Origin: Myxococcaceae bacterium
Lineage (GTDB): Bacteria > Myxococcota > UBA727 > JABDBI01
Assembly: GCA_016000045.1 (NCBI GenBank)
Contig: JAECQY010000002.1
Location: 95,777 to 159,776 of the forward strand
Reading direction: 5' to 3'
Length of the DNA stretch: 64,000 nucleotides
A program made the translations under genes and the position numbers. Shown here in pieces: positions 1-64,000 of the stretch; positions within the stretch are counted from its first letter, which is position 1, and every line of letters starts with the position of its first letter. The notes beneath the pieces were generated by a model, which worked only from the letters and a program-made list of their open reading frames with translations, did no database searches and had not been told where the DNA came from.

Positions 1-2
1 AT

Positions 3-788
3 ATGGGCGGTGTGGAAGGCGTTGCCAAAGCCAAAGCGGAGCTTTTTGAAGCACTGGAAGAAAACGATATCGGCGTTGTGAACGCAGACGACCCCCGTTG
101 CGTTCGAGAAGCCGAACGAAAACTACGAGCCCAAGTCTTGACATTTGGACATTCGGCATTAGCTGATCTTCGAATCCTGGATTATCAGTCTCCAACCTTC
201 TCCTACAAGGGAGAAATTGCCTCTGCCAAACTATCTCTTTTGGGAGATCACAATGTCCAAAACGCAGCCGGCGCGCTCGCGGTGGCAGTCGCCTTAGGAC
301 TCGACTTTAAGACAGCTGTTCAGAGTTTGGAAAGGCTTCAGCCAACGAGAGGGCGACTAGCACCCTTAACGCTTTCTACGGGATCCCTCCTACTCGATGA
401 CACGTACAATGCGAATTCAGAATCCATGGAAGCGGGCATTTCCGTACTTGGCTCCTTTCATGATCGACGGAGAATAGCCGTTCTTGGCGACATGGGCGAG
501 CTCGGAGGCGTAGCGGCAGAAAGACATCATGCCATCGGTGCCGCTTGCACTCAAAAAGGAATTGATTGGATCTTTGCTTGCGGTGAACACGCAAAACACT
601 ATGGAGAAGGAGCTTTTGAAGCTGGATTCAACATGCAACATTTTGTGTGGGCCAAAGACAGCGTTCAAATCGCAGAAAAACTGATTGACTTTGTAGAACC
701 GAACGATGCTATCTGGATCAAAGGTTCCCGATTCATGAAAATGGAAAGAGTCATTGAGCGTCTGCTTCAGATAAATTCTGTCCTATAA
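3..788 (+). CDS. murF: UDP-N-acetylmuramoyl-tripeptide--D-alanyl-D-alanine ligase MurF, C-terminal part; the gene begins upstream of the window
   Basis: Translation contains the Mur ligase central/C-terminal motifs 'LLDDTYNANSESM' and 'GDMGELG'. The ORF is open at the window edge. Confidence 0.8.
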   Translation: MGGVEGVAKAKAELFEALEENDIGVVNADDPRCVREAERKLRAQVLTFGHSALADLRILDYQSPTFSYKGEIASAKLSLLGDHNVQNAAGALAVAVALGLDFKTAVQSLERLQPTRGRLAPLTLSTGSLLLDDTYNANSESMEAGISVLGSFHDRRRIAVLGDMGELGGVAAERHHAIGAACTQKGIDWIFACGEHAKHYGEGAFEAGFNMQHFVWAKDSVQIAEKLIDFVEPNDAIWIKGSRFMKMERVIERLLQINSVL

Positions 789-1563
789 GAACTTGGTCTC
801 CCAAGATACCTTCGATGAGAGCCGTTTTAGAAATCAGAACCAAGGTAGAACCAAATTCAAATCGACCCAATTCGGCACCTTGTAAGAGAGAGGGCCCTCT
901 ATCTGCATATTCTTGAACCCACCCTGTCGATTGAGCAACGTTTGTCGTGAGCGTCGAGTCGAAAACCAGCTTTACTTTCCCAACCATCGTGGCTCCAACT
1001 GCTACCAGGATGAATTCGGAGCCAAGCCAGCAAACCATGCGCTCATTGACGCAAAAAAGACGGTCGATGTTTTTTACTGCCCACGAATTGACTGGCCACA
1101 GAGTTCCGGGAATGTATCTTACTTTGGTTAAAGAAGCCGTCATCGGCATGTGAAATCGATGATAGTCCCTTGGGGCGAGATAGATGGTCGCGTAAGAAGC
1201 ATCTGCAAATTCAGCCGAAACCTTCTCTCCAATAAGCTCTTCTAAAGAGTACGACTTTCCCTTGATTTGGAGGAGGCAGTTTTCTGTCACCCTACCGCAT
1301 TGCCCCCAGCGACCGTCACACGGGCTGACCACCGAAGCCTCTGCAATGGGTCTTAAGCCCGGTCTTAATTCTCGCGTAAAGAAATCCTGCAAACACGAAA
1401 AAGAGTCTAGCGAATCCTCTATTTCAAAGAAATTGACTCCAAAAAAATTTCCAAATAGGCGATAAAATACGGGTCGAATGAATTTGGGAATGGATAACTC
1501 AGCTATTTTTCCCATCAAACGGGAAAGAGTATTTTTAGGCACTAGCCATAAGATATTTAACAT
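751..1563 (-). CDS. psd: phosphatidylserine decarboxylase proenzyme
   Basis: 270 aa. Psd-like 'YLAPRDYHRFHMP' motif and a C-terminal 'FGSTL' self-cleavage-site-like motif (the GST of LGST). Confidence 0.8.
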   Translation of the reverse strand: MLNILWLVPKNTLSRLMGKIAELSIPKFIRPVFYRLFGNFFGVNFFEIEDSLDSFSCLQDFFTRELRPGLRPIAEASVVSPCDGRWGQCGRVTENCLLQIKGKSYSLEELIGEKVSAEFADASYATIYLAPRDYHRFHMPMTASLTKVRYIPGTLWPVNSWAVKNIDRLFCVNERMVCWLGSEFILVAVGATMVGKVKLVFDSTLTTNVAQSTGWVQEYADRGPSLLQGAELGRFEFGSTLVLISKTALIEGILGDQVLIGQNLSEADAQ

Positions 1564-1603
1564 CCGCTCAGCCTATCAAAGCGACCGAAATCGAGCAAGT
1601 CCG

Positions 1604-2956
1604 CTAAGAAGCAATCGACCAAAGATCACACAGATGCACGCTTTCTTCCAGAAAGCGAGAACGCCTGAGAGCGCGTTCTTGCGGATAGCAAAATGTCAAG
1701 GAGTCCATCGCACGGGTCAAAGCGACGTAGAATAAACGCCTTTCTTCTTCCACTCCATGAGGCTCTCGATAGGACATAAACGAAGGAAAATGCCCTTCCA
1801 CCAGCCAAATCACAAACACATGTTTCCATTCAAGGCCCTTGGCTTGATGAATGCTGGCCAAGGTCACGGCCTTTTGACTGCGCTCGGATTCCTGGCCCTC
1901 CAAAGACCAATCTCGATTTGGAAGCAGCTCTTCAAAATGAATTCTTTGTTTAGACAAAATATTTTTGACTTCTTGGCTGTGGCGATGGGCACGGTAGAGA
2001 ACCGCGATATCGCCCGGTAAAACACCTGATCTGATCAGCTCTTCAATGCGTTGTCCTACAAAGAGAGCTTGTTGGAATGAACTTTGGCAAGGCACCAATG
2101 CCGGCTTGGCCATGCTCCCTCGATTGGGTATCAATTTCTTTTGTAAAGCCAAAGGAAAGCGCTTCAAAGCGGCGTTAGCCAAACAAACGATTTCTTGAGA
2201 TGAGCGATAATTCGTGCTTAAGCTGAGGTGGCTTGCTTCGGGATAAGTGGCCTTAAATCGACGCATGTTACCGGTGTCGGCGCCTCGAAAAGCGTAGATG
2301 CTTTGAGAGTCATCTCCAACCACCATCAGATTTCGATGCGTACTTGCCAAAGCATCGATCAAAGCTCCCTGCAAGCGATTAATATCTTGATACTCATCCA
2401 CTAAAAGGGCTTTGCTGCGAACTCGACCTTCGGTGGCAAATTTTCCAAAATTTAAGAGCAGATCATCAAAATCAACGACACCCGCATTTCTTTTTGCTTC
2501 TAAAAATGACCCATAGAGTTCCGTCAGCCCACTGGGAATCGGTGTTCTTGTATTCAGCGCAAACGAAATCTCTTCAAAAACCTTATCGAGGCTGGAAGCA
2601 CTGCTATTTTTAACAAGACGAAACAAAATATTTTTGGCTTCATCTCGAGAAATCAATCGAATTTCCGGATTTTCTTGCCGCAAAAAAGCAAGCGCGACCG
2701 AATGAAAGGTACCTCCAATAACACCCCGAGCTACGGGGCCACAGATTTCTTCTACTCGGCTCAGCATCTGGCGAGCCGATTTATTGGTAAACGTGAGCAA
2801 AATAATTTGGCCGGGTTCGATCCCTTGCTGAATCAGGTGTGCGACTCGACAAACCAGTGTTCGTGTTTTCCCCGATCCAGCTCCCGCTGAGACTAAAAGA
2901 GAAATCATGGGAGCTCGTACAACCGCTTCTTGTTCTGCGTTTAACTCAGGAATCAC
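1604..2956 (-). CDS. UvrD/Rep-family ATP-dependent DNA helicase (compact form)
   Basis: Walker A 'GAGSGKTRTL', 'VDEYQD' (motif II), and 'LFYVALTRAMDSL' (motif VI). Its 4-bp overlap with the upstream methyltransferase suggests an operon. Confidence 0.75.
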   Translation of the reverse strand: MIPELNAEQEAVVRAPMISLLVSAGAGSGKTRTLVCRVAHLIQQGIEPGQIILLTFTNKSARQMLSRVEEICGPVARGVIGGTFHSVALAFLRQENPEIRLISRDEAKNILFRLVKNSSASSLDKVFEEISFALNTRTPIPSGLTELYGSFLEAKRNAGVVDFDDLLLNFGKFATEGRVRSKALLVDEYQDINRLQGALIDALASTHRNLMVVGDDSQSIYAFRGADTGNMRRFKATYPEASHLSLSTNYRSSQEIVCLANAALKRFPLALQKKLIPNRGSMAKPALVPCQSSFQQALFVGQRIEELIRSGVLPGDIAVLYRAHRHSQEVKNILSKQRIHFEELLPNRDWSLEGQESERSQKAVTLASIHQAKGLEWKHVFVIWLVEGHFPSFMSYREPHGVEEERRLFYVALTRAMDSLTFCYPQERALRRSRFLEESVHLCDLWSIAS

Positions 2957-4215
2957 TGGGGCTCTCCAGAGTAGCGCATCAATACCACGGTCTCAACGGC
3001 CGGAGTCCCACCGAAGAAATCCATCGGCACGATCCGAACAACCTGGTAGCCTTGCCGAACAAACTCTAAAAGATCGCGAGCCATCGCATTCGGGTCGCAT
3101 GAGATCAAAGCCACTCGTTCAGCCTGCAGGGCTGCAATCAAGCAAGCTTCGCTTTGAAGACCCTTCTTAGGAGGATCCACCACAATCCCAGCCCATCGAA
3201 CCGATGAGCGTTCACTTAGATACTCAGCCATACTTCCTCCGTAGACTTGAATCCCCAATTCGTTCAACGACTCGATGCAGAGTGCATTGCTCTCAACTGC
3301 CACCAAATTCGCCTCGCCTTTCTTCAAGATGGCTTTTGAAAAACCACCCACTCCCGCATAAGCGTCACAATAATGACCAGGTCCTTGATACAAAAAATCA
3401 GCGACAAGATCGTACAGACGTTCTGCTTGAATGGGATCCGTTTGACAAAACGAGTCTGGGTGGACGCTTGGTCCCCCTTCTAAGCTTGGGACTCGTTGAA
3501 GGCCTGTTTGACGTCCTGGTTCACCGGCCAAAATATTATTTGATACCGTCGATTGAATGCGTTCCGAGAAACTCAAAAATGGGTTATCCGTAAACAGGAC
3601 ATCTGGAAGGGGTTGAAGGGTAACCACCACAATCGCCACACCCCCTTGAACGGCTCTCAAAATCACAGCCTGCAACCCTTCGGCTTTGGATTCGTTGAGT
3701 TTCGAAAGCAAAATCGGTATCGCCTGGTTGATCGAAGGATCCACATGCGGACAAGCGCTTGCTTCTGAAAACTGGTGAGAATACGGCACATAGACTCCCA
3801 AGCGTAAGTCGCCTGGGTCTCCCGCCACCATGAGTTTCACTTTCTGCCGATAGCCTGTCAGGCTTGGATGAGGCACGACAGCTTCAACGGGCAAGTCCAG
3901 TGCCACACTTGTCAATGCGGCCTGAATTCGGCTCTGCTTCAGTTCGAGCACCAGCGAGTCTTTCACTCCATGCAAAGGACAAGCCGGACAGGGAAGTTTG
4001 TGCCGGCAGGTTCTTGACTCGTGGAACTCCCCCTTACGAGCGAAACGCTTGACTCGGCAGACATAAAGCTTCTGAGCTTTAAAAATACGTTCCACCCGAA
4101 CTTCAACTTGATCACCTGGGAAAGCGCCTCGAACAGCATAGTTCCAGGCATCGTAAAAAGCCCGCCCACGCCCCTCATCGTCGATCGCTTCGATATTTAA
4201 CAGTCTCATTTTCAC
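2953..4215 (-). CDS. RumA/TrmA-family RNA (uracil-5)-methyltransferase with N-terminal TRAM and a 4Fe-4S Cys cluster
   Basis: 420 aa. Cys cluster 'CRHKLPCPACPLHG', SAM-binding 'DAYAGVGGFS', and a C-terminal catalytic region typical of RumA/RlmD. Confidence 0.8.
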   Translation of the reverse strand: MKMRLLNIEAIDDEGRGRAFYDAWNYAVRGAFPGDQVEVRVERIFKAQKLYVCRVKRFARKGEFHESRTCRHKLPCPACPLHGVKDSLVLELKQSRIQAALTSVALDLPVEAVVPHPSLTGYRQKVKLMVAGDPGDLRLGVYVPYSHQFSEASACPHVDPSINQAIPILLSKLNESKAEGLQAVILRAVQGGVAIVVVTLQPLPDVLFTDNPFLSFSERIQSTVSNNILAGEPGRQTGLQRVPSLEGGPSVHPDSFCQTDPIQAERLYDLVADFLYQGPGHYCDAYAGVGGFSKAILKKGEANLVAVESNALCIESLNELGIQVYGGSMAEYLSERSSVRWAGIVVDPPKKGLQSEACLIAALQAERVALISCDPNAMARDLLEFVRQGYQVVRIVPMDFFGGTPAVETVVLMRYSGEPQ

Positions 4216-4341
4216 CTATATTTCCGAGCACAGACTGCACGAGTTAGCGCTAAAATGCTAGAGAGTCGGCTCATGAATAAAAAAACCTTAAAAGCTCTAT
4301 TGGACCTAGATTGATACTCTTCCATCCAGTATAAGGCGCCA

Positions 4342-5319
4342 ATGGCGAATCAGGTCTTCTGGGAACTCAGCAAAAAGTTTAAAAGGCCCTTGACGGCCTT
4401 AGGAGTTATTCCACTTTGGGTGTGTTTCTCGATCTCGCTTTCAAGCCCTGCTGAAGTGGTCAATCCTTTTGCCTTAACCCCTTTTTTCACCTTGCCTCAT
4501 TGGCACGGTGAAACGTGTTCCTATCTTCCGACCGATGGGACGACGGAGTTGGTGCTTCCAGCCAATCTCATGTGCCGTGGCAACGAACCCGGCTGCTACG
4601 AACCTCCTCAATCGTTAGAAGTCGGAATTGCGCTTTTAAATGGCTTTTTTAAAGGCTTTAAGTCAGGAGCCAAGTACTTAGGCAAGAACGATATCGCTGC
4701 TTTGATGGGCGCATTTAATGCGATGGGAGATTTCAGCATTTTATTTTTAAAAGATCGAGCCAATCTAAGAGAAGGAACCATTTTTGCTCTTCGGCTCGCC
4801 CGAGAAGGAGCTCGAGCTGTCACTGGAACAACGATTCAAAGAATTGGAAGCCTGGAAGATCTTTCAAGCCATCGACGGGTTCGAATCTCCATTCCGTCTG
4901 CCGAGTTATCCAAAGCCGCTCTGAAAGTTCCACTCATCCTAGAAAAACAGCTCGACTGGGGCAACGCTGAAACCGATTGGGAAGTTTGGCTTCTTTCATC
5001 CGCCCCTGGACTATTGTTAGCTCTCACGGAGCACTATGCTAGATACTATAAACTGCCTACCCTAAGACCCATGGCTGGGTTTGGGCTTACCATCGCTGAA
5101 ACGGCCAGTTTTTTGAGCATGTGCCCTACAGAACCCAGTTTTTATAAGAACTCTCGGCAACTGGCTCGCATTGGGCTTCATTTCGGTCAATGCCTCTCCC
5201 TATTCCAAAATAGAGACCAAGCTCCCTCTCAACGATTTAAATTATTTACGCTTTTCACGATGCTCGAACACATCGGAGTTGCCGTAGCCGACTCTCTCTA
5301 CTACAAGTGGAACCCATAA
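4342..5319 (+). CDS. hypothetical secreted/membrane-anchored protein
   Basis: 325-aa ORF with an N-terminal hydrophobic segment (LTALGVIPLWVCFSISL). I recognised no family. The downstream hairpin is shared with groEL. Confidence 0.4.
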   Translation: MANQVFWELSKKFKRPLTALGVIPLWVCFSISLSSPAEVVNPFALTPFFTLPHWHGETCSYLPTDGTTELVLPANLMCRGNEPGCYEPPQSLEVGIALLNGFFKGFKSGAKYLGKNDIAALMGAFNAMGDFSILFLKDRANLREGTIFALRLAREGARAVTGTTIQRIGSLEDLSSHRRVRISIPSAELSKAALKVPLILEKQLDWGNAETDWEVWLLSSAPGLLLALTEHYARYYKLPTLRPMAGFGLTIAETASFLSMCPTEPSFYKNSRQLARIGLHFGQCLSLFQNRDQAPSQRFKLFTLFTMLEHIGVAVADSLYYKWNP

Positions 5320-5368
5320 CACATCAACTGGAATCGAATAGCCTCGCAAAGCGACGACAAAAGACGAA

Positions 5369-5395
5369 TAAAAAAACCCTCTCGCCTGGAGAGGG
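5369..5395 (-). terminator. rho-independent terminator downstream of groEL; possibly bidirectional for the 4342-5319 gene
   Basis: On the minus strand, AACCCTCTCCAGGCGAGAGGGTTTTTTTATTCG: a 7-bp GC-rich stem (CCCTCTC/GAGAGGG) followed by a T7 run. Confidence 0.75.
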
Positions 5396-5421
5396 TTGGT
5401 TATTCGGCAAGCGAAAGTGGA

Positions 5422-7071
<1,650 letters not shown>

Positions 7072-7077
7072 TTAAAT

Positions 7078-7362
7078 TTATTGCAAAATCGCCAAGATCT
7101 CGTCTTCTCTCAAGATCATGTGTTCGATTCCATCGACCGTTACTTCACTTCCTGCGTATTTGCGGAAAAAAACGATCTGCCCTTCTTTCACTTCAAGCGG
7201 ACGCAGCGCTCCATTTTCGGTGTATTTGCCTTCACCAACGGCCACAATCAGGCCTTGCATCGGTTTTTCTTGAGCGCTATCGGGTATAAAAATTCCGCCG
7301 ATTTTTTCTTCGGCTTCCAAGCGCTTTACCAATACACGATCATTCAGCGGTTTAAACTTCAT
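7078..7362 (-). CDS. groES: co-chaperonin GroES (10 kDa)
   Basis: 94 aa, '[14 protein letters not shown]...'. Sits 18 bp upstream of groEL with an AAGGAG ribosome-binding site. Confidence 0.95.
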
Positions 7363-7391
7363 GTGAATCTCCTTAACTTCGTGCTCTTAGC

Positions 7392-7610
7392 TTAAGCACA
7401 AAATTTAGAGAGACAAGCCGATAGAGTCTTTTTGTTTAAAGTACGCAAAGCTCGAGTCGACAGCGCAACTCGGATAAAGCGACCGGATTCAACATCAAAT
7501 ACGCGTTTCGTTTGAACGTTCGCTTTTAGCTTACGCTTCGTCTTGATATTGGAATGGGAGACACGATTGCCATTCATCCAAGATTTACCGGTCAAAGTAC
7601 AGATTGCCAT
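7392..7610 (-). CDS. rpmB: 50S ribosomal protein L28
   Basis: 'MAICTLTGKSWMNGNRVSHSNIKTKRK...' matches the L28 N-terminus. I place the start at the internal Met of the longer ORF 7392-7739. Confidence 0.75.
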   Translation of the reverse strand: MAICTLTGKSWMNGNRVSHSNIKTKRKLKANVQTKRVFDVESGRFIRVALSTRALRTLNKKTLSACLSKFCA

Positions 7611-7722
7611 AAAAGCTCCTTTAAACCGTGGGACCCTATCATTTTTATTCAATTGGGCAATAGGGTAGAGGATTTTAAGCAACCAAGATTCTAAGCTGCG
7701 AAAGTTGCGCTCAAATTCAAGA

Positions 7723-8244
7723 CTATTGATCTCTGTCAACAGAATTGAGCAACTCGCAGATCTCTACCTCCCAAACTCCCTTAGGCCTGACGATTTCGAC
7801 AATATCTCCAATGCGTTTTCCCAGAAGCGCCTTTGCAACTGGCGAACGTTCAGAGATTGCTCGATCGTGAAATTCGGTCTCCCCTTCTCCAACAATGCGA
7901 AACGATCGAAACTCATCTTGATCGTCTTTAACCACCACCGTGTGTCCAAAAGAAACCGTGCTTTGAAGCCTATGTTCCAAGCAAATCACTTGAACCTCTT
8001 TCAAAAGCTGAGCCAGGTATTGGAGACGTTTATCGATCTCTCTTAAATGCTTTTTTCCGTAGATATACTCAGCATTCTCAGAACGATCACCCTCCGCAGC
8101 GGCGTTTGTAATTCCTCGAACCACTTTAGGACGTTCAACGTGAAGCAAATTTTCATATTCGGCTTTGAGAAGCCGATAGCCTTTTGGGGTCAATCGCTTT
8201 GACATAGTACTCTTTTCTCGATTATCTTTACACCGATGTTTCAT
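7723..8244 (-). CDS. greA: transcription elongation factor GreA
   Basis: 173 aa with GreA/GreB N-terminal coiled-coil and C-terminal FKBP-like domain patterns ('LTPKGYRLLKAEYENL'). Confidence 0.85.
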   Translation of the reverse strand: MKHRCKDNREKSTMSKRLTPKGYRLLKAEYENLLHVERPKVVRGITNAAAEGDRSENAEYIYGKKHLREIDKRLQYLAQLLKEVQVICLEHRLQSTVSFGHTVVVKDDQDEFRSFRIVGEGETEFHDRAISERSPVAKALLGKRIGDIVEIVRPKGVWEVEICELLNSVDRDQ

Positions 8245-8871
8245 GAATTCATACGAGTTTGGTTCAACTGGCTTGAAATCTCTGGTTATTGGGGGGTCGC
8301 GGGTCTCATGGCGTTGGAAAGCTCCATTGTCCCAATCCCTTCGGAATTAGTGATTCCTCCCGCAGCATTTTGGGCCTCTCAAGGACGGCTGTCGTTTGAA
8401 GGAGTCGTTCTGGCTGGAACCTTGGGAAGCTACATCGGTTCTTCTATCAGCTATTGGCTTTGCCGATGGCTCGGGCATCCTTTGCTCGAACAATACGGAA
8501 GATACCTTGGGATTAGCCCCATCAAGGTTCAAGAAGCAGAAAGGTGGATCCATCGTTTTGGAATTACCGGAATTCTCATCGCACGATTTTTACCGGTTGT
8601 TCGACACCTTATCTCGATGCCAGCAGGGCTCTTTCGAATGCCGTTTGGAGCCTTTTCTGGGATGACGATCCTCGGTTCAGCTGCCTGGTGCACAATCTTA
8701 ACCTGGGTTGGGCAAGAAATTCTAGGTGATCAACCTGAGCTCTTAAACTCCCCCGAAGTGATGATCGCAGTCATTCGAGACAAGCTTCACTGGATTTTGG
8801 TTTTCGCCCTGCTTCTCAGCGGATTATACGGCTTAACCCTTTGGTTTAAACACGACCGTCAAGTGGACTAA
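8236..8871 (+). CDS. DedA/SNARE-associated family membrane protein
   Basis: 211-aa multi-TM protein with DedA-like N-terminal 'GYWGVAGLMALESSIVPIPSE'. Confidence 0.7.
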   Translation: MFHEFIRVWFNWLEISGYWGVAGLMALESSIVPIPSELVIPPAAFWASQGRLSFEGVVLAGTLGSYIGSSISYWLCRWLGHPLLEQYGRYLGISPIKVQEAERWIHRFGITGILIARFLPVVRHLISMPAGLFRMPFGAFSGMTILGSAAWCTILTWVGQEILGDQPELLNSPEVMIAVIRDKLHWILVFALLLSGLYGLTLWFKHDRQVD

Positions 8872-9899
8872 TCGTTCTCCATAAACCAAAACGCTGTTTT
8901 ATAGGGAAAGCTAGTCTCCGCGTTTGCCAGGATCACGATGCCTAACTTCTTGTCCGGGTTAAAGGCGATAAAGCTGCGAAACCCTTTCACCCAGCCTCCA
9001 TGAAATACTAAGATTTCGTCATTCAGATCTTCCATGCGACGGAATCCATATCCATAAAAGGTCTTGGGTTTTCGAAACTTAAACGCTCGGAACACAGCAT
9101 CGCTGTGAGCCGTTCGAACGTATGGCTCCCACAATTTACCCAGCTCTTTGTGCGTTAGCATAAATTTCAAGTATTCCGCCATATCTCGTCCCGTCGAGTT
9201 CACTCCTGCAGCAGACGGAACGTTATCGTGGTAAAAATGAGAAAAATTAGAGCTTGGGGTAAATCCTTTGCGATACGGCACGTGGGGCCAAGCCATGTTT
9301 TTAATATTGCGAAAATTACTCGAACCGATCGAAGTTCGATCCATCTTGAGTGGCTCAAAGAGATTTTTTTTCATGGCATATTCAAATGGAAATCTTGTCG
9401 CAGATTCAATCATTTCTTCAATTTGGCTAAACGCCACGTTATGATAGTCGTAATAGATTCCAGGCGCGCGATGAGTTGTACGCGAGAGTTGCTCAATCAA
9501 AGAAGAACGGCCCGTACCGGATTCGATTTTTTTATTCCAACCGCTGCGGCTGTAACCTGTGGTGTGACTTAAGATGTAGCGAGCATCGGATGACTCAATG
9601 CTCAGTTGCTCTTTCTGCTCCAGCAATGCTGCGAGTGTCGCACTCATCGGTTTAGAGATTGAGCCAATTTGGAAAATCGTATCTTCGTTCACCGCATTCG
9701 ATTTACCCTTTTTAATCAGCCCATAGGAACGAACCAGGGAAATCTCCCCGTTTTCGACCACGGCGACAGAGGCCCCGACAAACTGGCCGCGACGCAGCTG
9801 GTTTTGGATGTGTGCATCCAGTTCAAAAATGCTCTTCGCAAAAGCCGAACACGCCAACAAAGAGAAAAACAAGAGCCGCATGAAGTCGAGCTTTAGCAT
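8868..9899 (-). CDS. secreted serine hydrolase, beta-lactamase/transpeptidase-like family
   Basis: Signal peptide, then an SxxK active-site motif 'GSISKPMSA'. 343 aa. Confidence 0.7.
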   Translation of the reverse strand: MLKLDFMRLLFFSLLACSAFAKSIFELDAHIQNQLRRGQFVGASVAVVENGEISLVRSYGLIKKGKSNAVNEDTIFQIGSISKPMSATLAALLEQKEQLSIESSDARYILSHTTGYSRSGWNKKIESGTGRSSLIEQLSRTTHRAPGIYYDYHNVAFSQIEEMIESATRFPFEYAMKKNLFEPLKMDRTSIGSSNFRNIKNMAWPHVPYRKGFTPSSNFSHFYHDNVPSAAGVNSTGRDMAEYLKFMLTHKELGKLWEPYVRTAHSDAVFRAFKFRKPKTFYGYGFRRMEDLNDEILVFHGGWVKGFRSFIAFNPDKKLGIVILANAETSFPYKTAFWFMEND

Positions 9900-9904
9900 A
9901 AAAT

Positions 9905-10681
9905 CTAGATTCGCTTAAAGCGACAAATCCAAGAGCCTGCCCAAAGACAAAAGAGGGAAAACAAGCAAAGTGCCCCCAGGCAATATTCAAGGCTCAGGGT
10001 GCTTGTCACACTCCCCATCGGAGCAACGCCTCCCGCAAACGCGGCACGAAGGCCTGAAACCAGCCAGGCAATGGGATTGATCAAAACGGCCCACTGCATC
10101 CACTGCGTGCTTGGGGGAAACATCGCCCCGGATAGAATCCACATCGGAATCAGAATCACGCTCATCAAAGCGTGATAAGCAGCCGAAGACGTGCTAAGCC
10201 AAGCCAATACAAAGCCCAAGCCTGCCATTGAAAAGCCTCCTAAAAACAAAAAAATCGATACTAAGAGCCAATCTGCTTGCATCATCGGAACCTTCAAGAA
10301 AAGACCGACCGCCATGAAAAGCAGCGCTTGTATAAGAGCAATGCTGGTAACCCCTAAAATTTTTCCAAGAACCAACGCAAAGCGAGTCCCGGGAGCCACC
10401 AAAACAGCTTGCATAAAACCCGAACTGCGATCATCGATTAAAGTGATGGTTGAAAAAATCGAAGCAAAAAGAAGGACCATCGCAATAATGCCAATAAAAA
10501 AGAAACTGAGATAATCTAAATCAGCATTTTCAATCACGTGGAAGCTCGGCGAGAATCCAGAGCCAATCACAAGCCAAAAAAGAAGAGGTTGAATCACCAC
10601 GCCCATCAATCGGGTCGGTTCCTTCTTCATACGCAACAATTCACGAGCCCAAAGAACCCCTATCATTCGAAGATCATTCAC
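9905..10681 (-). CDS. ABC-2 type transporter permease
   Basis: 258-aa polytopic membrane protein. Its 4-bp overlap with the upstream ABC ATPase suggests translational coupling. Confidence 0.7.
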   Translation of the reverse strand: MNDLRMIGVLWARELLRMKKEPTRLMGVVIQPLLFWLVIGSGFSPSFHVIENADLDYLSFFFIGIIAMVLLFASIFSTITLIDDRSSGFMQAVLVAPGTRFALVLGKILGVTSIALIQALLFMAVGLFLKVPMMQADWLLVSIFLFLGGFSMAGLGFVLAWLSTSSAAYHALMSVILIPMWILSGAMFPPSTQWMQWAVLINPIAWLVSGLRAAFAGGVAPMGSVTSTLSLEYCLGALCLFSLFCLWAGSWICRFKRI

Positions 10682-11442
10682 GATAGTTCCACCCCTGTCA
10701 CTTTTAAAAAGGCTTCTCGCAGTCCGGGTGTAGAGCGACGAATCACCTCCGGTTCACTTTCAACCCGTCTTTTGAGTTCTTCCGGCGTTTCAGAAACAAT
10801 AATCTTTCCATGATGAAGAATAAGAAGACGATCACAGCGCTCTGCTTCTTCCACCTTATGGGTATTCACCAAGGCAGTGACTTGGCTCTGTCTCAGATTC
10901 TCCCAAAAATCTTCAAAAGCCTTCAAGTCCAATCCACTGGTTGGCTCATCTAAGAGTGCGATCGAGGGCTCGTGCAAAAAAACACGAGCTAATTCAAGTT
11001 TTCGCTTCATTCCACCGGATAGTTCTTTGACCGGACGCAGAAGATCGACACCGGGAAGAAAATTGGGAACTTCGGTCTTTCCATACAAAGCAGCTGCCAA
11101 AATCAAATTTTCACGGCCAGTCAATTTAGGATCCAAACTGCATTCCTGAAAAACCGCGCCCAGCTTCCTTCGAACCCAGCGATCCAGTGGCTGACCATCA
11201 AACAAAATCTCCCCAGATTGAAGCCTTAAAATTCCGGTCAAAAGTCGAAACAAGGTGCTCTTCCCTGCACCATTGACTCCCAATAGTCCGACAATCTCCC
11301 CTCGCTTGACTTCGAACGAAACCGAGTCCAGGACGATATTTTTTCGATACGAGTAGGAGAGTTGATTTACAACAAGCTGCATAACACCACATCCACTGCC
11401 AAGAGCAAAAACAAGACCGTTTGATAGACCAGCGAAGCCCAA
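10678..11442 (-). CDS. ABC transporter ATP-binding protein
   Basis: Walker A 'GVNGAGKST', ABC signature 'LSGGMKRKLELA', and Walker B 'LLDEPTSGLD'. Confidence 0.85.
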   Translation of the reverse strand: MGFAGLSNGLVFALGSGCGVMQLVVNQLSYSYRKNIVLDSVSFEVKRGEIVGLLGVNGAGKSTLFRLLTGILRLQSGEILFDGQPLDRWVRRKLGAVFQECSLDPKLTGRENLILAAALYGKTEVPNFLPGVDLLRPVKELSGGMKRKLELARVFLHEPSIALLDEPTSGLDLKAFEDFWENLRQSQVTALVNTHKVEEAERCDRLLILHHGKIIVSETPEELKRRVESEPEVIRRSTPGLREAFLKVTGVELS

Positions 11443-11572
11443 GTACTTCTGCGTTTCAGGGGTGCATAGATCAAAACATAGCTCAGCAACGCCATGAGCG
11501 TAATTCTAGGTTTTGTAAGTGCAACGAGGTTTAAGGTCATGGCAGGTAGGAGACAGGGGTAGCAACAAGGTT

Positions 11573-12723
11573 TCAATGCGTCAAGGTCAGCAACTCACGA
11601 TACTGACTGCTCACACGTTTACCGTCAAACGCTATCGAATAAGCTTGAATCTTCGAACAGCCAGCGGTTCGCAAAGCGTAACAATACGCTTTCTCTTCGG
11701 GCAATTTATCGGCGGTCAGGCAATCTTGAATCAAGTCGTTGCTGGAGGTATTGATCCAATACGGCTTTAAGGCATAGTGGTGCTTCAGAAAGTTCAGAAT
11801 AGACCACGGATTGTAGATCGTCTGTCTCTTTCCACCAAAATAGTAACCATTGTACCAAGACTTCAACTCTTGCAGGTGTTCTGCAGGGCACATGGCTCCC
11901 ACTTCTTCCTCGGTAAATCCAAAATAGTCTAGTTAAAAATCTTCGCTAATATCATACACGCTGATGTTGTTCAGATCCGAGAACAAGCTTTCTTTGGAAA
12001 TCCGGGTAATGCCAGTGATCACAGCTTTGTACAAAGCCGTGTTGGATTTGAGCACCGCTCCTAGGACTTGCTTCAACAAAGCCACGGCTTCTGGAAAAAA
12101 TCCGTTCAAATAAGCATACTGCAAAGGCGTGTCGTATTCGTCAATCAGCACCCAAACTTTCTGGCCATGGTGCTTTTCCAAAAGCTCCGTCAAGCACATC
12201 AAAAAAGGGCCTATTTCAACACTGGGAAAGTCTCTCTGGGAATAGAGCTGCAGAGTTTGCTGGTCAAATAGACTCAATTGTTTCGAATGCTTTAAATACT
12301 CAAACTGACGATAGCAAGCGGAGATAGGGCTCTTCAAAGAAGCCTCGAGGTTCTCGATGCTCTCTGCTTTTAAGCCCTTAAATCCCAACATCATGACCGG
12401 GAACTTCCCCTCCAGCCCGCTAGAATCTGGGGGTATTGCTCGATTGCTAAGCCATCAAACAAAGGCTCATCACTACCCATAAAGTATTTGAGCATCGACA
12501 GATTCAGCGATTTGCCAAAACGTCGGGGTCTGGTTAGTAAAAGAACCGAGGAACCATCCCGAATAACATCGCGAATGAAGAGGCTTTTATCGCAATAAAA
12601 AAGCGGAGTTCCAGTATCGTCTACTGAAGTTCTCAGTTGTTTAAAATCATCGATGCCAATCGCATAACGCATAACGCATAACGCATAGGCTATGATTCTC
12701 TCACGCCTGGACTGATTAATCAA
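11573..12723 (-). pseudogene. AAA-ATPase-like (PF09820-type) protein with PD-(D/E)XK region, split into three ORFs by frameshifts
   Basis: Consecutive fragments 12391-12723 ('FYCDKSLFIRD...RPRRFGKSLNLSMLKYF'), 11933-12394 ('VWVLIDEYD','ITGITRISKESLF') and 11573-11902 ('WYNGYYF','YNPWSILNF','YWINTSSNDLI'). They are colinear with a single protein family but lie in different frames. Confidence 0.6.
12659..12688. repeat. heptanucleotide tandem repeat (ACGCATA) about 4 units
   Basis: 'cgcataacgcataacgcataacgcatag' read directly. It sits in the 5' region of the frameshifted ATPase gene. Confidence 0.8.
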
Positions 12724-13083
12724 TCGCTCTCCAGATACTCTTGACCAGGTTCGAAAACGGGTGAGACGAGTACCAGACCCTTCGAATCCAAAACGCCCTG
12801 AACCCCAGCGGTTCCCGCGAACTTAGAAAAATGGCAAGGCATGCAAGAGCAATCCCTTATTCTTGAGAAAAATACCTCATTTTGACCAACTCAAGCACGG
12901 GAGAATAAACCGCCCCTGGATCCTCAAAAAAAGGAGATTACGAGCCAGAACAGACTGTGGCACAACCTCAGCTACTGTTGCATCGATGCTGCGGTAGGAT
13001 TTTCAAATACAGACCTTCAAAACTCTCGAGCATAAAAACTCAGAAACAGTCCGCAGCCCTTCCTAATAAAAAAAGTAATGCTT

Positions 13084-13587
13084 TTAGTTGATATTGATTT
13101 TGATTTTGATCCTTGAAGTTGGTGTTTTTACGCATCTCACGTAGATTGCAAGCCCAACATTACACCATTGTGTCATACAGCCATAGATTGGATTTGTGGG
13201 CGATATGCAAAAATAGTCTTGAGCGTCTGCCTGAGTAGAGGTCCATGAAGGCCCTTCCCATTCTTGCGAGAATGGATGTTGCACCGTGTACTGATACAAT
13301 TCCCATGCATTTGGAAGGCGCCAGCCATCTCCTAAATTGGCGCAATATGCTTCTGCATTCAGGTAATTGTATGACAATGAATTACAATTCCCTTCCTCAA
13401 ACAGCAGTTCACCTACATTTTGGCACGAAAGCGTACAGTCACTACAGCTGTAAGGACTTATATTTGTGCAAGGACAAGAATTTCCTGGATTTGAAATTTC
13501 TGGTTTAGAAGCATTGCAACACAATGCTTGGTTTTGCCAGAAAAAAACAGATAAAATCGATATAAAAATAAATTTTTCGATTGACAT
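13084..13587 (-). CDS. small secreted Cys-rich protein with a DUF1566/Lcl C-terminal-like motif
   Basis: 167 aa. Signal peptide 'MSIEKFIFISILSVFFWQNQALC', many Cys, and 'AEAYCANLGDGWRLPNAWEL...SWTST...YVRCVK', which resembles the DUF1566 core. Confidence 0.5.
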   Translation of the reverse strand: MSIEKFIFISILSVFFWQNQALCCNASKPEISNPGNSCPCTNISPYSCSDCTLSCQNVGELLFEEGNCNSLSYNYLNAEAYCANLGDGWRLPNAWELYQYTVQHPFSQEWEGPSWTSTQADAQDYFCISPTNPIYGCMTQWCNVGLAIYVRCVKTPTSRIKIKININ

Positions 13588-13794
13588 GTCGGCCGTTTTA
13601 TCATTTTTAACTTATTTGTCAATGTATATTTAACGTCGTGTAGATGGAAAATATGCCTATGACTTGTAATTCTTAAGGGGACTATTGGTGCTGTTTTGAA
13701 CGAGCCATTTCAAGTCTTAAATATTTGAATCCCGATAGTACTTGAGTCAAGTCCGTGATTGTTTAGTCCCAGATTGTGATGGCATCTATGATGT

Positions 13795-14469
13795 GCCACA
13801 AGCAACTTGGGAGAGAATATGGGACAAGTCCTTCATGGATGCGCCAGAACGACCAAGGCGGTGCGTCGAGAGATACAAAAACAGCCAAACGAGCCTAGCA
13901 GCGCTTGCAAACTGATACTGTCTGAACGTTAAGACGGTTGCCAAATGGGAGAGGCGAGATTTTGTAGAAGATGTTTCGATAGGCCCCCAAAAGGGTCTAT
14001 CCACTGTTCTGCGCCCAGAACAGGAAGCTGCCATTGTAGCGTTTCGTAAACACACGCTATTGCCTTTGGATGACTGCCTTTATGCTCTGCAACGCAATCC
14101 CAGAACTGACTCGTTCGTCTCTTCATCGATGTTTGCAGCGTCATGGGATTAGTCGACTGCCCAGCACTGTCGAGCAGCCAAACAAGAAGGAGAAATTCAA
14201 AAATGATCCCATTGGCTATTTTCATATCGATATTACGGAGGTGCATACAGAAGAAGGTAAACTTTATAGGTTCGTAGCGATTGATAGAACCTCGAAGTTC
14301 GCCTACGCTGAACTCTTATGAAAAGTATGGAAAAATAGAAGCTGCCGAGTTTCTTAAACGCCTTGTCCAGGTTGTTCCCTATAAAATCCACACCCTTTTA
14401 ACAGACAATGGTGCACCAAGTTCAACAAAACTTCTATTTTTTCCGGACTCAATAATCTCGCAGATTTGA
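13795..14469 (+). mobile_element. IS481-family transposase remnant (frameshifted, C-terminally truncated)
   Basis: The HTH-like region 'RYKNSQTSLAALAN..LNVKTVAKWERR' is interrupted by a stop. Integrase-core fragments follow: 'FKNDPIGYFHIDITEVHTEEGKLYRFVAIDRTSKFAYAELL' and 'VPYKIHTLLTDNG', spread over three frames. Confidence 0.6.
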
Positions 14470-14949
14470 CTCTCAGCGACCGAGCAGCCACTTTATTGGG
14501 CCTCACTTTCGAAGAGCTGCAGCACTTTTTCTCCGATCACATCCAGCAAGCTATCCATCAAAACACTCTTTCAAAAGCCGATTTTATGCAATCCATGCAA
14601 GATTGGTACAACGGATACCGTTTCTCGCCTCACCTTCCTACTCGGGTTTATAATCCTTGCTCCGTCATTCGATGTTTACTCTCTGGCCGTTTTGAAAATC
14701 ATTGGTCACAAAGAGGAAGACTTCGGCACTTTTGACCTCGATCGAATTCAATTGCCCACCTTGCTCTTTCAGACTGGCTATTTAACGATTCAAGACTACG
14801 ACCCAAGAACCAAGAACTTTCATTTGGCTTACCCGAACAAAGAAGTTTTTGAAACCATGATCAAAATATTGGCTCCCATCCTTACAGGGAGTCTAGCCTT
14901 TGATCCGAAAGCCAAAAACATCGTCGACCACGTTTGGAGACATCTGTAG
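14466..14949 (+). pseudogene. C-terminal fragment of a second AAA-ATPase-like/PD-(D/E)XK gene
   Basis: 'WYNGYRF','VYNPCSVIRCL' and 'FQTGYLTIQDYD' are spread over two overlapping frames. The N-terminal ATPase part is absent, and the fragment abuts the IS481 remnant. Confidence 0.55.
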
Positions 14950-15112
14950 ACACGCTTCTGCCAAGCCTCTGCTCACTCGATTCAAACTCCTCAACATTTT
15001 CTAAGAAGGCTTAGGCATGCATTTGACCAAATTCAGAGCATTTGCTAGAAATACAAGCGATGAGTTTGTTTGCTAATGGCTTGAAAAATTTCAAGTCTGA
15101 TCGAGGTCCTCT

Positions 15113-16576
15113 ATGAATAAAATAAGTTGTCTTTCAGTCTTGGTTTTCTTAACTTCTGCCTTCGGTCATGCAGATGTTGCACTGCCTCGTCCAGCTTTTT
15201 TTCGCGATGGTTTGATTGGTTCGTCTGAAATCATCCGCTGGGGTTCGTCGGCCCTCATCTCAAAGATTGCCTTACTCGTTCAAAGCGGATTTGAGAACTC
15301 GGAGAAAATTAGAGAAGAAGCTGCTGTACGATCTAAGTTCTTAAAGCAGATCTTGAAGCATAAAAAATCATACGAAGACCTCGAAAAAGAGCGCATTCAA
15401 AAAATTAAAGAGCTTAGAAAAAAAATATGGCAGACCCGTTCTCATCTTCAACTTGATGAAGAAGAATCTTTAGGTGACATGCTGACCGAGCTATCAGAAC
15501 TCTTGGATAATCCTGCACCATCAGATTCTAACGAGGACGAGTCTCCTGAATTCGATCTCAATCCAAAATCTGTCAAAGGCTTATCTCCTTCTAATCATTT
15601 TATCATCCCAGGAATACGGATGGCGGCACCTAAAAAAAGCGGCGGCTCGGGTGGTGGTAAAAAGTCAGAAGTTAGAAAGGATAGCAGCGCTCAAGCTCAG
15701 ACTGAGACTGAGACTCAAACTGGAGTCACAGTCGTTTCGGCAGCTCAGCCATCCACACTAGCCCCTGCTTCGGGTTTTATACAGGTTTCTGGTCCCGCTC
15801 CCGTTCCCATGGAGCTTCAGACTGTTCTTAACCATATAATAAACGAAAATATCGCTTTAAAAAATGAAAATGCAGCTTTAAAAAATGAAAATACAGCTTT
15901 AAAAAAGGAAACTCAGGATCTTAGATTAGGACTACAACGCGAAACAGATCGCAGTGCCATTCATGAGCGTGATTTGCAGCTTGTGCGCAACGAGTATCGA
16001 ACTTTACTAGAAAGCTACGGGGTTCTTCAGGCCGAAGTAGCTCGATTAAGAACTGAAAACGAAGCATTAAGAATCGAAAACGAAGCATTGCGTCAAGATA
16101 ATAAGCAGCTAAAAGAGCGGCTCACCACCGCTGAAAGCCAGCTTCAAACTCTGCAATCTGAACTTCAAATTTTGAAGCAAAGATCCGACCAGCAACAATA
16201 CATGCTAGAAGTTGGGCAAGCACTGGGCTACATAAACGATGAGATTCGCAGAGTTTTTGACGATCCTGCAAGCCCAGGATTTCCAGGCATTCAAAGAATG
16301 GCTAGAAGAGATGAATTCCGAGGCGAGGAGTCCCGTATCTGGGCTGAGTTTCTTCGAGCACATCCTGGTGCAGATGATATGAGCTTTGCACGAGTTTTTG
16401 CGGAAATCATGGGCGACCGAGTTGGCGTAGCGCATCCTGGACGACGCGTAGATACCATGAGAGAAGAAGAATTATATCACCGTATTTTAACGATCAAACC
16501 GAATTTGGAAGAATCTTTTGTAAGAAAGTTTGTTGACTTTATCTTTACATTCCCTGTGCCTGATCAACGGCGTTAA
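15113..16576 (+). CDS. secreted Gly/Ser-rich and coiled-coil repeat protein
   Basis: 487 aa. Signal peptide, a 'KKSGGSGGGKKSE' linker, and heptad-like repeats 'NIALKNENAALKNENTALKKE' and 'ENEALRIENEALRQDN' that also repeat at the nucleotide level. Confidence 0.6.
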   Translation: MNKISCLSVLVFLTSAFGHADVALPRPAFFRDGLIGSSEIIRWGSSALISKIALLVQSGFENSEKIREEAAVRSKFLKQILKHKKSYEDLEKERIQKIKELRKKIWQTRSHLQLDEEESLGDMLTELSELLDNPAPSDSNEDESPEFDLNPKSVKGLSPSNHFIIPGIRMAAPKKSGGSGGGKKSEVRKDSSAQAQTETETQTGVTVVSAAQPSTLAPASGFIQVSGPAPVPMELQTVLNHIINENIALKNENAALKNENTALKKETQDLRLGLQRETDRSAIHERDLQLVRNEYRTLLESYGVLQAEVARLRTENEALRIENEALRQDNKQLKERLTTAESQLQTLQSELQILKQRSDQQQYMLEVGQALGYINDEIRRVFDDPASPGFPGIQRMARRDEFRGEESRIWAEFLRAHPGADDMSFARVFAEIMGDRVGVAHPGRRVDTMREEELYHRILTIKPNLEESFVRKFVDFIFTFPVPDQRR

Positions 16577-16730
16577 CCCCAGGACAAGGGAACCAGGCCT
16601 TTGCATCGCTGAAATAAACACGCTCGCTTGCCTACGAGAAGTCTCGTTTTTATTCGGCACCTGGTTATTTCGCGCTTGAGCCGATTCATCCACTGCTCTC
16701 AAGATACTCTCTTGATCGAATCGATTCCAA

Positions 16731-17396
16731 ATGGCAGACGTGACGGACTTTATGCTCTTTCTAGAAGGCAACATCGGTGCCGGAAAATCAAGTTTTTTAA
16801 AGCTTCTTGGCGAAGATTTGGACTGCCGCATTGTTTTCGAGCCACATCAACGTTGGCAGTCCCTCCAAGGGGACCAAAATCTACTGGAACTCTTTTACAA
16901 AAGCCCAGAACGTTGGGCTTATACTTTTGAAACCTATACCTTGCTAACTCGCCTCATCGATCAGGAGCCGTTTCGGTCTCTAGAAGATCACCGAATGGTG
17001 ATCAACGAACGTTCGCCTTATTCCGGATGGTATTGTTTTGCTCAAAATACGCACGCCCAAGGGTGCATGAATTCTTTAGAATGGGGCCTCTATCAGTCTC
17101 TTTGCAAGCACCTTCTTCACCAGTATGCCATCGCTCCAACTGGATTTATCTATCTCAAAACCGATCCAGAAATATGCCTCCAAAGACTCCAAAAACGGGA
17201 CCGTCACGAAGAAAGCAACATGCCTCTTAGCTATCTCGAGCAAATCCACGATCAGCATGAATCCTGGCTTTCTCAAGAGTCTACGATCCCGGTTTTAACC
17301 TTGGATGGAAACCTGCCCTACCTAGACGATCTCGCAGCCCGCGATCACCTGGTGCAACTGGTGAGTCGTTTTTTTGGCGTTGGAAAAAAATCATGA
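16731..17396 (+). CDS. deoxynucleoside kinase (dCK/dGK family)
   Basis: P-loop 'EGNIGAGKSSFLKLL' and the 'ERSPYS' motif. 221 aa. Confidence 0.8.
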   Translation: MADVTDFMLFLEGNIGAGKSSFLKLLGEDLDCRIVFEPHQRWQSLQGDQNLLELFYKSPERWAYTFETYTLLTRLIDQEPFRSLEDHRMVINERSPYSGWYCFAQNTHAQGCMNSLEWGLYQSLCKHLLHQYAIAPTGFIYLKTDPEICLQRLQKRDRHEESNMPLSYLEQIHDQHESWLSQESTIPVLTLDGNLPYLDDLAARDHLVQLVSRFFGVGKKS

Positions 17397-18055
17397 ACAA
17401 TAAGAAGCAGTACTTTGTCGAAGGCAATATTGGAGTTGGAAAATCAACGTTTCTTCGACTGGTTGAAAAAATGCTGAATTGCCAAATGGTTTTTGAACCA
17501 CACGATCAATGGCAAGACATCAACGGCGCCGGCAATCTATTAGAGGCTTTCTACCAAGACACACCTCGTTGGGCTTACACATTTCAATCCTACGCTTTTA
17601 TTACTCGAATCTTGGAACAAAATCGAAAGGCTACCCTTAGCAACCACGAAGCCCAGATTATCGAGCGTTCTGTATTTTCCGATCGGCATTGTTTTGCTCA
17701 ATTGGCCTTTGAAGCAGGCAACATGAGCATTTTGGAGTGGCAAATTTATCAGCATTGGTTCGATTGGCTCGTCGGCGGCCATCATGCCTCTCCTGCAGGC
17801 TTTATTTATCTACGAACCGACCCAGAAATCTGCTTTCATCGCTTAAAAAAGCGAGCTCGTGCAGAAGAAATAGGCGTCTCTCTGGATTATTTAAAAGCCC
17901 TGCATCAAAAACACGAAGATTGGTTGCTCAATCAGGAAAAAGCTCCTGTTTTGGTTTTAGATTGCAACCTTGAGTTTGAAAACGATGCCAAACGCCAAGA
18001 AGAGCTTATGTCTTCGATTGTCGAGCGCTTCGCACCTGTTATCCAAAGAAAGTAA
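17393..18055 (+). CDS. deoxynucleoside kinase (dCK/dGK family), second tandem copy
   Basis: 'EGNIGVGKSTFLRLV' and 'ERSVFSDRHCFA'. ATGA start/stop overlap with the upstream paralog. Confidence 0.8.
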   Translation: MNNKKQYFVEGNIGVGKSTFLRLVEKMLNCQMVFEPHDQWQDINGAGNLLEAFYQDTPRWAYTFQSYAFITRILEQNRKATLSNHEAQIIERSVFSDRHCFAQLAFEAGNMSILEWQIYQHWFDWLVGGHHASPAGFIYLRTDPEICFHRLKKRARAEEIGVSLDYLKALHQKHEDWLLNQEKAPVLVLDCNLEFENDAKRQEELMSSIVERFAPVIQRK

Positions 18056-18093
18056 CCTCAGTACGAACCATCTTAAAGATGCACAAGATGCTT

Positions 18094-18630
18094 TTAGGCG
18101 TCTTTCTTTACCCAATAAGAGTGCAACAAAATTCCAATCGCTCCGACTACAATGCAGGAATCTGCAATGTTAAACGTCGGCCAATGCGCATGGGGATAAC
18201 CCAAAAATCCAGCATGCACATCCAAAAAATCGATCACATAGCCCATGCGAAAACGATCCAAAAAATTTCCAATCGCTCCTCCAATCACCATGGAAAAAGA
18301 AGATAAGATCAGCCAATCTGCTTCTTTGAGTCGAAAATACCAAATCAAAAATAAGAACGTGGCTAGGATGCTGACCGTCAAAAGGAAAGGCTTGCGAAAC
18401 CAATCGGGGATCGAGCTAGTAATGCTAAAAGCCGCTGCGGGGTTTTCTTTGTAGATTAAATTGAAGAAGTTTGAAACAATCACCCTTTCATGCTGACCGT
18501 AGAATTGACCCGGTTGATATTCGTAGGCAAGCGTATCTTGAGCCCAAATCTTGCTCACCTGGTCTGCAGCCACCGAGACCAAAACAATACTTAAAAGTAA
18601 AAAAATACGTGCTTTCAGTGAAATCCCCAT
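18094..18630 (-). CDS. lspA: lipoprotein signal peptidase (signal peptidase II)
   Basis: 178 aa, four TM segments, conserved 'FNIADSCIVVGA' region. Confidence 0.8.
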   Translation of the reverse strand: MGISLKARIFLLLSIVLVSVAADQVSKIWAQDTLAYEYQPGQFYGQHERVIVSNFFNLIYKENPAAAFSITSSIPDWFRKPFLLTVSILATFLFLIWYFRLKEADWLILSSFSMVIGGAIGNFLDRFRMGYVIDFLDVHAGFLGYPHAHWPTFNIADSCIVVGAIGILLHSYWVKKDA

Positions 18631-18738
18631 GCGTTCGACCTAGCACAAAATCTTCTCTAGGAAACCAAAAATGTTCGCTCGACCCCTCAGATGGATTAAA
18701 AAATAACAAAGCTCTCTTAATGTGGTACAGCAAAACCC

Positions 18739-20421
18739 ATGAATTCTTTATTTCAGGGCACTTACGACTCCTTTTATCTTTCGCCCGAGTTAACACTTGG
18801 CCTTCAAGAGTTAGGGTACACAGCTCCTACTTCTGTTCAAAACGAAGTCTTTAAGCCCATTCAAGAAGGCCAGGATTTGGTGGTCCAGAGCCACACTGGT
18901 TCCGGTAAGACAACCGCCTTCTGCCTTCCTCTTCTAACGCGTATCCACCCTGAAAAATATCCACAGGTGCTCGTTTTAAGTCCTACTCGAGAACTTGCCA
19001 AGCAAGTTTCCGTTGAAGCCACTCGGCTGAGCCATCACACTCCGATCCAAGTAACCGCTATTTATGGCGGTGTTTCTTTCGAAGCCCAGTTGGCTGCACT
19101 GAAAGCAGGAGCCCAATTTATTGTTGGAACCCCGGGACGAATCAAAGATCTGTTTGAAAAAAAACGCTTAGATCTTTCTCGAATTCATACAGTCGTTCTG
19201 GATGAAGCAGATGAAATGCTTTCCATGGGTTTTTGGGACGATGTCACTTACTTGCTCAATCAAACCCCTCAAGCACGGCAAACGTTGCTTTTTTCAGCCA
19301 CCCTGCCTTGGGTGATCGAACAAGCTCTCTCAAAAATCACACGCAACCCAAACACCATCCAATTGACTTCAGACCAAGCCACGGCTCAGTCGATTCGACA
19401 CGTGGTTCATGTTGAAGATGATCGACAAATTAAATCGCGCAGCCTGCTCTATGCCATTGAGCTTCACAAACCCAAACGAGCCATCGTTTTTTGCAATACC
19501 AAAGAAGAAACCGAGATCTTAGAAAATTATCTGAAACGATTCTCAATTCATGCCCAGGCCCTTAACGGAGATATGAGTCAGTCTGCTCGAGAACGCGTAC
19601 TGGATGAGTTAAAGCACACCGAATCGTCCATCTTAATTGCAACAGACGTGGCCGCACGAGGAATTGATGTGCCCGGTCTCACGCATGTCTTTAACTACGA
19701 ACTACCCGATAATCCGGAGAGTTATGTTCACCGAACTGGGCGAACCGGCCGAATCGGGCACATCGGAACGGCGATTTCGCTTATACGAGACAAAGATGAG
19801 CTCATGCTAAGCCAGCTCCAGAAAACATATGAGCTAAGCTTCGAAAGAGTTCCATTTCCCGCTGAATCTGAAATTCTCTGGATGCAAAGTCAGCGATTGG
19901 CGCAGCTTTTAATTGAGCAAGCAGAACAAGTCGAAATTAGTCAATATCGACCCGTCGCAGAAAGCCTTCTCGGTCGACCCGACCTCGCGGAAGTGCTCGC
20001 TTTTCTCTTGCGTTCACATTTTTCAAAAATAACTCAACCAAGCAAACCAACTCAATCGGCCCCTAGGCCCAAAGCACCGTCTGTACAAAAGCTTCCGGAA
20101 CATCGCGACCTTTACGTCACCCTGGGCCGACAAGACGGATTTACCAACCTCGCGGGCCTAGCCAATCATGTCAGCGATTTGTCTAAAGTTGATTTAGGAC
20201 ACTTTACAGGTCAAGGAAACCTTCGGGATACAAGCTCTCATCTCGAAGTCGACTACAATGTAGCCAACCAGATCAAAGAAGCGCTTCATGGACTCGCACG
20301 CGCATCGGGTGTCACAGAAACAATTACGTGTGATTTTGGTTCAGGAAAACCTCAAAAACCGAGAACATTTCACAAGGACAGAAGATTCTCAAGCAAATCG
20401 GACAAACCAAACCCGGTTTGA
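18739..20421 (+). CDS. DEAD-box ATP-dependent RNA helicase
   Basis: Q-motif region, 'HTGSGKT', 'DEADEM', 'SAT', 'HRTGRTGR'. The C-terminal extension is basic and Ser-rich. Confidence 0.85.
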   Translation: MNSLFQGTYDSFYLSPELTLGLQELGYTAPTSVQNEVFKPIQEGQDLVVQSHTGSGKTTAFCLPLLTRIHPEKYPQVLVLSPTRELAKQVSVEATRLSHHTPIQVTAIYGGVSFEAQLAALKAGAQFIVGTPGRIKDLFEKKRLDLSRIHTVVLDEADEMLSMGFWDDVTYLLNQTPQARQTLLFSATLPWVIEQALSKITRNPNTIQLTSDQATAQSIRHVVHVEDDRQIKSRSLLYAIELHKPKRAIVFCNTKEETEILENYLKRFSIHAQALNGDMSQSARERVLDELKHTESSILIATDVAARGIDVPGLTHVFNYELPDNPESYVHRTGRTGRIGHIGTAISLIRDKDELMLSQLQKTYELSFERVPFPAESEILWMQSQRLAQLLIEQAEQVEISQYRPVAESLLGRPDLAEVLAFLLRSHFSKITQPSKPTQSAPRPKAPSVQKLPEHRDLYVTLGRQDGFTNLAGLANHVSDLSKVDLGHFTGQGNLRDTSSHLEVDYNVANQIKEALHGLARASGVTETITCDFGSGKPQKPRTFHKDRRFSSKSDKPNPV

Positions 20422-21923
20422 GCAGAGACGAGAATTCCCTCTTGCTGTTTCATCCAGGCTTTTTGAGTGAAGTCGGCTTCAAATCGGTCGGCTTTATTCA
20501 CCACCAAAAGCTTGGGTTTATCGGATAGGCCCAGCGTATCGATCAAATCGTTGACCACTCGAACGTGTTGTGGGGCTTCAGGATCCGAGCCATCCACCAC
20601 GTGGAGCAACAAATCGGCTTCCTGCAGTTCTTCAAGCGTTGCACGAAAGGCGTTAATCAGTCCCTGAGGAAGATCTCGAATGAAACCAACCGTATCAATC
20701 AAAATAATTTCGCGACCATTCGGTAGCCACCGTTTTCGGGAAGTGGTGTCGAGCGTCACAAACAAAGCGTTTTCTGCATCAATATCGGATTGGGTCAAAC
20801 GATTCATCAAAGTCGATTTTCCCGCGTTGGTATAACCCACCAAAGATACAACTGGAAAATGCTTATTCTGACGACCTTGGCGAGTCCGTTCTCGTTGTTC
20901 ACAGAGCTTATCAATCTCTCGTTCGAGTTTTGCCACTCGATCTTTCACGCGCCGCCGATCGAGTTCCAGTTTGGTCTCACCAGGGCCCACTCCACCAATT
21001 CCTCCAGTTAAGCGAGATAAGCCACTGTGCTTCTTGGCAAGTCTTGGAAGCGAATATTGAAGCTGCGCAAGCTCAACCTGAAGCTTTCCGGATCGAGATT
21101 TGGCGCGTTGCGCAAAGATATCCAAAATCAACATCGTACGATCGAGGATCTTTAAGTCCGTCGCTTCGGTAATCGCATTGAGTTGCGAGGGTGTCAGATC
21201 GCGATCAAAAATCAACATTTCCGCACCCAAATGCAAAGCATTCAGACACAGCTCTTCCAACTTTCCGCTGCCAACAATCGTGCGTGGATCTAGGACCCTG
21301 CGCTGTTGAATGACTGTATCCAGAATCTGAACTTGAGCGGTTTTAGCCAATTCTTGAAGCTCATTCATCGAAGCTTGCCATTGCTCTCTAGGGGTTGCGT
21401 AAACTCCAACGAGCACGGCTTTTTCACGGGCACCATAGGCAACTTTTGGGCTGCTCTTCAGCAAAGATGCCTCAAGCTCAGCAATCAATTCGGAAAAATG
21501 AAAATCGATGGCCTTGAAGCTTGAATAGGATTCAATCTGACAATGAATGCTGGGTGAAAGCGTTCCCAGGACACAGCGACCGGCAGTCCCATCTGGCAAT
21601 CCTTCAATTTGAAGCACTAAATCCAGTTGGAGCTTCTCAAGATCCATCCTAAAATCTCGATCCAACGGGTAAGTCGCTTGTGTCGAACGTCTTGGCTTGA
21701 CAACCACCAAGCGAACCCCTCTCAAACGAGAAGACGAGGCCCTAGAGCGACCGATGTCCGGCAGGTATAATCTTGAACCGTCCCCCAGAATGACCGAAGT
21801 CACGCTGCCTTTACGATCAATCAGCACGCCCAACAATCGATTGAGTTCAGCGGCCTGACGACATAAGGTTCTCACCAAATCAGCACTAGCCACCTCTCCA
21901 TCGCCAACGAAGCAGGCATACAC
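20370..21923 (-). CDS. hflX: GTPase HflX
   Basis: HflX N-domain followed by a G-domain with 'GYTNAGKSTLMN','DTVGF','NKAD'. 517 aa with a long N-terminal extension. Confidence 0.8.
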   Translation of the reverse strand: MYACFVGDGEVASADLVRTLCRQAAELNRLLGVLIDRKGSVTSVILGDGSRLYLPDIGRSRASSSRLRGVRLVVVKPRRSTQATYPLDRDFRMDLEKLQLDLVLQIEGLPDGTAGRCVLGTLSPSIHCQIESYSSFKAIDFHFSELIAELEASLLKSSPKVAYGAREKAVLVGVYATPREQWQASMNELQELAKTAQVQILDTVIQQRRVLDPRTIVGSGKLEELCLNALHLGAEMLIFDRDLTPSQLNAITEATDLKILDRTMLILDIFAQRAKSRSGKLQVELAQLQYSLPRLAKKHSGLSRLTGGIGGVGPGETKLELDRRRVKDRVAKLEREIDKLCEQRERTRQGRQNKHFPVVSLVGYTNAGKSTLMNRLTQSDIDAENALFVTLDTTSRKRWLPNGREIILIDTVGFIRDLPQGLINAFRATLEELQEADLLLHVVDGSDPEAPQHVRVVNDLIDTLGLSDKPKLLVVNKADRFEADFTQKAWMKQQEGILVSAQTGFGLSDLLENLLSL

Positions 21924-21982
21924 AGCTTCGAGGGCGTGGATTTGAGAGGCTTTAAGCCCTGATGTCTTACCGAAAATCGAGT

Positions 21983-22219
21983 TCAGACTGGCGTCCCAAC
22001 CTGAAGCATTTCTTCACCTTCGCTATCCAGTTTGAGGAAACTGCGCATTTGCTGCAAAAGCTTTTGACGATCGACGGATTCCGACAAATCAAGCCGGTAT
22101 TCGTTGATGATTTTTGTCTGCATCTGCCGCCAAGCTTCCCAATCTTCCTGGGAAACCTTCGCAACAATTTCTTTTCCTAACGGACCTGCAAAAGGAGCTA
22201 CATCCATGGGTGTATTCAT
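21983..22219 (-). CDS. yggX: YggX-family Fe(2+)-trafficking / oxidative-damage protection protein
   Basis: 78 aa. 'G.LGK.I...S.E.WE.W...QT.IINE' pattern as in E. coli YggX. Confidence 0.65.
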   Translation of the reverse strand: MNTPMDVAPFAGPLGKEIVAKVSQEDWEAWRQMQTKIINEYRLDLSESVDRQKLLQQMRSFLKLDSEGEEMLQVGTPV

Positions 22220-22252
22220 AGACCGCCTACTCTATCGAATGAATTGAACAAA

Positions 22253-22993
22253 TCAATCACGGCTTCGCAATTTGGAAATTAAACGCAGCATCTCTAAGTA
22301 AAGCCAAACCAAGGTCACCATCAAGGCAAAAGCTCCAAACCACTCCATGTACTTTGGCGCTCCCTGACGAGCTCCACGCGCGATCAGGTCAAAATCTAAG
22401 ACCAAGTTCAAAGCAGCCACGCAAACCACGACTACGCTAAAACCGATTCCCACCAAGCCGTTCCCAAAAATACCGGGGATCTGGATGCCAAAAAAACCCA
22501 AGATCATCGAAGCGATGTAGAGAAACGCAATCCCTCCAGTGGCAGCCATCATCCCGATTCGAAAACGCTCATTGACCGCAATCATTCCTGTTCGATAGAT
22601 CAACAGCATGACCCCAAGAACGCCAAAAGTTCCCAGCATGGCTTGTAAGGCAATTCCTGGATACTGTACGTTGAACATGGCAGAAATTGCTCCAAGCAAC
22701 AAACCTTCGCACAGAGCGTACGCTGGAGCGGCCAAAGGAGCCCAATGCGGCCGGAAACTGATTGCCAAGGCCAAAATAAACCCGCCAATCATCCCTCCCC
22801 ACATGGGGATTCCCAAAGCATTCGCATTCTGAGCATGAACCAAACTCCACGGATACGCGGCGGCAGCCCCTGCTAAAGCTAAAAGAAATCCGGTTTTATT
22901 GACGGTCCCTTCCAAAGACATGCGATCATGGCTGAGATCATCCGATCCACTTTTTTGAAGTCCGCGAGCCAATACGGGATTGTTCGATTCCAT
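22253..22993 (-). CDS. Bax-inhibitor-1/YccA family membrane protein
   Basis: 246 aa, 7 predicted TM segments, BI-1-like C-terminal region. Confidence 0.7.
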   Translation of the reverse strand: MESNNPVLARGLQKSGSDDLSHDRMSLEGTVNKTGFLLALAGAAAAYPWSLVHAQNANALGIPMWGGMIGGFILALAISFRPHWAPLAAPAYALCEGLLLGAISAMFNVQYPGIALQAMLGTFGVLGVMLLIYRTGMIAVNERFRIGMMAATGGIAFLYIASMILGFFGIQIPGIFGNGLVGIGFSVVVVCVAALNLVLDFDLIARGARQGAPKYMEWFGAFALMVTLVWLYLEMLRLISKLRSRD

Positions 22994-23078
22994 TTGTTAA
23001 ATCCTCCAGTCCCTATTGTATAGACACCTTAAAGCAAATGACAAGACTCGGGCATTGCAGGCTCAGGCAACATAGGCC

Positions 23079-25358
23079 ATGGCTCTCGTCATGCGAAGCT
23101 GTCGCCACTGCCGTTTAGCTTACATACCTAAAAATCCAGAGGATCTATTTTGCTGCACCGGTTGCTGTTTTGCTTACCGCTTTTTAAACGAAGCAGGGCT
23201 CAGTCGCTTTTATGAATTAATGGATGGAACAGGATTCGCAGTTGGAAATAGCCCTCTTTTGTCTTTAGAACTGTTTGATTGGATCATCCCACGCACTCAG
23301 CCCATTGGATCCTTTGATACCCTCGAAGTTGACATCCAAGGCCTTCATTGCACAGCTTGCATCTGGCTCATCGAACAGCTTTTTCAAAAAGAGCCTGGCT
23401 GTGTTCAGGTTCGAATCAATTCCTCCATCGGCCGGATGCACTTGATTTATCAGAAGGGATTCGACCTCCGCCCCTTCTTGCTAAAACTCGCCCAAATTGG
23501 CTACCAAACTGCTCCGGCAAGCCAAGCCACCACGACGTCCAGCCCCTTTCTCTTCCGCTTTGCTATTTGCGCCGCTCTTTCCATGAACTCCATGGTCTTA
23601 TCCGCTTCGTTCTATTTCGGTTTGGCAACCGACAACAACCCTACGATCTATTCGGTTTTCTCTTGGACCAATTTGATTCTATCGCTTATCTGCTTGTGGG
23701 TCGGTGGGTCTGTTTTCTTCAAAAGTGCTTATCAAGCTTTGAAGCATGGCTTGATTCACTTGGATCTTCCGATTGCGCTCGGACTCTTTCTTGGGTTTTT
23801 AGGAAGCCTGATTTCGTTTTTTTCTGAATACCAGCAAGCCGTGTATTTTGACACGCTGAATATCTTTGTGACCTTCATGCTGCTTGGGCGAATTTTACAA
23901 AACCGAATGATTGAGCATAATCGAAGCCTTCTCTTGCGCGATAACTCCATCCAAAACCTATGCGTTCGAAAAATCACCGCAAGCGGCGTATCGCTCGTTC
24001 CAGCACAATCGCTCAATGCTTTCGATCGGATTCTCGTTGTCCCCGGCGAAGTACTCCCCTGCCAAGGCAAGCTCTTATCTTCCAGCGGCCATTTTTCTTT
24101 GGAGTGGATTCAAGGAGAGTCCACTCCTCATCTCTACCAACTCGGCGATTTACTGCCTGCAGGCGCCTTTCACATTGGCTCAAAAGCTCTGACTTTCGAA
24201 CTCAAGGAAGGCTTTCAGCAATCCCAGCTCGTCCCACTATTGGCCAATTCCAACCCGATTCATTCTAAAAATCAAGTACACTCTCCGTTATTTCCTCGCC
24301 TCAGCCGCTTTTATACCCTTGGGGTGATTTTGATCGCTTTGGCCGGATTCTTATGGTGGATTCCCAGCGGATTTCAACAAGCTTTAAACATCACCGTCGC
24401 TCTACTGGTTGTGACATGCCCCTGTGCCATCGGACTAGCGACTCCACTGGCTCTGGATTCAGCCATCGTGCACCTACGACGTTACGGTCTATACATTCGT
24501 AATTCAGACTTCTTCATGCGAATCCGAAAGGTTCGTCACTGCTTCTTTGACAAGACCGGAACTCTGACGCTTGGCCACCTTTCGGTGGAAAACCCAGAAG
24601 CGATTTCTGAACTTAGTCCTGTGGAACGCAACGCACTCTTTCAGATGGTGGTCCGTTCCAATCACCCTAAGTCAAAAGCTTTACTAGGCTATCTGTCCGA
24701 ATCCATCGACCCTCAGGCTCAGGTTGAAGAAATCACCGGTGTCGGCATGCGCTACGGCGAATGGACATTGGACGATAGCTTCAAAAAAAGCGATCGGATT
24801 CTGGCTACTTTCCGCTTTGCTGAAACTCTCAAAGAAGATGTTCTGTCAGAGCTTGCAGAGCTACGAAAGCGAAAAATTCAAATCTACTTGCTCTCTGGCG
24901 ATCGAACTCACAAAGTCTCACAACTGGCTGAAAAGCTCGCCATTCCCGAATCGCATATTTGGGGAAACCTAAGCCCTGGTGAAAAAGCCGAAAAAATCCT
25001 GGCAATCGACCATCAAGATACCCTGATGATTGGAGACGGAATCAACGATTCACCTGCATTTGATACCGCTTATTGCGCAGGAACACCGGCCATCTTACAC
25101 CCCTCTATCCCTGGGAAAGCGGACTATTTTTACCTTGGAACAGGCCTCGGGCCACTCGGTTCCGTGCTTCGATTGGCTGATCATCTTCACCACGTGATTC
25201 ATCGAAATCTTCTTTACGCCCTTGGATACAATGTGCTAGCGATCACTCTAGCATTTTCTGGAGTCCTATCGCCTGTTTTTGCCGCCATTTTTATGCCACT
25301 CAGCTCCATTTCAATCATCGCAATCACACTCTTTTCTTTTCGGCAAAGCAAGGGATGA
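23079..25358 (+). CDS. ccoI: cbb3-oxidase-associated heavy-metal P1B-type ATPase (CcoI/FixI)
   Basis: Cys-rich N-terminus, 'CPC' transmembrane metal site (TCPCAIGLATP), 'DKTGTLT' phosphorylation motif, and 'GDGINDSPA' hinge. Confidence 0.85.
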   Translation: MALVMRSCRHCRLAYIPKNPEDLFCCTGCCFAYRFLNEAGLSRFYELMDGTGFAVGNSPLLSLELFDWIIPRTQPIGSFDTLEVDIQGLHCTACIWLIEQLFQKEPGCVQVRINSSIGRMHLIYQKGFDLRPFLLKLAQIGYQTAPASQATTTSSPFLFRFAICAALSMNSMVLSASFYFGLATDNNPTIYSVFSWTNLILSLICLWVGGSVFFKSAYQALKHGLIHLDLPIALGLFLGFLGSLISFFSEYQQAVYFDTLNIFVTFMLLGRILQNRMIEHNRSLLLRDNSIQNLCVRKITASGVSLVPAQSLNAFDRILVVPGEVLPCQGKLLSSSGHFSLEWIQGESTPHLYQLGDLLPAGAFHIGSKALTFELKEGFQQSQLVPLLANSNPIHSKNQVHSPLFPRLSRFYTLGVILIALAGFLWWIPSGFQQALNITVALLVVTCPCAIGLATPLALDSAIVHLRRYGLYIRNSDFFMRIRKVRHCFFDKTGTLTLGHLSVENPEAISELSPVERNALFQMVVRSNHPKSKALLGYLSESIDPQAQVEEITGVGMRYGEWTLDDSFKKSDRILATFRFAETLKEDVLSELAELRKRKIQIYLLSGDRTHKVSQLAEKLAIPESHIWGNLSPGEKAEKILAIDHQDTLMIGDGINDSPAFDTAYCAGTPAILHPSIPGKADYFYLGTGLGPLGSVLRLADHLHHVIHRNLLYALGYNVLAITLAFSGVLSPVFAAIFMPLSSISIIAITLFSFRQSKG

Positions 25359-25519
25359 TTGTCTTGCTGCTCACCTTTTTTGTTGGAATCGTATTGACTT
25401 TTGTTGGCATCCTTCTTTTCACCTACAGTTTCCAACAAGGCGATTACGACACCCTCGATTCACTTTCGCTGCTGCCCCTCCAGGAGGAAGAACATGAAGC
25501 AGGTCAAGATCACCTATAA
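25355..25519 (+). CDS. ccoS: cbb3 oxidase maturation protein CcoS (small single-TM protein), not in the supplied ORF track
   Basis: The start ATG overlaps the ccoI stop (ATGA). Translation 'MIVLLLTFFVGIVLTFVGILLFTYSFQQGDYDTLDSLSLLPLQEEEHEAGQDHL' is one TM segment plus a 'GxxDxL(D/E)' acidic tail, as in CcoS/FixS. Confidence 0.6.
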   Translation: MIVLLLTFFVGIVLTFVGILLFTYSFQQGDYDTLDSLSLLPLQEEEHEAGQDHL

Positions 25520-27605
25520 CGACTCGGTCGTACGTCAATTTATTTGGGCATCCCTGTTCTTTGGTCTTGTGGGCATGCTGGTCGGTGTTTTAATCGCTGC
25601 ACAGCTTGCTGATCCGAGAGCAAGCTTTGGATTATCCTGGCTTTCTTTCGGAAGAATACGCCCACTTCATACCAACGCAGTGATTTTTGCTTTTGTAGGC
25701 AATATGCTATTCGCTGGCATTTATTATTCTACCCAACGTCTGCTCAAGGCTCGACTTGCCAGCGACTTTCTTTCCAGTCTTCATTTTTGGGGGTGGCAGG
25801 CGATCATTGTTGCCGCAGCCCTTACATTGCCTCTTGGAATCACGCAGTCTAAAGAATACGCTGAGCTTGAATGGCCCATTGATTTGGCTGTGGTTGCTAT
25901 CTGGGTTGTTTTTGGAATCAACTTTTTCTGGACTTTGGCCAAGCGCCGCGAGAAGCATCTATACGTTGCGATTTGGTTTTACATCAGCACCATTATCACC
26001 ATCGCAGTGCTTTATGTTGTCAACAATTTGGCCATACCCGTCTCATGGACTAAGAGCTACTCCGTATTTGCAGGCGTTCAAGATGCCTTGGTCCAGTGGT
26101 GGTATGGGCACAACGCGGTTGCCTTTTTTTTGACCACCCCGATTTTGGGTATCATGTACTATTTTATTCCCAAAGCGGCCGAAAGACCGGTCTACTCTTA
26201 TCGCCTTTCGATGATTCATTTTTGGTCGCTCATCTTTCTCTATATTTGGGCCGGACCTCATCACCTTCTCAATAGCGCTCTTCCAGACTGGACTCAGTCT
26301 ATGGGAATGCTCTTCTCAGTCATGCTTTGGGCACCCTCTTGGGGCGGAATGATCAATGGTCTTTTGACCCTTCGCGGAGCTTGGAATAAACTTCGAACCG
26401 ATCCTGTGTTAAAATTCTTTATTGCGGCAGTCACTTTCTACGGAATGTCCACATTGGAAGGGCCTCTTCTTTCTATCAAAAGTATTTCTGCTCTTGCGCA
26501 CTACACCGACTGGGTTGTGGGACATGTGCACAGCGGGGCACTCGGTTGGAATGGGTTCATGGCGGCGGGGATGTTTTATTGGCTCGTGCCAAGATTGTAT
26601 TCGCGAGAGCTTTACAGCAAAGCGGCTGCGGATTTTCATTTTTGGATCGCTACGTTTGGCATTGTTTTGTACGTCATGGCGATGTGGGTAGGAGGCATCA
26701 CCCAAAGCTTGATGTGGCGTGCCATGACACCTGAAGGCTCTTTGCTCTACCCCAATTTTGTTGAGACCCTGGTTGCGATTCGCCCCATGTATTGGATGCG
26801 CCTTGTGGGCGGCAGCCTTTATCTGTTCGGTTTCGTACTCATGATTTGGAATCTGCTGATGACCATGTCCTTGGGCAAAGCCACGGATACCACCGTCACC
26901 GTCCTTGAAACCTTCCCCGAAGCAGCTCCGCGCTCCAACCTGATTTTTTCACCTAACGATCACCGATTTTTAGAAGGCAGGCCTTTGCTGTTCACTGGCT
27001 TAGTCACCCTAGCCATTCTTGCGGGCGGAATCGCAGAGCTTATCCCCACTATTTTATCCGAAACTCAAGCGGTTGATGGAAAATGGCCCATCCGGCCTTA
27101 CACAGCGCTGGAGCTACACGGACGCGATATCTACGTTCGAGAAGGGTGTTACAATTGCCACAGTCAAATGATCCGCCCCTTCCAGGATGAAGAAATGCGC
27201 TACGGTGCTCATGCAAAATTAACGGACTTCATCTTTGACCACCCCTTTCAATGGGGAAGCAAACGGACAGGCCCAGATTTGCAGAGAGTCGGGAAAAAAT
27301 ATCCGAACATCTGGCATTTTTACCATATGCAGGATCCACGAGCTATTTCACCTGGCTCGAACATGCCAAGCTATGACTGGCTTTCGGAACAAAAAGTCGA
27401 TTTTTCTCTTAGCCCCATCCAAATGAACGCCATGAAACACGTTGGGGTTCCTTACTCGGAAGCGGAAGTTTTGAATGCTGAAATCTCGGCTCAAAGCGAT
27501 GCCAAAGCTTTGGCCAATGCGCTTCAAGAAGAAGGGGCTTCTTTAGACTATGATGCTGAAATGATTGCTTTGATTGCCTATCTGCAATCACTCGGAACTC
27601 GCTAA
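25494..27605 (+). CDS. ccoN: cbb3-type cytochrome c oxidase subunits I and II, fused CcoN-CcoO
   Basis: 'MKQVKITYNDSVVR' CcoN start, a 12-TM heme-copper core, then a TM anchor and a monoheme 'CYNCHSQ' CcoO domain in the same frame. I took the start at the internal Met of ORF 25401-27605. Confidence 0.9.
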   Translation: MKQVKITYNDSVVRQFIWASLFFGLVGMLVGVLIAAQLADPRASFGLSWLSFGRIRPLHTNAVIFAFVGNMLFAGIYYSTQRLLKARLASDFLSSLHFWGWQAIIVAAALTLPLGITQSKEYAELEWPIDLAVVAIWVVFGINFFWTLAKRREKHLYVAIWFYISTIITIAVLYVVNNLAIPVSWTKSYSVFAGVQDALVQWWYGHNAVAFFLTTPILGIMYYFIPKAAERPVYSYRLSMIHFWSLIFLYIWAGPHHLLNSALPDWTQSMGMLFSVMLWAPSWGGMINGLLTLRGAWNKLRTDPVLKFFIAAVTFYGMSTLEGPLLSIKSISALAHYTDWVVGHVHSGALGWNGFMAAGMFYWLVPRLYSRELYSKAAADFHFWIATFGIVLYVMAMWVGGITQSLMWRAMTPEGSLLYPNFVETLVAIRPMYWMRLVGGSLYLFGFVLMIWNLLMTMSLGKATDTTVTVLETFPEAAPRSNLIFSPNDHRFLEGRPLLFTGLVTLAILAGGIAELIPTILSETQAVDGKWPIRPYTALELHGRDIYVREGCYNCHSQMIRPFQDEEMRYGAHAKLTDFIFDHPFQWGSKRTGPDLQRVGKKYPNIWHFYHMQDPRAISPGSNMPSYDWLSEQKVDFSLSPIQMNAMKHVGVPYSEAEVLNAEISAQSDAKALANALQEEGASLDYDAEMIALIAYLQSLGTR

Positions 27606-27779
27606 ATGTACCGAGAATTTTATGCGGATAGCTCCTTCTTATCTTATGCACTTGTCGCGTTTCTATTTTTCTTCGTTTTATTTATCGTCATCTTCATTCA
27701 AGTTCTGAGATCAAAAAGCGAACCGAGCCGATTCGATGCAATCGCTCACTTACCTTTGGAGGAGGATCCGAATGGCTGA
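27606..27779 (+). CDS. ccoQ: putative CcoQ small subunit, not in the supplied ORF track
   Basis: 57-aa single-TM ORF 'MYREFYADSSFLSYALVAFLFFFVLFIVIFIQVLRSKSEPSRFDAIAHLPLEEDPNG'. It lies exactly between the ccoNO stop and the ccoP start, and its stop overlaps the ccoP start. Confidence 0.45.
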   Translation: MYREFYADSSFLSYALVAFLFFFVLFIVIFIQVLRSKSEPSRFDAIAHLPLEEDPNG

Positions 27780-28338
27780 TGAAACCGAACGCGATCAAGA
27801 ACGGGATCACGATTACGATGGCATCCGAGAATACAACAACCCACTTCCACGTTGGTGGTTGCTGAGCTTCTTCTCCACCGTCGTATTTACCTTCGCGTAT
27901 TGGGGATATTACCATGTTCTAAACCTGGGTATGTTCCCAGATCAAGCACTGGTGCATCAAAACCAAATGACCGCAGAGCTCAAAGCCGCTGCAGCAGGGC
28001 ATGTTGACAATGCGCAGCTGATTTCGATGAGCCAAGATCCAGATATCGTTGCTGCTGGAAAAATCGTTTTTTTTCAAGCCTGCGTGGCTTGCCATGGTGA
28101 TCGAGGCCAAGGAGGCATTGGGCCTAACCTGACCGACCGTTATTGGATGCACGGTTCTAGCCCCATGGAAATTCGACACATCATTTCCCATGGAGTCGTT
28201 GAAAAAGGCATGACAGCTTGGAAGTCGGTGCTTAGCGAGCAAAAAATCAACGAGTTAGTCGCGTTTATTTTGACCCTCAAGAACACTGCGATACCCGGTA
28301 AAGCACCTCAAGGGGTCTTAGACCATGAAAAGCCCTGA
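27772..28338 (+). CDS. ccoP: cbb3 oxidase cytochrome c subunit CcoP, short monoheme form
   Basis: 'MADETERDQERD...NPLPRWW' TM anchor and a single 'CVACHGDRGQGG' heme site. The start is an internal Met overlapping the ccoQ stop. Confidence 0.75.
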   Translation: MADETERDQERDHDYDGIREYNNPLPRWWLLSFFSTVVFTFAYWGYYHVLNLGMFPDQALVHQNQMTAELKAAAAGHVDNAQLISMSQDPDIVAAGKIVFFQACVACHGDRGQGGIGPNLTDRYWMHGSSPMEIRHIISHGVVEKGMTAWKSVLSEQKINELVAFILTLKNTAIPGKAPQGVLDHEKP

Positions 28339-29656
28339 CAAAAAGCCGAACCTGGATCGTCTTTTTATTTTGGATCATCGAGGAAGCCGAAAGTACGTCT
28401 ATCCCGCAGATGTCTCAGGGTTTTATCAGCGCATCAAATCGGTTTTATTGAGCCTTCTGATGCTGGTCTATTTTGGTCTGCCTTGGGTAAAAATCGCAGG
28501 ACGGCCTGCGATTTTAATCGATATCAAGGCACGCCATTTCTACCTCTTGGGCCAAGTGTTCAATGCGCAAGATTTCTTTCTCGCATTTTTCCTAGCTTCT
28601 GGAGCCGCTTTTTTTCTGATTGTTCTCACGGCTTTTGTGGGTCGAATTTGGTGTGGCTGGCTGTGTCCTCAGACGGTCTTTGTTGAAGGAGTATTTCGGC
28701 GAATCGAGCGGTGGATTGAAGGCCCTGCTCATCAGCGTCAACGTCTCGCTCAGGCTCCTTGGACTGCTTCGAAGATTGTTCAAAAATTCTCAAAACATAT
28801 TATTTATATTTTCATATCAATTTTTACAAACTATACATTTTTAAAATATTTTAACGAAAATAAAAATATTATATTATATTTTTTAAGCATTTTTATTTAT
28901 TTTAATTTCTATTGGTTTCGAGAGCAGTTTTGCGTTATTCTGTGCCCTTACGGGCGCATGCAATCGGCCTTGCAAGATCGAGACACCATCCATATCAACT
29001 ACGATTCCAAACGCGGCGAGACTCGAGGCAAAGCTCGAGATACGACGGCAGGAGACTGCGTCGATTGCGGCCGCTGCATCGCGGTCTGCCCAACCGGCAT
29101 CGATATTCGCAATGGCCTTCAAATGGAGTGCCTTGAGTGCGCGAATTGCATCGATGCCTGCAATGCGATCATGAACAAATTGGGTCGACCTCTTGGCTTG
29201 ATTCGATACGATTCGCTGCGTGGACTTGAAACCGGAAAAAGGCGTTTTTTACGACCACGCATGGTCGGCTATGCTTTGGCAGGGATCGCCGGGCTAGCAA
29301 TCGCAACGACTCTTTGGCTGAAACGCCCCCCTTTCAATGCAAATCTTCTCAGAGTTCAAGGCATTCCCTTTACCCTCGAGCAAGGAATCATTCGAAATCA
29401 ATTTATGATCCACTTAACCAATAAGAACAACCATTCAGCCGTTTTTCAGTTGCAGAATGTCTCTGAAAACCGGGTCCAGGTTATTCTACCGCTGCAGACC
29501 CTCTCGTTGCAACCGCTCCAAAGCTTTCAGACGCCCGTCATTGTCGAACTCCCGATAAAAGCCTATGTTCGAGGCATGAAAACCCATATTCGTGTTTCGG
29601 ATTCTGTTTCGGGCCAGTCGCAAGTTCTTCAAGGGACTTTAATAGGACCTCTCTGA
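28325..29656 (+). CDS. ccoG: cbb3 oxidase accessory 4Fe-4S ferredoxin-type membrane protein CcoG
   Basis: 'CVDCGRCIAVCPTGIDIR' and 'CLECANCIDAC' ferredoxin motifs, with N-terminal TM helices. Confidence 0.8.
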   Translation: MKSPDKKPNLDRLFILDHRGSRKYVYPADVSGFYQRIKSVLLSLLMLVYFGLPWVKIAGRPAILIDIKARHFYLLGQVFNAQDFFLAFFLASGAAFFLIVLTAFVGRIWCGWLCPQTVFVEGVFRRIERWIEGPAHQRQRLAQAPWTASKIVQKFSKHIIYIFISIFTNYTFLKYFNENKNIILYFLSIFIYFNFYWFREQFCVILCPYGRMQSALQDRDTIHINYDSKRGETRGKARDTTAGDCVDCGRCIAVCPTGIDIRNGLQMECLECANCIDACNAIMNKLGRPLGLIRYDSLRGLETGKRRFLRPRMVGYALAGIAGLAIATTLWLKRPPFNANLLRVQGIPFTLEQGIIRNQFMIHLTNKNNHSAVFQLQNVSENRVQVILPLQTLSLQPLQSFQTPVIVELPIKAYVRGMKTHIRVSDSVSGQSQVLQGTLIGPL

Positions 29657-30351
29657 TGTCGCCTAGCATTTACGCAGCGTATGGACAGCTCTTCAGTGTC
29701 GGGTTTATCTTCATCGGATTTCATTGCATTGGCATGTGCGGGCCGATCTTGTGTGGTTTACAGATAGGGCGTCAGCGATTTGGGCTTCTCTTTTATCAAC
29801 TGGGGAGAACTACGCTCTATATGATTTTTGGAGCCATCACGGGAGCTCTTGGAGCTGTCTTTGAAAAAACTTTTAGCGCAGCAGGGACTGTCATCAGCAT
29901 TGCTTTTGGTTGTTTGCTGATTGTGCAAGCAGGAAAAACCTATCGCTTCAAAAACACTCACCGCCTTGCTTCTAAATTAGCGATTTTACAACCCGATGAA
30001 TTCGGCCTGATACGACCTCTGTTCTTGGGGATGTGTTTGGCTTTTATGCCCTGCATGATTACCGTCTGGGCTCTCGGTATTGCAGCAACCACCTTATCTC
30101 CTCTACACGGTGCGCTCATCATGGCTTTATTGGTTCTCTTGACAACCCCTGCCCTGTGGATCTCCACCCGAATCCCGAATATCTTGCAACGTCTTCAAAA
30201 AATCGAGTTCTTGAAGCGACTTTCCCCAGCTCTTTTAGGCATTTCAGGAATTTGGATGATTTTAGTGGGTTTAGCCGGAGCAGGTATCTTGAATCACTGC
30301 CATGTTCATTTCCAACTCTTCGGGCAGCACTACATGATCATGTTTTTTTAA
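29656..30351 (+). CDS. DsbD_2/UreH-like family integral membrane protein (HCxxMCGP motif), cbb3-cluster associated
   Basis: 231 aa, 6 or more TM segments, with an 'HCIGMCGPILCGL' motif in TM1. The TGATG junction with ccoG suggests coupling. Confidence 0.45.
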   Translation: MSPSIYAAYGQLFSVGFIFIGFHCIGMCGPILCGLQIGRQRFGLLFYQLGRTTLYMIFGAITGALGAVFEKTFSAAGTVISIAFGCLLIVQAGKTYRFKNTHRLASKLAILQPDEFGLIRPLFLGMCLAFMPCMITVWALGIAATTLSPLHGALIMALLVLLTTPALWISTRIPNILQRLQKIEFLKRLSPALLGISGIWMILVGLAGAGILNHCHVHFQLFGQHYMIMFF

Positions 30352-30875
30352 AAGGGCGAACCATCTATATCAGCAACCCGATGCCATCCACGACGGTAAT
30401 AAACGATCGGACTTTGAGTGCTCAGTGTCTTGGCTTCTAAAACCTCTCCGACGAAAATAACATGGTCGCCAATATCGTGAAAAGAATGAACGTTGCAGTC
30501 CAACCAAGCCAATCCGTCGGATAGAACCCGATTTCCCGAATGGAGATTCTGAAACGCGTGCTTCTTAAACCGATCGGGCATCCGAATCGTTGAATCCGAA
30601 AAAGTCTGCCCTACCTTTCTTTGAGTCGAATCAAGCATGCTCGCGGCAAAAGACCTAGATTGCTGCAAAATCGAACACATCGTTGTACGTTTATCGATGC
30701 ACACTGAGATCATTGAAGGATGCAAGCTCACGCTGGTCAACGAGCTCACGGTCATTCCGTAATCCTGGCCATCCAGATGGGTTGTAACAACCGCAACCCC
30801 TGAAGGCCAGTGAGACATGGCTTCCTTATAGCGTTCGACGAGCTCGGACACGAGCGATCTCCATTTGTTCCTCAA
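30348..30875 (-). CDS. flavin reductase-like (HpaC/NADH:flavin oxidoreductase family) protein
   Basis: 175 aa. 'GVAVVTT' and 'GMTVSSLTSVSLHPSMISVC' match the flavin-reductase fold pattern. Confidence 0.65.
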   Translation of the reverse strand: MRNKWRSLVSELVERYKEAMSHWPSGVAVVTTHLDGQDYGMTVSSLTSVSLHPSMISVCIDKRTTMCSILQQSRSFAASMLDSTQRKVGQTFSDSTIRMPDRFKKHAFQNLHSGNRVLSDGLAWLDCNVHSFHDIGDHVIFVGEVLEAKTLSTQSPIVYYRRGWHRVADIDGSPF

Positions 30876-31860
30876 GAAACTCCCGAAGGCTTACCCCTTC
30901 ATAAGCGAGCGCCTGAGGAACAAGCGACGCCTTGGTCAGGCCTGGAAGAGCATTGGTTTCTAGAAATACCACACCTTGCTGATCCACAATCATATCCGTC
31001 CGAGAATATCCTTCACAATTCAAGACCGTATGAGCAGCCACCGCTAAACGCTGGGCCATCTCAATCACATGAGCGCTCACCTGTGCAGGAGTCACCTCGA
31101 CCGTTCCAAGGCCTAAATACTTCCCATCGTAGTCTGCAAAACCTCGCTGAACCCGAAGCTCTGTGGGCACTAAAGCTCGAGTACCGGATTTCGAATCAAC
31201 AACCCCGACCGTCAATTCGGTTCCAGGAATATAAGCCTCCAGCAAGTAAGAGGTGCCTAGATTTTTGCTAATCTCTCGCAGAGCTTGGTCCCAATTAGAG
31301 GGCTCTAGCAATAAAAGCCCAAAGCTGGATCCTTCTTCATTGGGTTTTAAGATCAACCGATCAAAACTCTGAAACAATTTTCGAATCGATGCTTCCGCTT
31401 CGACATCATCATATCCTGATATTAAGTAAGATTCCGCGACTCGAGCTCCAGCAGCTTTTAATTTTTGTTTCGCTTGATCTTTGTTCATGCAAGCACGACA
31501 AGCCTCAGAGCCTGGCCCGGTGAAAGGGGTGTAACGTTTCTCGAACCAATATTGAACCGTTCCGTCTTCTCCAGAGCCCCCATGCAGGCCATTAATAAAT
31601 AAACTCTTGAAGGCTAACTCAGAATGCAAGGCCATGGAAAGGCTTTCGAAAAGAGGAGCTTTCTGAGGAATGAGAGGCACTTTAAAAGCATCCGCATGGC
31701 TTAAAAGATGTTCTCTCGATACATCGTAGATTTGCCCATCCAGTGCCCAAAACCAACAACTCGCTTCCGGCAACGCTTGGCTCAAATTCTGCGCGGTCGC
31801 CACTGAAACCAAACTTTCTCGACTATGGCCTCCAAAAATAATCACAAGATTTTCACGCAT
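30826..31860 (-). CDS. ddl: D-alanine--D-alanine ligase
   Basis: ATP-grasp motifs and the Ddl N-terminal 'IIFGGHSRE'. The start is set at the internal Met, 30 bp after the rpoD stop; the longer ORF runs into rpoD. Confidence 0.8.
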   Translation of the reverse strand: MRENLVIIFGGHSRESLVSVATAQNLSQALPEASCWFWALDGQIYDVSREHLLSHADAFKVPLIPQKAPLFESLSMALHSELAFKSLFINGLHGGSGEDGTVQYWFEKRYTPFTGPGSEACRACMNKDQAKQKLKAAGARVAESYLISGYDDVEAEASIRKLFQSFDRLILKPNEEGSSFGLLLLEPSNWDQALREISKNLGTSYLLEAYIPGTELTVGVVDSKSGTRALVPTELRVQRGFADYDGKYLGLGTVEVTPAQVSAHVIEMAQRLAVAAHTVLNCEGYSRTDMIVDQQGVVFLETNALPGLTKASLVPQALAYEGVSLREFLEEQMEIARVRARRTL

Positions 31861-31891
31861 CGATATCCCTCTTACAAGCCCTGACTCGAAA

Positions 31892-33793
31892 CTACTCTCT
31901 TGATTGCGAATTTTTCTGGATCTGAGCCTCTGTCGGTTCAGAGAAAGCAAACAGCTTCTTCGATCGGGAAGGATGTCGAAGTTTTCGAAGCGCTTTGGCT
32001 TCAATCTGCCGAATGCGCTCACGTGTGACCTCAAAGTCTTGGCCAACTTCTTCCAGCGTGTGATCGGAACGCTCACCGATTCCAAAACGCATGCGCAAAA
32101 CCTTTTCCTCTCGAGGCGTCAGCGTGGCCAATACTTTGCGTGTTTGTTCGCTGAGATTCATCAGCATGACCGCACTGGACGGGTTAATCGCCGACTTATC
32201 CTCAATAAAATCTCCCAACGAACTTCCGCTATCGTCTTCATCTCCAATCGGGGTCTCTAAGGAAATCGGTTCTTTAGCGATTTTGAGTACTTTACGAACT
32301 TTTTCAACCGGCATTTCCATTTTTTCAGCGATTTCTTCCGGAGTGGGCTCACGGCCCAAATCCTGCACCAAGTATCGGCTGGTTCGAACCAACTTATTGA
32401 TCGTTTCAATCATATGAACCGGAATGCGAATCGTACGAGCCTGATCGGCTATCGCACGCGTAATCGCTTGCCGAATCCACCAAGTCGCGTACGTTGAGAA
32501 TTTATAGCCACGCTTATATTCGAATTTGTCTACCGCTTTCATTAAACCAATGTTGCCTTCTTGGATGAGATCCAAAAATTGCAGACCGCGATTGGTATAT
32601 TTTTTTGCAATCGAAACCACCAAACGAAGATTGGCTTCAACGAGTTGTTCTTTCGCACGATTCGCTTTTCGTTCGCCTTTTTGAACAAAGCGATAAGCTT
32701 CTCGCAAACTTTCGACGTCGACCTGAGCTTCTTCTTGGACGCGCTTAATGCGATGAACTCCCATCACAATCGTCCGGTACCAATCCTGCAAGTGCTCAAT
32801 GCTGGTCATCCACTTTTTAGCCAAGACGGCCATCTTCTCTTGCTTGCTTTCGCAAGCTCGGATTTCTTCTAAGATAACATGCGCAGAACGATTAACGCGC
32901 CTTTCAATATTCGAGATTTCGAATTCGACTTTGTTGACGCGTCTAACCAAGATCTTGATCCGCTGAACAATCCGATCGATCTGACGCTTGTTAATCTTAA
33001 GCTCACGAAGCAAAGAAACGACTTTTTCGCTGTTTGTCGAAGTAATTTTTTTCCGAAGTTGGGTCAGTTCTGCCACAATTTTTAAAGCGCGTTCGGTAAT
33101 TTTGGGTTCATCAAATTCAATGGTTTGCCCATCTTCCCCCGGCTCGTTCTCTTTGACGATCTCTTTGACGCGTATTTTGCCTTTTCGAAGCCGCTCTCCC
33201 AAATCCAGAATTTCGATGAGGCAAATGGGGGTATGCAAAACTGCCGACAAAACTTCGATTTCGCCTTCTTCAATTCGTTTCGAAATCTCAACTTCACCTT
33301 CGCGAGTCAGCAGATGGACCGAACCCATTTTTCTTAAATAAAGTCGAACTGGATCATTTCCCTTTGAGAAATCCCCTGATTCCACAGCTTCGCCATCGGT
33401 TTCAGCAGAAAACTCTTCAACTTCTTCTTTTGGGCCAACTTCCGCCGTTTTGCCGCCATCATCGGTCAGCTCAACTTCCGCCTCAAGCAAGAGCGCGACT
33501 AAGTTTTCCAAATCTTCCATTTTGGCCAGATCGGACCCCAGAGCATCATTAACCTCATCAATGCTCAAAGTGCCTTTGTCGCGCCCACGACTGACAAGCT
33601 TGACAACATCTTTTCTCTCGTGAAACACTCGAGCCACTATCTTGACAGGGTTGGGTAAACGAGGCTTCGAAAAAGAGCCTAGTTCATCAAAATCGTCCGC
33701 ATCGAAGTCTGATTCTGCAGTTAAATCGAGCTCATCCATATCAATATCAGCGTCCATATCGAATTTATTTTTTTCAGTCACACATTTACCCAT
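31892..33793 (-). CDS. rpoD: RNA polymerase primary sigma factor RpoD (sigma-70)
   Basis: Regions 2-4 are near-consensus: '[56 protein letters not shown]'. Acidic region 1.1. Confidence 0.95.
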
Positions 33794-33812
33794 ATCCGAT
33801 CCATCAAAGTCT

Positions 33813-35441
33813 TCAAGTCCAACCCTGCTTGAGTGCTCCTGTCTGGCTCTTGAGTGTATCTCGAACTTCCTGGAGATTACCCTCTGAACTTGCCTGCAAC
33901 AATCTTTTGTGCTGTTCTGACAGCCAAGCGTTCTTTTTCTTTTTCTGGACTCGAAGCCGCCAGCCTTGTAAAATCAATTCCGCTTCTTGTCGACTGATTT
34001 CAGAAACGTTCACTTCTTTCAATTGATACACCACCGTCGAGTGTCGAGGCAATACAATGTCAGACCATCCTTTTTGGTTCGGCAACTCCATCACTCGATC
34101 CATAAAAAACGCAAAATCTGAGTTTAATTCCGCGACAATATCGCTCGCCTCATGCACCAAAGCAGGATGTTGCACAAACGCTGCAAACAAAAGCTTTTCA
34201 GAAGCGCTCCAAACTACACGAGCGATTTCACGGGATATAGGCGCCGCAGCTTTAGGAAGAGCTCCCGGGCGAGCTTTCAAAACCGATTGAATCAACACGC
34301 GTTCGTCTTCTTTCAAGATAGACGAAGCCAATCGGACATACTGACGATTGACGAGCGGATCCGGGTGCACCGAAAGAACCGGCAAAAGTGCCTGCAACGC
34401 TTGAATCCGAGCGTGTACCCCTATCATCCCGTCGGATGAAGCTTGTTCAATCCGAACTTGAACGGCATCTTTGGCATTGGAAAGCAAGCCTTTCAGCGTC
34501 TCGTATTCTCCCTTTTGCCACAGAGAGTCCGGATCTTTATCAAGCATTTCGGCCGTTCGAACCTGAAATCCATTCGCGAGAAATAAAAGCAAGGCCTTCT
34601 CTTGAGCGGCCACACCCGCTGGATCTCGATCGAAACAAAGCACAACTTCCTGCGTATACTTCTGGATCAGGCTGGCGTGTCCTTGAGTTAAGCTTGTTCC
34701 ACAAGGCGCAACCGCTGGGATACCGCTGGCCAAAAAAGCCATCACATCAAAGTATCCTTCCACCACCATCACGCGGCTCTGCTTTTTAATCAGCGGAAGC
34801 GATTCGTAGAGCCCATAGAGAGTCTGGCTTTTGTCGTACACTTCACTGGAAGAACTATTGACGTATTTGGGTCGTGTCTTTTCTAAATTGCCAAAAATCC
34901 GCCCTCCGAATCCAATGATTTGACCACGAGGATTTCGAATGGGAATGGTAATTCGTGAATGAAAGAGAGAATCTGAGTTGGCTCCAAAACCCAATCCCAT
35001 TTTTTCGATAAATTCAGTGGGGTAGCGTCGAACTTGAGTCAAATATCGAAGCGGTTCGTCTTTTAAGTTTGCTAGAAAATAAGACTGGTCACGCTCCAAA
35101 GCATCTAAAGACAAATGATCGACTCGAGTTTTGGCATTCCCCTGAATCACAATTCCATGTTCAGCAGCCAATTGCCGCACGATATCCATGAAAAGCTGCC
35201 CGCTTTGCTTTTCTAAAAAGCTAAAAACATCGCCACTGGCTCCACAGCCAAAACACTTAAAGAAGCCCTTATCAGGACGAACGTTGAAGGAAGGGCTCTT
35301 TTCGGCGTGAAAAGGACAAAGGCCCAAGTAGCTGGGCCCCTGTTTTTTCAATTTAACGGTCCGTCCAATGACTTGGACCAAGTCCGTACGCCGCTTGATC
35401 TCGGCGATTGCGTCTTCGAGCTTCACGATACTCCTAAACAC
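33813..35441 (-). CDS. dnaG: DNA primase DnaG
   Basis: Zinc ribbon '[22 protein letters not shown]' and a TOPRIM 'EGYFD' domain. Confidence 0.9.
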
Positions 35442-35911
35442 CTCTTAACACAGGCTGAGACACGATTTCCATCCGCTTGACCGGCTGCACTCGCCAGCAC
35501 CGCTTTCATCACTTTGCCCATGTCCTGAGCTCCCGATGCTCCCAGTAACTCGATGTGTTCTCGCACAAGACGTTCCAAAGCACGTTCATCCAGCTGAGCT
35601 GGCAAGTAAGACTCGATTACCGATAATTCAAAAGCTTCTTTTTCAGCTAAATCCATGCGCCCACCCGCTTTGAACGACTCCACAGATTCTCGGCGTTGTT
35701 TAGCCATTTTCTTTAAGACATCCAGAGCCTGCAAATCATCCAAATCAGTCCCTTCCGAAGACCCATGGGTCCGAGCGGAGATGGCCCGATTTTTCAGTTC
35801 TGTGCGCACCAACGCCAAAACGTCTTTTTTCGGATCGCGTGCTTTCATCGCATCCTTCCAGTCCAAGCTAACTCTATCGTGTAATGAAATCATAGTCATC
35901 TCATCGCACAT
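35423..35911 (-). CDS. GatB/YqeY-domain protein
   Basis: 162 aa with the YqeY pattern. Its position upstream of dnaG-rpoD is conserved. Confidence 0.7.
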   Translation of the reverse strand: MCDEMTMISLHDRVSLDWKDAMKARDPKKDVLALVRTELKNRAISARTHGSSEGTDLDDLQALDVLKKMAKQRRESVESFKAGGRMDLAEKEAFELSVIESYLPAQLDERALERLVREHIELLGASGAQDMGKVMKAVLASAAGQADGNRVSACVKRCLGVS

Positions 35912-36036
35912 TTGCGGAGAAAAAGGAACTTGATGGATGAAAACCTTGCCTAGAGTAGCTTGTGCTATCTGCAGTGAGAGAATAGAGACAGGAACCAGAT
36001 TGTTGGTAACCTTGTTAGCATGAGGAGAGTGTTCGC

Positions 36037-36996
36037 TTGATACGTCCCATTTCTACCTCTATTGTCCTTGTTTTTGCACTATCCACAGACTTATTGGCTT
36101 GGCTAAAAGATCCTAGATCTGAAGTCGCCCGAATCAGCCGACAAATCCGAGACAGCGTTCGAGAAGTAAAACCTTTTTCGCTGGGCTCGTCTTCGGTGCC
36201 GCTGATTCGCACGAACAATAACTACATCGAGCAAATGAGCCAACGACTCAAACGCATCCAAGAGCTCCGGCTCGAGATTCACAGATTGCACCAGATAGGA
36301 AAAATGTCGGAGGCTCTAGAAGCCGAAGAAGAGCTCTTGCGCCTGATTGAGTTGGGTGCTTTGCCTGAGAAGTTGCAAAGAACAGAAGCTTGGAAGATTG
36401 GATTGGGCCTTAGCGAAATGCCGGGTGAACTATTTTTGCCTACGTCTGGGAAAAAGTATGGGGTACCAGAACTACGCTTGCTGCCCGGCACAGATGCACC
36501 ATCCGTTGAACCGAACCCTTCACCCGCGGATGTTGGCCAAGCTTCTCAAGCTGAACAAGAGGCTCAGGGCAAAGAAGCATCCATTGATGGCGCTATCCGT
36601 GTTGTTCGTACGCAAGCGATGTCTGTGGACCCACTCCGATCGGTAAGAAGGTCATATACAGGTCCACGTGAGCCCAGGAACATTACTGCTCTGAAATGGG
36701 ATTGCACCAATTTGGAAAAAATGACCTTTCAAGAAGCGCAAGCTTATGCCACAAGCCGTTTAGCGGAAGGATGGGAATTGCCAACCATTTGGGAGCTGGA
36801 AGCACTGTATCGACAGCAACACAGAGAGCTCGGAAACGATTGCAACGAAGCCTCGTATTGGTCTGAAACAGCAGTGACGGATGTGATTATCGGTGGTGCT
36901 TGTCATTGGGTCTTCGATTTTGAAGATGCCGATGTTTACGGTGGCAGCAATTTTAGCCACCATTTAGTTTGCTTAGTGCGGGATTTAGATGAGTGA
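36037..36996 (+). CDS. secreted DUF1566/Lcl C-terminal domain-like protein, paralog A
   Basis: Signal peptide, coiled region, and a C-terminal 'FQEAQAYATSRLAEGWELPTIWELEALY...YWSET...HLVCLVRD'. Confidence 0.55.
   Translation: MIRPISTSIVLVFALSTDLLAWLKDPRSEVARISRQIRDSVREVKPFSLGSSSVPLIRTNNNYIEQMSQRLKRIQELRLEIHRLHQIGKMSEALEAEEELLRLIELGALPEKLQRTEAWKIGLGLSEMPGELFLPTSGKKYGVPELRLLPGTDAPSVEPNPSPADVGQASQAEQEAQGKEASIDGAIRVVRTQAMSVDPLRSVRRSYTGPREPRNITALKWDCTNLEKMTFQEAQAYATSRLAEGWELPTIWELEALYRQQHRELGNDCNEASYWSETAVTDVIIGGACHWVFDFEDADVYGGSNFSHHLVCLVRDLDE
36175..36500. repeat. left arm of a ~330 bp inverted repeat, the conserved N-terminal coding region of the DUF1566 paralogs
   Basis: Reverse complement is near-identical to 39406-39733. 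For example, 'gggtgaactatttttgcctacgtctggg' here matches 'cccagacgtaggcaaaaatagttcaccc' there. Confidence 0.7.
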
Positions 36997-37014
36997 GCCT
37001 CCCCAGAGAGAGAA

Positions 37015-37959
37015 TTGGGCTATGCCCTAACACAAAAGGGTTGCAGGGCTTCCCAGACGTGCTACGACTTGAGAATGGATCTATCAATCATTTTGGGTTC
37101 GGTCGCTATCTTGCTACTTTTTCCAATGACTCTTTTTACGGTCCGCCAACAAACTTCGATTTCGATTGAGCGCTTTGGTCGCTTTGTTCGAGTAGCCGGA
37201 CCCGGGCTTAACTGGAAGCTGCCTTTCATTGAACGCATTGCACGCCGCCTGGATCTTCGCATTCAACAGATGGTCGTTGAAGTAGAAACCAAGACCAAAG
37301 ATAACGTCTTTGTGCGTGTCCACATCGCTGTTCAATATTTTGTTCTTCAAACTCGATTGTTTGATGCTTTTTACAAGCTGAGCACTCCAGGCCCTCAAAT
37401 CGAATCGCATGTTCTAGATATCGTTCGAGGCCAAGTTCCTAAGATGGACCTGGACCATGTATTTGAAAATAAAGATACCATCGCTTACGCTGTTAAAGAC
37501 GAACTGACAGAGTCGATGACCGAGTTTGGCTACGGCATTCAAACTGCTCTGGTGACGGAGATTGACCCTGACCAGAAGGTAAAGTCTGCGATGAACGATA
37601 TCAACGCGGCCCTACGAGAACGTACCGCTGCGAATGAAAGAGGCGAAGCGGAACGGATCTTGGTTGTCAAGCGCGCTCAAGGCGATGCCGAAAGCAAAGC
37701 TTTGCAAGGAACCGGGATCGCCAATCAACGCAGAGCCATTATCGATGGTCTCCAGCAATCAGTCGATTTATTTCAAAAAGCCATCCCGGGAACAACGGCC
37801 GATGATGTGATGAAACTAGTCCTCATGATTCAATACTTGGACACGTTGAAAGACATTGGAGCCACTGGAAAATCGAACACGGTGTTCCTCAATCACTCAC
37901 CCGGTACTCTGGGTGACCTTGTTCAACAGATTGCTGCCGCTAATCTAGCATCGAAATAA
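37015..37959 (+). CDS. SPFH/band-7 (stomatin/prohibitin/HflK-C-like) domain membrane protein
   Basis: N-terminal TM then an SPFH core 'IERFGRFVRVAGPGLNWKLPFIE', with an Ala/Glu-rich coiled C-terminus. Confidence 0.8.
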   Translation: MGYALTQKGCRASQTCYDLRMDLSIILGSVAILLLFPMTLFTVRQQTSISIERFGRFVRVAGPGLNWKLPFIERIARRLDLRIQQMVVEVETKTKDNVFVRVHIAVQYFVLQTRLFDAFYKLSTPGPQIESHVLDIVRGQVPKMDLDHVFENKDTIAYAVKDELTESMTEFGYGIQTALVTEIDPDQKVKSAMNDINAALRERTAANERGEAERILVVKRAQGDAESKALQGTGIANQRRAIIDGLQQSVDLFQKAIPGTTADDVMKLVLMIQYLDTLKDIGATGKSNTVFLNHSPGTLGDLVQQIAAANLASK

Positions 37960-38832
37960 CAATCGCGAAGGAAATACTTCTTCCAAAACCTTCAGAGTAC
38001 CTCGATGAGATTGGAGTTGAATCTCCGCTTCTACTCCAATCGGAACAGGCCAATTAGGCTGTTCATGACCCACCGGCAAACCCGTCAACAGAGGAATTTC
38101 AAAGCTCTGGCATCGTTCTTCAAAAACCTTAAACGGTTCGTCTCCACAATCCGTTAAATAACCCAAAACGATGGCTTGAATCCCTTTCAAAGCCCCGGCC
38201 GCCCAAAGGTGCGTTAGCATACGATCCAAGCGATAAGGCTTTTCACCGACATCTTCTAAAACAAGAATGGTTCCGCACAAAGATGGCATGGACCGAGTTC
38301 CGAGCAACTCAACAAGCATGGATAAATTGGCCGCAAGCAACGTCCCCCGTATCCGATCTTTCAAGTAAGTCTTTCTGAGACTTAAGCTCGGGTATGCAAC
38401 GTCTCGAGCTTGTCCGTTCAAGGCCAGCAAAAGCGCTTGGCTCGACTCTGCAGATTCCTCACTCAGTTGCGTGATTAAAGGAGCATGTAGACTCTTTAAC
38501 CCGTGCAAAGCCCAGAAATGCATCATCAAAGCTGTGGTATCGGAAAATCCAACGATCGGAGCAACCGGTTCGCAGTCTTTCAGCATGGGTAAAAGCCGTG
38601 TCATGCCATAGCCGCCTCGGACCGCCCAAATCGCGTCGGCTCTCTCTTCTGAGCAGGCCCGCTGAAGCTCACGGAGACGCTCTTCATCAGAACCATTCAA
38701 ATAGGTCTCTAGGCCTATGCGCAGAATCGGATTGCTCAAAATTTCGCAGCGATTTTGGAGCAGCCATTGAGCCCCTTGCTCATATTGCTGCTCATTAAAC
38801 CGAGACGAAACTGCAAAAGGGATTATCTTCAT
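37945..38832 (-). CDS. LD-carboxypeptidase (peptidase S66, LdcA-like)
   Basis: 295 aa. Ser-nucleophile region 'IVGFSDTTAL' and a C-terminal 'GHEQPNWPVPIG'. Confidence 0.75.
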   Translation of the reverse strand: MKIIPFAVSSRFNEQQYEQGAQWLLQNRCEILSNPILRIGLETYLNGSDEERLRELQRACSEERADAIWAVRGGYGMTRLLPMLKDCEPVAPIVGFSDTTALMMHFWALHGLKSLHAPLITQLSEESAESSQALLLALNGQARDVAYPSLSLRKTYLKDRIRGTLLAANLSMLVELLGTRSMPSLCGTILVLEDVGEKPYRLDRMLTHLWAAGALKGIQAIVLGYLTDCGDEPFKVFEERCQSFEIPLLTGLPVGHEQPNWPVPIGVEAEIQLQSHRGTLKVLEEVFPSRLLFRC

Positions 38833-38863
38833 GAATCGGCTCCATCAGCAACATGAAATGGAA

Positions 38864-39883
38864 TCACAATACCTCCCGCACCAAACGTACTCGATACCCG
38901 ACGAAAACATCACCGACGCAGGCGATACCGTCTCTGAAATTGAAGGCCCAACAGAAACCAGCGTAGCCAACGACCGAAGTGTCTGACCAATACCAGGCTC
39001 CATCATCATCTTCTCCTAATACACTACGCTGCTGATACAACCCTTCTAATTCCCAAATTGTCGGCAATCGCCACCCTTCTCCGGAATGGCCACTCGCATA
39101 AGCCTCGGCTTCTTCGAAAGTCACTCTTCTCAAGCTTTTACGGCCCAATTCCCATTCCAGGGTGGGTAGATCTTTGAGCACACGAAAGCCTTGATACCAA
39201 TTCTCTAAACCTCTGAGCGGGTCTACTCGCATTATTTGAGTGCGAGCAACATGAGTAATGACCTGACTCGATACTCCTGTTGCGTGGACCCTTTGATTAA
39301 CTTGGGAGGCTTGAGAATGAACGGGTTCATTTGGACTCGAAGCTCTCGGCAGCGTTTGTTCGCCGCTCGTGGCTGAAGATTCGGGCTGAACTGCTGGTTC
39401 AATCGCGCCGGGAACCAAATATAATCCTGGTGCCTGATACTTCTCCCCAGACGTAGGCAAAAATAGTTCACCCGGCATTTCGCTAAGGCCCAATCCAATC
39501 TTCCAAGCTTCTGTGCTTTGCAACTTCTCAGGCAAAGCACCCAACTCGATGAGCCGCAAGAGCTCTTCTTCGGCTTCTAGAGCCTCTGAAATTTTCCCTA
39601 TTTGGCGCAACCTGTGAATCTCGAATCGGAGTTCTTGCATGCGCTTAAGCCGTTGACTCATTTGTTCGACGTAGTTATTGCCCATGCGAATGAGCGGTAC
39701 CCAAGCAGAACCGAGCGAAAAGGGCTCCACTGCTCGAATGCTATCTCGGATTCGTATCCCAATTCCAGCGATTTCAGACTCTGCATCTTGCAGCCAAGTG
39801 GGACAGTGCTGAAGCAAGCTCCAAGCCAATAAGTTGGGAGATAGGACAAAAATAAAGAAAATAGGAGCAAAAACCTGATTCAT
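38864..39883 (-). CDS. secreted DUF1566/Lcl C-terminal domain-like protein, paralog B
   Basis: 'VTFEEAEAYASGHSGEGWRLPTIWELEGLY...YWSDT...YRVRLVRE'. The N-terminal 100 aa are about 85% identical to paralog A. Confidence 0.55.
   Translation of the reverse strand: MNQVFAPIFFIFVLSPNLLAWSLLQHCPTWLQDAESEIAGIGIRIRDSIRAVEPFSLGSAWVPLIRMGNNYVEQMSQRLKRMQELRFEIHRLRQIGKISEALEAEEELLRLIELGALPEKLQSTEAWKIGLGLSEMPGELFLPTSGEKYQAPGLYLVPGAIEPAVQPESSATSGEQTLPRASSPNEPVHSQASQVNQRVHATGVSSQVITHVARTQIMRVDPLRGLENWYQGFRVLKDLPTLEWELGRKSLRRVTFEEAEAYASGHSGEGWRLPTIWELEGLYQQRSVLGEDDDGAWYWSDTSVVGYAGFCWAFNFRDGIACVGDVFVGYRVRLVREVL
39406..39733. repeat. right arm of the inverted repeat
   Basis: See left arm. It encodes 'AVEPFSLGSAWVPLIR...LPTSGEKY', against 'EVKPFSLGSSSVPLIR...LPTSGKKY' in paralog A. 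Confidence 0.7.
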
Positions 39884-40081
39884 AACGCAAATACTCTCTT
39901 CTCATTCATGAGGCCGATTGAAAATCTATCTCCCTCGCTCCTATACTTCTACTTCAGAACTGTAAATGTCGGTGAATTTGATAGACCCGATTGAAGAATC
40001 GTACTTTTGAACTCAACACGCATTCGAGCGAATTTCCCCTATTGCATTTGAAACGTTTCGCTCTCATACCAAAATGATTCT

Positions 40082-41446
40082 ATGAAAAAGTTATTACTAC
40101 TTGGTTCATTTGCTGTCTTTGCCATTTGCCTCTGTGCTCACTTCATCGACCGGCAACCGAGTAGTCTATGGACTCAGCAGTTGACCTCCGAAAATAAATC
40201 TGTCTCGATCCCATCGCTGGCTCCTTTGGTTGAAAGAGTCAAGCCTGCCGTTTTAGTAGTCACGACAGAGTCTTTGTCCAATCACCGACATCGGCTGCCT
40301 TACGGTTACTCGGAACCGAAACAGCAAGGTTTAGGAAGCGGCTTTATCATTCACCCATCCGGACTTGCTCTGACAAACAATCATGTGATTGCCAATGCAA
40401 CGCGAATCCGAGTCAAAGTGGGAGGCAAGCTTAAGGAATACGATGCTGAGATAGTCGGTACTGACCCCGACACGGACGTCGCTTTGATTCAAATCCAAAG
40501 TGCTAAAAAAGACTGGCCAGTCATTCCTTTAGGAGAATCCGGCAAAATGCTCGTAGGAGATTTCGCTGTCGCCATCGGCAATCCATTGGGACTGGATTAC
40601 TCGATCTCTTTTGGGCCGATCTCTGCCCTAGGACGCCGGGACATTCAGCCTTCGGGAAAACGTGGCTTGTTTGATTTTATCCAACTCAGCGCCCCAATCA
40701 ATCCTGGAAACTCGGGCGGGGCTTTAGTCAACCTTTCCGGAGAAGCGATCGGAATCAATACCGCCATCAATGCAGCCGGCCAAGGAATCGCTTTTGCCAT
40801 TCCGATAGACCAAGTTAAGCAAATTTTGCCTCAACTCAAAGCTCATGGCAAAGTAACTCGTTCGAGCCTTGGAATCCGGGTGATCGACGTGTCTCCTGAG
40901 CTTGCTCAAGAACTGGGTTTACCCCAAGCCCACGGTGTTTTGATCCGAGAGGTGTTAGCGAATTCTACCGCCATGCGCGCAGGATTACAGCCAGGCGATG
41001 TTATTACCGAATTTGAAGGCAAAGTACTCACCAACGCCCAAGCGCTCTTGGTAGAAACCGGGTTCGCTGGAGTCGGCAAAACCGTTCAGCTCAAATTATT
41101 CCGAGATGGCCAGTATCAAACCGTTCGCCTTAGCCTAGAAGCTCCCCCAGCACCCACAGAGCTAAAACCCTCGCAGTTACAAGAACTCGAAGCCTTGGGG
41201 ATTCGAGGCATTCAACAGGAGGATGCACACTATCCAGGGGTGCGCATCACAGAAGTGAACCCGTATTCTGCCGCTCATATAGCCGGTGTAGAGCCGGGCG
41301 ATGTCATGGTTCGGATCAATCGTCAAATGATAGACAGCGTCGAACGGTTGGCAATTACCCTTCGTTCCATCTCGCCCGGAAGCCCTTTTCGTGTTTTGGT
41401 CCGCCGCGATAATCGCTCTCTCTTGCTCATTGTTCGAAAGCCCTGA
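40082..41446 (+). CDS. periplasmic serine endoprotease DegP/HtrA with two PDZ domains
   Basis: Signal peptide, catalytic 'TNNHVI' (His), 'DVALIQ' (Asp), 'GNSGGAL' (Ser), and PDZ regions. Confidence 0.85.
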   Translation: MKKLLLLGSFAVFAICLCAHFIDRQPSSLWTQQLTSENKSVSIPSLAPLVERVKPAVLVVTTESLSNHRHRLPYGYSEPKQQGLGSGFIIHPSGLALTNNHVIANATRIRVKVGGKLKEYDAEIVGTDPDTDVALIQIQSAKKDWPVIPLGESGKMLVGDFAVAIGNPLGLDYSISFGPISALGRRDIQPSGKRGLFDFIQLSAPINPGNSGGALVNLSGEAIGINTAINAAGQGIAFAIPIDQVKQILPQLKAHGKVTRSSLGIRVIDVSPELAQELGLPQAHGVLIREVLANSTAMRAGLQPGDVITEFEGKVLTNAQALLVETGFAGVGKTVQLKLFRDGQYQTVRLSLEAPPAPTELKPSQLQELEALGIRGIQQEDAHYPGVRITEVNPYSAAHIAGVEPGDVMVRINRQMIDSVERLAITLRSISPGSPFRVLVRRDNRSLLLIVRKP

Positions 41447-41761
41447 CTCAATCGAAAACCAGATCAGCTTAGAGACCTATTTGACCGAGATTAGCTAGAA
41501 ACGAAGAGTTGAAGCATGCGGAGACTCCCTTGGATAACGCAGACGCTCGTTCACAAGACATGAAAGCTTTTCTCAATGATATGCACAATACCACAGAGAA
41601 ATTCTTGAAACCTTAAACTGTGTTAATATTGGTACGCGTCAGGCTTTTGGTTTAGGTCGCTTTGATACAAAAAATCATAGACCTGATTTCGAGTTTTTCT
41701 GCCTATGACAGCCAGCACACGGGAACAAGCGAGTGTTTTTGAAAATTGAACTTTAGCGGAT

Positions 41762-41838
41762 TGGTGCGCTCGAGAGGATTCGAACCTCTGACCCCCGGAA
41801 TCGAAATCCGGTGCTCTATCCAGCTGAGCTACGAACGC
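41762..41838 (-). tRNA. tRNA-Arg (anticodon UCG)
   Basis: Reverse complement GCGTTCGTAGCTCAGCTGGATAGAGCACCGGATTTCGATTCCGGGGGTCAGAGGTTCGAATCCTCTCGAGCGCACCA folds as a cloverleaf with anticodon loop TTTCGAT and an encoded CCA. Confidence 0.85.
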
Positions 41839-41841
41839 ATT

Positions 41842-41919
41842 TGGGGTGAATGAAGGGACTTGAACCCTCGACCCCCAGGGCCACAACCTGGTGCTCTAAC
41901 CGACTGAGCTACATCCACC
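41842..41919 (-). tRNA. tRNA-His (anticodon GUG) with an extra G-1
   Basis: Reverse complement GGTGGATGTAGCTCAGTCGGTTAGAGCACCAGGTTGTGGCCCTGGGGGTCGAGGGTTCAAGTCCCTTCATTCACCCCA; anticodon loop TTGTGGC. It lies 3 nt upstream of tRNA-Arg. Confidence 0.85.
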
Positions 41920-42052
41920 GCGTCAGCAAGCACTCGTATCGGGCATTATTCGATCTTTCAAGGGGCTTCAGGAGAAATACTCGAAAATCGAATTCCATTA
42001 CCTCATTCGCTCAGCAACTTCCTAGAGCATTCAAGTCAATTTTAGCCTAAAG

Positions 42053-42679
42053 TTGTTCCTATCCATCACCGTTCGTGGCATTCTGGAATTCATGGATCTG
42101 GTCCAATACATTCAATCGATTCCATCCTGGCAGTCTATGCTGGTTCTATTCGCTGCAGCTGTCATTGAATGTATTTTTCCGCCTTTCCCGGGTGATACCA
42201 TTCTAGTCGGCGGTGGTCTCTTGATCGCCCAAGGCGTGCTTCCCTTGATTCCTACCTACTGCCTCATGAGCGCTGGCTCGATTTTGGGAGCTTTTATCGG
42301 CTATTGGCTTGGCTATCATGGCTTAGGACTTCGACGCCTACTGAAAGCGGAGTCCATCCAACATCTTGAAAAAGCTTATGACCGATGGGGAGTTTTGTTA
42401 ATTTTATCCAATCGTTTTATCCCCGCTTTCCGAAGCGCTTTTATGATCGCAGCGGGGTTAATTCGAATGCCGATTCGACGAGTTCTCTTTTGGGGAACCC
42501 TTTCTTCTCTTTTGTGGAACGCCTTTTTGCTTCTGATCGGACACGCTTTCAGCGATCGCGTTGAAGACGCGATCCGATTCGCACAAGCCTACGGAAAAAC
42601 AGTTCTGATTTTCATCGGAATCTGCCTAATAGCGTACACGCTATTTAGAATAGGGGGGAAAAAGCATGGCAGCCGCTAG
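42053..42679 (+). CDS. DedA-family membrane protein, second paralog
   Basis: 208 aa. 'VLFAAAVIECIFPPFPGDTILVGGGLL' DedA core. Confidence 0.7.
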   Translation: MFLSITVRGILEFMDLVQYIQSIPSWQSMLVLFAAAVIECIFPPFPGDTILVGGGLLIAQGVLPLIPTYCLMSAGSILGAFIGYWLGYHGLGLRRLLKAESIQHLEKAYDRWGVLLILSNRFIPAFRSAFMIAAGLIRMPIRRVLFWGTLSSLLWNAFLLLIGHAFSDRVEDAIRFAQAYGKTVLIFIGICLIAYTLFRIGGKKHGSR

Positions 42680-42692
42680 TCATGCCGGCTGC
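42669..42692. terminator. candidate bidirectional hairpin between the convergent DedA and ssb genes
   Basis: 7-bp inverted repeat GCAGCCG(N10)CGGCTGC. The flanks are not U-rich, so this is weak. Confidence 0.3.
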
Positions 42693-42706
42693 TAAGCTCG
42701 TAACGA

Positions 42707-43138
42707 TTAAAACGGAACGTCTTCGTTCATATAGCCCATCGACGGATCGAAGTCTGTTTGAGGAGCCTGGAATGAACCTGCAGCCCCCATGCCCCCGACT
42801 CCTTCCTCACGCCCATTACCCAAGAAGATAAGCTGACTCACGACTACCTCAAGGCTAACCCGATCTTTCCCTTCTTTGTCTGCCCATTTTCGAGCTTGAA
42901 AGCGCCCTTCTGCGAATACTTGTCGCCCTTTTTTCAAAAATTTCTGAGCATTTTCAGCTGTTTTTCCAAAACAGACCAACGTAAACCATTCTGTATGATC
43001 GCTAAAAGCCTCCCCTTCTTTTCGACGCTCTGTGACGGCAACACGCAAATTACACATCGCCATACCGCCTTGGGAGTAACGTACCTCTGGATCCGCTCCT
43101 ACGTTCCCAATAATCGTCATTTTACTAATTCCAGCCAT
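42707..43138 (-). CDS. ssb: single-stranded DNA-binding protein
   Basis: OB-fold 'MTIIGNVGADPEVRY...', a Gly-rich linker, and an acidic C-terminal tail ending '...NEDVPF'. Start taken at the internal Met. Confidence 0.85.
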   Translation of the reverse strand: MAGISKMTIIGNVGADPEVRYSQGGMAMCNLRVAVTERRKEGEAFSDHTEWFTLVCFGKTAENAQKFLKKGRQVFAEGRFQARKWADKEGKDRVSLEVVVSQLIFLGNGREEGVGGMGAAGSFQAPQTDFDPSMGYMNEDVPF

Positions 43139-43377
43139 GTTTACACCTCGAAGGGTAGTGCATAAAGTGAGATCTCCACTTTGTAAATGGGCCACTCAAA
43201 TATTTTTTATATCTATTTATATATTTTCAAATAATCACAAACAACTATCTTCTTTTGAAGAAAAAAGCCTTCTGAACGCACTGCGCAAATCCATTTTTGG
43301 GCCCCTATCGAGGACTGAAGAACACCTTGGTGACTTTAGGATTTGGGCAAGCTTTCTAAAAGAGTCGTTGGATTCTC

Positions 43378-44322
43378 TTAAACAAATAAGCTTGAAATAC
43401 TGGCACCCGTATGAACGCGCTGGATCGCCTCACCCACCAAGGAAGCGCAGCTTAAAACTCGCACTTTCTCACTCTCGGCAGCGGTTCCTCGCAGAGGAAT
43501 GCTATCGGTGATCACCACCTCCTCTAAACAAGAAGCGTCTATCCGAGACACCGCCTCACCAGATAATACACCGTGGGTCGCGTAAGCCCACACACCAATG
43601 GCTCCCGCTTTTTTGACGGCTTCGGCTCCTTTTACTAAAGTTCCCGCCGTATCGATCATATCGTCAATGATAATCGCGGCCTTCCCTTCTACTTCGCCAA
43701 TGATGTTCATCACCTCTGCAACGTTTGGCTTTGGGCGTCGTTTATCGATAATCGCGAGACCTGCTTGAAGTTTCTTTGCATAGGAACGAGCTCGTTCTAC
43801 CCCTCCTGCGTCCGGCGAAACAATCACAATTTCATCAGGTCGAAATTTAGCTTGGATATCTTCGATGAAAATGGGCGTTGCATACAAATTATCGACCGGA
43901 ATATTGAAGAAGCCTTGAATTTGAGCAGCATGTAAGTCGATCGAGATGACGCGCGTCGCTCCTGCGACTTCCAGCAGATCTGCCAATAACTTAGCCGTAA
44001 TGGGTTCTCTAGGACCCGCTTTACGATCCTGTCGAGCATAACCATAGTAGGGTATCACCACCGTGATCTCAGAAGCCGAAGCTCGCTTGAGAGCATCAAT
44101 CATGATAAGAAGCTCCATGACGTTCTCGTTGGCCGGTGGTGAGATCGATTGCAAACTATAAACGTGATGTCCACGAACGCTCTCTTCGATGGCCACAAAA
44201 GTTTCACCATCGGCAAAATGGTTAATCTTGCGAGCCCCTAGAGGTGTCTTCAGATATTGCGCCACCCGCTCAGCGAGGAGCGGATTCGAACTTCCTGAAA
44301 ATATTCGGATCGATTCACGCAT
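43378..44322 (-). CDS. prs: ribose-phosphate pyrophosphokinase
   Basis: 'IRIFSGSSNPLLAERVAQ', the PRPP-binding loop 'VVIVSPDAGGVERAR', and 'IIDDMIDTAGT'. Confidence 0.9.
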   Translation of the reverse strand: MRESIRIFSGSSNPLLAERVAQYLKTPLGARKINHFADGETFVAIEESVRGHHVYSLQSISPPANENVMELLIMIDALKRASASEITVVIPYYGYARQDRKAGPREPITAKLLADLLEVAGATRVISIDLHAAQIQGFFNIPVDNLYATPIFIEDIQAKFRPDEIVIVSPDAGGVERARSYAKKLQAGLAIIDKRRPKPNVAEVMNIIGEVEGKAAIIIDDMIDTAGTLVKGAEAVKKAGAIGVWAYATHGVLSGEAVSRIDASCLEEVVITDSIPLRGTAAESEKVRVLSCASLVGEAIQRVHTGASISSLFV

Positions 44323-44397
44323 TGGTTGGGGCGGAAGGATTCGAACCTTCGCATGTTGGAATCAAAATCCAATGACTTACCGCTTGTCTACGCCCCA
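44323..44397 (-). tRNA. tRNA-Gln (anticodon UUG)
   Basis: Reverse complement TGGGGCGTAGACAAGCGGTAAGTCATTGGATTTTGATTCCAACATGCGAAGGTTCGAATCCTTCCGCCCCAACCA; U1-A72 pair typical of tRNA-Gln; anticodon loop TTTTGAT. Confidence 0.85.
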
Positions 44398-44602
44398 GAA
44401 AAATCCTAGCTCCGTGTTTAACGTCTAAGCTGATTCTGTCAAGAGGAGTTTTTTGCTGAAGATGCTGTCCCAAAGCCAAGCAAGGACGATTTCCTAACGT
44501 TTTAAGTCTTTTTGTATACAGACCGACAGTCACACCCAGACGTTGAGCAGCAGCTTAAGTCTCAGCCTTTCGCCAAGCCTCTGTTTAACAGAATCTATGA
44601 AT

Positions 44603-44646
44603 CATAAAAACCAGAACATCGATTCTCTTTTAAGATGTTCTGGTTT
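44603..44646 (-). terminator. rho-independent terminator of the 44660-45157 gene
   Basis: Perfect 12-bp stem AACCAGAACATC / GATGTTCTGGTT with a 13-nt loop, followed on the minus strand by TTTTTAT. Confidence 0.75.
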
Positions 44647-44659
44647 CAGTATAAGGAAC

Positions 44660-45157
44660 TTAAGGTTTTGGAACATTAAACATAAACGAGCTCACGTTGT
44701 TACACTGACATTGGCCACCAACACCATTATGACTAGATATCAGCGTCACGTCGTAAAAGCAGTACCCAGCCTCACAGGCTCCTCCAGATAGGAGGACTTT
44801 GGCACCAATATCCCAATTATTTCCACCACATCCTATCTGATCTACGTGGTAGATTACTAAGTCATTATAAGCTTGACCATACATAGTTGGCTGTTGCCAA
44901 TTCTGCGGGGCTTGGCTATCGCAATCTGCATTACTATTACTTTTAATCGTGAGCGTAAACATTTCTGAATCCAGTGGAGAAGCATCTGCGCAAACATTTA
45001 ACCATGCGCCACCACAACAAGTTGCCTCGCCGCATTGAACTGCATCTCGAAACCTCTCTTTAGAGGAGTTTTTTTCAGCAAAAGCTACTGTCTCTAATAA
45101 TGCAAAGCAAATTAAAGAAACAGACTTTAATAATTTTCTAATCATCACATTTTTCAT
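44660..45157 (-). CDS. small secreted cysteine-rich protein of unknown family
   Basis: 165 aa, signal peptide 'MKNVMIRKLLKSVSLICFALLETVAFA', 16 Cys, and a strong terminator immediately downstream. Confidence 0.45.
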   Translation of the reverse strand: MKNVMIRKLLKSVSLICFALLETVAFAEKNSSKERFRDAVQCGEATCCGGAWLNVCADASPLDSEMFTLTIKSNSNADCDSQAPQNWQQPTMYGQAYNDLVIYHVDQIGCGGNNWDIGAKVLLSGGACEAGYCFYDVTLISSHNGVGGQCQCNNVSSFMFNVPKP

Positions 45158-45348
45158 TTTTAAATCTCCTATATTTCATGCAGGATTTATTGTCTGCATG
45201 AATAAGCGGAAGTTTGCTCTCAGAATTGTTGGAGTCAATTTCGGAAATTACACAAAATCGCACTTCAAAGCAAAAAATCAAAAAAGCCTTTATGGCTAGA
45301 ACGGTTCCGGTTTGAGATAGTTTAGTACCCACAGTGTTTGGAACCGCT

Positions 45349-46086
45349 CTAGCGACGGCTGGAGCGATTCAGGTATTTCTCAGGATCTACAGGGGTTCGG
45401 TTTTTTCGCACCTGGAAATAGACCCGCGGTGAATCAACACCCCCAGATTGGCCAACCGTTCCGATGGATTCGCCTTGTTTGACCCTCTGCCCCTTTTTAA
45501 CCAAAATTTGATCCAAATGCGCATAAATGGTCACAAAAGAATGTTCGTGATCGATAATAACAATCTTTCCATAATGTGCCTCTTCTTCTCCCACGTAGAG
45601 AATTTTCCCCTCTGCAGCCGAGTGAACCGAAGTTCCTAAAGGAGCTCCTACGCCAATTCCTTCATAGAGAGTTTGAGATCTCGAATCAAAAGATTTAAAT
45701 AAAACGGCATTCTTAACGGGCCATTCCAAAGCAATCTCTCGAGTATCTTCTTCGGATTTCGTCTTTTCAAAAACGGGTTCAGGTATTTTTTGAACAAAAG
45801 CCGATGGTTTTTTGGGCGCTGTTTGATTTTTTACAACAGGCTGAGATTCTAAGTAAGGAACAAAGAGCTTCTGATCAATTCGTAACTGAGAAGCATTTTC
45901 AATGCCATTCATCTCCATCAAATCCATCACCGAACAATGATTTTTCTGAGAAATACTGTAAAGCGTATCGCCTTTTTTAATGATGTAAACATAACCCCCC
46001 TGCCAGCTCGAGTGTTTTGAGGCATGCCAAAACACACAAGACGGCAGGAAAAATGATAATACGATTAAGCTAAGTGGCATTCTCAT
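45349..46086 (-). CDS. LysM-domain M23 family metallopeptidase (NlpD/EnvC-like)
   Basis: LysM 'GDTLYSISQK...' and M23 'HLDQILVKKGQRVKQGESIGTVGQSG'. Start taken at the internal Met after the pcnB stop. Confidence 0.75.
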   Translation of the reverse strand: MRMPLSLIVLSFFLPSCVFWHASKHSSWQGGYVYIIKKGDTLYSISQKNHCSVMDLMEMNGIENASQLRIDQKLFVPYLESQPVVKNQTAPKKPSAFVQKIPEPVFEKTKSEEDTREIALEWPVKNAVLFKSFDSRSQTLYEGIGVGAPLGTSVHSAAEGKILYVGEEEAHYGKIVIIDHEHSFVTIYAHLDQILVKKGQRVKQGESIGTVGQSGGVDSPRVYFQVRKNRTPVDPEKYLNRSSRR

Positions 46087-47269
46087 GAACAGAAAATCGA
46101 TTCCTTGAACGGTTTGGACGTTTTCTTCGGAAGTTTGTCCTGGGCTTCGGAACTCCACGTTTATCTTGAATATAAGGCTTACCCGCTTGCTTCGCGATTG
46201 CTTTCAGTTGGCCAATCGGCTCTAACGATTCATTTTGGCTATACAAAGAAATCGTATAAAGCATTAATGCTTCTCGAAACCAGGATTTATGCACGAGAGC
46301 TGGCGCAAAAGTACTCATTGCAGCAAGCATGCTTCGAATCTTATCCTGATCGTGTCGAGCAAGGCGTATTCGCTGGGCCCAATCAACACATAGTTTATCG
46401 ATCCAATTGCGCTCATTATGTTCCGATTTCTCGAAACTCAGATAAGTTGGTAAAAGAAGGCATGAAAACCCCACAGCAGCCGAAACATCGACATTCCGAC
46501 TCACGGCCTCATCAAGAGCTCTCAACATGTGATCCATATTCTCGGACAGCTCAGGCATGAATACTTCCAGAATGCCTAACTCGCGACATAAGCGAAAAGC
46601 TTCTTGAGAATGCCCAGAGCTTAGAAGACGGACAAACTCTTCCTGCAAGCGTGCCGGAGCACAGCGCGGAATCTCCGAAACGTGCCGCTTCATAGCTTCG
46701 TAGGTATTGGTTTCAATTTGGAAGCCGAGGCGGCTGGCAAATTTGATCGCTCGAATAATCCGAACAGGATCTTCTTGAAACCGAATATCGGGATCTCCTA
46801 CGGTACGAACGAGTCGAGCTTCCAGATCCTCTCGCCCTCCCACAAAGTCTAAAACCTTTCCATCAATCGGATCGTAAAAAAGACCATTGATGGTCAGATC
46901 TCGGCGTCTGGCATCCTCTTCGATATTGCCGTAGACATTATCGTGGGTCACCAGCAGATCTTCTGGGAGATCTTCCTGCAAATCGAGTGGATTTGCTCGA
47001 AACGTGGCTGTTTCGATAATCTGATTCCCTGGGAAGAAAACATGGGCCAACAAAAATCGTCGGCCAATTAAGCGCGAATTTTTAAAAATTTGCCGCACTT
47101 CTTCCGGTTTCGCATTGGTCGCAACATCAAAATCTTTTGGCGTTCTTCCCAAAAGCAAATCGCGCACACAACCACCGGTCAAATAAGCTTCATAATTTTT
47201 GGCTCTAAGCCTCTTGATAACCCACAATGCATTCAGATCGATCAAGGCCAAAGGAATTTCTGGTTCCAC
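46070..47269 (-). CDS. pcnB: poly(A) polymerase / tRNA nucleotidyltransferase family protein (PcnB-like)
   Basis: 'GGCVRDLLLGRTPKDFDVAT' nucleotidyltransferase head and an HD-like body. Its 5' end overlaps coaX by 65 bp, so the true start may be downstream. Confidence 0.75.
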   Translation of the reverse strand: MEPEIPLALIDLNALWVIKRLRAKNYEAYLTGGCVRDLLLGRTPKDFDVATNAKPEEVRQIFKNSRLIGRRFLLAHVFFPGNQIIETATFRANPLDLQEDLPEDLLVTHDNVYGNIEEDARRRDLTINGLFYDPIDGKVLDFVGGREDLEARLVRTVGDPDIRFQEDPVRIIRAIKFASRLGFQIETNTYEAMKRHVSEIPRCAPARLQEEFVRLLSSGHSQEAFRLCRELGILEVFMPELSENMDHMLRALDEAVSRNVDVSAAVGFSCLLLPTYLSFEKSEHNERNWIDKLCVDWAQRIRLARHDQDKIRSMLAAMSTFAPALVHKSWFREALMLYTISLYSQNESLEPIGQLKAIAKQAGKPYIQDKRGVPKPRTNFRRKRPNRSRNRFSVHENAT

Positions 47270-48032
47270 GAAAATACTCCTGATACAGCAAGCTGAGGCC
47301 AGAAAGAGTCAACTCTGGCTCAACAATTTCAATCGTTTTGGAGGCTTGCTTCATAAAAGGCGCCAATCCGCCTGTTGCGATCACCCGACATCGGGTTCCT
47401 ACTTCTTCTTGCATACTAAGCACAAGTCCATCAATCAAGGCGGCATGACCCAAAACCAGCCCGATTTGAAGATGTTCCACGGTTGTTTTTCCAATCGCTC
47501 GACTGGGGCTTTCCAACAGGACTCGATTCAACTTAGACGCTCTTTCAAACAATGCTTCGGAAGCGATTTCGAGGCCTGGAGCAATCGCTCCCCCAAGATA
47601 AGAACCGGAAGGACTGACAACATCAAAAGTTGTGGCAGTGCCCATATCAACGACGATCAAAGGGGCCTGAAAACGCTTCCAAGCAGCATAGACATTCACT
47701 AAACGATCCGCACCCAATTGCTCCGGGTGCATGACTTCGAGCGGCATATCTACCATCAGTTGACGCCCTACCCAAAGCGGAATCTGGCCCAAGTACGTGC
47801 GGCAAGCATCTTCCACACAGCGTCCAAGTTCAGTCACAACCGAGGCTACGCAAACTGCCTCAATATCTTGGATACGAATCCCTTTTCGCTCCAAAAGAGC
47901 GCTCATCCAATAACCCAATTCGTCGGCTGTCGCTTTGCGCTCCGTTCGAAATCGAATCGAACACGTTAGTTGAGAATCATTGTAAATACCTAATACAATG
48001 TTCGTATTCCCAATATCGATGACCGCTAGCAT
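47205..48032 (-). CDS. coaX: type III pantothenate kinase
   Basis: 'MLAVIDIGNTNIVLG' N-terminus and ASKHA-fold motifs. Confidence 0.8.
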   Translation of the reverse strand: MLAVIDIGNTNIVLGIYNDSQLTCSIRFRTERKATADELGYWMSALLERKGIRIQDIEAVCVASVVTELGRCVEDACRTYLGQIPLWVGRQLMVDMPLEVMHPEQLGADRLVNVYAAWKRFQAPLIVVDMGTATTFDVVSPSGSYLGGAIAPGLEIASEALFERASKLNRVLLESPSRAIGKTTVEHLQIGLVLGHAALIDGLVLSMQEEVGTRCRVIATGGLAPFMKQASKTIEIVEPELTLSGLSLLYQEYFRGTRNSFGLDRSECIVGYQEA

Positions 48033-48044
48033 GCGCAGCAGTCA

Positions 48045-49262
48045 TTAGCATTTTTTCCGGATTCTGGGAACTCCTATTAGCAAAATCAGAGCAAAGAACC
48101 AAAGATGGAAAGCTCCATTCGATGCATTGCAACCCGACTGTTGCCTGGCTGTGCTCAATGAACCAGAGTTAAAAGAGCTTGCCAAAGAAGCTGTCTCAAT
48201 GCAGGCCGATTCATGCACTGGATGGCTTTGGTTGTCTTTTAGGGGGTAACAGACTTCGGTATCCGTACAACCGCTACCCGTACTGCAATCCGTATAACAT
48301 AAAGAGCTTCCGCTTGAATTGGTCACACAAAGAAGCCCCACCGCGCATTTTCGCCAAGAACAATCCTCCGCCAAATGGCTGGATAAACTCGACCTCGTTT
48401 GGAAACTGCAAAACCCAGAATCACAAACCATCAGACTCCCAGAGCACTCTGAATCCGTCGCACAAGGCTTGGAACAGTATTGTTGAGCGTCTACAGTACG
48501 ACATTCAAATTCGGATTGACAACGGTGATGGCCCGAACAAGAGTCTCCCAACACACCCGGTGTCGTACCCGGATAAAGCATACGAATCGCCGATTGTTCG
48601 TCAAATCCTGGCTTATCGACCATGAAAACCGCTTGAGCGCTCATCAACTGTTCGCAAGCTACACAAGGATGCCCAAGGCCTAATACATGCCCAAATTCAT
48701 GCGAAAATGTTGCTTGAGGTGCAAAGCAATCAGCGAGATTCGTACAATTCGGATCCCAAACAATACCCAATTCGGGGCAAGCGTTGAGAACCATATCAGC
48801 ATCTTCCAAAATACGAACGGAACTTCCCTGAGCAACCGAGTACACAGGCAAGGTAACCCCCAGAATTCCCTCTGGGCCTGCTCCAATCAAGCTCATCCAC
48901 TCATCACGATCTCGTACCCAAAAAACATCGTGGCTGCTTGCATCAGTTCCGAATGAACGCTGGGATCCTACAGAACTTCTTAATGCAAGAGACGCATTGG
49001 GAGTTGCTTGCCAATCTTCTAGAACTCCTTGAACCAAAGATAGCCAAGTATCTGAATCGATGCCGTTTGGAAGCCCCTCCATATCGAGATAGAACTGCAT
49101 GCTGGAACCTGGCCAGCGCGGAGCGGATGCAGCTGTACAACCCAGTTTAGGGCTGTGTTCATCTCCCCAAACATTGCCTTGCGCATCGATGCTATTGCAA
49201 AGATAGCGATAGGAAACAGACGGCCAAGCCACTAGAACGCACAAGAATGCCCACAACCTCAT
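48045..49262 (-). CDS. secreted metzincin (matrixin/M10-like) zinc metalloprotease with a Cys-rich C-terminal region and a MYXO-CTERM-like tail
   Basis: Signal peptide, 'HEFGHVLGLGHP' (HExxHxxGxxH), a candidate Met-turn 'IRMLYP', repeated C..D.EC..C modules, and a terminal 'SGCNASNGAFHLWFFALILLIGVPRIRKKC'. Confidence 0.7.
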   Translation of the reverse strand: MRLWAFLCVLVAWPSVSYRYLCNSIDAQGNVWGDEHSPKLGCTAASAPRWPGSSMQFYLDMEGLPNGIDSDTWLSLVQGVLEDWQATPNASLALRSSVGSQRSFGTDASSHDVFWVRDRDEWMSLIGAGPEGILGVTLPVYSVAQGSSVRILEDADMVLNACPELGIVWDPNCTNLADCFAPQATFSHEFGHVLGLGHPCVACEQLMSAQAVFMVDKPGFDEQSAIRMLYPGTTPGVLGDSCSGHHRCQSEFECRTVDAQQYCSKPCATDSECSGSLMVCDSGFCSFQTRSSLSSHLAEDCSWRKCAVGLLCVTNSSGSSLCYTDCSTGSGCTDTEVCYPLKDNQSHPVHESACIETASLASSFNSGSLSTARQQSGCNASNGAFHLWFFALILLIGVPRIRKKC

Positions 49263-49780
49263 AGCGCACTCCGAATCACTGCCTTAAATCTTTCTAAGGA
49301 TTTAAAGTGCCTTGGCGAAGGATTCGCCAACAGCAAGTAGGTATGAGGGCGACGAGCAAGCTTTAAGTCTCCAAGTTCCTCAAATACCTCGAGCCCACGT
49401 TCTCCTGAAACGACTTTGAATTTACCAAGCCCCAAACCATAGCTGACTACGTTTTCCTGGAGTGGAAAGCCAAACCAAACCAGCCGCTCACCCGGACGAT
49501 ACACACTCGATCCCTCCAAATGCATGACCCGACCGTTGAGCGAGCCCCCTACTTGGTAAAGAGTCAAAATCTCCCCTTTTGATATCCCCTTTAAGCCTTC
49601 GTCAACCTGCAACTTCGTGAGCGTAATAATGCGCTTCTTGGCATCTTCACGCACTTCTTGCGAGAGCACTCGCACATCGGCAATCATTCCACTTCGGCGG
49701 CTCATGCTTGGAAGATCATCCAGCATGCCAACGGTTGCGAGCAACGGGTAACCTGAAAGAAAAAAGGACATCAACCGCAT
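49259..49780 (-). CDS. hypothetical protein co-transcribed with the metalloprotease
   Basis: 173-aa ORF with an ATGA overlap to the upstream protease gene and an N-terminal hydrophobic segment. Confidence 0.4.
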   Translation of the reverse strand: MRLMSFFLSGYPLLATVGMLDDLPSMSRRSGMIADVRVLSQEVREDAKKRIITLTKLQVDEGLKGISKGEILTLYQVGGSLNGRVMHLEGSSVYRPGERLVWFGFPLQENVVSYGLGLGKFKVVSGERGLEVFEELGDLKLARRPHTYLLLANPSPRHFKSLERFKAVIRSAL

Positions 49781-49828
49781 AATTATTTATACGATCAAAA
49801 GCACTCAAAATACTGTCAAGTCACTTAT

Positions 49829-50203
49829 TTATTTCAATAAACGCAGCCAATCTGGAAAGATTTCAACAATATCTTCTACAATATCGCGAGGCAAAACAGC
49901 ATGCGCCAATCCATTGTTTGACATAAAAGCGACCAAGCCCGCCTCTCCTTCGTTCAACAACTGAATCGAGTGTTCGTCCAGTGTCAACCAACTAATGGAT
50001 TGATCTGGCTTTTCAAAGAAAAACTTCTCGTTGCCGACGCCTTTATCAAAACGATTTCTTTGGACCCATACTCGAATTAATTCATATTGCTCCGATTTAT
50101 TGAGGCCTTTCAATTTATTGGGTTCTCGCTTTTTTTGAGATCGAACGATTTGTGACTCGGTCACCAGGCCCGCTTTTAAGAGCTGAGCTTTTAGATCAAA
50201 CAT
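49829..50203 (-). CDS. DUF2058-family protein
   Basis: 'MFDLKAQLLKAGLVTESQIV...' is the typical DUF2058 N-terminus. The start is an internal Met 12 bp after the serS stop. Confidence 0.55.
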   Translation of the reverse strand: MFDLKAQLLKAGLVTESQIVRSQKKREPNKLKGLNKSEQYELIRVWVQRNRFDKGVGNEKFFFEKPDQSISWLTLDEHSIQLLNEGEAGLVAFMSNNGLAHAVLPRDIVEDIVEIFPDWLRLLK

Positions 50204-51438
50204 GTTTGTCCTCCCATGTAAGAACGTAAAACTTCTGGAATCAGTACGGAGCCATCTTTCTGCTGATGATTCTCCAAGATTGCCACCAAGGTCCGACCCA
50301 GCGGCAGGCCCGAACCGTTCAGAGTCCACACCGATTGAATGTGACGTTCTGCGTTTCGATAACGAATTTGGGCTCGCCGTGCTTGAAAAGCACCGAACAC
50401 GCTGCACGAACTAATTTCACGATAAGTACTTTGCGCAGGCAGCCATACTTCGATATCGTAGGTCTTTTGTGCGCTAAAACCGGTATCTCCTGAACAAAGA
50501 AGCACGATTCGATGGGGCAATTCCAGTGCACTCAAAATAACACTGACTCGCGTCACCATCGCATCCAGTTCTTCTTCGCCCTGCTCGGGTTTACAAAATC
50601 GAACCATTTCTACTTTTTCAAACTGATGCAGTCGAATCAAGCCTCGCGTATCTCGACTAGCTGCTCCTGCTTCCGATCGAAAGCAAGCGGAATAGGCACA
50701 ATAGCGCAATGGAAGTTGAGACTCTTCTAAGATTTCATGAGCATGAAAATTGGTGACCGGAACTTCGGCAGTCGGAATTAAATGCAGCGCTTCTGAATCT
50801 GGAATCGGAACTTCAAACGAATCTTCACGGAACTTCGGAAATTGACCGGTTCCTCGCATCGCGGTTTCACGAACCAGATACGGAGGAGTCAGCTCAGTAT
50901 CGCCTCGGGCCACATGGAAATCGCACAAATATTGGATCAACGCTCGATTCAGTCGACTTGCAGCACCTTTTAAAAAAGCAAATCGCGAACCCGAAATCCT
51001 CGCCGCTCGCTCAAAATCAATCACGCCTAAGCGCTGACCGATCTCAACGTGATCTAAAACCGGAAAATCGAAATGAGGAGGCACTCCAACCGTTTGGACA
51101 ACTTGGTTATCGTGGGCGTCTTGGCCTTCGGGCACTTCGTCTTGAAGTGGGTTTGGAATGTGAAGCGCTAAGCATTCGATCTGTTCTTCTATTTCACGCA
51201 AAGACGCTTCCAATTGCTTGATACGCTGTCCCAAGAGCTTCAGTTCGTCTCGTCTCGACGGATCAAAATTCTTACTGGACGCGTTGCGCTCTTCTTGCAA
51301 TTTCTGAGAGCTTGCAATCAAAGCCTTGCGCTCTTTCACCAAGTTCAATAACTCAGAAAGGCCAGGGACTTGCCCACGGCGCAGCAAACACTTCTCAAAG
51401 GACTCCGGATCTTTCTCAAAAGCTTTCAAATCTATCAT
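50191..51438 (-). CDS. serS: seryl-tRNA synthetase
   Basis: 'MIDLKAFEKDPE' coiled-coil arm and class II motifs ('FRSEAGA','GLPLGRTLVAILENHQ'). Confidence 0.9.
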   Translation of the reverse strand: MIDLKAFEKDPESFEKCLLRRGQVPGLSELLNLVKERKALIASSQKLQEERNASSKNFDPSRRDELKLLGQRIKQLEASLREIEEQIECLALHIPNPLQDEVPEGQDAHDNQVVQTVGVPPHFDFPVLDHVEIGQRLGVIDFERAARISGSRFAFLKGAASRLNRALIQYLCDFHVARGDTELTPPYLVRETAMRGTGQFPKFREDSFEVPIPDSEALHLIPTAEVPVTNFHAHEILEESQLPLRYCAYSACFRSEAGAASRDTRGLIRLHQFEKVEMVRFCKPEQGEEELDAMVTRVSVILSALELPHRIVLLCSGDTGFSAQKTYDIEVWLPAQSTYREISSCSVFGAFQARRAQIRYRNAERHIQSVWTLNGSGLPLGRTLVAILENHQQKDGSVLIPEVLRSYMGGQTCLI

Positions 51439-51459
51439 AAGAAACCACAGGAAATCACA

Positions 51460-51816
51460 ATGTTTCTCTCCTTGCAACTCTACAAAATGCTTCACCTTGT
51501 CGGATTTTCATTGCTGACAGGAGGCACTCTGACCAGCCTGCTCATGAATCTTCGCCGAGAAAACCCATTTGTGGCGCAGCACTTAGTCGCTGCTCCCGGT
51601 CTGATGCTGATCTGGATCACCGGACTTGCACAGTCTTGGATCCGAGAATGGGTGAATTTTAAAGGCTCGGGCTACATGCATGCCAAGTTAACACTGGTGA
51701 TTTTTGCGACTTTATTCTTAGCGTTGGATATCAAAAGAAAAAAACCGCTTTGGGCTTTTTTAGGCTTTGTGATCCAAATTTTCATTTTGGGCTTGATTGT
51801 TTGGAAGCCTTTCTAA
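51460..51816 (+). CDS. small integral membrane protein
   Basis: About 118 aa, 4 predicted TM helices. The start is uncertain. Confidence 0.4.
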   Translation: MFLSLQLYKMLHLVGFSLLTGGTLTSLLMNLRRENPFVAQHLVAAPGLMLIWITGLAQSWIREWVNFKGSGYMHAKLTLVIFATLFLALDIKRKKPLWAFLGFVIQIFILGLIVWKPF

Positions 51817-51874
51817 AACAAGCCGAAAACGCCTGCCCAGCTCGCGCTTTGCACAGGCGCTTGTTTACTCGAAC

Positions 51875-52681
51875 TTAGAAATTCCAGGCCATCCCTAAGT
51901 TATAGTTCATGCCCCAGGTCTTAGAACTGTCCAAGTTAGCGATGCGTGGGCTTACTTGAACGTTGATATCACCAATCTCTGTGCGAAAATCAACGCCGGT
52001 GTTGATTTGCATACCGATGGCACTTTTCCAGATACCGGTATCGCTGCTGCTTTTGAAGGTTTGACCAAACTCGAAGGCAGGAAATACGTACGCGCTGATG
52101 AAATCAGCAAAATCTGCCCCCAAGACAAGACCTAAGTTCATCGGAATGAAACTTCTGGCCGCACCGGCGCTGCTAGAACCAAGCGCGGTAAACTCTGCGT
52201 CTGAAAACCCTGGAGCCCAATCTGTATAGCTATAACCCACTTGATATTGAATACCCGCGTAAAAGATATCGGTTAGCATTGCCGTGTAGCGCATCATGAC
52301 ATCGAGACCGAACATCCCACCATATTGCGCTGCAGGGGCCGTCAAATTCACATTTCGAAACATTCCGTAAGGGGAGAAAGTACCCGCATGAAAACCAAGC
52401 CCCAGATCCACTCCCATAAACACGTTGTAGATCAGGCCGGCGTTCAATTGTAGGTTGATGAGATCTGAACGCCCACCTGCCCCGCCATTCTGAAATAGCT
52501 GAGCACTGTTGAGATTGATGAAAAAGCGCATCGGCTCTTTTTCCATAGGAACTGGAATAAACTGGGTTGGAGTCGCAAACTGAGCCCAAGAAGGCAACGC
52601 GACCACACTCAGAGCCAGAGCAAGGATCCATTTTTTAATTTGTTCCACAGACTTTCTCTCCTTTGACATTTCAAATGCCAC
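51875..52681 (-). CDS. outer-membrane beta-barrel (porin-like) protein
   Basis: Signal peptide 'ILALALSVVALPSWAQF', alternating amphipathic strands, and a C-terminal '...GMAWNF' ending in Phe. Confidence 0.55.
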   Translation of the reverse strand: MAFEMSKERKSVEQIKKWILALALSVVALPSWAQFATPTQFIPVPMEKEPMRFFINLNSAQLFQNGGAGGRSDLINLQLNAGLIYNVFMGVDLGLGFHAGTFSPYGMFRNVNLTAPAAQYGGMFGLDVMMRYTAMLTDIFYAGIQYQVGYSYTDWAPGFSDAEFTALGSSSAGAARSFIPMNLGLVLGADFADFISAYVFPAFEFGQTFKSSSDTGIWKSAIGMQINTGVDFRTEIGDINVQVSPRIANLDSSKTWGMNYNLGMAWNF

Positions 52682-52751
52682 TATTTTGTTTTAGCTTAAA
52701 CTCCTTTTTAAAATCAATATTATCTTCTAATAAGCGATGATTCCAGCCATC

Positions 52752-53450
52752 TCAGACAGGCTCCTGATTTGCAAAATCGGGACCACCCTCTCCATCTGCT
52801 TCGTCGTCTGCTAATTGAAACATCAATCCAAAACGCGCTCCTTCTAAAGCCAAGGCATCTTCCGTGGATTTCGACGCCCCCACGGAAATTGCTCCCAACC
52901 GAAAAGCGCATTCGAACAGCTTGCCCGTTTTATTTTGGAGGGTGTTCAATGTTTTTTTGGAGCTCACGATATCATCCAACTGACCCAAAACCATTCCTCG
53001 GCTTCCAATCGCTTCCGCCAAAACAGCGCATTGACGAGCAGGCTCATAACGCGCGAGTGCAAGGTGCCCAAAAGCATCCGAAAGCAAAGCATCTCCTGTC
53101 AAAATAGCCACTGCATCGCCAAACTTCCGATGAATCGTTGGTTTGCCTCTGCGAAAATCGTCATTGTCCATGCAAGGCAGATCATCGTGCACAAGCGAAT
53201 ACGCATGAACGTATTCCACCGCCAAAGCAGCCGGAAGCGCTAAAGCAAAAAAGCGCGACGTGTTACAACAACGCTGGGCAGCTTCAAACACTTTCAGGGG
53301 CCTGATGCGCTTACCAGGTCCCAATAGAGCGTGCTCCATGCTCAAAACCATCAAACGCGCAGCCGGCGAACGATCTTTTTTTTCCAATTTTCGAATGCTG
53401 CGTTGCAGCACCGATTCGAATCGATCTTTTAGGTCCATTTGATCGAGCAT
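52752..53450 (-). CDS. polyprenyl (farnesyl/geranylgeranyl) diphosphate synthase
   Basis: FARM 'VHDDLPCMDNDDFRRG' and SARM 'FQLADDEAD' motifs. Confidence 0.8.
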   Translation of the reverse strand: MLDQMDLKDRFESVLQRSIRKLEKKDRSPAARLMVLSMEHALLGPGKRIRPLKVFEAAQRCCNTSRFFALALPAALAVEYVHAYSLVHDDLPCMDNDDFRRGKPTIHRKFGDAVAILTGDALLSDAFGHLALARYEPARQCAVLAEAIGSRGMVLGQLDDIVSSKKTLNTLQNKTGKLFECAFRLGAISVGASKSTEDALALEGARFGLMFQLADDEADGEGGPDFANQEPV

Positions 53451-53926
53451 CCAATGCTGTGTCGTTGCATCGTGGGAGGCGGAAAACCTGCAAGCACCTG
53501 ATCAATGACCGTGGACAACTCTTCTATTCGACCATGGTAGAATAAGCGCCTATCCTGGTCGTAGAGAAACAAATCGGGCGTGCAAACCGCTTGGAACGCT
53601 TTGGCCACTGCTTGATCTGAATCCAGCAAATAGGGAAATCCGTAGTTTTTTTCACGCCATCGCTTCAGCAATGCTTCGGGAGCATCGTCCGGATACCGAT
53701 TTGCATCGTTTGAGCAGATTCCAATGATTTGCAAACCATCTCGTTTTAGAGCGATTAATGAATCCTCTATCGCTTGCACGTATGGACAATGATTGCAGAT
53801 AAATGCTACCAGAAGGGCGGATTGATCGGAGAAATTCTTCCAATCAACCAGACGACCGTCGACCGATGGCAAACGAAAGGGAGGACAAGGTGTTCCCAAT
53901 TCGATGTCGTTTGAATTAAGCGCCAT
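53429..53926 (-). CDS. thioredoxin-fold thiol-disulfide oxidoreductase (AhpC/TSA-like)
   Basis: 165 aa with 'CNHCPYV' (CxxC) in a thioredoxin-like context. Confidence 0.7.
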   Translation of the reverse strand: MALNSNDIELGTPCPPFRLPSVDGRLVDWKNFSDQSALLVAFICNHCPYVQAIEDSLIALKRDGLQIIGICSNDANRYPDDAPEALLKRWREKNYGFPYLLDSDQAVAKAFQAVCTPDLFLYDQDRRLFYHGRIEELSTVIDQVLAGFPPPTMQRHSIGCSIKWT

Positions 53927-53950
53927 GAAAATGTTTTATAGGAGAAACAA

Positions 53951-54925
53951 ATGGATCGCAATCTCGCCTTAGAAGTTGTTCGAGTCACGGAAGGCCTCCG
54001 TTTCGTTTCTAAAGCTGACATCGCCGTTCAAGACGTCTTAACTCAGCATCGATCCACCGGAGAACCTGTTGATCGGCTTGTTGGACGCCTGACTCGCTCG
54101 CGTGGCCTGGGTTCTCGGGATCGAAGGCTGGTGGGAGATCGCGTCTTTGATGAACTCCGAAACAAGCCCTGGCCCACTTGGTTTACTCAACAAATCACGC
54201 CTGAGCTCGAGCAAGCACTTCGACAACGTGCCAAGCCTAATTTAGCAGTTGATCGGCGTCACATGACTCGAGAAGAAGCCTTGCAACTCCTCAATCAAGC
54301 GGGAATTATCGCAAAGCCTTCTCGAATTGCCGAGACAGGGTTAATCCTAGAAGAACGACTCGATCTCAATAAATTAGCAATGCGATTGCAACAAGCTTTG
54401 TGGTGGATGGACGAGGGAAGCCAGCGAATCGCGCTCGAAGTCCAGGCCGACCCCAGCGATCGTGTTCTTGATTTATGCGCGGGAGCAGGTGGAAAGACAA
54501 GAATGATACTCGCCACCGGAGCTTCGATCACCATGGTGGATTCTTCCCCACAACGTCTGGGAAAAATTAAAGGCGTTCAGCGTTTCGTCGCCGATGGCCG
54601 GACCTTGACGCTTCCCCTGTTTGATTGGATTTTATTGGATGCTCCCTGCTCAGGAACCGGAACACTTCGACGATCGCCAGACCTATTTGGGCGCCTTCAA
54701 GAAAACAGCATCCCCCGTTACGCGCTCTTGCAGAACGAACTAGCAAAGAACGCACACCGGCTTCTAAAACCAAATGGGAAACTTGTCTACGCAACCTGCT
54801 CGCTCTTAAGCGCTGAAAACCATAGGGATTTTGTAGGCTTTGATCGAATCGAGCACCGACAACTTCTGCCATCAGCCGATGGATGCGATGGCTTTTATTA
54901 CGCTATTTTCAAGAAACAACTTTAA
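53951..54925 (+). CDS. rRNA (cytosine-C5)-methyltransferase, RsmB/RsmF (NOL1/NOP2/Sun) family
   Basis: NusB-like N-terminus, SAM motif 'VLDLCAGAGGKT', and the catalytic 'LDAPCSGTGTLRR'. Confidence 0.8.
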   Translation: MDRNLALEVVRVTEGLRFVSKADIAVQDVLTQHRSTGEPVDRLVGRLTRSRGLGSRDRRLVGDRVFDELRNKPWPTWFTQQITPELEQALRQRAKPNLAVDRRHMTREEALQLLNQAGIIAKPSRIAETGLILEERLDLNKLAMRLQQALWWMDEGSQRIALEVQADPSDRVLDLCAGAGGKTRMILATGASITMVDSSPQRLGKIKGVQRFVADGRTLTLPLFDWILLDAPCSGTGTLRRSPDLFGRLQENSIPRYALLQNELAKNAHRLLKPNGKLVYATCSLLSAENHRDFVGFDRIEHRQLLPSADGCDGFYYAIFKKQL

Positions 54926-55163
54926 AAAGTTCGTCTCGAGGCAAAGTGCTGCCCTTGCTCGCTAGAGTGTTTTTGCGTTTACGGCCTGCCATCTTTTTTT
55001 TGCGGTCACGAATGTTCCAAGTTTGTTTTGTAGGTGATGCCATAAGTTCGTCCTATATCATAGACCACGATTTATGCTAGGGATGCGAGAATGAAAATAC
55101 GTGAATGCCAAGTACCAGGCGTTGCGATCGCTCAAAACCCAGCTGAGATTGGAGTAATTTACC

Positions 55164-55610
55164 GTGATTATTGCGGAAAATCGGCGCGCGAAGTTTGAAT
55201 ACGCCATTTTTGAAACCCTTGAATGCGGAATTGTTTTGCTTGGAACGGAAGTCAAGTCGCTTCGAGACCGACATGTCAATTTCGCGGACTCTTATGCTCT
55301 TCTTAAAAACCAAGAAGTCTTTTTGATCGGACTTAAAATCGAGCCTTACCAATATGGCACCCACGTCAATCATGAAACCGATCGAACTCGAAAGCTTCTT
55401 CTCAATCGATCAGAAATTGAAAAATTAGCAAAAGAAACGGATCGAAAGGGCCGAACACTCGTTCCTCTCAAGCTTTATTTCAAAGAGGGAAAAGCGAAAG
55501 TCTTAGTCGGTGTAGCAGAAGGCAAAACAAAGTCTGATAAACGCGATACCATCCAACAACGAGAAGGAGACCGTGAGATTGCCCGAGTCATGCGTCGAGG
55601 CCAACGTTAA
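55164..55610 (+). CDS. smpB: SsrA-binding protein SmpB
   Basis: 'IIAENRRAKFEYAIFETLECGIVLLGTEVKSLR' is the canonical SmpB N-terminus. Confidence 0.9.
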   Translation: MIIAENRRAKFEYAIFETLECGIVLLGTEVKSLRDRHVNFADSYALLKNQEVFLIGLKIEPYQYGTHVNHETDRTRKLLLNRSEIEKLAKETDRKGRTLVPLKLYFKEGKAKVLVGVAEGKTKSDKRDTIQQREGDREIARVMRRGQR

Positions 55611-55635
55611 GCTCAAAGCTTCCTTATTGACAAAC

Positions 55636-57309
55636 ATGAAAGCCTTTTCAATCCTCATTCTTATGTATTGGATGAAATTTACTTTTATCTTTTTGCTCGT
55701 TTTACCAACCGATTTAGCAATTTCTGCGCGAACTTTCGGCATTATTTCACGAACCCGCTATCAGATTCTCTCCTGTTCAGGAGCCGGGAACAATTGCTTT
55801 TTCCATGCACTCAGGCAAGCGGGAATCGATATCCAGCGCCAAGATGTCATCCATTTTTTAACCCGAAATCGAGAACACCCCACCATACAAACCGCAGTCC
55901 ACCGAGTAGCGGCCCAAGAACTTCTGACATTTTCCGGAGAACTCGAAGCACCCATCCAAGAGTTTCGGGCTTATCTCGAGCAACATCCTTCCGAAGCCAT
56001 GGCTAACCTTGGTTCCAACGAAGATCTTTATTCGTGGTTTGTCGAACATCTTCAAAATGGAAATCCCATGCCGTTCGAGCGAGATTGGCAAGAGCTGCCA
56101 GGTCCTGATTTTTTTGAACTTCTTGGGCAAGCATTTGACTTCGATGTCCAGATTCTGTCTCGTTCCCAGCAGATTCCAAGCCATTACGAAGTCATTCGTC
56201 AATTTCAAACTCCGACTTCAACCCGCAGACGTCACGTTGAATTGCTTTTTCAAGCTGGCGATATAGGTCATTTTGAACTGCTCGTTGATCCAAATGCAGG
56301 AAGCCCGATTCCAGCAACCGTTCAAGATTATTTTCACAATATTATCACGCCCTATACATCGGGCGCTCTTTATACAAATGCTAGCCTTCGGGCAAGCGGA
56401 AATTTTGGACAAATCTTCTATGTCAAAAATCGAGATCGAAGCTACGCTGCGAAATGGGTTATTGGCCAGAATTCGGATTCATTTCGAGCCGAACAAGAAG
56501 CCTTGCGAAGACTGCATTCTCCCTTTTGCAACGGTCTGATTGAACTCTTTGAGAGTTTATACGATGGGAATTACCTACTCCTGCTCGAGTGGGTGGGAGG
56601 AGGAAGTCTCCGCGAAGCCATTAAAACTCAAGAGTTCGAAGACTATCAAGTCGTTGCGATTGCGACTCAACTACTCCTGGCCTTGAAACATATTCATGAT
56701 CAAGGAGTGATCCACTGCGATATAAAACCCCAAAATATTTTGCTGAACCCAGGCGGAAATTATGCGCAAATCTGCGATTTCGGGCTCGCTGAAATCGATT
56801 CAAAGCTCCACAAGCAGGGCGTTTTAAAAGGAAGCCCGAACTACATGGCTCCAGAGGTGATTCAAAACGGAATGATAACTCCCCAAGCGGACATCTGGGG
56901 GCTCGGGGTAACACTCTATCGGCTCTCTTTTAAGCGGCATCCCTATCCGAGTAACACTTTCATGGAGACGAGGGAAAACGTCTGGCAGCCCATCGCATTT
57001 CCAAGATCCCAGCGCTTAACCCCCGTGTTAGAACGCATGTTTGAGACAGACTATCAAAGACGCCCAAGTGCAGAAGATCTCTTGAATGAGCGGCTCATTC
57101 AAGTCTTTTTGACCATGCTTGCTCACGTTGATCCAAGAGTTCCAAGCGAACATCGAGCATCTTACCGCGATCAAATACGGTTGATCGATTGGTCGCAGCC
57201 TATCTCTCAATCCCATCAAAATCCACCGTTTGTGATCGCCGTTAATTACCTTAATGGTTCGTTTACCCTCCTCGTATCTTGGAAAAACTGGACTGCGATA
57301 ACCGAATGA
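55636..57309 (+). CDS. secreted/membrane-anchored OTU-like cysteine protease domain fused to a Hanks-type Ser/Thr protein kinase
   Basis: N-terminal hydrophobic leader, 'SGAGNNCFFHALRQAG' (OTU Cys motif), a candidate His motif 'IGHFELLV', then the kinase subdomains 'YAAKWV','HCDIKPQNILL','DFGLA','GSPNYMAPE','DIWGLGVTLY'. Confidence 0.6.
   Translation: MKAFSILILMYWMKFTFIFLLVLPTDLAISARTFGIISRTRYQILSCSGAGNNCFFHALRQAGIDIQRQDVIHFLTRNREHPTIQTAVHRVAAQELLTFSGELEAPIQEFRAYLEQHPSEAMANLGSNEDLYSWFVEHLQNGNPMPFERDWQELPGPDFFELLGQAFDFDVQILSRSQQIPSHYEVIRQFQTPTSTRRRHVELLFQAGDIGHFELLVDPNAGSPIPATVQDYFHNIITPYTSGALYTNASLRASGNFGQIFYVKNRDRSYAAKWVIGQNSDSFRAEQEALRRLHSPFCNGLIELFESLYDGNYLLLLEWVGGGSLREAIKTQEFEDYQVVAIATQLLLALKHIHDQGVIHCDIKPQNILLNPGGNYAQICDFGLAEIDSKLHKQGVLKGSPNYMAPEVIQNGMITPQADIWGLGVTLYRLSFKRHPYPSNTFMETRENVWQPIAFPRSQRLTPVLERMFETDYQRRPSAEDLLNERLIQVFLTMLAHVDPRVPSEHRASYRDQIRLIDWSQPISQSHQNPPFVIAVNYLNGSFTLLVSWKNWTAITE

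Positions 57310-64000: not shown

Follow-up and report, generated by a model that had tools for sequence, protein, structure and literature searches.

How does a housekeeping gene for respiratory assembly, lying within a genome of otherwise unexceptional base composition, come to contain well over a hundred base pairs of DNA which are almost devoid of G and C? The question is raised by ccoG as found in the window, i.e., in the whole 64-kb stretch of DNA analysed here, which has a GC content of 46.9%. A preliminary description of this DNA had pointed to a strongly AT-rich stretch of about 135 bp inside of that gene, and this was confirmed: The maximal-scoring AT segment, at 28782-28913, is 132 bp in length at 9.8% GC (A54 C11 G2 T65), which is more than 7 SD under the window mean, with G nearly absent from the coding strand (2 in 132 nt). 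Sliding-window GC, using 135-bp windows across the 64 kb (mean 0.469, sd 0.049), has its minimum, 0.104, at this patch, and only there does it fall below 0.25. As scored as AT tracts, the patch reaches 80 over 132 bp, with the runner-up in the window at 30 over 38 bp, and it is indeed the largest AT tract seen within the 64 kb plus approximately 595 kb of comparison loci from approximately 85 genomes. That no second such break exists in the window, as also had been claimed, holds. A fully intragenic low-GC spot is present at only one other place, 15823-15916 (24% GC), where a coiled-coil repeat rich in Asn, Lys and Glu is encoded. The patch is carried by one lineage, and it is known from metagenome assemblies alone.

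The gene had been named as ccoG, with the patch at a TM helix pair and the reading frame preserved, all of which proved correct. The gene and its two flanking Cys motifs are as follows.

28325-29656, + strand: ccoG (fixG/rdxA), 443 aa, cbb3-oxidase accessory protein, cupric reductase family (TIGR02745; Pfam Fer4_5, Fer4_18, FixG_C)
28652-28669, + strand: Cys motif C110-G-W-L-C114-P115, upstream of the patch and of normal GC (invariant alignment columns)
28919-28948, + strand: Cys motif R199-E-Q-F-C203-x3-C207-P208, downstream of the patch (invariant columns)

The frame is open throughout the 443-aa ORF, patch included. The match to TIGR02745 is 391.5 bits versus a cutoff of 316.7, with residues 34-426 falling on model positions 1-417 of 435, and the C-terminal, Ig-like PF11614 (FixG_C) domain scores 40.5 bits versus a cutoff of 25.6. 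Fer4_18 is matched at E=9e-38, and its 4Fe-4S cysteines, C245, C248, C251 and C255-P along with C269, C272, C275 and C279, are all invariant, where invariance of Cys motifs is as judged in a 14-sequence alignment. As assigned full length and above the trusted cutoff, the gene is a bona fide ccoG. It follows, in order, a ccoI-like P-type ATPase gene, a 54-aa ORF (listed as ccoS), a ccoNO fusion, ccoQ and ccoP, and a DsbD_2 gene comes after it. A cupric reductase activity of CcoG is attributed to Marckmann et al. 2019 in the summary supplied by PMC7558416.

Between the two CxxxCP motifs (C110GWLC114P and C203VILC207P) hydropathy of the product displays two hydrophobic peaks, at residue 166 and at residues 188-190. 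The AT-rich stretch, that is, is CcoG's own TM hairpin, located between both Cys motifs, and its parts can be described as follows.

28778-28918, + strand: recoded TM hairpin, codons V152-F198 (in-register homology to six relatives of the same clade)
28796-28852, + strand: first hairpin helix, approximately H158-F176, hydrophobic peak at residue 166 (Kyte-Doolittle; AlphaFold helix 148-176)
28853-28867, + strand: polar turn N177-E-N-K-N181, which in relatives is A/G/N/T-A-S-N (alignment)
28868-28918, + strand: second hairpin helix, approximately I182-F198, peak at residues 188-190, ending in the conserved YFNFxWF (Kyte-Doolittle; AlphaFold helix 184-206)

Homology of this segment to the hairpins of the six relatives is seen in 19-25 identities over 46-47 residues, versus 3.6-5.1 upon shuffling (P<1e-5), with retention of the conserved K154, K157-H158, F172-L173, Y175-F176 and YFNF. 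At 443 aa versus 445 aa in the closest relatives, and with a hairpin that aligns with theirs column for column, the protein has not gained a segment, which rules out the in-frame insertion that had been proposed earlier. The degenerate mobile insertion that also had been suggested, and unrelated DNA generally, are ruled out by the homology itself; the patch in addition has no Rfam match and no exact match among viral contigs. The AlphaFold model, based on the 14-sequence alignment, is of only moderate confidence, with a mean pLDDT of 65.9. The predicted first helix is the better-modelled portion of the hairpin, with 10-residue block means of 84, 83 and 73 over residues 141-170, the second helix and Fe-S domain are low, and the C-terminus is beta-rich, with strands from residue 337 to 438 and block means of 81-91 over residues 321-440. 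The model thus supports a helix-turn-helix as predicted structure, while it cannot judge packing. Because the hairpin is in frame and in register, with both hydrophobic cores kept, CcoG as so rewritten very probably is still functional.

The alteration of the hairpin is seen at all three codon positions. Hairpin codons together are 12.1% GC versus 49.6% for the rest of ccoG, with GC1, GC2 and GC3 of 0.09, 0.13 and 0.15 (gene GC3, for comparison, being 0.50). The peptide had been described as consisting solely of Ile, Phe, Tyr, Asn and Lys, which is mistaken, as FYINK residues make up 34 of 47, alongside S, T, L, H, Q, E, V and W; GARP residues number zero. Synonymous choice is equally displaced. 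A/T-ending codons number 40 of 47 versus 26.8 expected, Leu is TTA in all three cases, Thr is ACA in both, and three of eleven Ile are ATA, codons for which genome usage is 0.15, 0.19 and 0.07, respectively. Codons that the genome uses rarely account for ten of the 47, the host-rare codons being TTA, ATA, ACA and TCA. Third codon positions, taken by themselves, define a segment nearly coincident with the hairpin.

28775-28906, + strand: low-GC3 segment, codons 151-194, with GC3 of 5/44 (third codon positions alone)

The associated change-point has an LLR of 13.8 versus at most 10.0 over 300 permutations, and synonymous composition is normal again within about two codons at both ends (GC3 of 8/13 over codons 199-211). 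Since both amino-acid replacement, toward Phe, Tyr, Ile, Asn and Lys, and synonymous choice have been pushed to A/T, the force involved acted on nucleotides rather than on protein. Back-translation of the hairpin peptide using window codon usage gives 22.7-23.6% GC, and none of 20,000 back-translations came down to the observed 12.1%, the lowest being 13.5%. The resulting z is -5.0 for the window versus -2.0 to +2.5 for the six relatives. Relatives possess hairpins of 23-34% GC, two being at 43-44%, and these milder dips are fully explained by the composition of their own peptides. A lineage feature common to the clade, as had been raised as what could undo the original observation, is therefore ruled out at the nucleotide level by back-translation of the six relatives, none of which displays a nucleotide-level AT excess at the hairpin.

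Divergence is similarly local. Identity to relatives is 40-54% in the patch versus 64-66% in the rest of the gene, while for all other pairs within the clade hairpin identity is close to overall identity. Clade-invariant residues are retained at 15 of 22 hairpin positions versus 203 of 229 elsewhere (P=0.014), and a one-codon deletion relative to the clade is present after Y185, four codons downstream of the polar turn. The window's gene is the deepest branch of the clade, at approximately 35% amino-acid divergence, and its flanks lie equally far from each of the relatives (0.64-0.66). For the block itself, the subclade of P2/P4/P6/P7 is slightly nearer (0.47-0.54) than P3/P5 (0.40), although the states shared are AT-favoured residues.

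Might the patch be, in origin, nothing special? Ordinary amino-acid composition combined with relaxed constraint, i.e., T-rich TM segments and a weakly constrained hairpin drifting to AT bias, does account for approximately two-thirds of the dip, as the back-translations indicate, and for the whole of the dips of relatives. That same exercise, however, leaves the final third, including the excess of AT-ending codons, beyond the reach of 20,000 trials. Other TM helices of this same CcoG are 0.43-0.61 GC, and the GC difference between hairpin and remaining gene, which is -0.034 ± 0.040 over 81 other CcoG genes, amounts to -0.38 in the window (z=-9.1). Together, these two results rule out a generic property of CcoG or of TM helices. 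Passive drift to a neutral baseline is ruled out by an intergenic GC of 0.44 and a four-fold-site GC of 0.48, and even given a baseline of 0.35, finding no more than 17 G/C among 141 sites has a probability of 5e-10; composition as sole explanation is scarcely credible. A localized mutational process (hypermutation or persistent local bias, e.g., cytosine deamination of exposed single strands), with purifying selection sparing essential residues, would accommodate the sharp edges of the patch, its paucity of G, and the strong direction of change, with GC-to-AT versus AT-to-GC ratios of 2.8-15.7 inside but 0.63-0.84 in the rest of the gene. Two-strand transitions nevertheless are not what is seen: A has doubled (54 versus 22-35 in relatives), T is unchanged (70 versus 59-75), and C has halved. 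Many codons, moreover, require two to three changes including transversions, such as Ser TCN to Lys AAA, Ala GCN to Asn AAT, and Val GTN to Thr ACA, though with divergence from relatives saturated, individual changes cannot be polarized. As we also know of no bacterial process confining mutation to approximately 130 bp with codon-sharp edges, we view this explanation as improbable. The chimera suggested by the preliminary description, a join with reads from an AT-rich organism of the same metagenome, gains some plausibility from the source being a metagenome-assembled genome. A Logan contig that is 100% identical over 18,015 bp probably derives from the same read set rather than from an independent sample. 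Two different assemblers nonetheless gave identical DNA, the protein is recorded under two NCBI accessions (MBH1989114.1 and MBH2006076.1), and the patch is in frame, homologous, and bordered on both sides by native sequence. An artefact would need two graph switches 132 bp apart via shared k-mers of at least 21-31 nt, of which the left junction has no clade-conserved example, and were the flanks instead common to a co-occurring strain, then the patch would be a real allele. An assembly chimera therefore is unlikely, and to an artefact of any such kind we assign very little probability.

Two origins deserve greater weight. The most likely, which we favour tentatively and at somewhat less than an even chance, is short-tract allelic replacement, giving rise to a mosaic gene. 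Here approximately 130-140 bp would have been copied in, as a single replacement event, from the ccoG of a much more AT-rich, unsampled member of the short-hairpin CcoG clade. Junctions would lie in conserved DNA beside the variable hairpin, with K-x-x-K-H to the left and YFNFxWF-REQ to the right, and the replacement would have been tolerated because the hairpin may serve chiefly as a hydrophobic spacer, one positioning both Cys motifs on the same membrane face. One event would account jointly for edges that are sharp at synonymous as well as non-synonymous sites (GC3 of 5/44 inside and approximately 0.5 outside), for amino-acid and codon usage that are both in the style of an AT-rich genome, for excess divergence limited to the patch, and for the one-codon indel within it. 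The failure of passive explanations, given intergenic, four-fold-site, and other TM-helix GC, points the same way. As the patch is ccoG-derived and of the short-hairpin type, any donor therefore is a clade member, and an unsampled one is plausible because sampling of the clade is very sparse: 5.8 billion protein clusters yielded 7 genes, and JGI contigs yielded none. A replacement from an AT-rich source, as was among the origins first proposed, is viable so long as that source is homologous, though searches turned up no donor. An exhaustive phmmer search of 1.84 billion representatives, with the hairpin region as query, reached no more than 42% identity across the whole query, or 50% over residues 12-66, with none of the matches FYINK-rich. 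Among 135 CcoG proteins no comparable hairpin was seen (FYINK mean 13.0 ± 2.6, next highest 24), and all short-hairpin CcoG proteins are of ordinary whole-protein composition. A clade-specific DNA pattern built on clade geometry, with C110-G-W-L-C114-P115 as its left anchor and itself validated, had zero matches in JGI metagenomes, and a scan of those metagenomes for the hairpin peptide returned one ordinary CcoG at 32% identity. A hairpin of 12% GC would imply a donor genome of approximately 30% GC or less, even allowing for the clade's AT-leaning hairpin, and homologous recombination over approximately 130 bp between genomes so different is mechanistically hard, with the left junction offering microhomology only. 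Incongruence between patch and flank phylogenies is weak and can be explained by compositional convergence.

The alternative to import, which was absent from the origins offered by the preliminary description, is recoding in situ: Over a long branch every tolerable site would go to A/T under local selection for AT-rich nucleic acid, with a DNA- or RNA-level element laid over the coding sequence where constraint is lowest. This is a real possibility, if an unlikely one. The deepest branch of the clade, at its approximately 35% divergence, supplies ample time for substitutions, hairpin FYINK counts rise from 13 in the wider family through 17-24 in clade relatives to 34 in the window, and the most AT-rich local tract of L004, as of L002, likewise falls in the hairpin (76 bp at 13% GC, z=-2.0, for L004), which hints at an in-situ tendency and counts to that extent against import. 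No native intergenic tract, moreover, is as AT-rich as the patch, a level beyond the reach of passive drift, and no donor is present in very large databases. Candidate elements would include DNA that melts easily or is protein bound, an intragenic promoter for 3' ccoG plus DsbD_2, or an unstructured, A/U-rich RNA processing or pausing site with clustered rare codons. The ten rare codons of the hairpin also count in favour of recoding. The promoter candidate would correspond to the following.

28823-28880, + strand: three overlapping sigma-70-like hexamer pairs, 9/12 matches each (consensus matches only)

Such hexamers are expected by chance in DNA of this sort, however, with 6 matches over the whole region versus 3.5 ± 1.9 in shuffles. 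A structured RNA receives no support (fold z=-0.67, not significant), and a search of Rfam with the patch gave no match. We know of no class of bacterial element that requires approximately 130 bp at 10% GC, and the genome's own promoter and intergenic AT tracts are only 15-57 bp. Selection also would have overridden seven clade-invariant residues and yet would have stopped exactly at the hairpin ends, even at flanking synonymous sites which were free to change, and the six relatives have no significant nucleotide-level signal, two indeed being opposite (z=+1.7 and +2.5). More specifically, the patch might be a sequence of dual use which arose where it now stands: an element of DNA or RNA needing extreme A/T over approximately 130 bp, imposed by selection on the part of an essential-pathway gene that tolerates it best, with the membrane hairpin rewritten in Phe/Tyr/Ile/Asn/Lys codons as a consequence. 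We consider this reading unlikely, though by no means remote.

How might such a patch be compared with better known systems? Mosaic pbp and penA alleles of Streptococcus and Neisseria are products of short-tract interspecies recombination, and the ccoG block resembles them in being sharply bounded and in frame, in differing from its flanks in divergence and composition, and in having its junctions in conserved sequence. Classical mosaics, however, have identifiable donors, lengths of hundreds to thousands of bp, similar GC in donor and recipient, and a selective driver such as antibiotics, whereas the ccoG block is approximately 132 bp, spans a gap of about 38 GC points, and comes with no known donor or advantage. 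In AT-rich genomes nucleotide bias drives protein composition genome-wide, seen as the FYMINK/GARP shift together with A/T-ending codons. The patch is similar in its FYINK and GARP counts and in its TTA, ATA, ACA and TCA codons, but here the shift occupies only 47 codons of one gene, within a 47% GC genome whose other genes are normal. The downstream regulatory element of E. coli proV and the downstream silencer of bgl are intragenic AT-rich DNA bound by nucleoid-associated proteins, and they supply a parallel in terms of AT-rich DNA inside coding sequence, under joint protein- and DNA-level constraint. Those elements nonetheless are far less extreme, with protein not visibly recoded, while the ccoG patch has no evident binding protein, motif, or regulatory logic and is lacking from relatives. 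Fungal RIP and deaminase hypermutation likewise generate AT islands with sharp borders through local, directional change from G/C to A/T, but those are restricted to C-to-T and G-to-A transitions and in most cases leave the gene inactive; in ccoG the frame, key residues and hydrophobicity are kept, and changes are not transition-like. DGRs depend on a reverse transcriptase plus a template repeat close by, and vary adenine positions. Their variable repeats share with the patch an in-frame cassette of approximately 100-150 bp, with sharp edges, that is overwritten at the nucleotide level, although a CcoG TM hairpin is no ligand-binding variable domain. Neither relaxed blastn nor tblastn found a second copy of the patch in the 64 kb, and there is no ORF of at least 250 aa with YxDD in the 64 kb and no reverse transcriptase among Pfam-annotated neighbours, which rules out a DGR as well as ectopic conversion from within the window. 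A search of the literature yielded no relevant example of a similar AT patch within a gene.

The patch is a curious anomaly of one lineage. If imported, then it would be a mosaic tract of unusually small size and extreme composition within a housekeeping gene for respiratory assembly, indicating that tracts of approximately 130 bp can move between genomes of very different GC, and also that the TM3-TM4 hairpin of CcoG tolerates near-complete rewriting, which would be useful for structure-function work on this cupric reductase. If instead it evolved in place, then a so far unrecognized selective force or element at the nucleotide level would be indicated within a coding region. Should a dual-use element be involved, bacteria would provide here a clear instance in which protein sequence, clade-invariant residues included, gave way to a non-coding constraint. 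With either origin it represents a clean natural experiment: 32 of 47 hairpin residues differ from at least one of the six relatives, 7 of the 22 residues which are invariant among those relatives have changed, and the Cys motifs and hydrophobic cores are kept.

The AT-rich patch lies within ccoG, specifically within codons V152-F198 (28778-28918), which encode a hairpin of two transmembrane (TM) helices. Maximal-segment analysis delimits a core of 132 bp, 28782-28913, with base counts of A54, C11, G2, and T65, i.e., 9.8% GC in a window that is 46.9% GC overall. The preliminary description of an AT-rich in-frame stretch at 28778-28915 matches the sequence, which indeed is more extreme than had been stated. 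Among 135-bp sliding windows over the 64 kb (mean GC 0.469, sd 0.049), the minimum of 0.104 is found at the patch, more than 7 SD under the mean, and nowhere else in the window is a value below 0.25 seen. The patch is also the top AT tract of the window, scoring 80 over 132 bp versus 30 over 38 bp for the second best, with native intergenic or promoter AT tracts spanning only 15-57 bp. It is the top tract as well versus ~595 kb of loci from ~85 other genomes, a ranking which leaves aside two ~100-bp zero-GC tracts, presumably masked N runs, in loci of 65-67% GC. The genes and other features relevant to these analyses are as follows.

15113-16576, forward strand: ORF for a coiled-coil protein of 487 aa, its N-terminus resembling a signal peptide; 15823-15916 within it (24% GC) is the sole other wholly intragenic low-GC spot, encoding tandem ENxALKNEN heptad-like repeats, its GC judged ordinary as Asn, Lys, and Glu codons account for the composition
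25401-27605, forward strand: ccoN-ccoO fusion, a single 734-aa ORF (Pfam domains COX1, residues 43-472, and FixO, residues 521-733)
28325-29656, forward strand: ccoG (CcoG/FixG), 443 aa, TIGR02745 at 391.5 bits (cutoff 316.7)
28912-29136, forward strand: out-of-frame, Arg-rich ORF of 74 aa, with a TTG start that coincides exactly with the patch's 3' edge; lacks a Shine-Dalgarno sequence and is judged spurious as a gene
29656-30351, forward strand: DsbD_2 membrane-protein gene (PF13386, 92.5 bits), directly 3' of ccoG, stop and start codons overlapping
36037-36996, forward strand, and 38864-39883, reverse strand: convergent, paralogous Lcl_C-domain genes (PF07603, near the gathering threshold), the 5' regions of which are ~81% identical as DNA, inverted (36098-36339 versus 39798-39557)

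The literature (PMC7558416) describes CcoG as a cupric reductase of the membrane that carries two 4Fe-4S clusters. The window protein possesses the Pfam domains Fer4_5, Fer4_18, and FixG_C, and by alignment none of its Cys ligands is lost and both CxxxCP motifs are preserved; with its recoded hairpin it probably is still functional. Its gene is found in a cbb3-oxidase cluster, in the order ccoI-like ATPase, 54-aa ORF, ccoN-ccoO fusion, ccoQ, ccoP, ccoG, and DsbD_2 protein. In classical ccoGHIS clusters it is ccoH that follows ccoG. Of the annotated neighbours of the window ccoG, none was recognizable as ccoH, with ccoI and a ccoS-sized ORF located upstream of ccoNO. The CcoN-CcoO fusion is present also, at 748-749 aa, in four contigs carrying related ccoG genes (L002, L003, L087, and L088).

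The patch is genuine, and encodes CcoG's own TM hairpin, recoded in frame and in register. Identity to the window CcoG is 62-65% for the six closest relatives (proteins P0002-P0007), of which the five that are full length consist of 445 aa versus 443 aa. The AT-rich stretch aligns in every column with their hairpin, located between C110xxxC114P and REQxC203xxxC207P, and the sole indel is a one-codon deletion after Y185, four codons beyond the turn. An in-frame insertion, as had been suggested, is therefore excluded. Nor is the stretch unrelated DNA or a degenerate mobile element, which in-register homology rules out: each relative shares 19-25 of 46-47 residues with it, versus 3.6-5.1 in composition-preserving shuffles, none of 100,000 of which attained the observed identity. 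Residues kept are K154, K157-H158, Y161, F172-L173, Y175-F176, L187-S188, and Y192-F193-N194-F195. A helix-pair position had been proposed as well, and hydropathy agrees, with peaks at residues ~166 and ~189, the same places as in relatives. AlphaFold predicts helices at 148-176 and 184-206 separated by a turn, at moderate confidence only (mean pLDDT 65.9, 14 sequences).

The window protein and these relatives together form a clade of short-hairpin CcoGs, in which CPQ and REQ are 83-90 residues apart (full-length members, 89-90) versus ~105 in 78 other CcoG genes; that is, the clade lacks a ~15-residue loop between helices. It is very rare (7 genes in 5.8 billion protein clusters, zero in JGI metagenome contigs), its loci being the window (28325-29656), L002, L003, L004, L086, L087, and L088; two more short-hairpin CcoGs, P0127 and P0121, come from the representative library. 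The window is the deepest branch, 64-66% identical to all others, which mutually are 70-95% identical, and in the window alone has the hairpin (40-54% identity) diverged more than the remaining protein. Clade-invariant residues are retained at 15/22 hairpin positions versus 203/229 elsewhere (P=0.014). P0007 (L088, 3001-4182), annotated 52 residues shorter at its N-terminus, has a 7-residue deletion just upstream of the hairpin (WTASKIV region), and the hairpin's surroundings look to be indel-prone in this clade.

Hairpin minus remaining-gene GC is -0.034 +/- 0.040 over the equivalent 47 codons of 81 other CcoG genes (species-representative genomes), versus -0.38 in the window (regression z=-9.1), with the next outliers being the window's own clade. 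Relatives' hairpins are 0.24-0.34 GC in four cases and 0.43-0.44 in two, and the top AT tract is located in the hairpin also in L004 and L002, a weak clade tendency toward AT-rich hairpins. In L004 (Myxococcaceae bacterium ELA443) the second helix, 2469-2544, is a tract of 76 bp and 13% GC, more AT-rich than any other on its 5.4-kb contig though marginal upon back-translation (z -2.0), while the two top tracts of L002, 6476-6492 and 6575-6593, both are within the hairpin. Relatives' dips nevertheless are wholly accounted for by their own peptides (back-translation z -2.0 to +2.5, versus -5.0 for the window), so at the nucleotide level close relatives do not carry the same AT-rich stretch.

This recoding was driven at the nucleotide level. 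Hairpin GC1/GC2/GC3, i.e., GC by codon position, is 0.09/0.13/0.15 versus 0.57/0.42/0.50 across the remaining gene. When the peptide is back-translated using codon frequencies of the window (20,000 trials), GC is 22.7 +/- 2.4%, at minimum 13.5%, versus the 12.1% observed, and there are 40 A/T-ending codons out of 47 versus 26.8 expected. Genome-rare codons include TTA for 3/3 Leu (share 0.15), ACA for 2/2 Thr (0.19), TCA for 2/3 Ser (0.12), and ATA for 3/11 Ile (0.07). Phe, Tyr, Ile, Asn, and Lys make up 34 of 47 residues, with zero Gly, Ala, Arg, or Pro; CcoG proteins on average have 13.0 +/- 2.6 of these five residues here (n=135), the second highest count being 24. GC-to-AT relative to AT-to-GC differences versus each clade member are 2.8-15.7 in the hairpin and 0.63-0.84 in the remaining gene. 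A change-point based solely on third positions is placed at codons 151-194 (GC3 5/44; LLR 13.8 versus a permutation maximum of 10.0), with 8 of the 13 codons directly downstream (199-211) GC-ending.

How this came about can be considered in terms of several explanations. A purely compositional one is scarcely credible, and relaxed constraint combined with mutational bias is excluded: the protein's other TM helices are 0.43-0.61 GC, crude intergenic GC is 0.44 (minimum 0.35 in regions of at least 100 bp), four-fold-site GC is 0.48, and given a 0.35 baseline the probability of finding at most 17 G/C among 141 sites is 5e-10, such that passive drift cannot make the patch. An assembly or sequencing artefact, including the chimera previously raised, is unlikely. 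The same protein is found on three contigs and has two NCBI accessions, MBH1989114.1 and MBH2006076.1. Over 18,015 bp the window is matched at 100% identity by the Logan assembly of SRR12691405, that is, the same population as seen by a different assembler; a chimera furthermore would require two graph switches 132 bp apart via shared k-mers, while also supplying an in-frame homologous hairpin. A local mutational process would fit the directionality of the changes but not their base-change spectrum, and is improbable.

Selection in situ for a nucleic-acid element rich in A/T is possible, if doubtful. The clade's mild AT tendency is consistent with it, as is failure to find a donor, but no element of such a kind is known, relatives lack the nucleotide-level signal, and edges match the hairpin's ends exactly, even at free synonymous sites. 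No match to the patch was found in Rfam, and its RNA fold is not significant. We tentatively favour instead a single short-tract import, in which an unsampled, far more AT-rich member of the short-hairpin clade would have donated a short ccoG tract in one event. This would account for the largest number of features together, as sharp edges at synonymous sites, alien codon usage, excess divergence, and the indel would all be covered by that one event. It is mechanistically demanding, however, and the searches yielded no donor. An exhaustive phmmer search with the hairpin region (66 aa) as query, among 1.84 billion representatives, returned 51 hits (best full-span identity 42%), with no hairpin similarly rich in those five residues among hits examined across the hairpin. 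Scanning JGI contigs with the hairpin peptide yielded just one ordinary CcoG (32% identity). A DNA pattern of the clade's geometry, which matches all full-length genes of the clade on file but 0/80 outgroup loci, had no match in JGI metagenomes. There was no exact match to the patch in viral contigs, nor was a second copy, paralogue, or reverse transcriptase found within the 64-kb window.

From among the interpretations originally listed, it is replacement, as homologous replacement, that stands, now beside in-situ recoding, with the others dropped or minor. The patch can be classed as an intragenic compositional mosaic, known from a single lineage and only from metagenome assemblies.

Follow-up and report, generated by a model that had tools for sequence, protein, structure and literature searches.

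Genes A and B, two oppositely oriented genes for putatively secreted proteins, share an inverted repeat that includes a patch of ~145 nt of near-identical sequence. A and B, members of a lineage-specific family, probably carry a short gene-conversion patch and do not form a dedicated inversion switch. The features of the locus, which lies in a 64-kb stretch of DNA analysed as a whole (the window), are listed in Table 1.

Table 1. Position and content of the A/B locus and its immediate flanks in the window.
Feature	Position	Strand	Description	Support
yqeY-like gene	35423-35911	-	left flank, divergent from A	Pfam YqeY 148.5 bits
Gene A	36037-36996	+	319 aa, TTG start; signal-peptide-like leader, helical N-module, P/S/Q-rich linker, C-terminal Lcl_C/DUF1566 domain	ORF; identical to NCBI MBH1989121/MBH2006083
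Left arm	36098-36528		431 nt ungapped, 81% complementary to right arm; encodes N-module of A	
Patch (probable conversion tract), A copy	36310-36453	+	144 nt, 6 mismatches	96% identical to B, dS 0.13
SPFH/Band_7 gene	ORF 37015-37959, called 37126-37959	+	277 aa	Pfam Band_7 98.9 bits
LD-carboxypeptidase (peptidase S66) gene	37945-38832	-		Pfam Peptidase_S66 and S66C
Gene B	38864-39883	-	339 aa, ATG start; same architecture as its paralogue A	ORF; identical to MBH1989124/MBH2006086
Right arm	39368-39798		encodes N-module of B	
Patch (probable conversion tract), B copy	39443-39586	-	holds exact runs 39446-39514 (69 nt) and 39555-39586 (32 nt)	
HtrA/DegP-type serine protease gene	40082-41446	+	right flank, divergent from B	Trypsin_2 + two PDZ

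An earlier, sequence-only reading of this DNA took A and B as paralogues, and this is borne out. The two genes are convergent and both proteins match the Pfam family Lcl_C/PF07603, B with 37.2 bits over residues 242-336 and A with 34.8 bits over residues 216-315, 0.1 under the gathering score of 34.9 bits; A is nevertheless a clear homologue of B and of the paralogue P0002 (Lcl_C score of 73 bits). The C-terminal motifs quoted for the two proteins are found in their translations, and both the ORFs and Pfam confirm the SPFH and LD-carboxypeptidase genes that had been placed between them. These two genes are convergent, with a 15-nt overlap, and lie in the 1,867 nt separating the stop codons of A and B. 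The SPFH gene lies inside the segment and has no relation to the repeat. Neighbours in the window are rpoD, dnaG, yqeY, htrA, tRNAs, ssb and prs. Each of A and B has its own start codon, a purine-rich RBS-like stretch and a hydrophobic signal-peptide-like leader. Homology between them reaches ~15-20 nt 5' of both starts, and the intergenic regions beyond ~20 nt are not homologous.

The C-terminal domain of Legionella Lcl is a C-type-lectin-like, GAG-binding trimer (PMC11162425). Based on this fold and on the leader, the most likely role of A and B is that of binding proteins, either secreted or exposed at the surface. They resemble Lcl (PMC11162425) in their predicted secretion and in the succession of an N-terminal helical (coiled-coil) region, a spacer and a C-terminal DUF1566/Lcl_C domain. 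In contrast with Lcl, the translations of A and B show no recognisable collagen-type Gly-X-Y periodicity; the linker is P/S/Q/A-rich, predicted to be disordered and of low confidence in the structure model, and in other family members a payload domain takes this place. The N-module is lineage-specific and unrelated to that of Lcl.

The N-module of A and B recurs throughout a family of ~11 genes, themselves included, that the sequence-only reading overlooked and that is confined to a single uncultured 'Myxococcaceae bacterium' lineage. The N-module is carried by 11 ORFs in one MAG, and matches at E<1e-30 comprise only 9 representatives among 1.84 billion. In the family plan, a Sec-type signal peptide precedes the helical N-module of ~150 aa; a variable middle follows, and members usually end in an Lcl_C/DUF1566 domain. 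The middles display Pfam matches to FYVE and RRM_1 and weak matches to PARP-like and MLKL_N domains. Modular, polymorphic families of secreted effectors have conserved termini and variable middles. The A/B family is similar, as far as sequence alone can tell, with a conserved N-module and C-terminal domain bracketing variable inserts. The host lineage is an uncultured deltaproteobacterial/Myxococcota-like one, found in hydrocarbon enrichment cultures.

The A/B inverted repeat is the only long repeat of the 64-kb window, and its arms are located in the 5' thirds of two oppositely oriented homologous coding sequences. The repeat exists but is smaller and less exact than had been claimed. Positions 36175-36500 were described as the near-exact reverse complement of 39406-39733, which overstates the match, the ungapped 431-nt arms being 81% identical. 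Identity along the arms is 60-87% up to ~36308, attains 90-100% only in 36308-36457 and returns to 57-77% afterwards. The proposal that the N-terminal ~100 residues are almost identical holds only for residues 92-139 of A (96%), residues 22-91 displaying 71%. Protein identity thus runs from 71% before the patch to 96% within it, and is 44% in the Lcl_C region.

The longest exact run comprises 69 nt (36382-36450, reverse complement of 39446-39514) and is accompanied by two 32-nt exact runs; at a 95% threshold the near-identical core extends over 160 nt (36291-36450). Synonymous sites are homogenised within the patch. Upstream of it dS is 0.93 (26 synonymous differences over 48.7 sites) and inside it 0.13 (4 differences over 33.2 sites; Fisher p = 1.6e-4), while an upstream dN/dS of ~0.17 indicates that both copies are under purifying selection. 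When mismatch positions were shuffled, a 69-nt exact run arose in 5e-6 of the shuffles that covered the arms in full, in 1.4e-4 of those confined to the N-module, and a 141-nt window with at most 4 mismatches was obtained in 0 of 200,000. The 3' boundary of the patch is sharp, and the patch is restricted to the A/B pair: at alignment columns 391-450, A and B are 93-100% identical, whereas either compared with P0002/P0006 presents 52-80%, and over the whole tract the identity of P0002 and P0006 to A/B ranges over 52-90%. Within the 300 nt at the 5' end, A and B are no closer to each other than other family pairs are. The discrete high-identity block on which the sequence-only reading had staked its claim is therefore present. 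Its suggestion of gene conversion confined to the arms also stands, as an ongoing or at least a past process, since a pair-specific patch in which dS falls from 0.93 to 0.13 points to a gene-conversion tract and not to protein constraint or recent duplication.

In the history proposed here, A and B happen to be convergent around two housekeeping genes, and their N-modules would have drifted apart as in other pairs of paralogues, until ~71% of amino acids were identical and synonymous sites were close to saturation. A fairly recent, short, non-reciprocal homologous recombination between the inverted copies would then have copied ~145 nt from one to the other, by RecA-type repair or gene conversion as in tufA/tufB; this mechanism, like the donor copy, is one that we infer. 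The tufA/tufB genes of Salmonella enterica (PMC5485169) are likewise inverse-orientation paralogues on one chromosome that undergo non-reciprocal exchange of contiguous tracts, which keeps part of the sequence identical, synonymous sites included, with about one such conversion per 1e5-1e6 generations (PMC5485169). The tuf genes, however, are ~99% identical over 1.2 kb and 762 kb apart (PMC5485169), while A and B are ~80% identical, 3 kb apart and homogenised only in the ~145-nt patch. Since the tract shows that the arms recombine, a crossover-associated inversion may occur, and rare RecA-mediated inversion of the segment is physically possible. The patch could occasionally allow a reciprocal crossover that would invert the 3-kb segment and generate A/B chimeras, as a rare and unprogrammed by-product. 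As the regions upstream of A and B are non-homologous, such exchange could in principle alter the regulation of each C-domain.

The sequence-only reading went further, proposing that the arms drive a functional flip-flop inversion in which two diverged Lcl_C domains are swapped between two promoter, leader and N-module contexts, so that a secreted or surface protein would vary in the manner of a shufflon. We consider this unlikely, and the proposal of a shufflon-like domain-swapping system is unsupported. In its favour are the convergent paralogues with intragenic inverted repeats, the differing intergenic regions upstream of A and B, and the past interaction between the arms that a conversion tract would prove. 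By the length requirement derived from minimal-homology studies, the patch (69 nt exact, 144 nt at 96%) is also long enough for RecA-dependent recombination, but this is the only homology fit for the purpose. No integrase, resolvase, recombinase, invertase or transposase domain was detected by Pfam when virtually every ORF of 150 aa or more across the 64-kb window was scanned, a scan that a trans-acting enzyme encoded further off would escape and that agrees with the earlier observation of no visible site-specific recombinase; some programmed inversions do operate without a nearby recombinase (PMC9881135). The strongest predictor of a real gene-altering programmed inversion is a 5'-truncated silent partner (PMC9881135), which is absent here, A and B both being 5'-complete. 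Both C-domains would thus be expressed in either state, leaving the repertoire unchanged, and after the swap each C-domain would again follow an N-module much like its former one. The 1.87 kb with two unrelated housekeeping genes between the coding sequences is unlike typical compact loci (PMC9881135). Two independent MAG assemblies span the locus unbroken and in the same orientation, with A and B intact and non-chimeric, an orientation comparison that covers one strain, both MAGs and both Logan samples being 100% identical. No chimeric A/B protein cluster was found among the 5.8 billion proteins searched. Finally, frequent flipping should erase GC skew at fourfold sites, but the internal genes retain values of -0.18 and -0.19 (+ strand coordinates; ~145 sites combined, roughly 2 SE from zero), like the flanks and not like the opposite orientation.

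Comparable systems are gene-altering programmed inversions and shufflons (survey: PMC9881135), examples being the R64 pilV shufflon, Type I R-M hsdS invertons such as SpnIII and the Bacteroides SusC/D shufflons. A/B share with shufflons the inverted repeats within opposed homologous coding sequences, such that inversion would exchange variable 3' parts. They differ in having no nearby recombinase, no silent 5'-truncated cassette, unrelated housekeeping genes inside the segment and no orientation variants among the two MAG assemblies of one strain. In addition, shufflons use short conserved crossover sites, whereas the A/B repeat consists of a domain that has diverged and holds one probable conversion patch.

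A broader interpretation, to which we assign an equally low likelihood, is that the N-module and Lcl_C act as recombination 'handles', with the A/B patch as an intragenomic exchange caught in the act, low-frequency flips by homologous recombination and a recombinase-independent diversification of effectors. Exchange would here shuffle payload and binding domains, and a flip would join each of the two lectin-like domains to the 5' region of the other gene, under different regulation. The effectors would be putatively host- or prey-directed, some members carrying eukaryote-type payloads (FYVE, RRM, PARP-like, MLKL_N-like).

A recent inverted duplication, of which the patch would be the part not yet diverged, is very unlikely. 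Leaving the patch aside, A and B are by a narrow margin the nearest N-module relatives of each other (71% versus at most 67%), but directly upstream dS is close to saturation, which cannot be squared with a recent copy, and the C-domains, only 44% identical, are each nearer another paralogue, P0002 domain 2 for A and P0004 for B in the protein matrix. Stronger purifying selection on the invariant AEEELLRLIELGALPEK motif, with no recombination at all, is less probable still: the first part of the patch does encode this most conserved motif of the family, invariant in seven aligned sequences, but synonymous sites are homogenised too, other paralogues that encode this motif show many synonymous differences, and the 69-nt exact run falls in a family-variable part where A and B share 92% protein identity and other members only 9-58% with A or B.

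Independent sequence data argue for the patch being real. One k=31 Logan unitig, from SRR9332771, matches window positions 36421-39475 letter for letter and ends 30 nt inside each 69-nt exact arm, and the right-flank unitig begins 30 nt within the 32-nt exact run 39555-39586; such ends are expected only if reads share those k-mers in both contexts, while k=31 unitigs are uninformative on orientation across the 69-nt exact repeat. The contig of a sister MAG is 100% identical over 27126-47959. An assembly artefact, in which both copies were built from the reads of one paralogue, is accordingly hardly credible, even though the source is a metagenome-assembled genome with partial P0007, P0009 and P0011 at contig ends elsewhere, given the unitig ends on both sides, the identical second MAG assembly and the paralogue-specific differences that persist in the flanks right up to the patch.

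Read as a gene-conversion tract between diverged inverted paralogues, the A/B locus offers a clean, small example of such an event, and a caution that an invertible switch takes more than inverted repeats inside genes. The patch is ordinary paralogue biology, and nothing here favours programmed DNA flipping. The wider interest lies in the gene family and not in the repeat: a lineage-restricted N-module, joined to lectin-like Lcl_C domains and in part of the family also to domains of eukaryotic type, suggests a group of secreted effectors or adhesins that await characterisation. If module exchange within this family were frequent, it would provide a recombinase-free route to effector diversification.

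Genes A and B are convergent paralogues with C-terminal Lcl_C/DUF1566 matches, and they bracket a SPFH and an LD-carboxypeptidase gene; the ORFs and Pfam scores agree with the sequence-only reading on both points. The immediate neighbours of the locus are rpoD, dnaG, yqeY, htrA, tRNA-Arg, tRNA-His, a VTT/DedA protein, ssb and prs. A consensus scan detected no convincing promoter or terminator upstream of A or B, and an Rfam scan returned tRNAs and no other RNA family. B displays the strongest positive GC skew at fourfold sites in the window (+0.18, + strand coordinates), while nearly all other genes are negative (next highest after B, +0.07; A, -0.04). For genes of this strand and position, A and B have an atypical composition, which may reflect relocation or exchange with copies elsewhere.

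Features of the A/B locus, of related family members and of the remaining window (substitution rates are Nei-Gojobori counts in the ungapped register of A versus B)
Feature	Position	Strand	Description
Gene A	36037-36996	+	ORF 319 aa, TTG start; Pfam Lcl_C/DUF1566 34.8 bits (cut-off 34.9)
Gene B	38864-39883	-	ORF 339 aa; Pfam Lcl_C/DUF1566 37.2 bits (cut-off 34.9)
SPFH/Band_7 gene	between A and B	+	Pfam
LD-carboxypeptidase S66 gene (LdcA)	between A and B	-	Pfam
Inverted repeat	36098-36528 / 39368-39798		2,839 nt between arms
Upstream N-module	36100-36309		26 synonymous differences / 48.7 sites; dS 0.93; dN 0.16
Core	36310-36453 / 39443-39586		4 synonymous differences / 33.2 sites; dS 0.13; dN 0.018
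Linker	36454-36528		7 synonymous differences / 20.3 sites; dS 0.46; dN 0.43
Short imperfect inverted repeat in A N-module	36246-36267 / 36331-36352		73% complementary over 22 nt; GAGCTC-containing sequence at its centre
P0013 middle			FYVE zinc finger, 51 bits; weak MLKL_N match
P0006 middle	gene L003:10001-11485		RRM_1, 41 bits
P0010 middle			Weak PARP-catalytic match, 23.7 bits, below cut-off
P0002 middle	gene L001:10001-11428		Second Lcl_C domain
ORF without Pfam match	4342-5319		325 aa
Low-GC region	11443-15112		GC 0.43-0.44, few long ORFs
ORF fragment	11933-12394		153 aa; matches only C-terminal part of 'Predicted AAA-ATPase' model
Tandem deoxynucleoside kinase (dNK) paralogues	16731-18055		Two genes; 46-nt diverged direct repeat 17000-17045 / 17656-17701
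Fused ccoNO	25401-27605		Single 734-aa ORF: COX1/CcoN (cbb3 oxidase subunit I) + mono-haem FixO/CcoO; then FixP, FixG-like and DsbD_2-family genes
ORF without Pfam match	48045-49262		405 aa
Eukaryote-like Ser/Thr protein kinase	55573-59624		578 aa; then overlapping 781-aa ORF without Pfam match

The two genes carry the sole long repeat of the whole 64-kb window. The sequence-only reading had described it as near-exact over ~330 bp; the repeat exists and spans 431 nt, but it is 81% complementary overall and its exactness was overstated. Identity of the arms, followed by position, is 60-87% up to ~36308, 90-100% from 36308 to 36457 and 57-77% beyond, and the near-identical core comprises just 144 nt with 6 mismatches. 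The longest exact run extends over 69 nt (36382-36450) and is accompanied by two exact runs of 32 nt. When mismatch positions were shuffled, a 69-nt exact run arose in 5e-6 of trials and a 141-nt window with no more than 4 mismatches in 0 of 200,000. The short inverted repeat within the N-module of A is probably a chance match.

Synonymous differences contrast significantly between the core and the N-module upstream of it (Fisher p = 1.6e-4). Protein-level constraint alone is insufficient for the identity of the core because silent sites are homogenised too, and a selection-only reading of this stretch was rejected on that ground (dS 0.13 versus 0.93). In a nucleotide alignment of the 5' 560 nt of A, B and two family genes, those of P0002 (locus L001) and P0006 (locus L003), A-B identity over the first 300 nt was 59-83%, not above other paralogue pairs, while at columns 301-450 it reached 90-100% against 52-90% for all other pairs. 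At columns 391-450 the A-B figure is 93-100%, P0002 and P0006 presenting 52-80% identity to either. Protein matrices display the same regions at 71% (A-B) and up to 80% (other pairs) upstream of the patch, and at 96% and no more than 86%, respectively, within it; in the Lcl_C region A and B share just 44%, the closest relatives being the second domain of P0002 for A (52%) and P0004, another family member, for B (58%). This mosaic pattern of identity rules out a recent duplication and is, as judged by sequence comparison, characteristic of a gene-conversion tract in a pair of paralogues that are otherwise old. Within these older, diverged inverted genes, ~145 nt form a discrete tract that is specific to the pair and homogenised at silent sites, and the proposal of gene conversion between the arms is supported by the discrete block, the drop in dS and the restriction to the A/B pair. 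An assembly artefact was rejected, since an independent k=31 Logan unitig of SRR9332771 is identical to window 36421-39475 and ends exactly 30 nt into each exact arm (the right-hand unitig beginning 30 nt into a 32-nt exact run), and the second MAG assembly is 100% identical to window 27126-47959.

The tract would have arisen by non-reciprocal homologous recombination between the A and B copies, a break in one copy being repaired with the other as template. The frequency of recombination depends on the length of homology. The same conversion process is established for the inversely oriented tufA and tufB genes of Salmonella, where it occurs approximately once per 1e5-1e6 generations across 1.2 kb of near-identity (PMC5485169). 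This contrasts with A and B, which share 69 nt exactly and 144 nt at 96%. Given this shorter homology, crossover-associated inversion between A and B would be expected to be rarer than tuf conversion and far below phase-variation rates.

The sequence-only reading had further proposed a shufflon-like, domain-swapping inversion, which was compared with the features of real gene-altering programmed inversions surveyed in PMC9881135. As in those systems, the inverted repeats lie inside two opposed paralogous coding sequences. A 5'-truncated silent partner is the strongest predictor of programmed inversion (PMC9881135); A and B are both 5'-complete, no such partner being present, and in place of a short inter-CDS distance there is a 1.87-kb gap with two unrelated genes. 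Essentially every ORF of 150 aa or more in the window was scanned with Pfam, and none showed an integrase, resolvase, invertase or transposase domain, in agreement with the earlier remark that no site-specific recombinase is visible there. The locus is unbroken, with like order and orientation, in both MAG assemblies, which represent one identical strain and encode identical intact A and B, and no A/B chimera was found among protein clusters in a word-indexed search of 5.8 billion proteins. No orientation polymorphism was seen in what are thin data, all from one identical strain, with k=31 unitigs blind across the 69-nt exact repeat. GTDB species-representative genomes contained no match to N-module peptide patterns or to a degenerate AEEELLRLIELG DNA pattern, and JGI metagenomes none to the 69-nt core or N-module patterns; these empty scans offered no related strain or species for comparing orientation. 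In exact-protein look-ups, A, B, P0004, P0005 and P0007 had no match, and LdcA, HtrA, SSB and SPFH matched the same strain only. GC skew at fourfold sites (+ strand coordinates) is -0.18 in the SPFH gene and -0.19 in the LdcA gene, against window averages of -0.24 +/- 0.11 for + strand and -0.10 +/- 0.12 for - strand genes; therefore, the segment has, on this modest evidence, been mostly in its present orientation through its history. After a swap both C-domains would still be expressed, on N-modules ~73% identical overall, leaving the repertoire unchanged; only the pairing of C-domains with two non-homologous upstream regions would alter. The original proposal is partly supported: gene conversion is upheld, the shufflon-like switch is not, given the lack of a recombinase in the window and of a silent partner, the gap with unrelated genes and the single orientation seen, and the frequency of inversion is the main uncertainty.

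With A as query, the word-indexed search of 5.8 billion proteins returned just seven clusters, all labelled 'MAG: Myxococcaceae bacterium'. A profile of the N-module, searched by HMMER against 1.84 billion representatives, retrieved 9 proteins with E<1e-30, one at 2.5e-9 and two marginal matches, and used in a second word-indexed search it yielded one partial protein only. Cluster look-ups located 11 ORFs with the N-module in the MAG with locus tag I8H75; across the two MAGs, three ORFs of the family (P0007, P0009 and P0011) are truncated by contig ends. All members open with a hydrophobic leader (MNxIFxSIFFVFALSPNLLAW...), followed by a helical region with an invariant AEEELLRLIELG motif, and most end in Lcl_C; the middles are variable, eukaryote-type domains sitting between N-module and Lcl_C end in several members. 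A and B are minimal members, with a P/S/Q-rich linker as their only middle. An AlphaFold2 model of A, from a 7-sequence family alignment, was too poor for a fold search (mean pLDDT 40.6), the helices at residues ~63-107 alone being moderately confident (pLDDT 73-79), and PDB sequence searches gave nothing significant, whether the query was the N-module profile or B.

Other members are single and lie amid housekeeping genes, for example adjoining ruvC or dnaE. Less than ~10 kb downstream of the P0002 gene are IS630-like and DUF4096 (IS5-type) transposase fragments (L001:15408-21428, GCA_015999675.1 JAECQV010000006.1), together with another Lcl_C gene, incomplete at the locus end; thus, in contrast to A and B, some copies of the family have surroundings rich in mobile elements. 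P0016 (410 aa; L007:4521-5753, GCA_037134495.1) matches the N-module marginally (E = 7.6e-4); it comes from a related MAG with 88% GroEL identity and lies in another genomic context, close to a Lon protease and a DUF4215 protein. The N-module may thus predate the species, but it diverges fast. The GroEL of the organism is 85-89% identical to that of a few uncultured MAGs and ~75% identical to that of MAGs labelled Deltaproteobacteria, Myxococcales or Myxococcota. A study of diesel/crude-oil enrichment cultures (PMC7012980) cites SRR9332771, one of the source samples.

Elsewhere in the window, the low-GC region is possibly what is left of decayed DNA or of a mobile element. Nucleoside salvage such as that of the tandem dNK paralogues is common in host- or prey-dependent bacteria.

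In Legionella Lcl, the C-terminal domain trimerises, resembles C-type lectins and binds sulphated glycosaminoglycans (PMC11162425). Legionella Lcl has collagen repeats, which A and B lack; by analogy with its C-terminal domain, and from the leader, the two are probably binding proteins that are secreted or sit at the surface. An improbable reading of the locus is that modules are shuffled independently of a recombinase in an effector-like, modular family with eukaryote-type domains. The tract is of a kind already known, concerted evolution of inverted paralogues. The gene family itself is lineage-restricted and previously undescribed, and its ~11 genes in one uncultured lineage have the look of a family of modular secreted effectors or adhesins.
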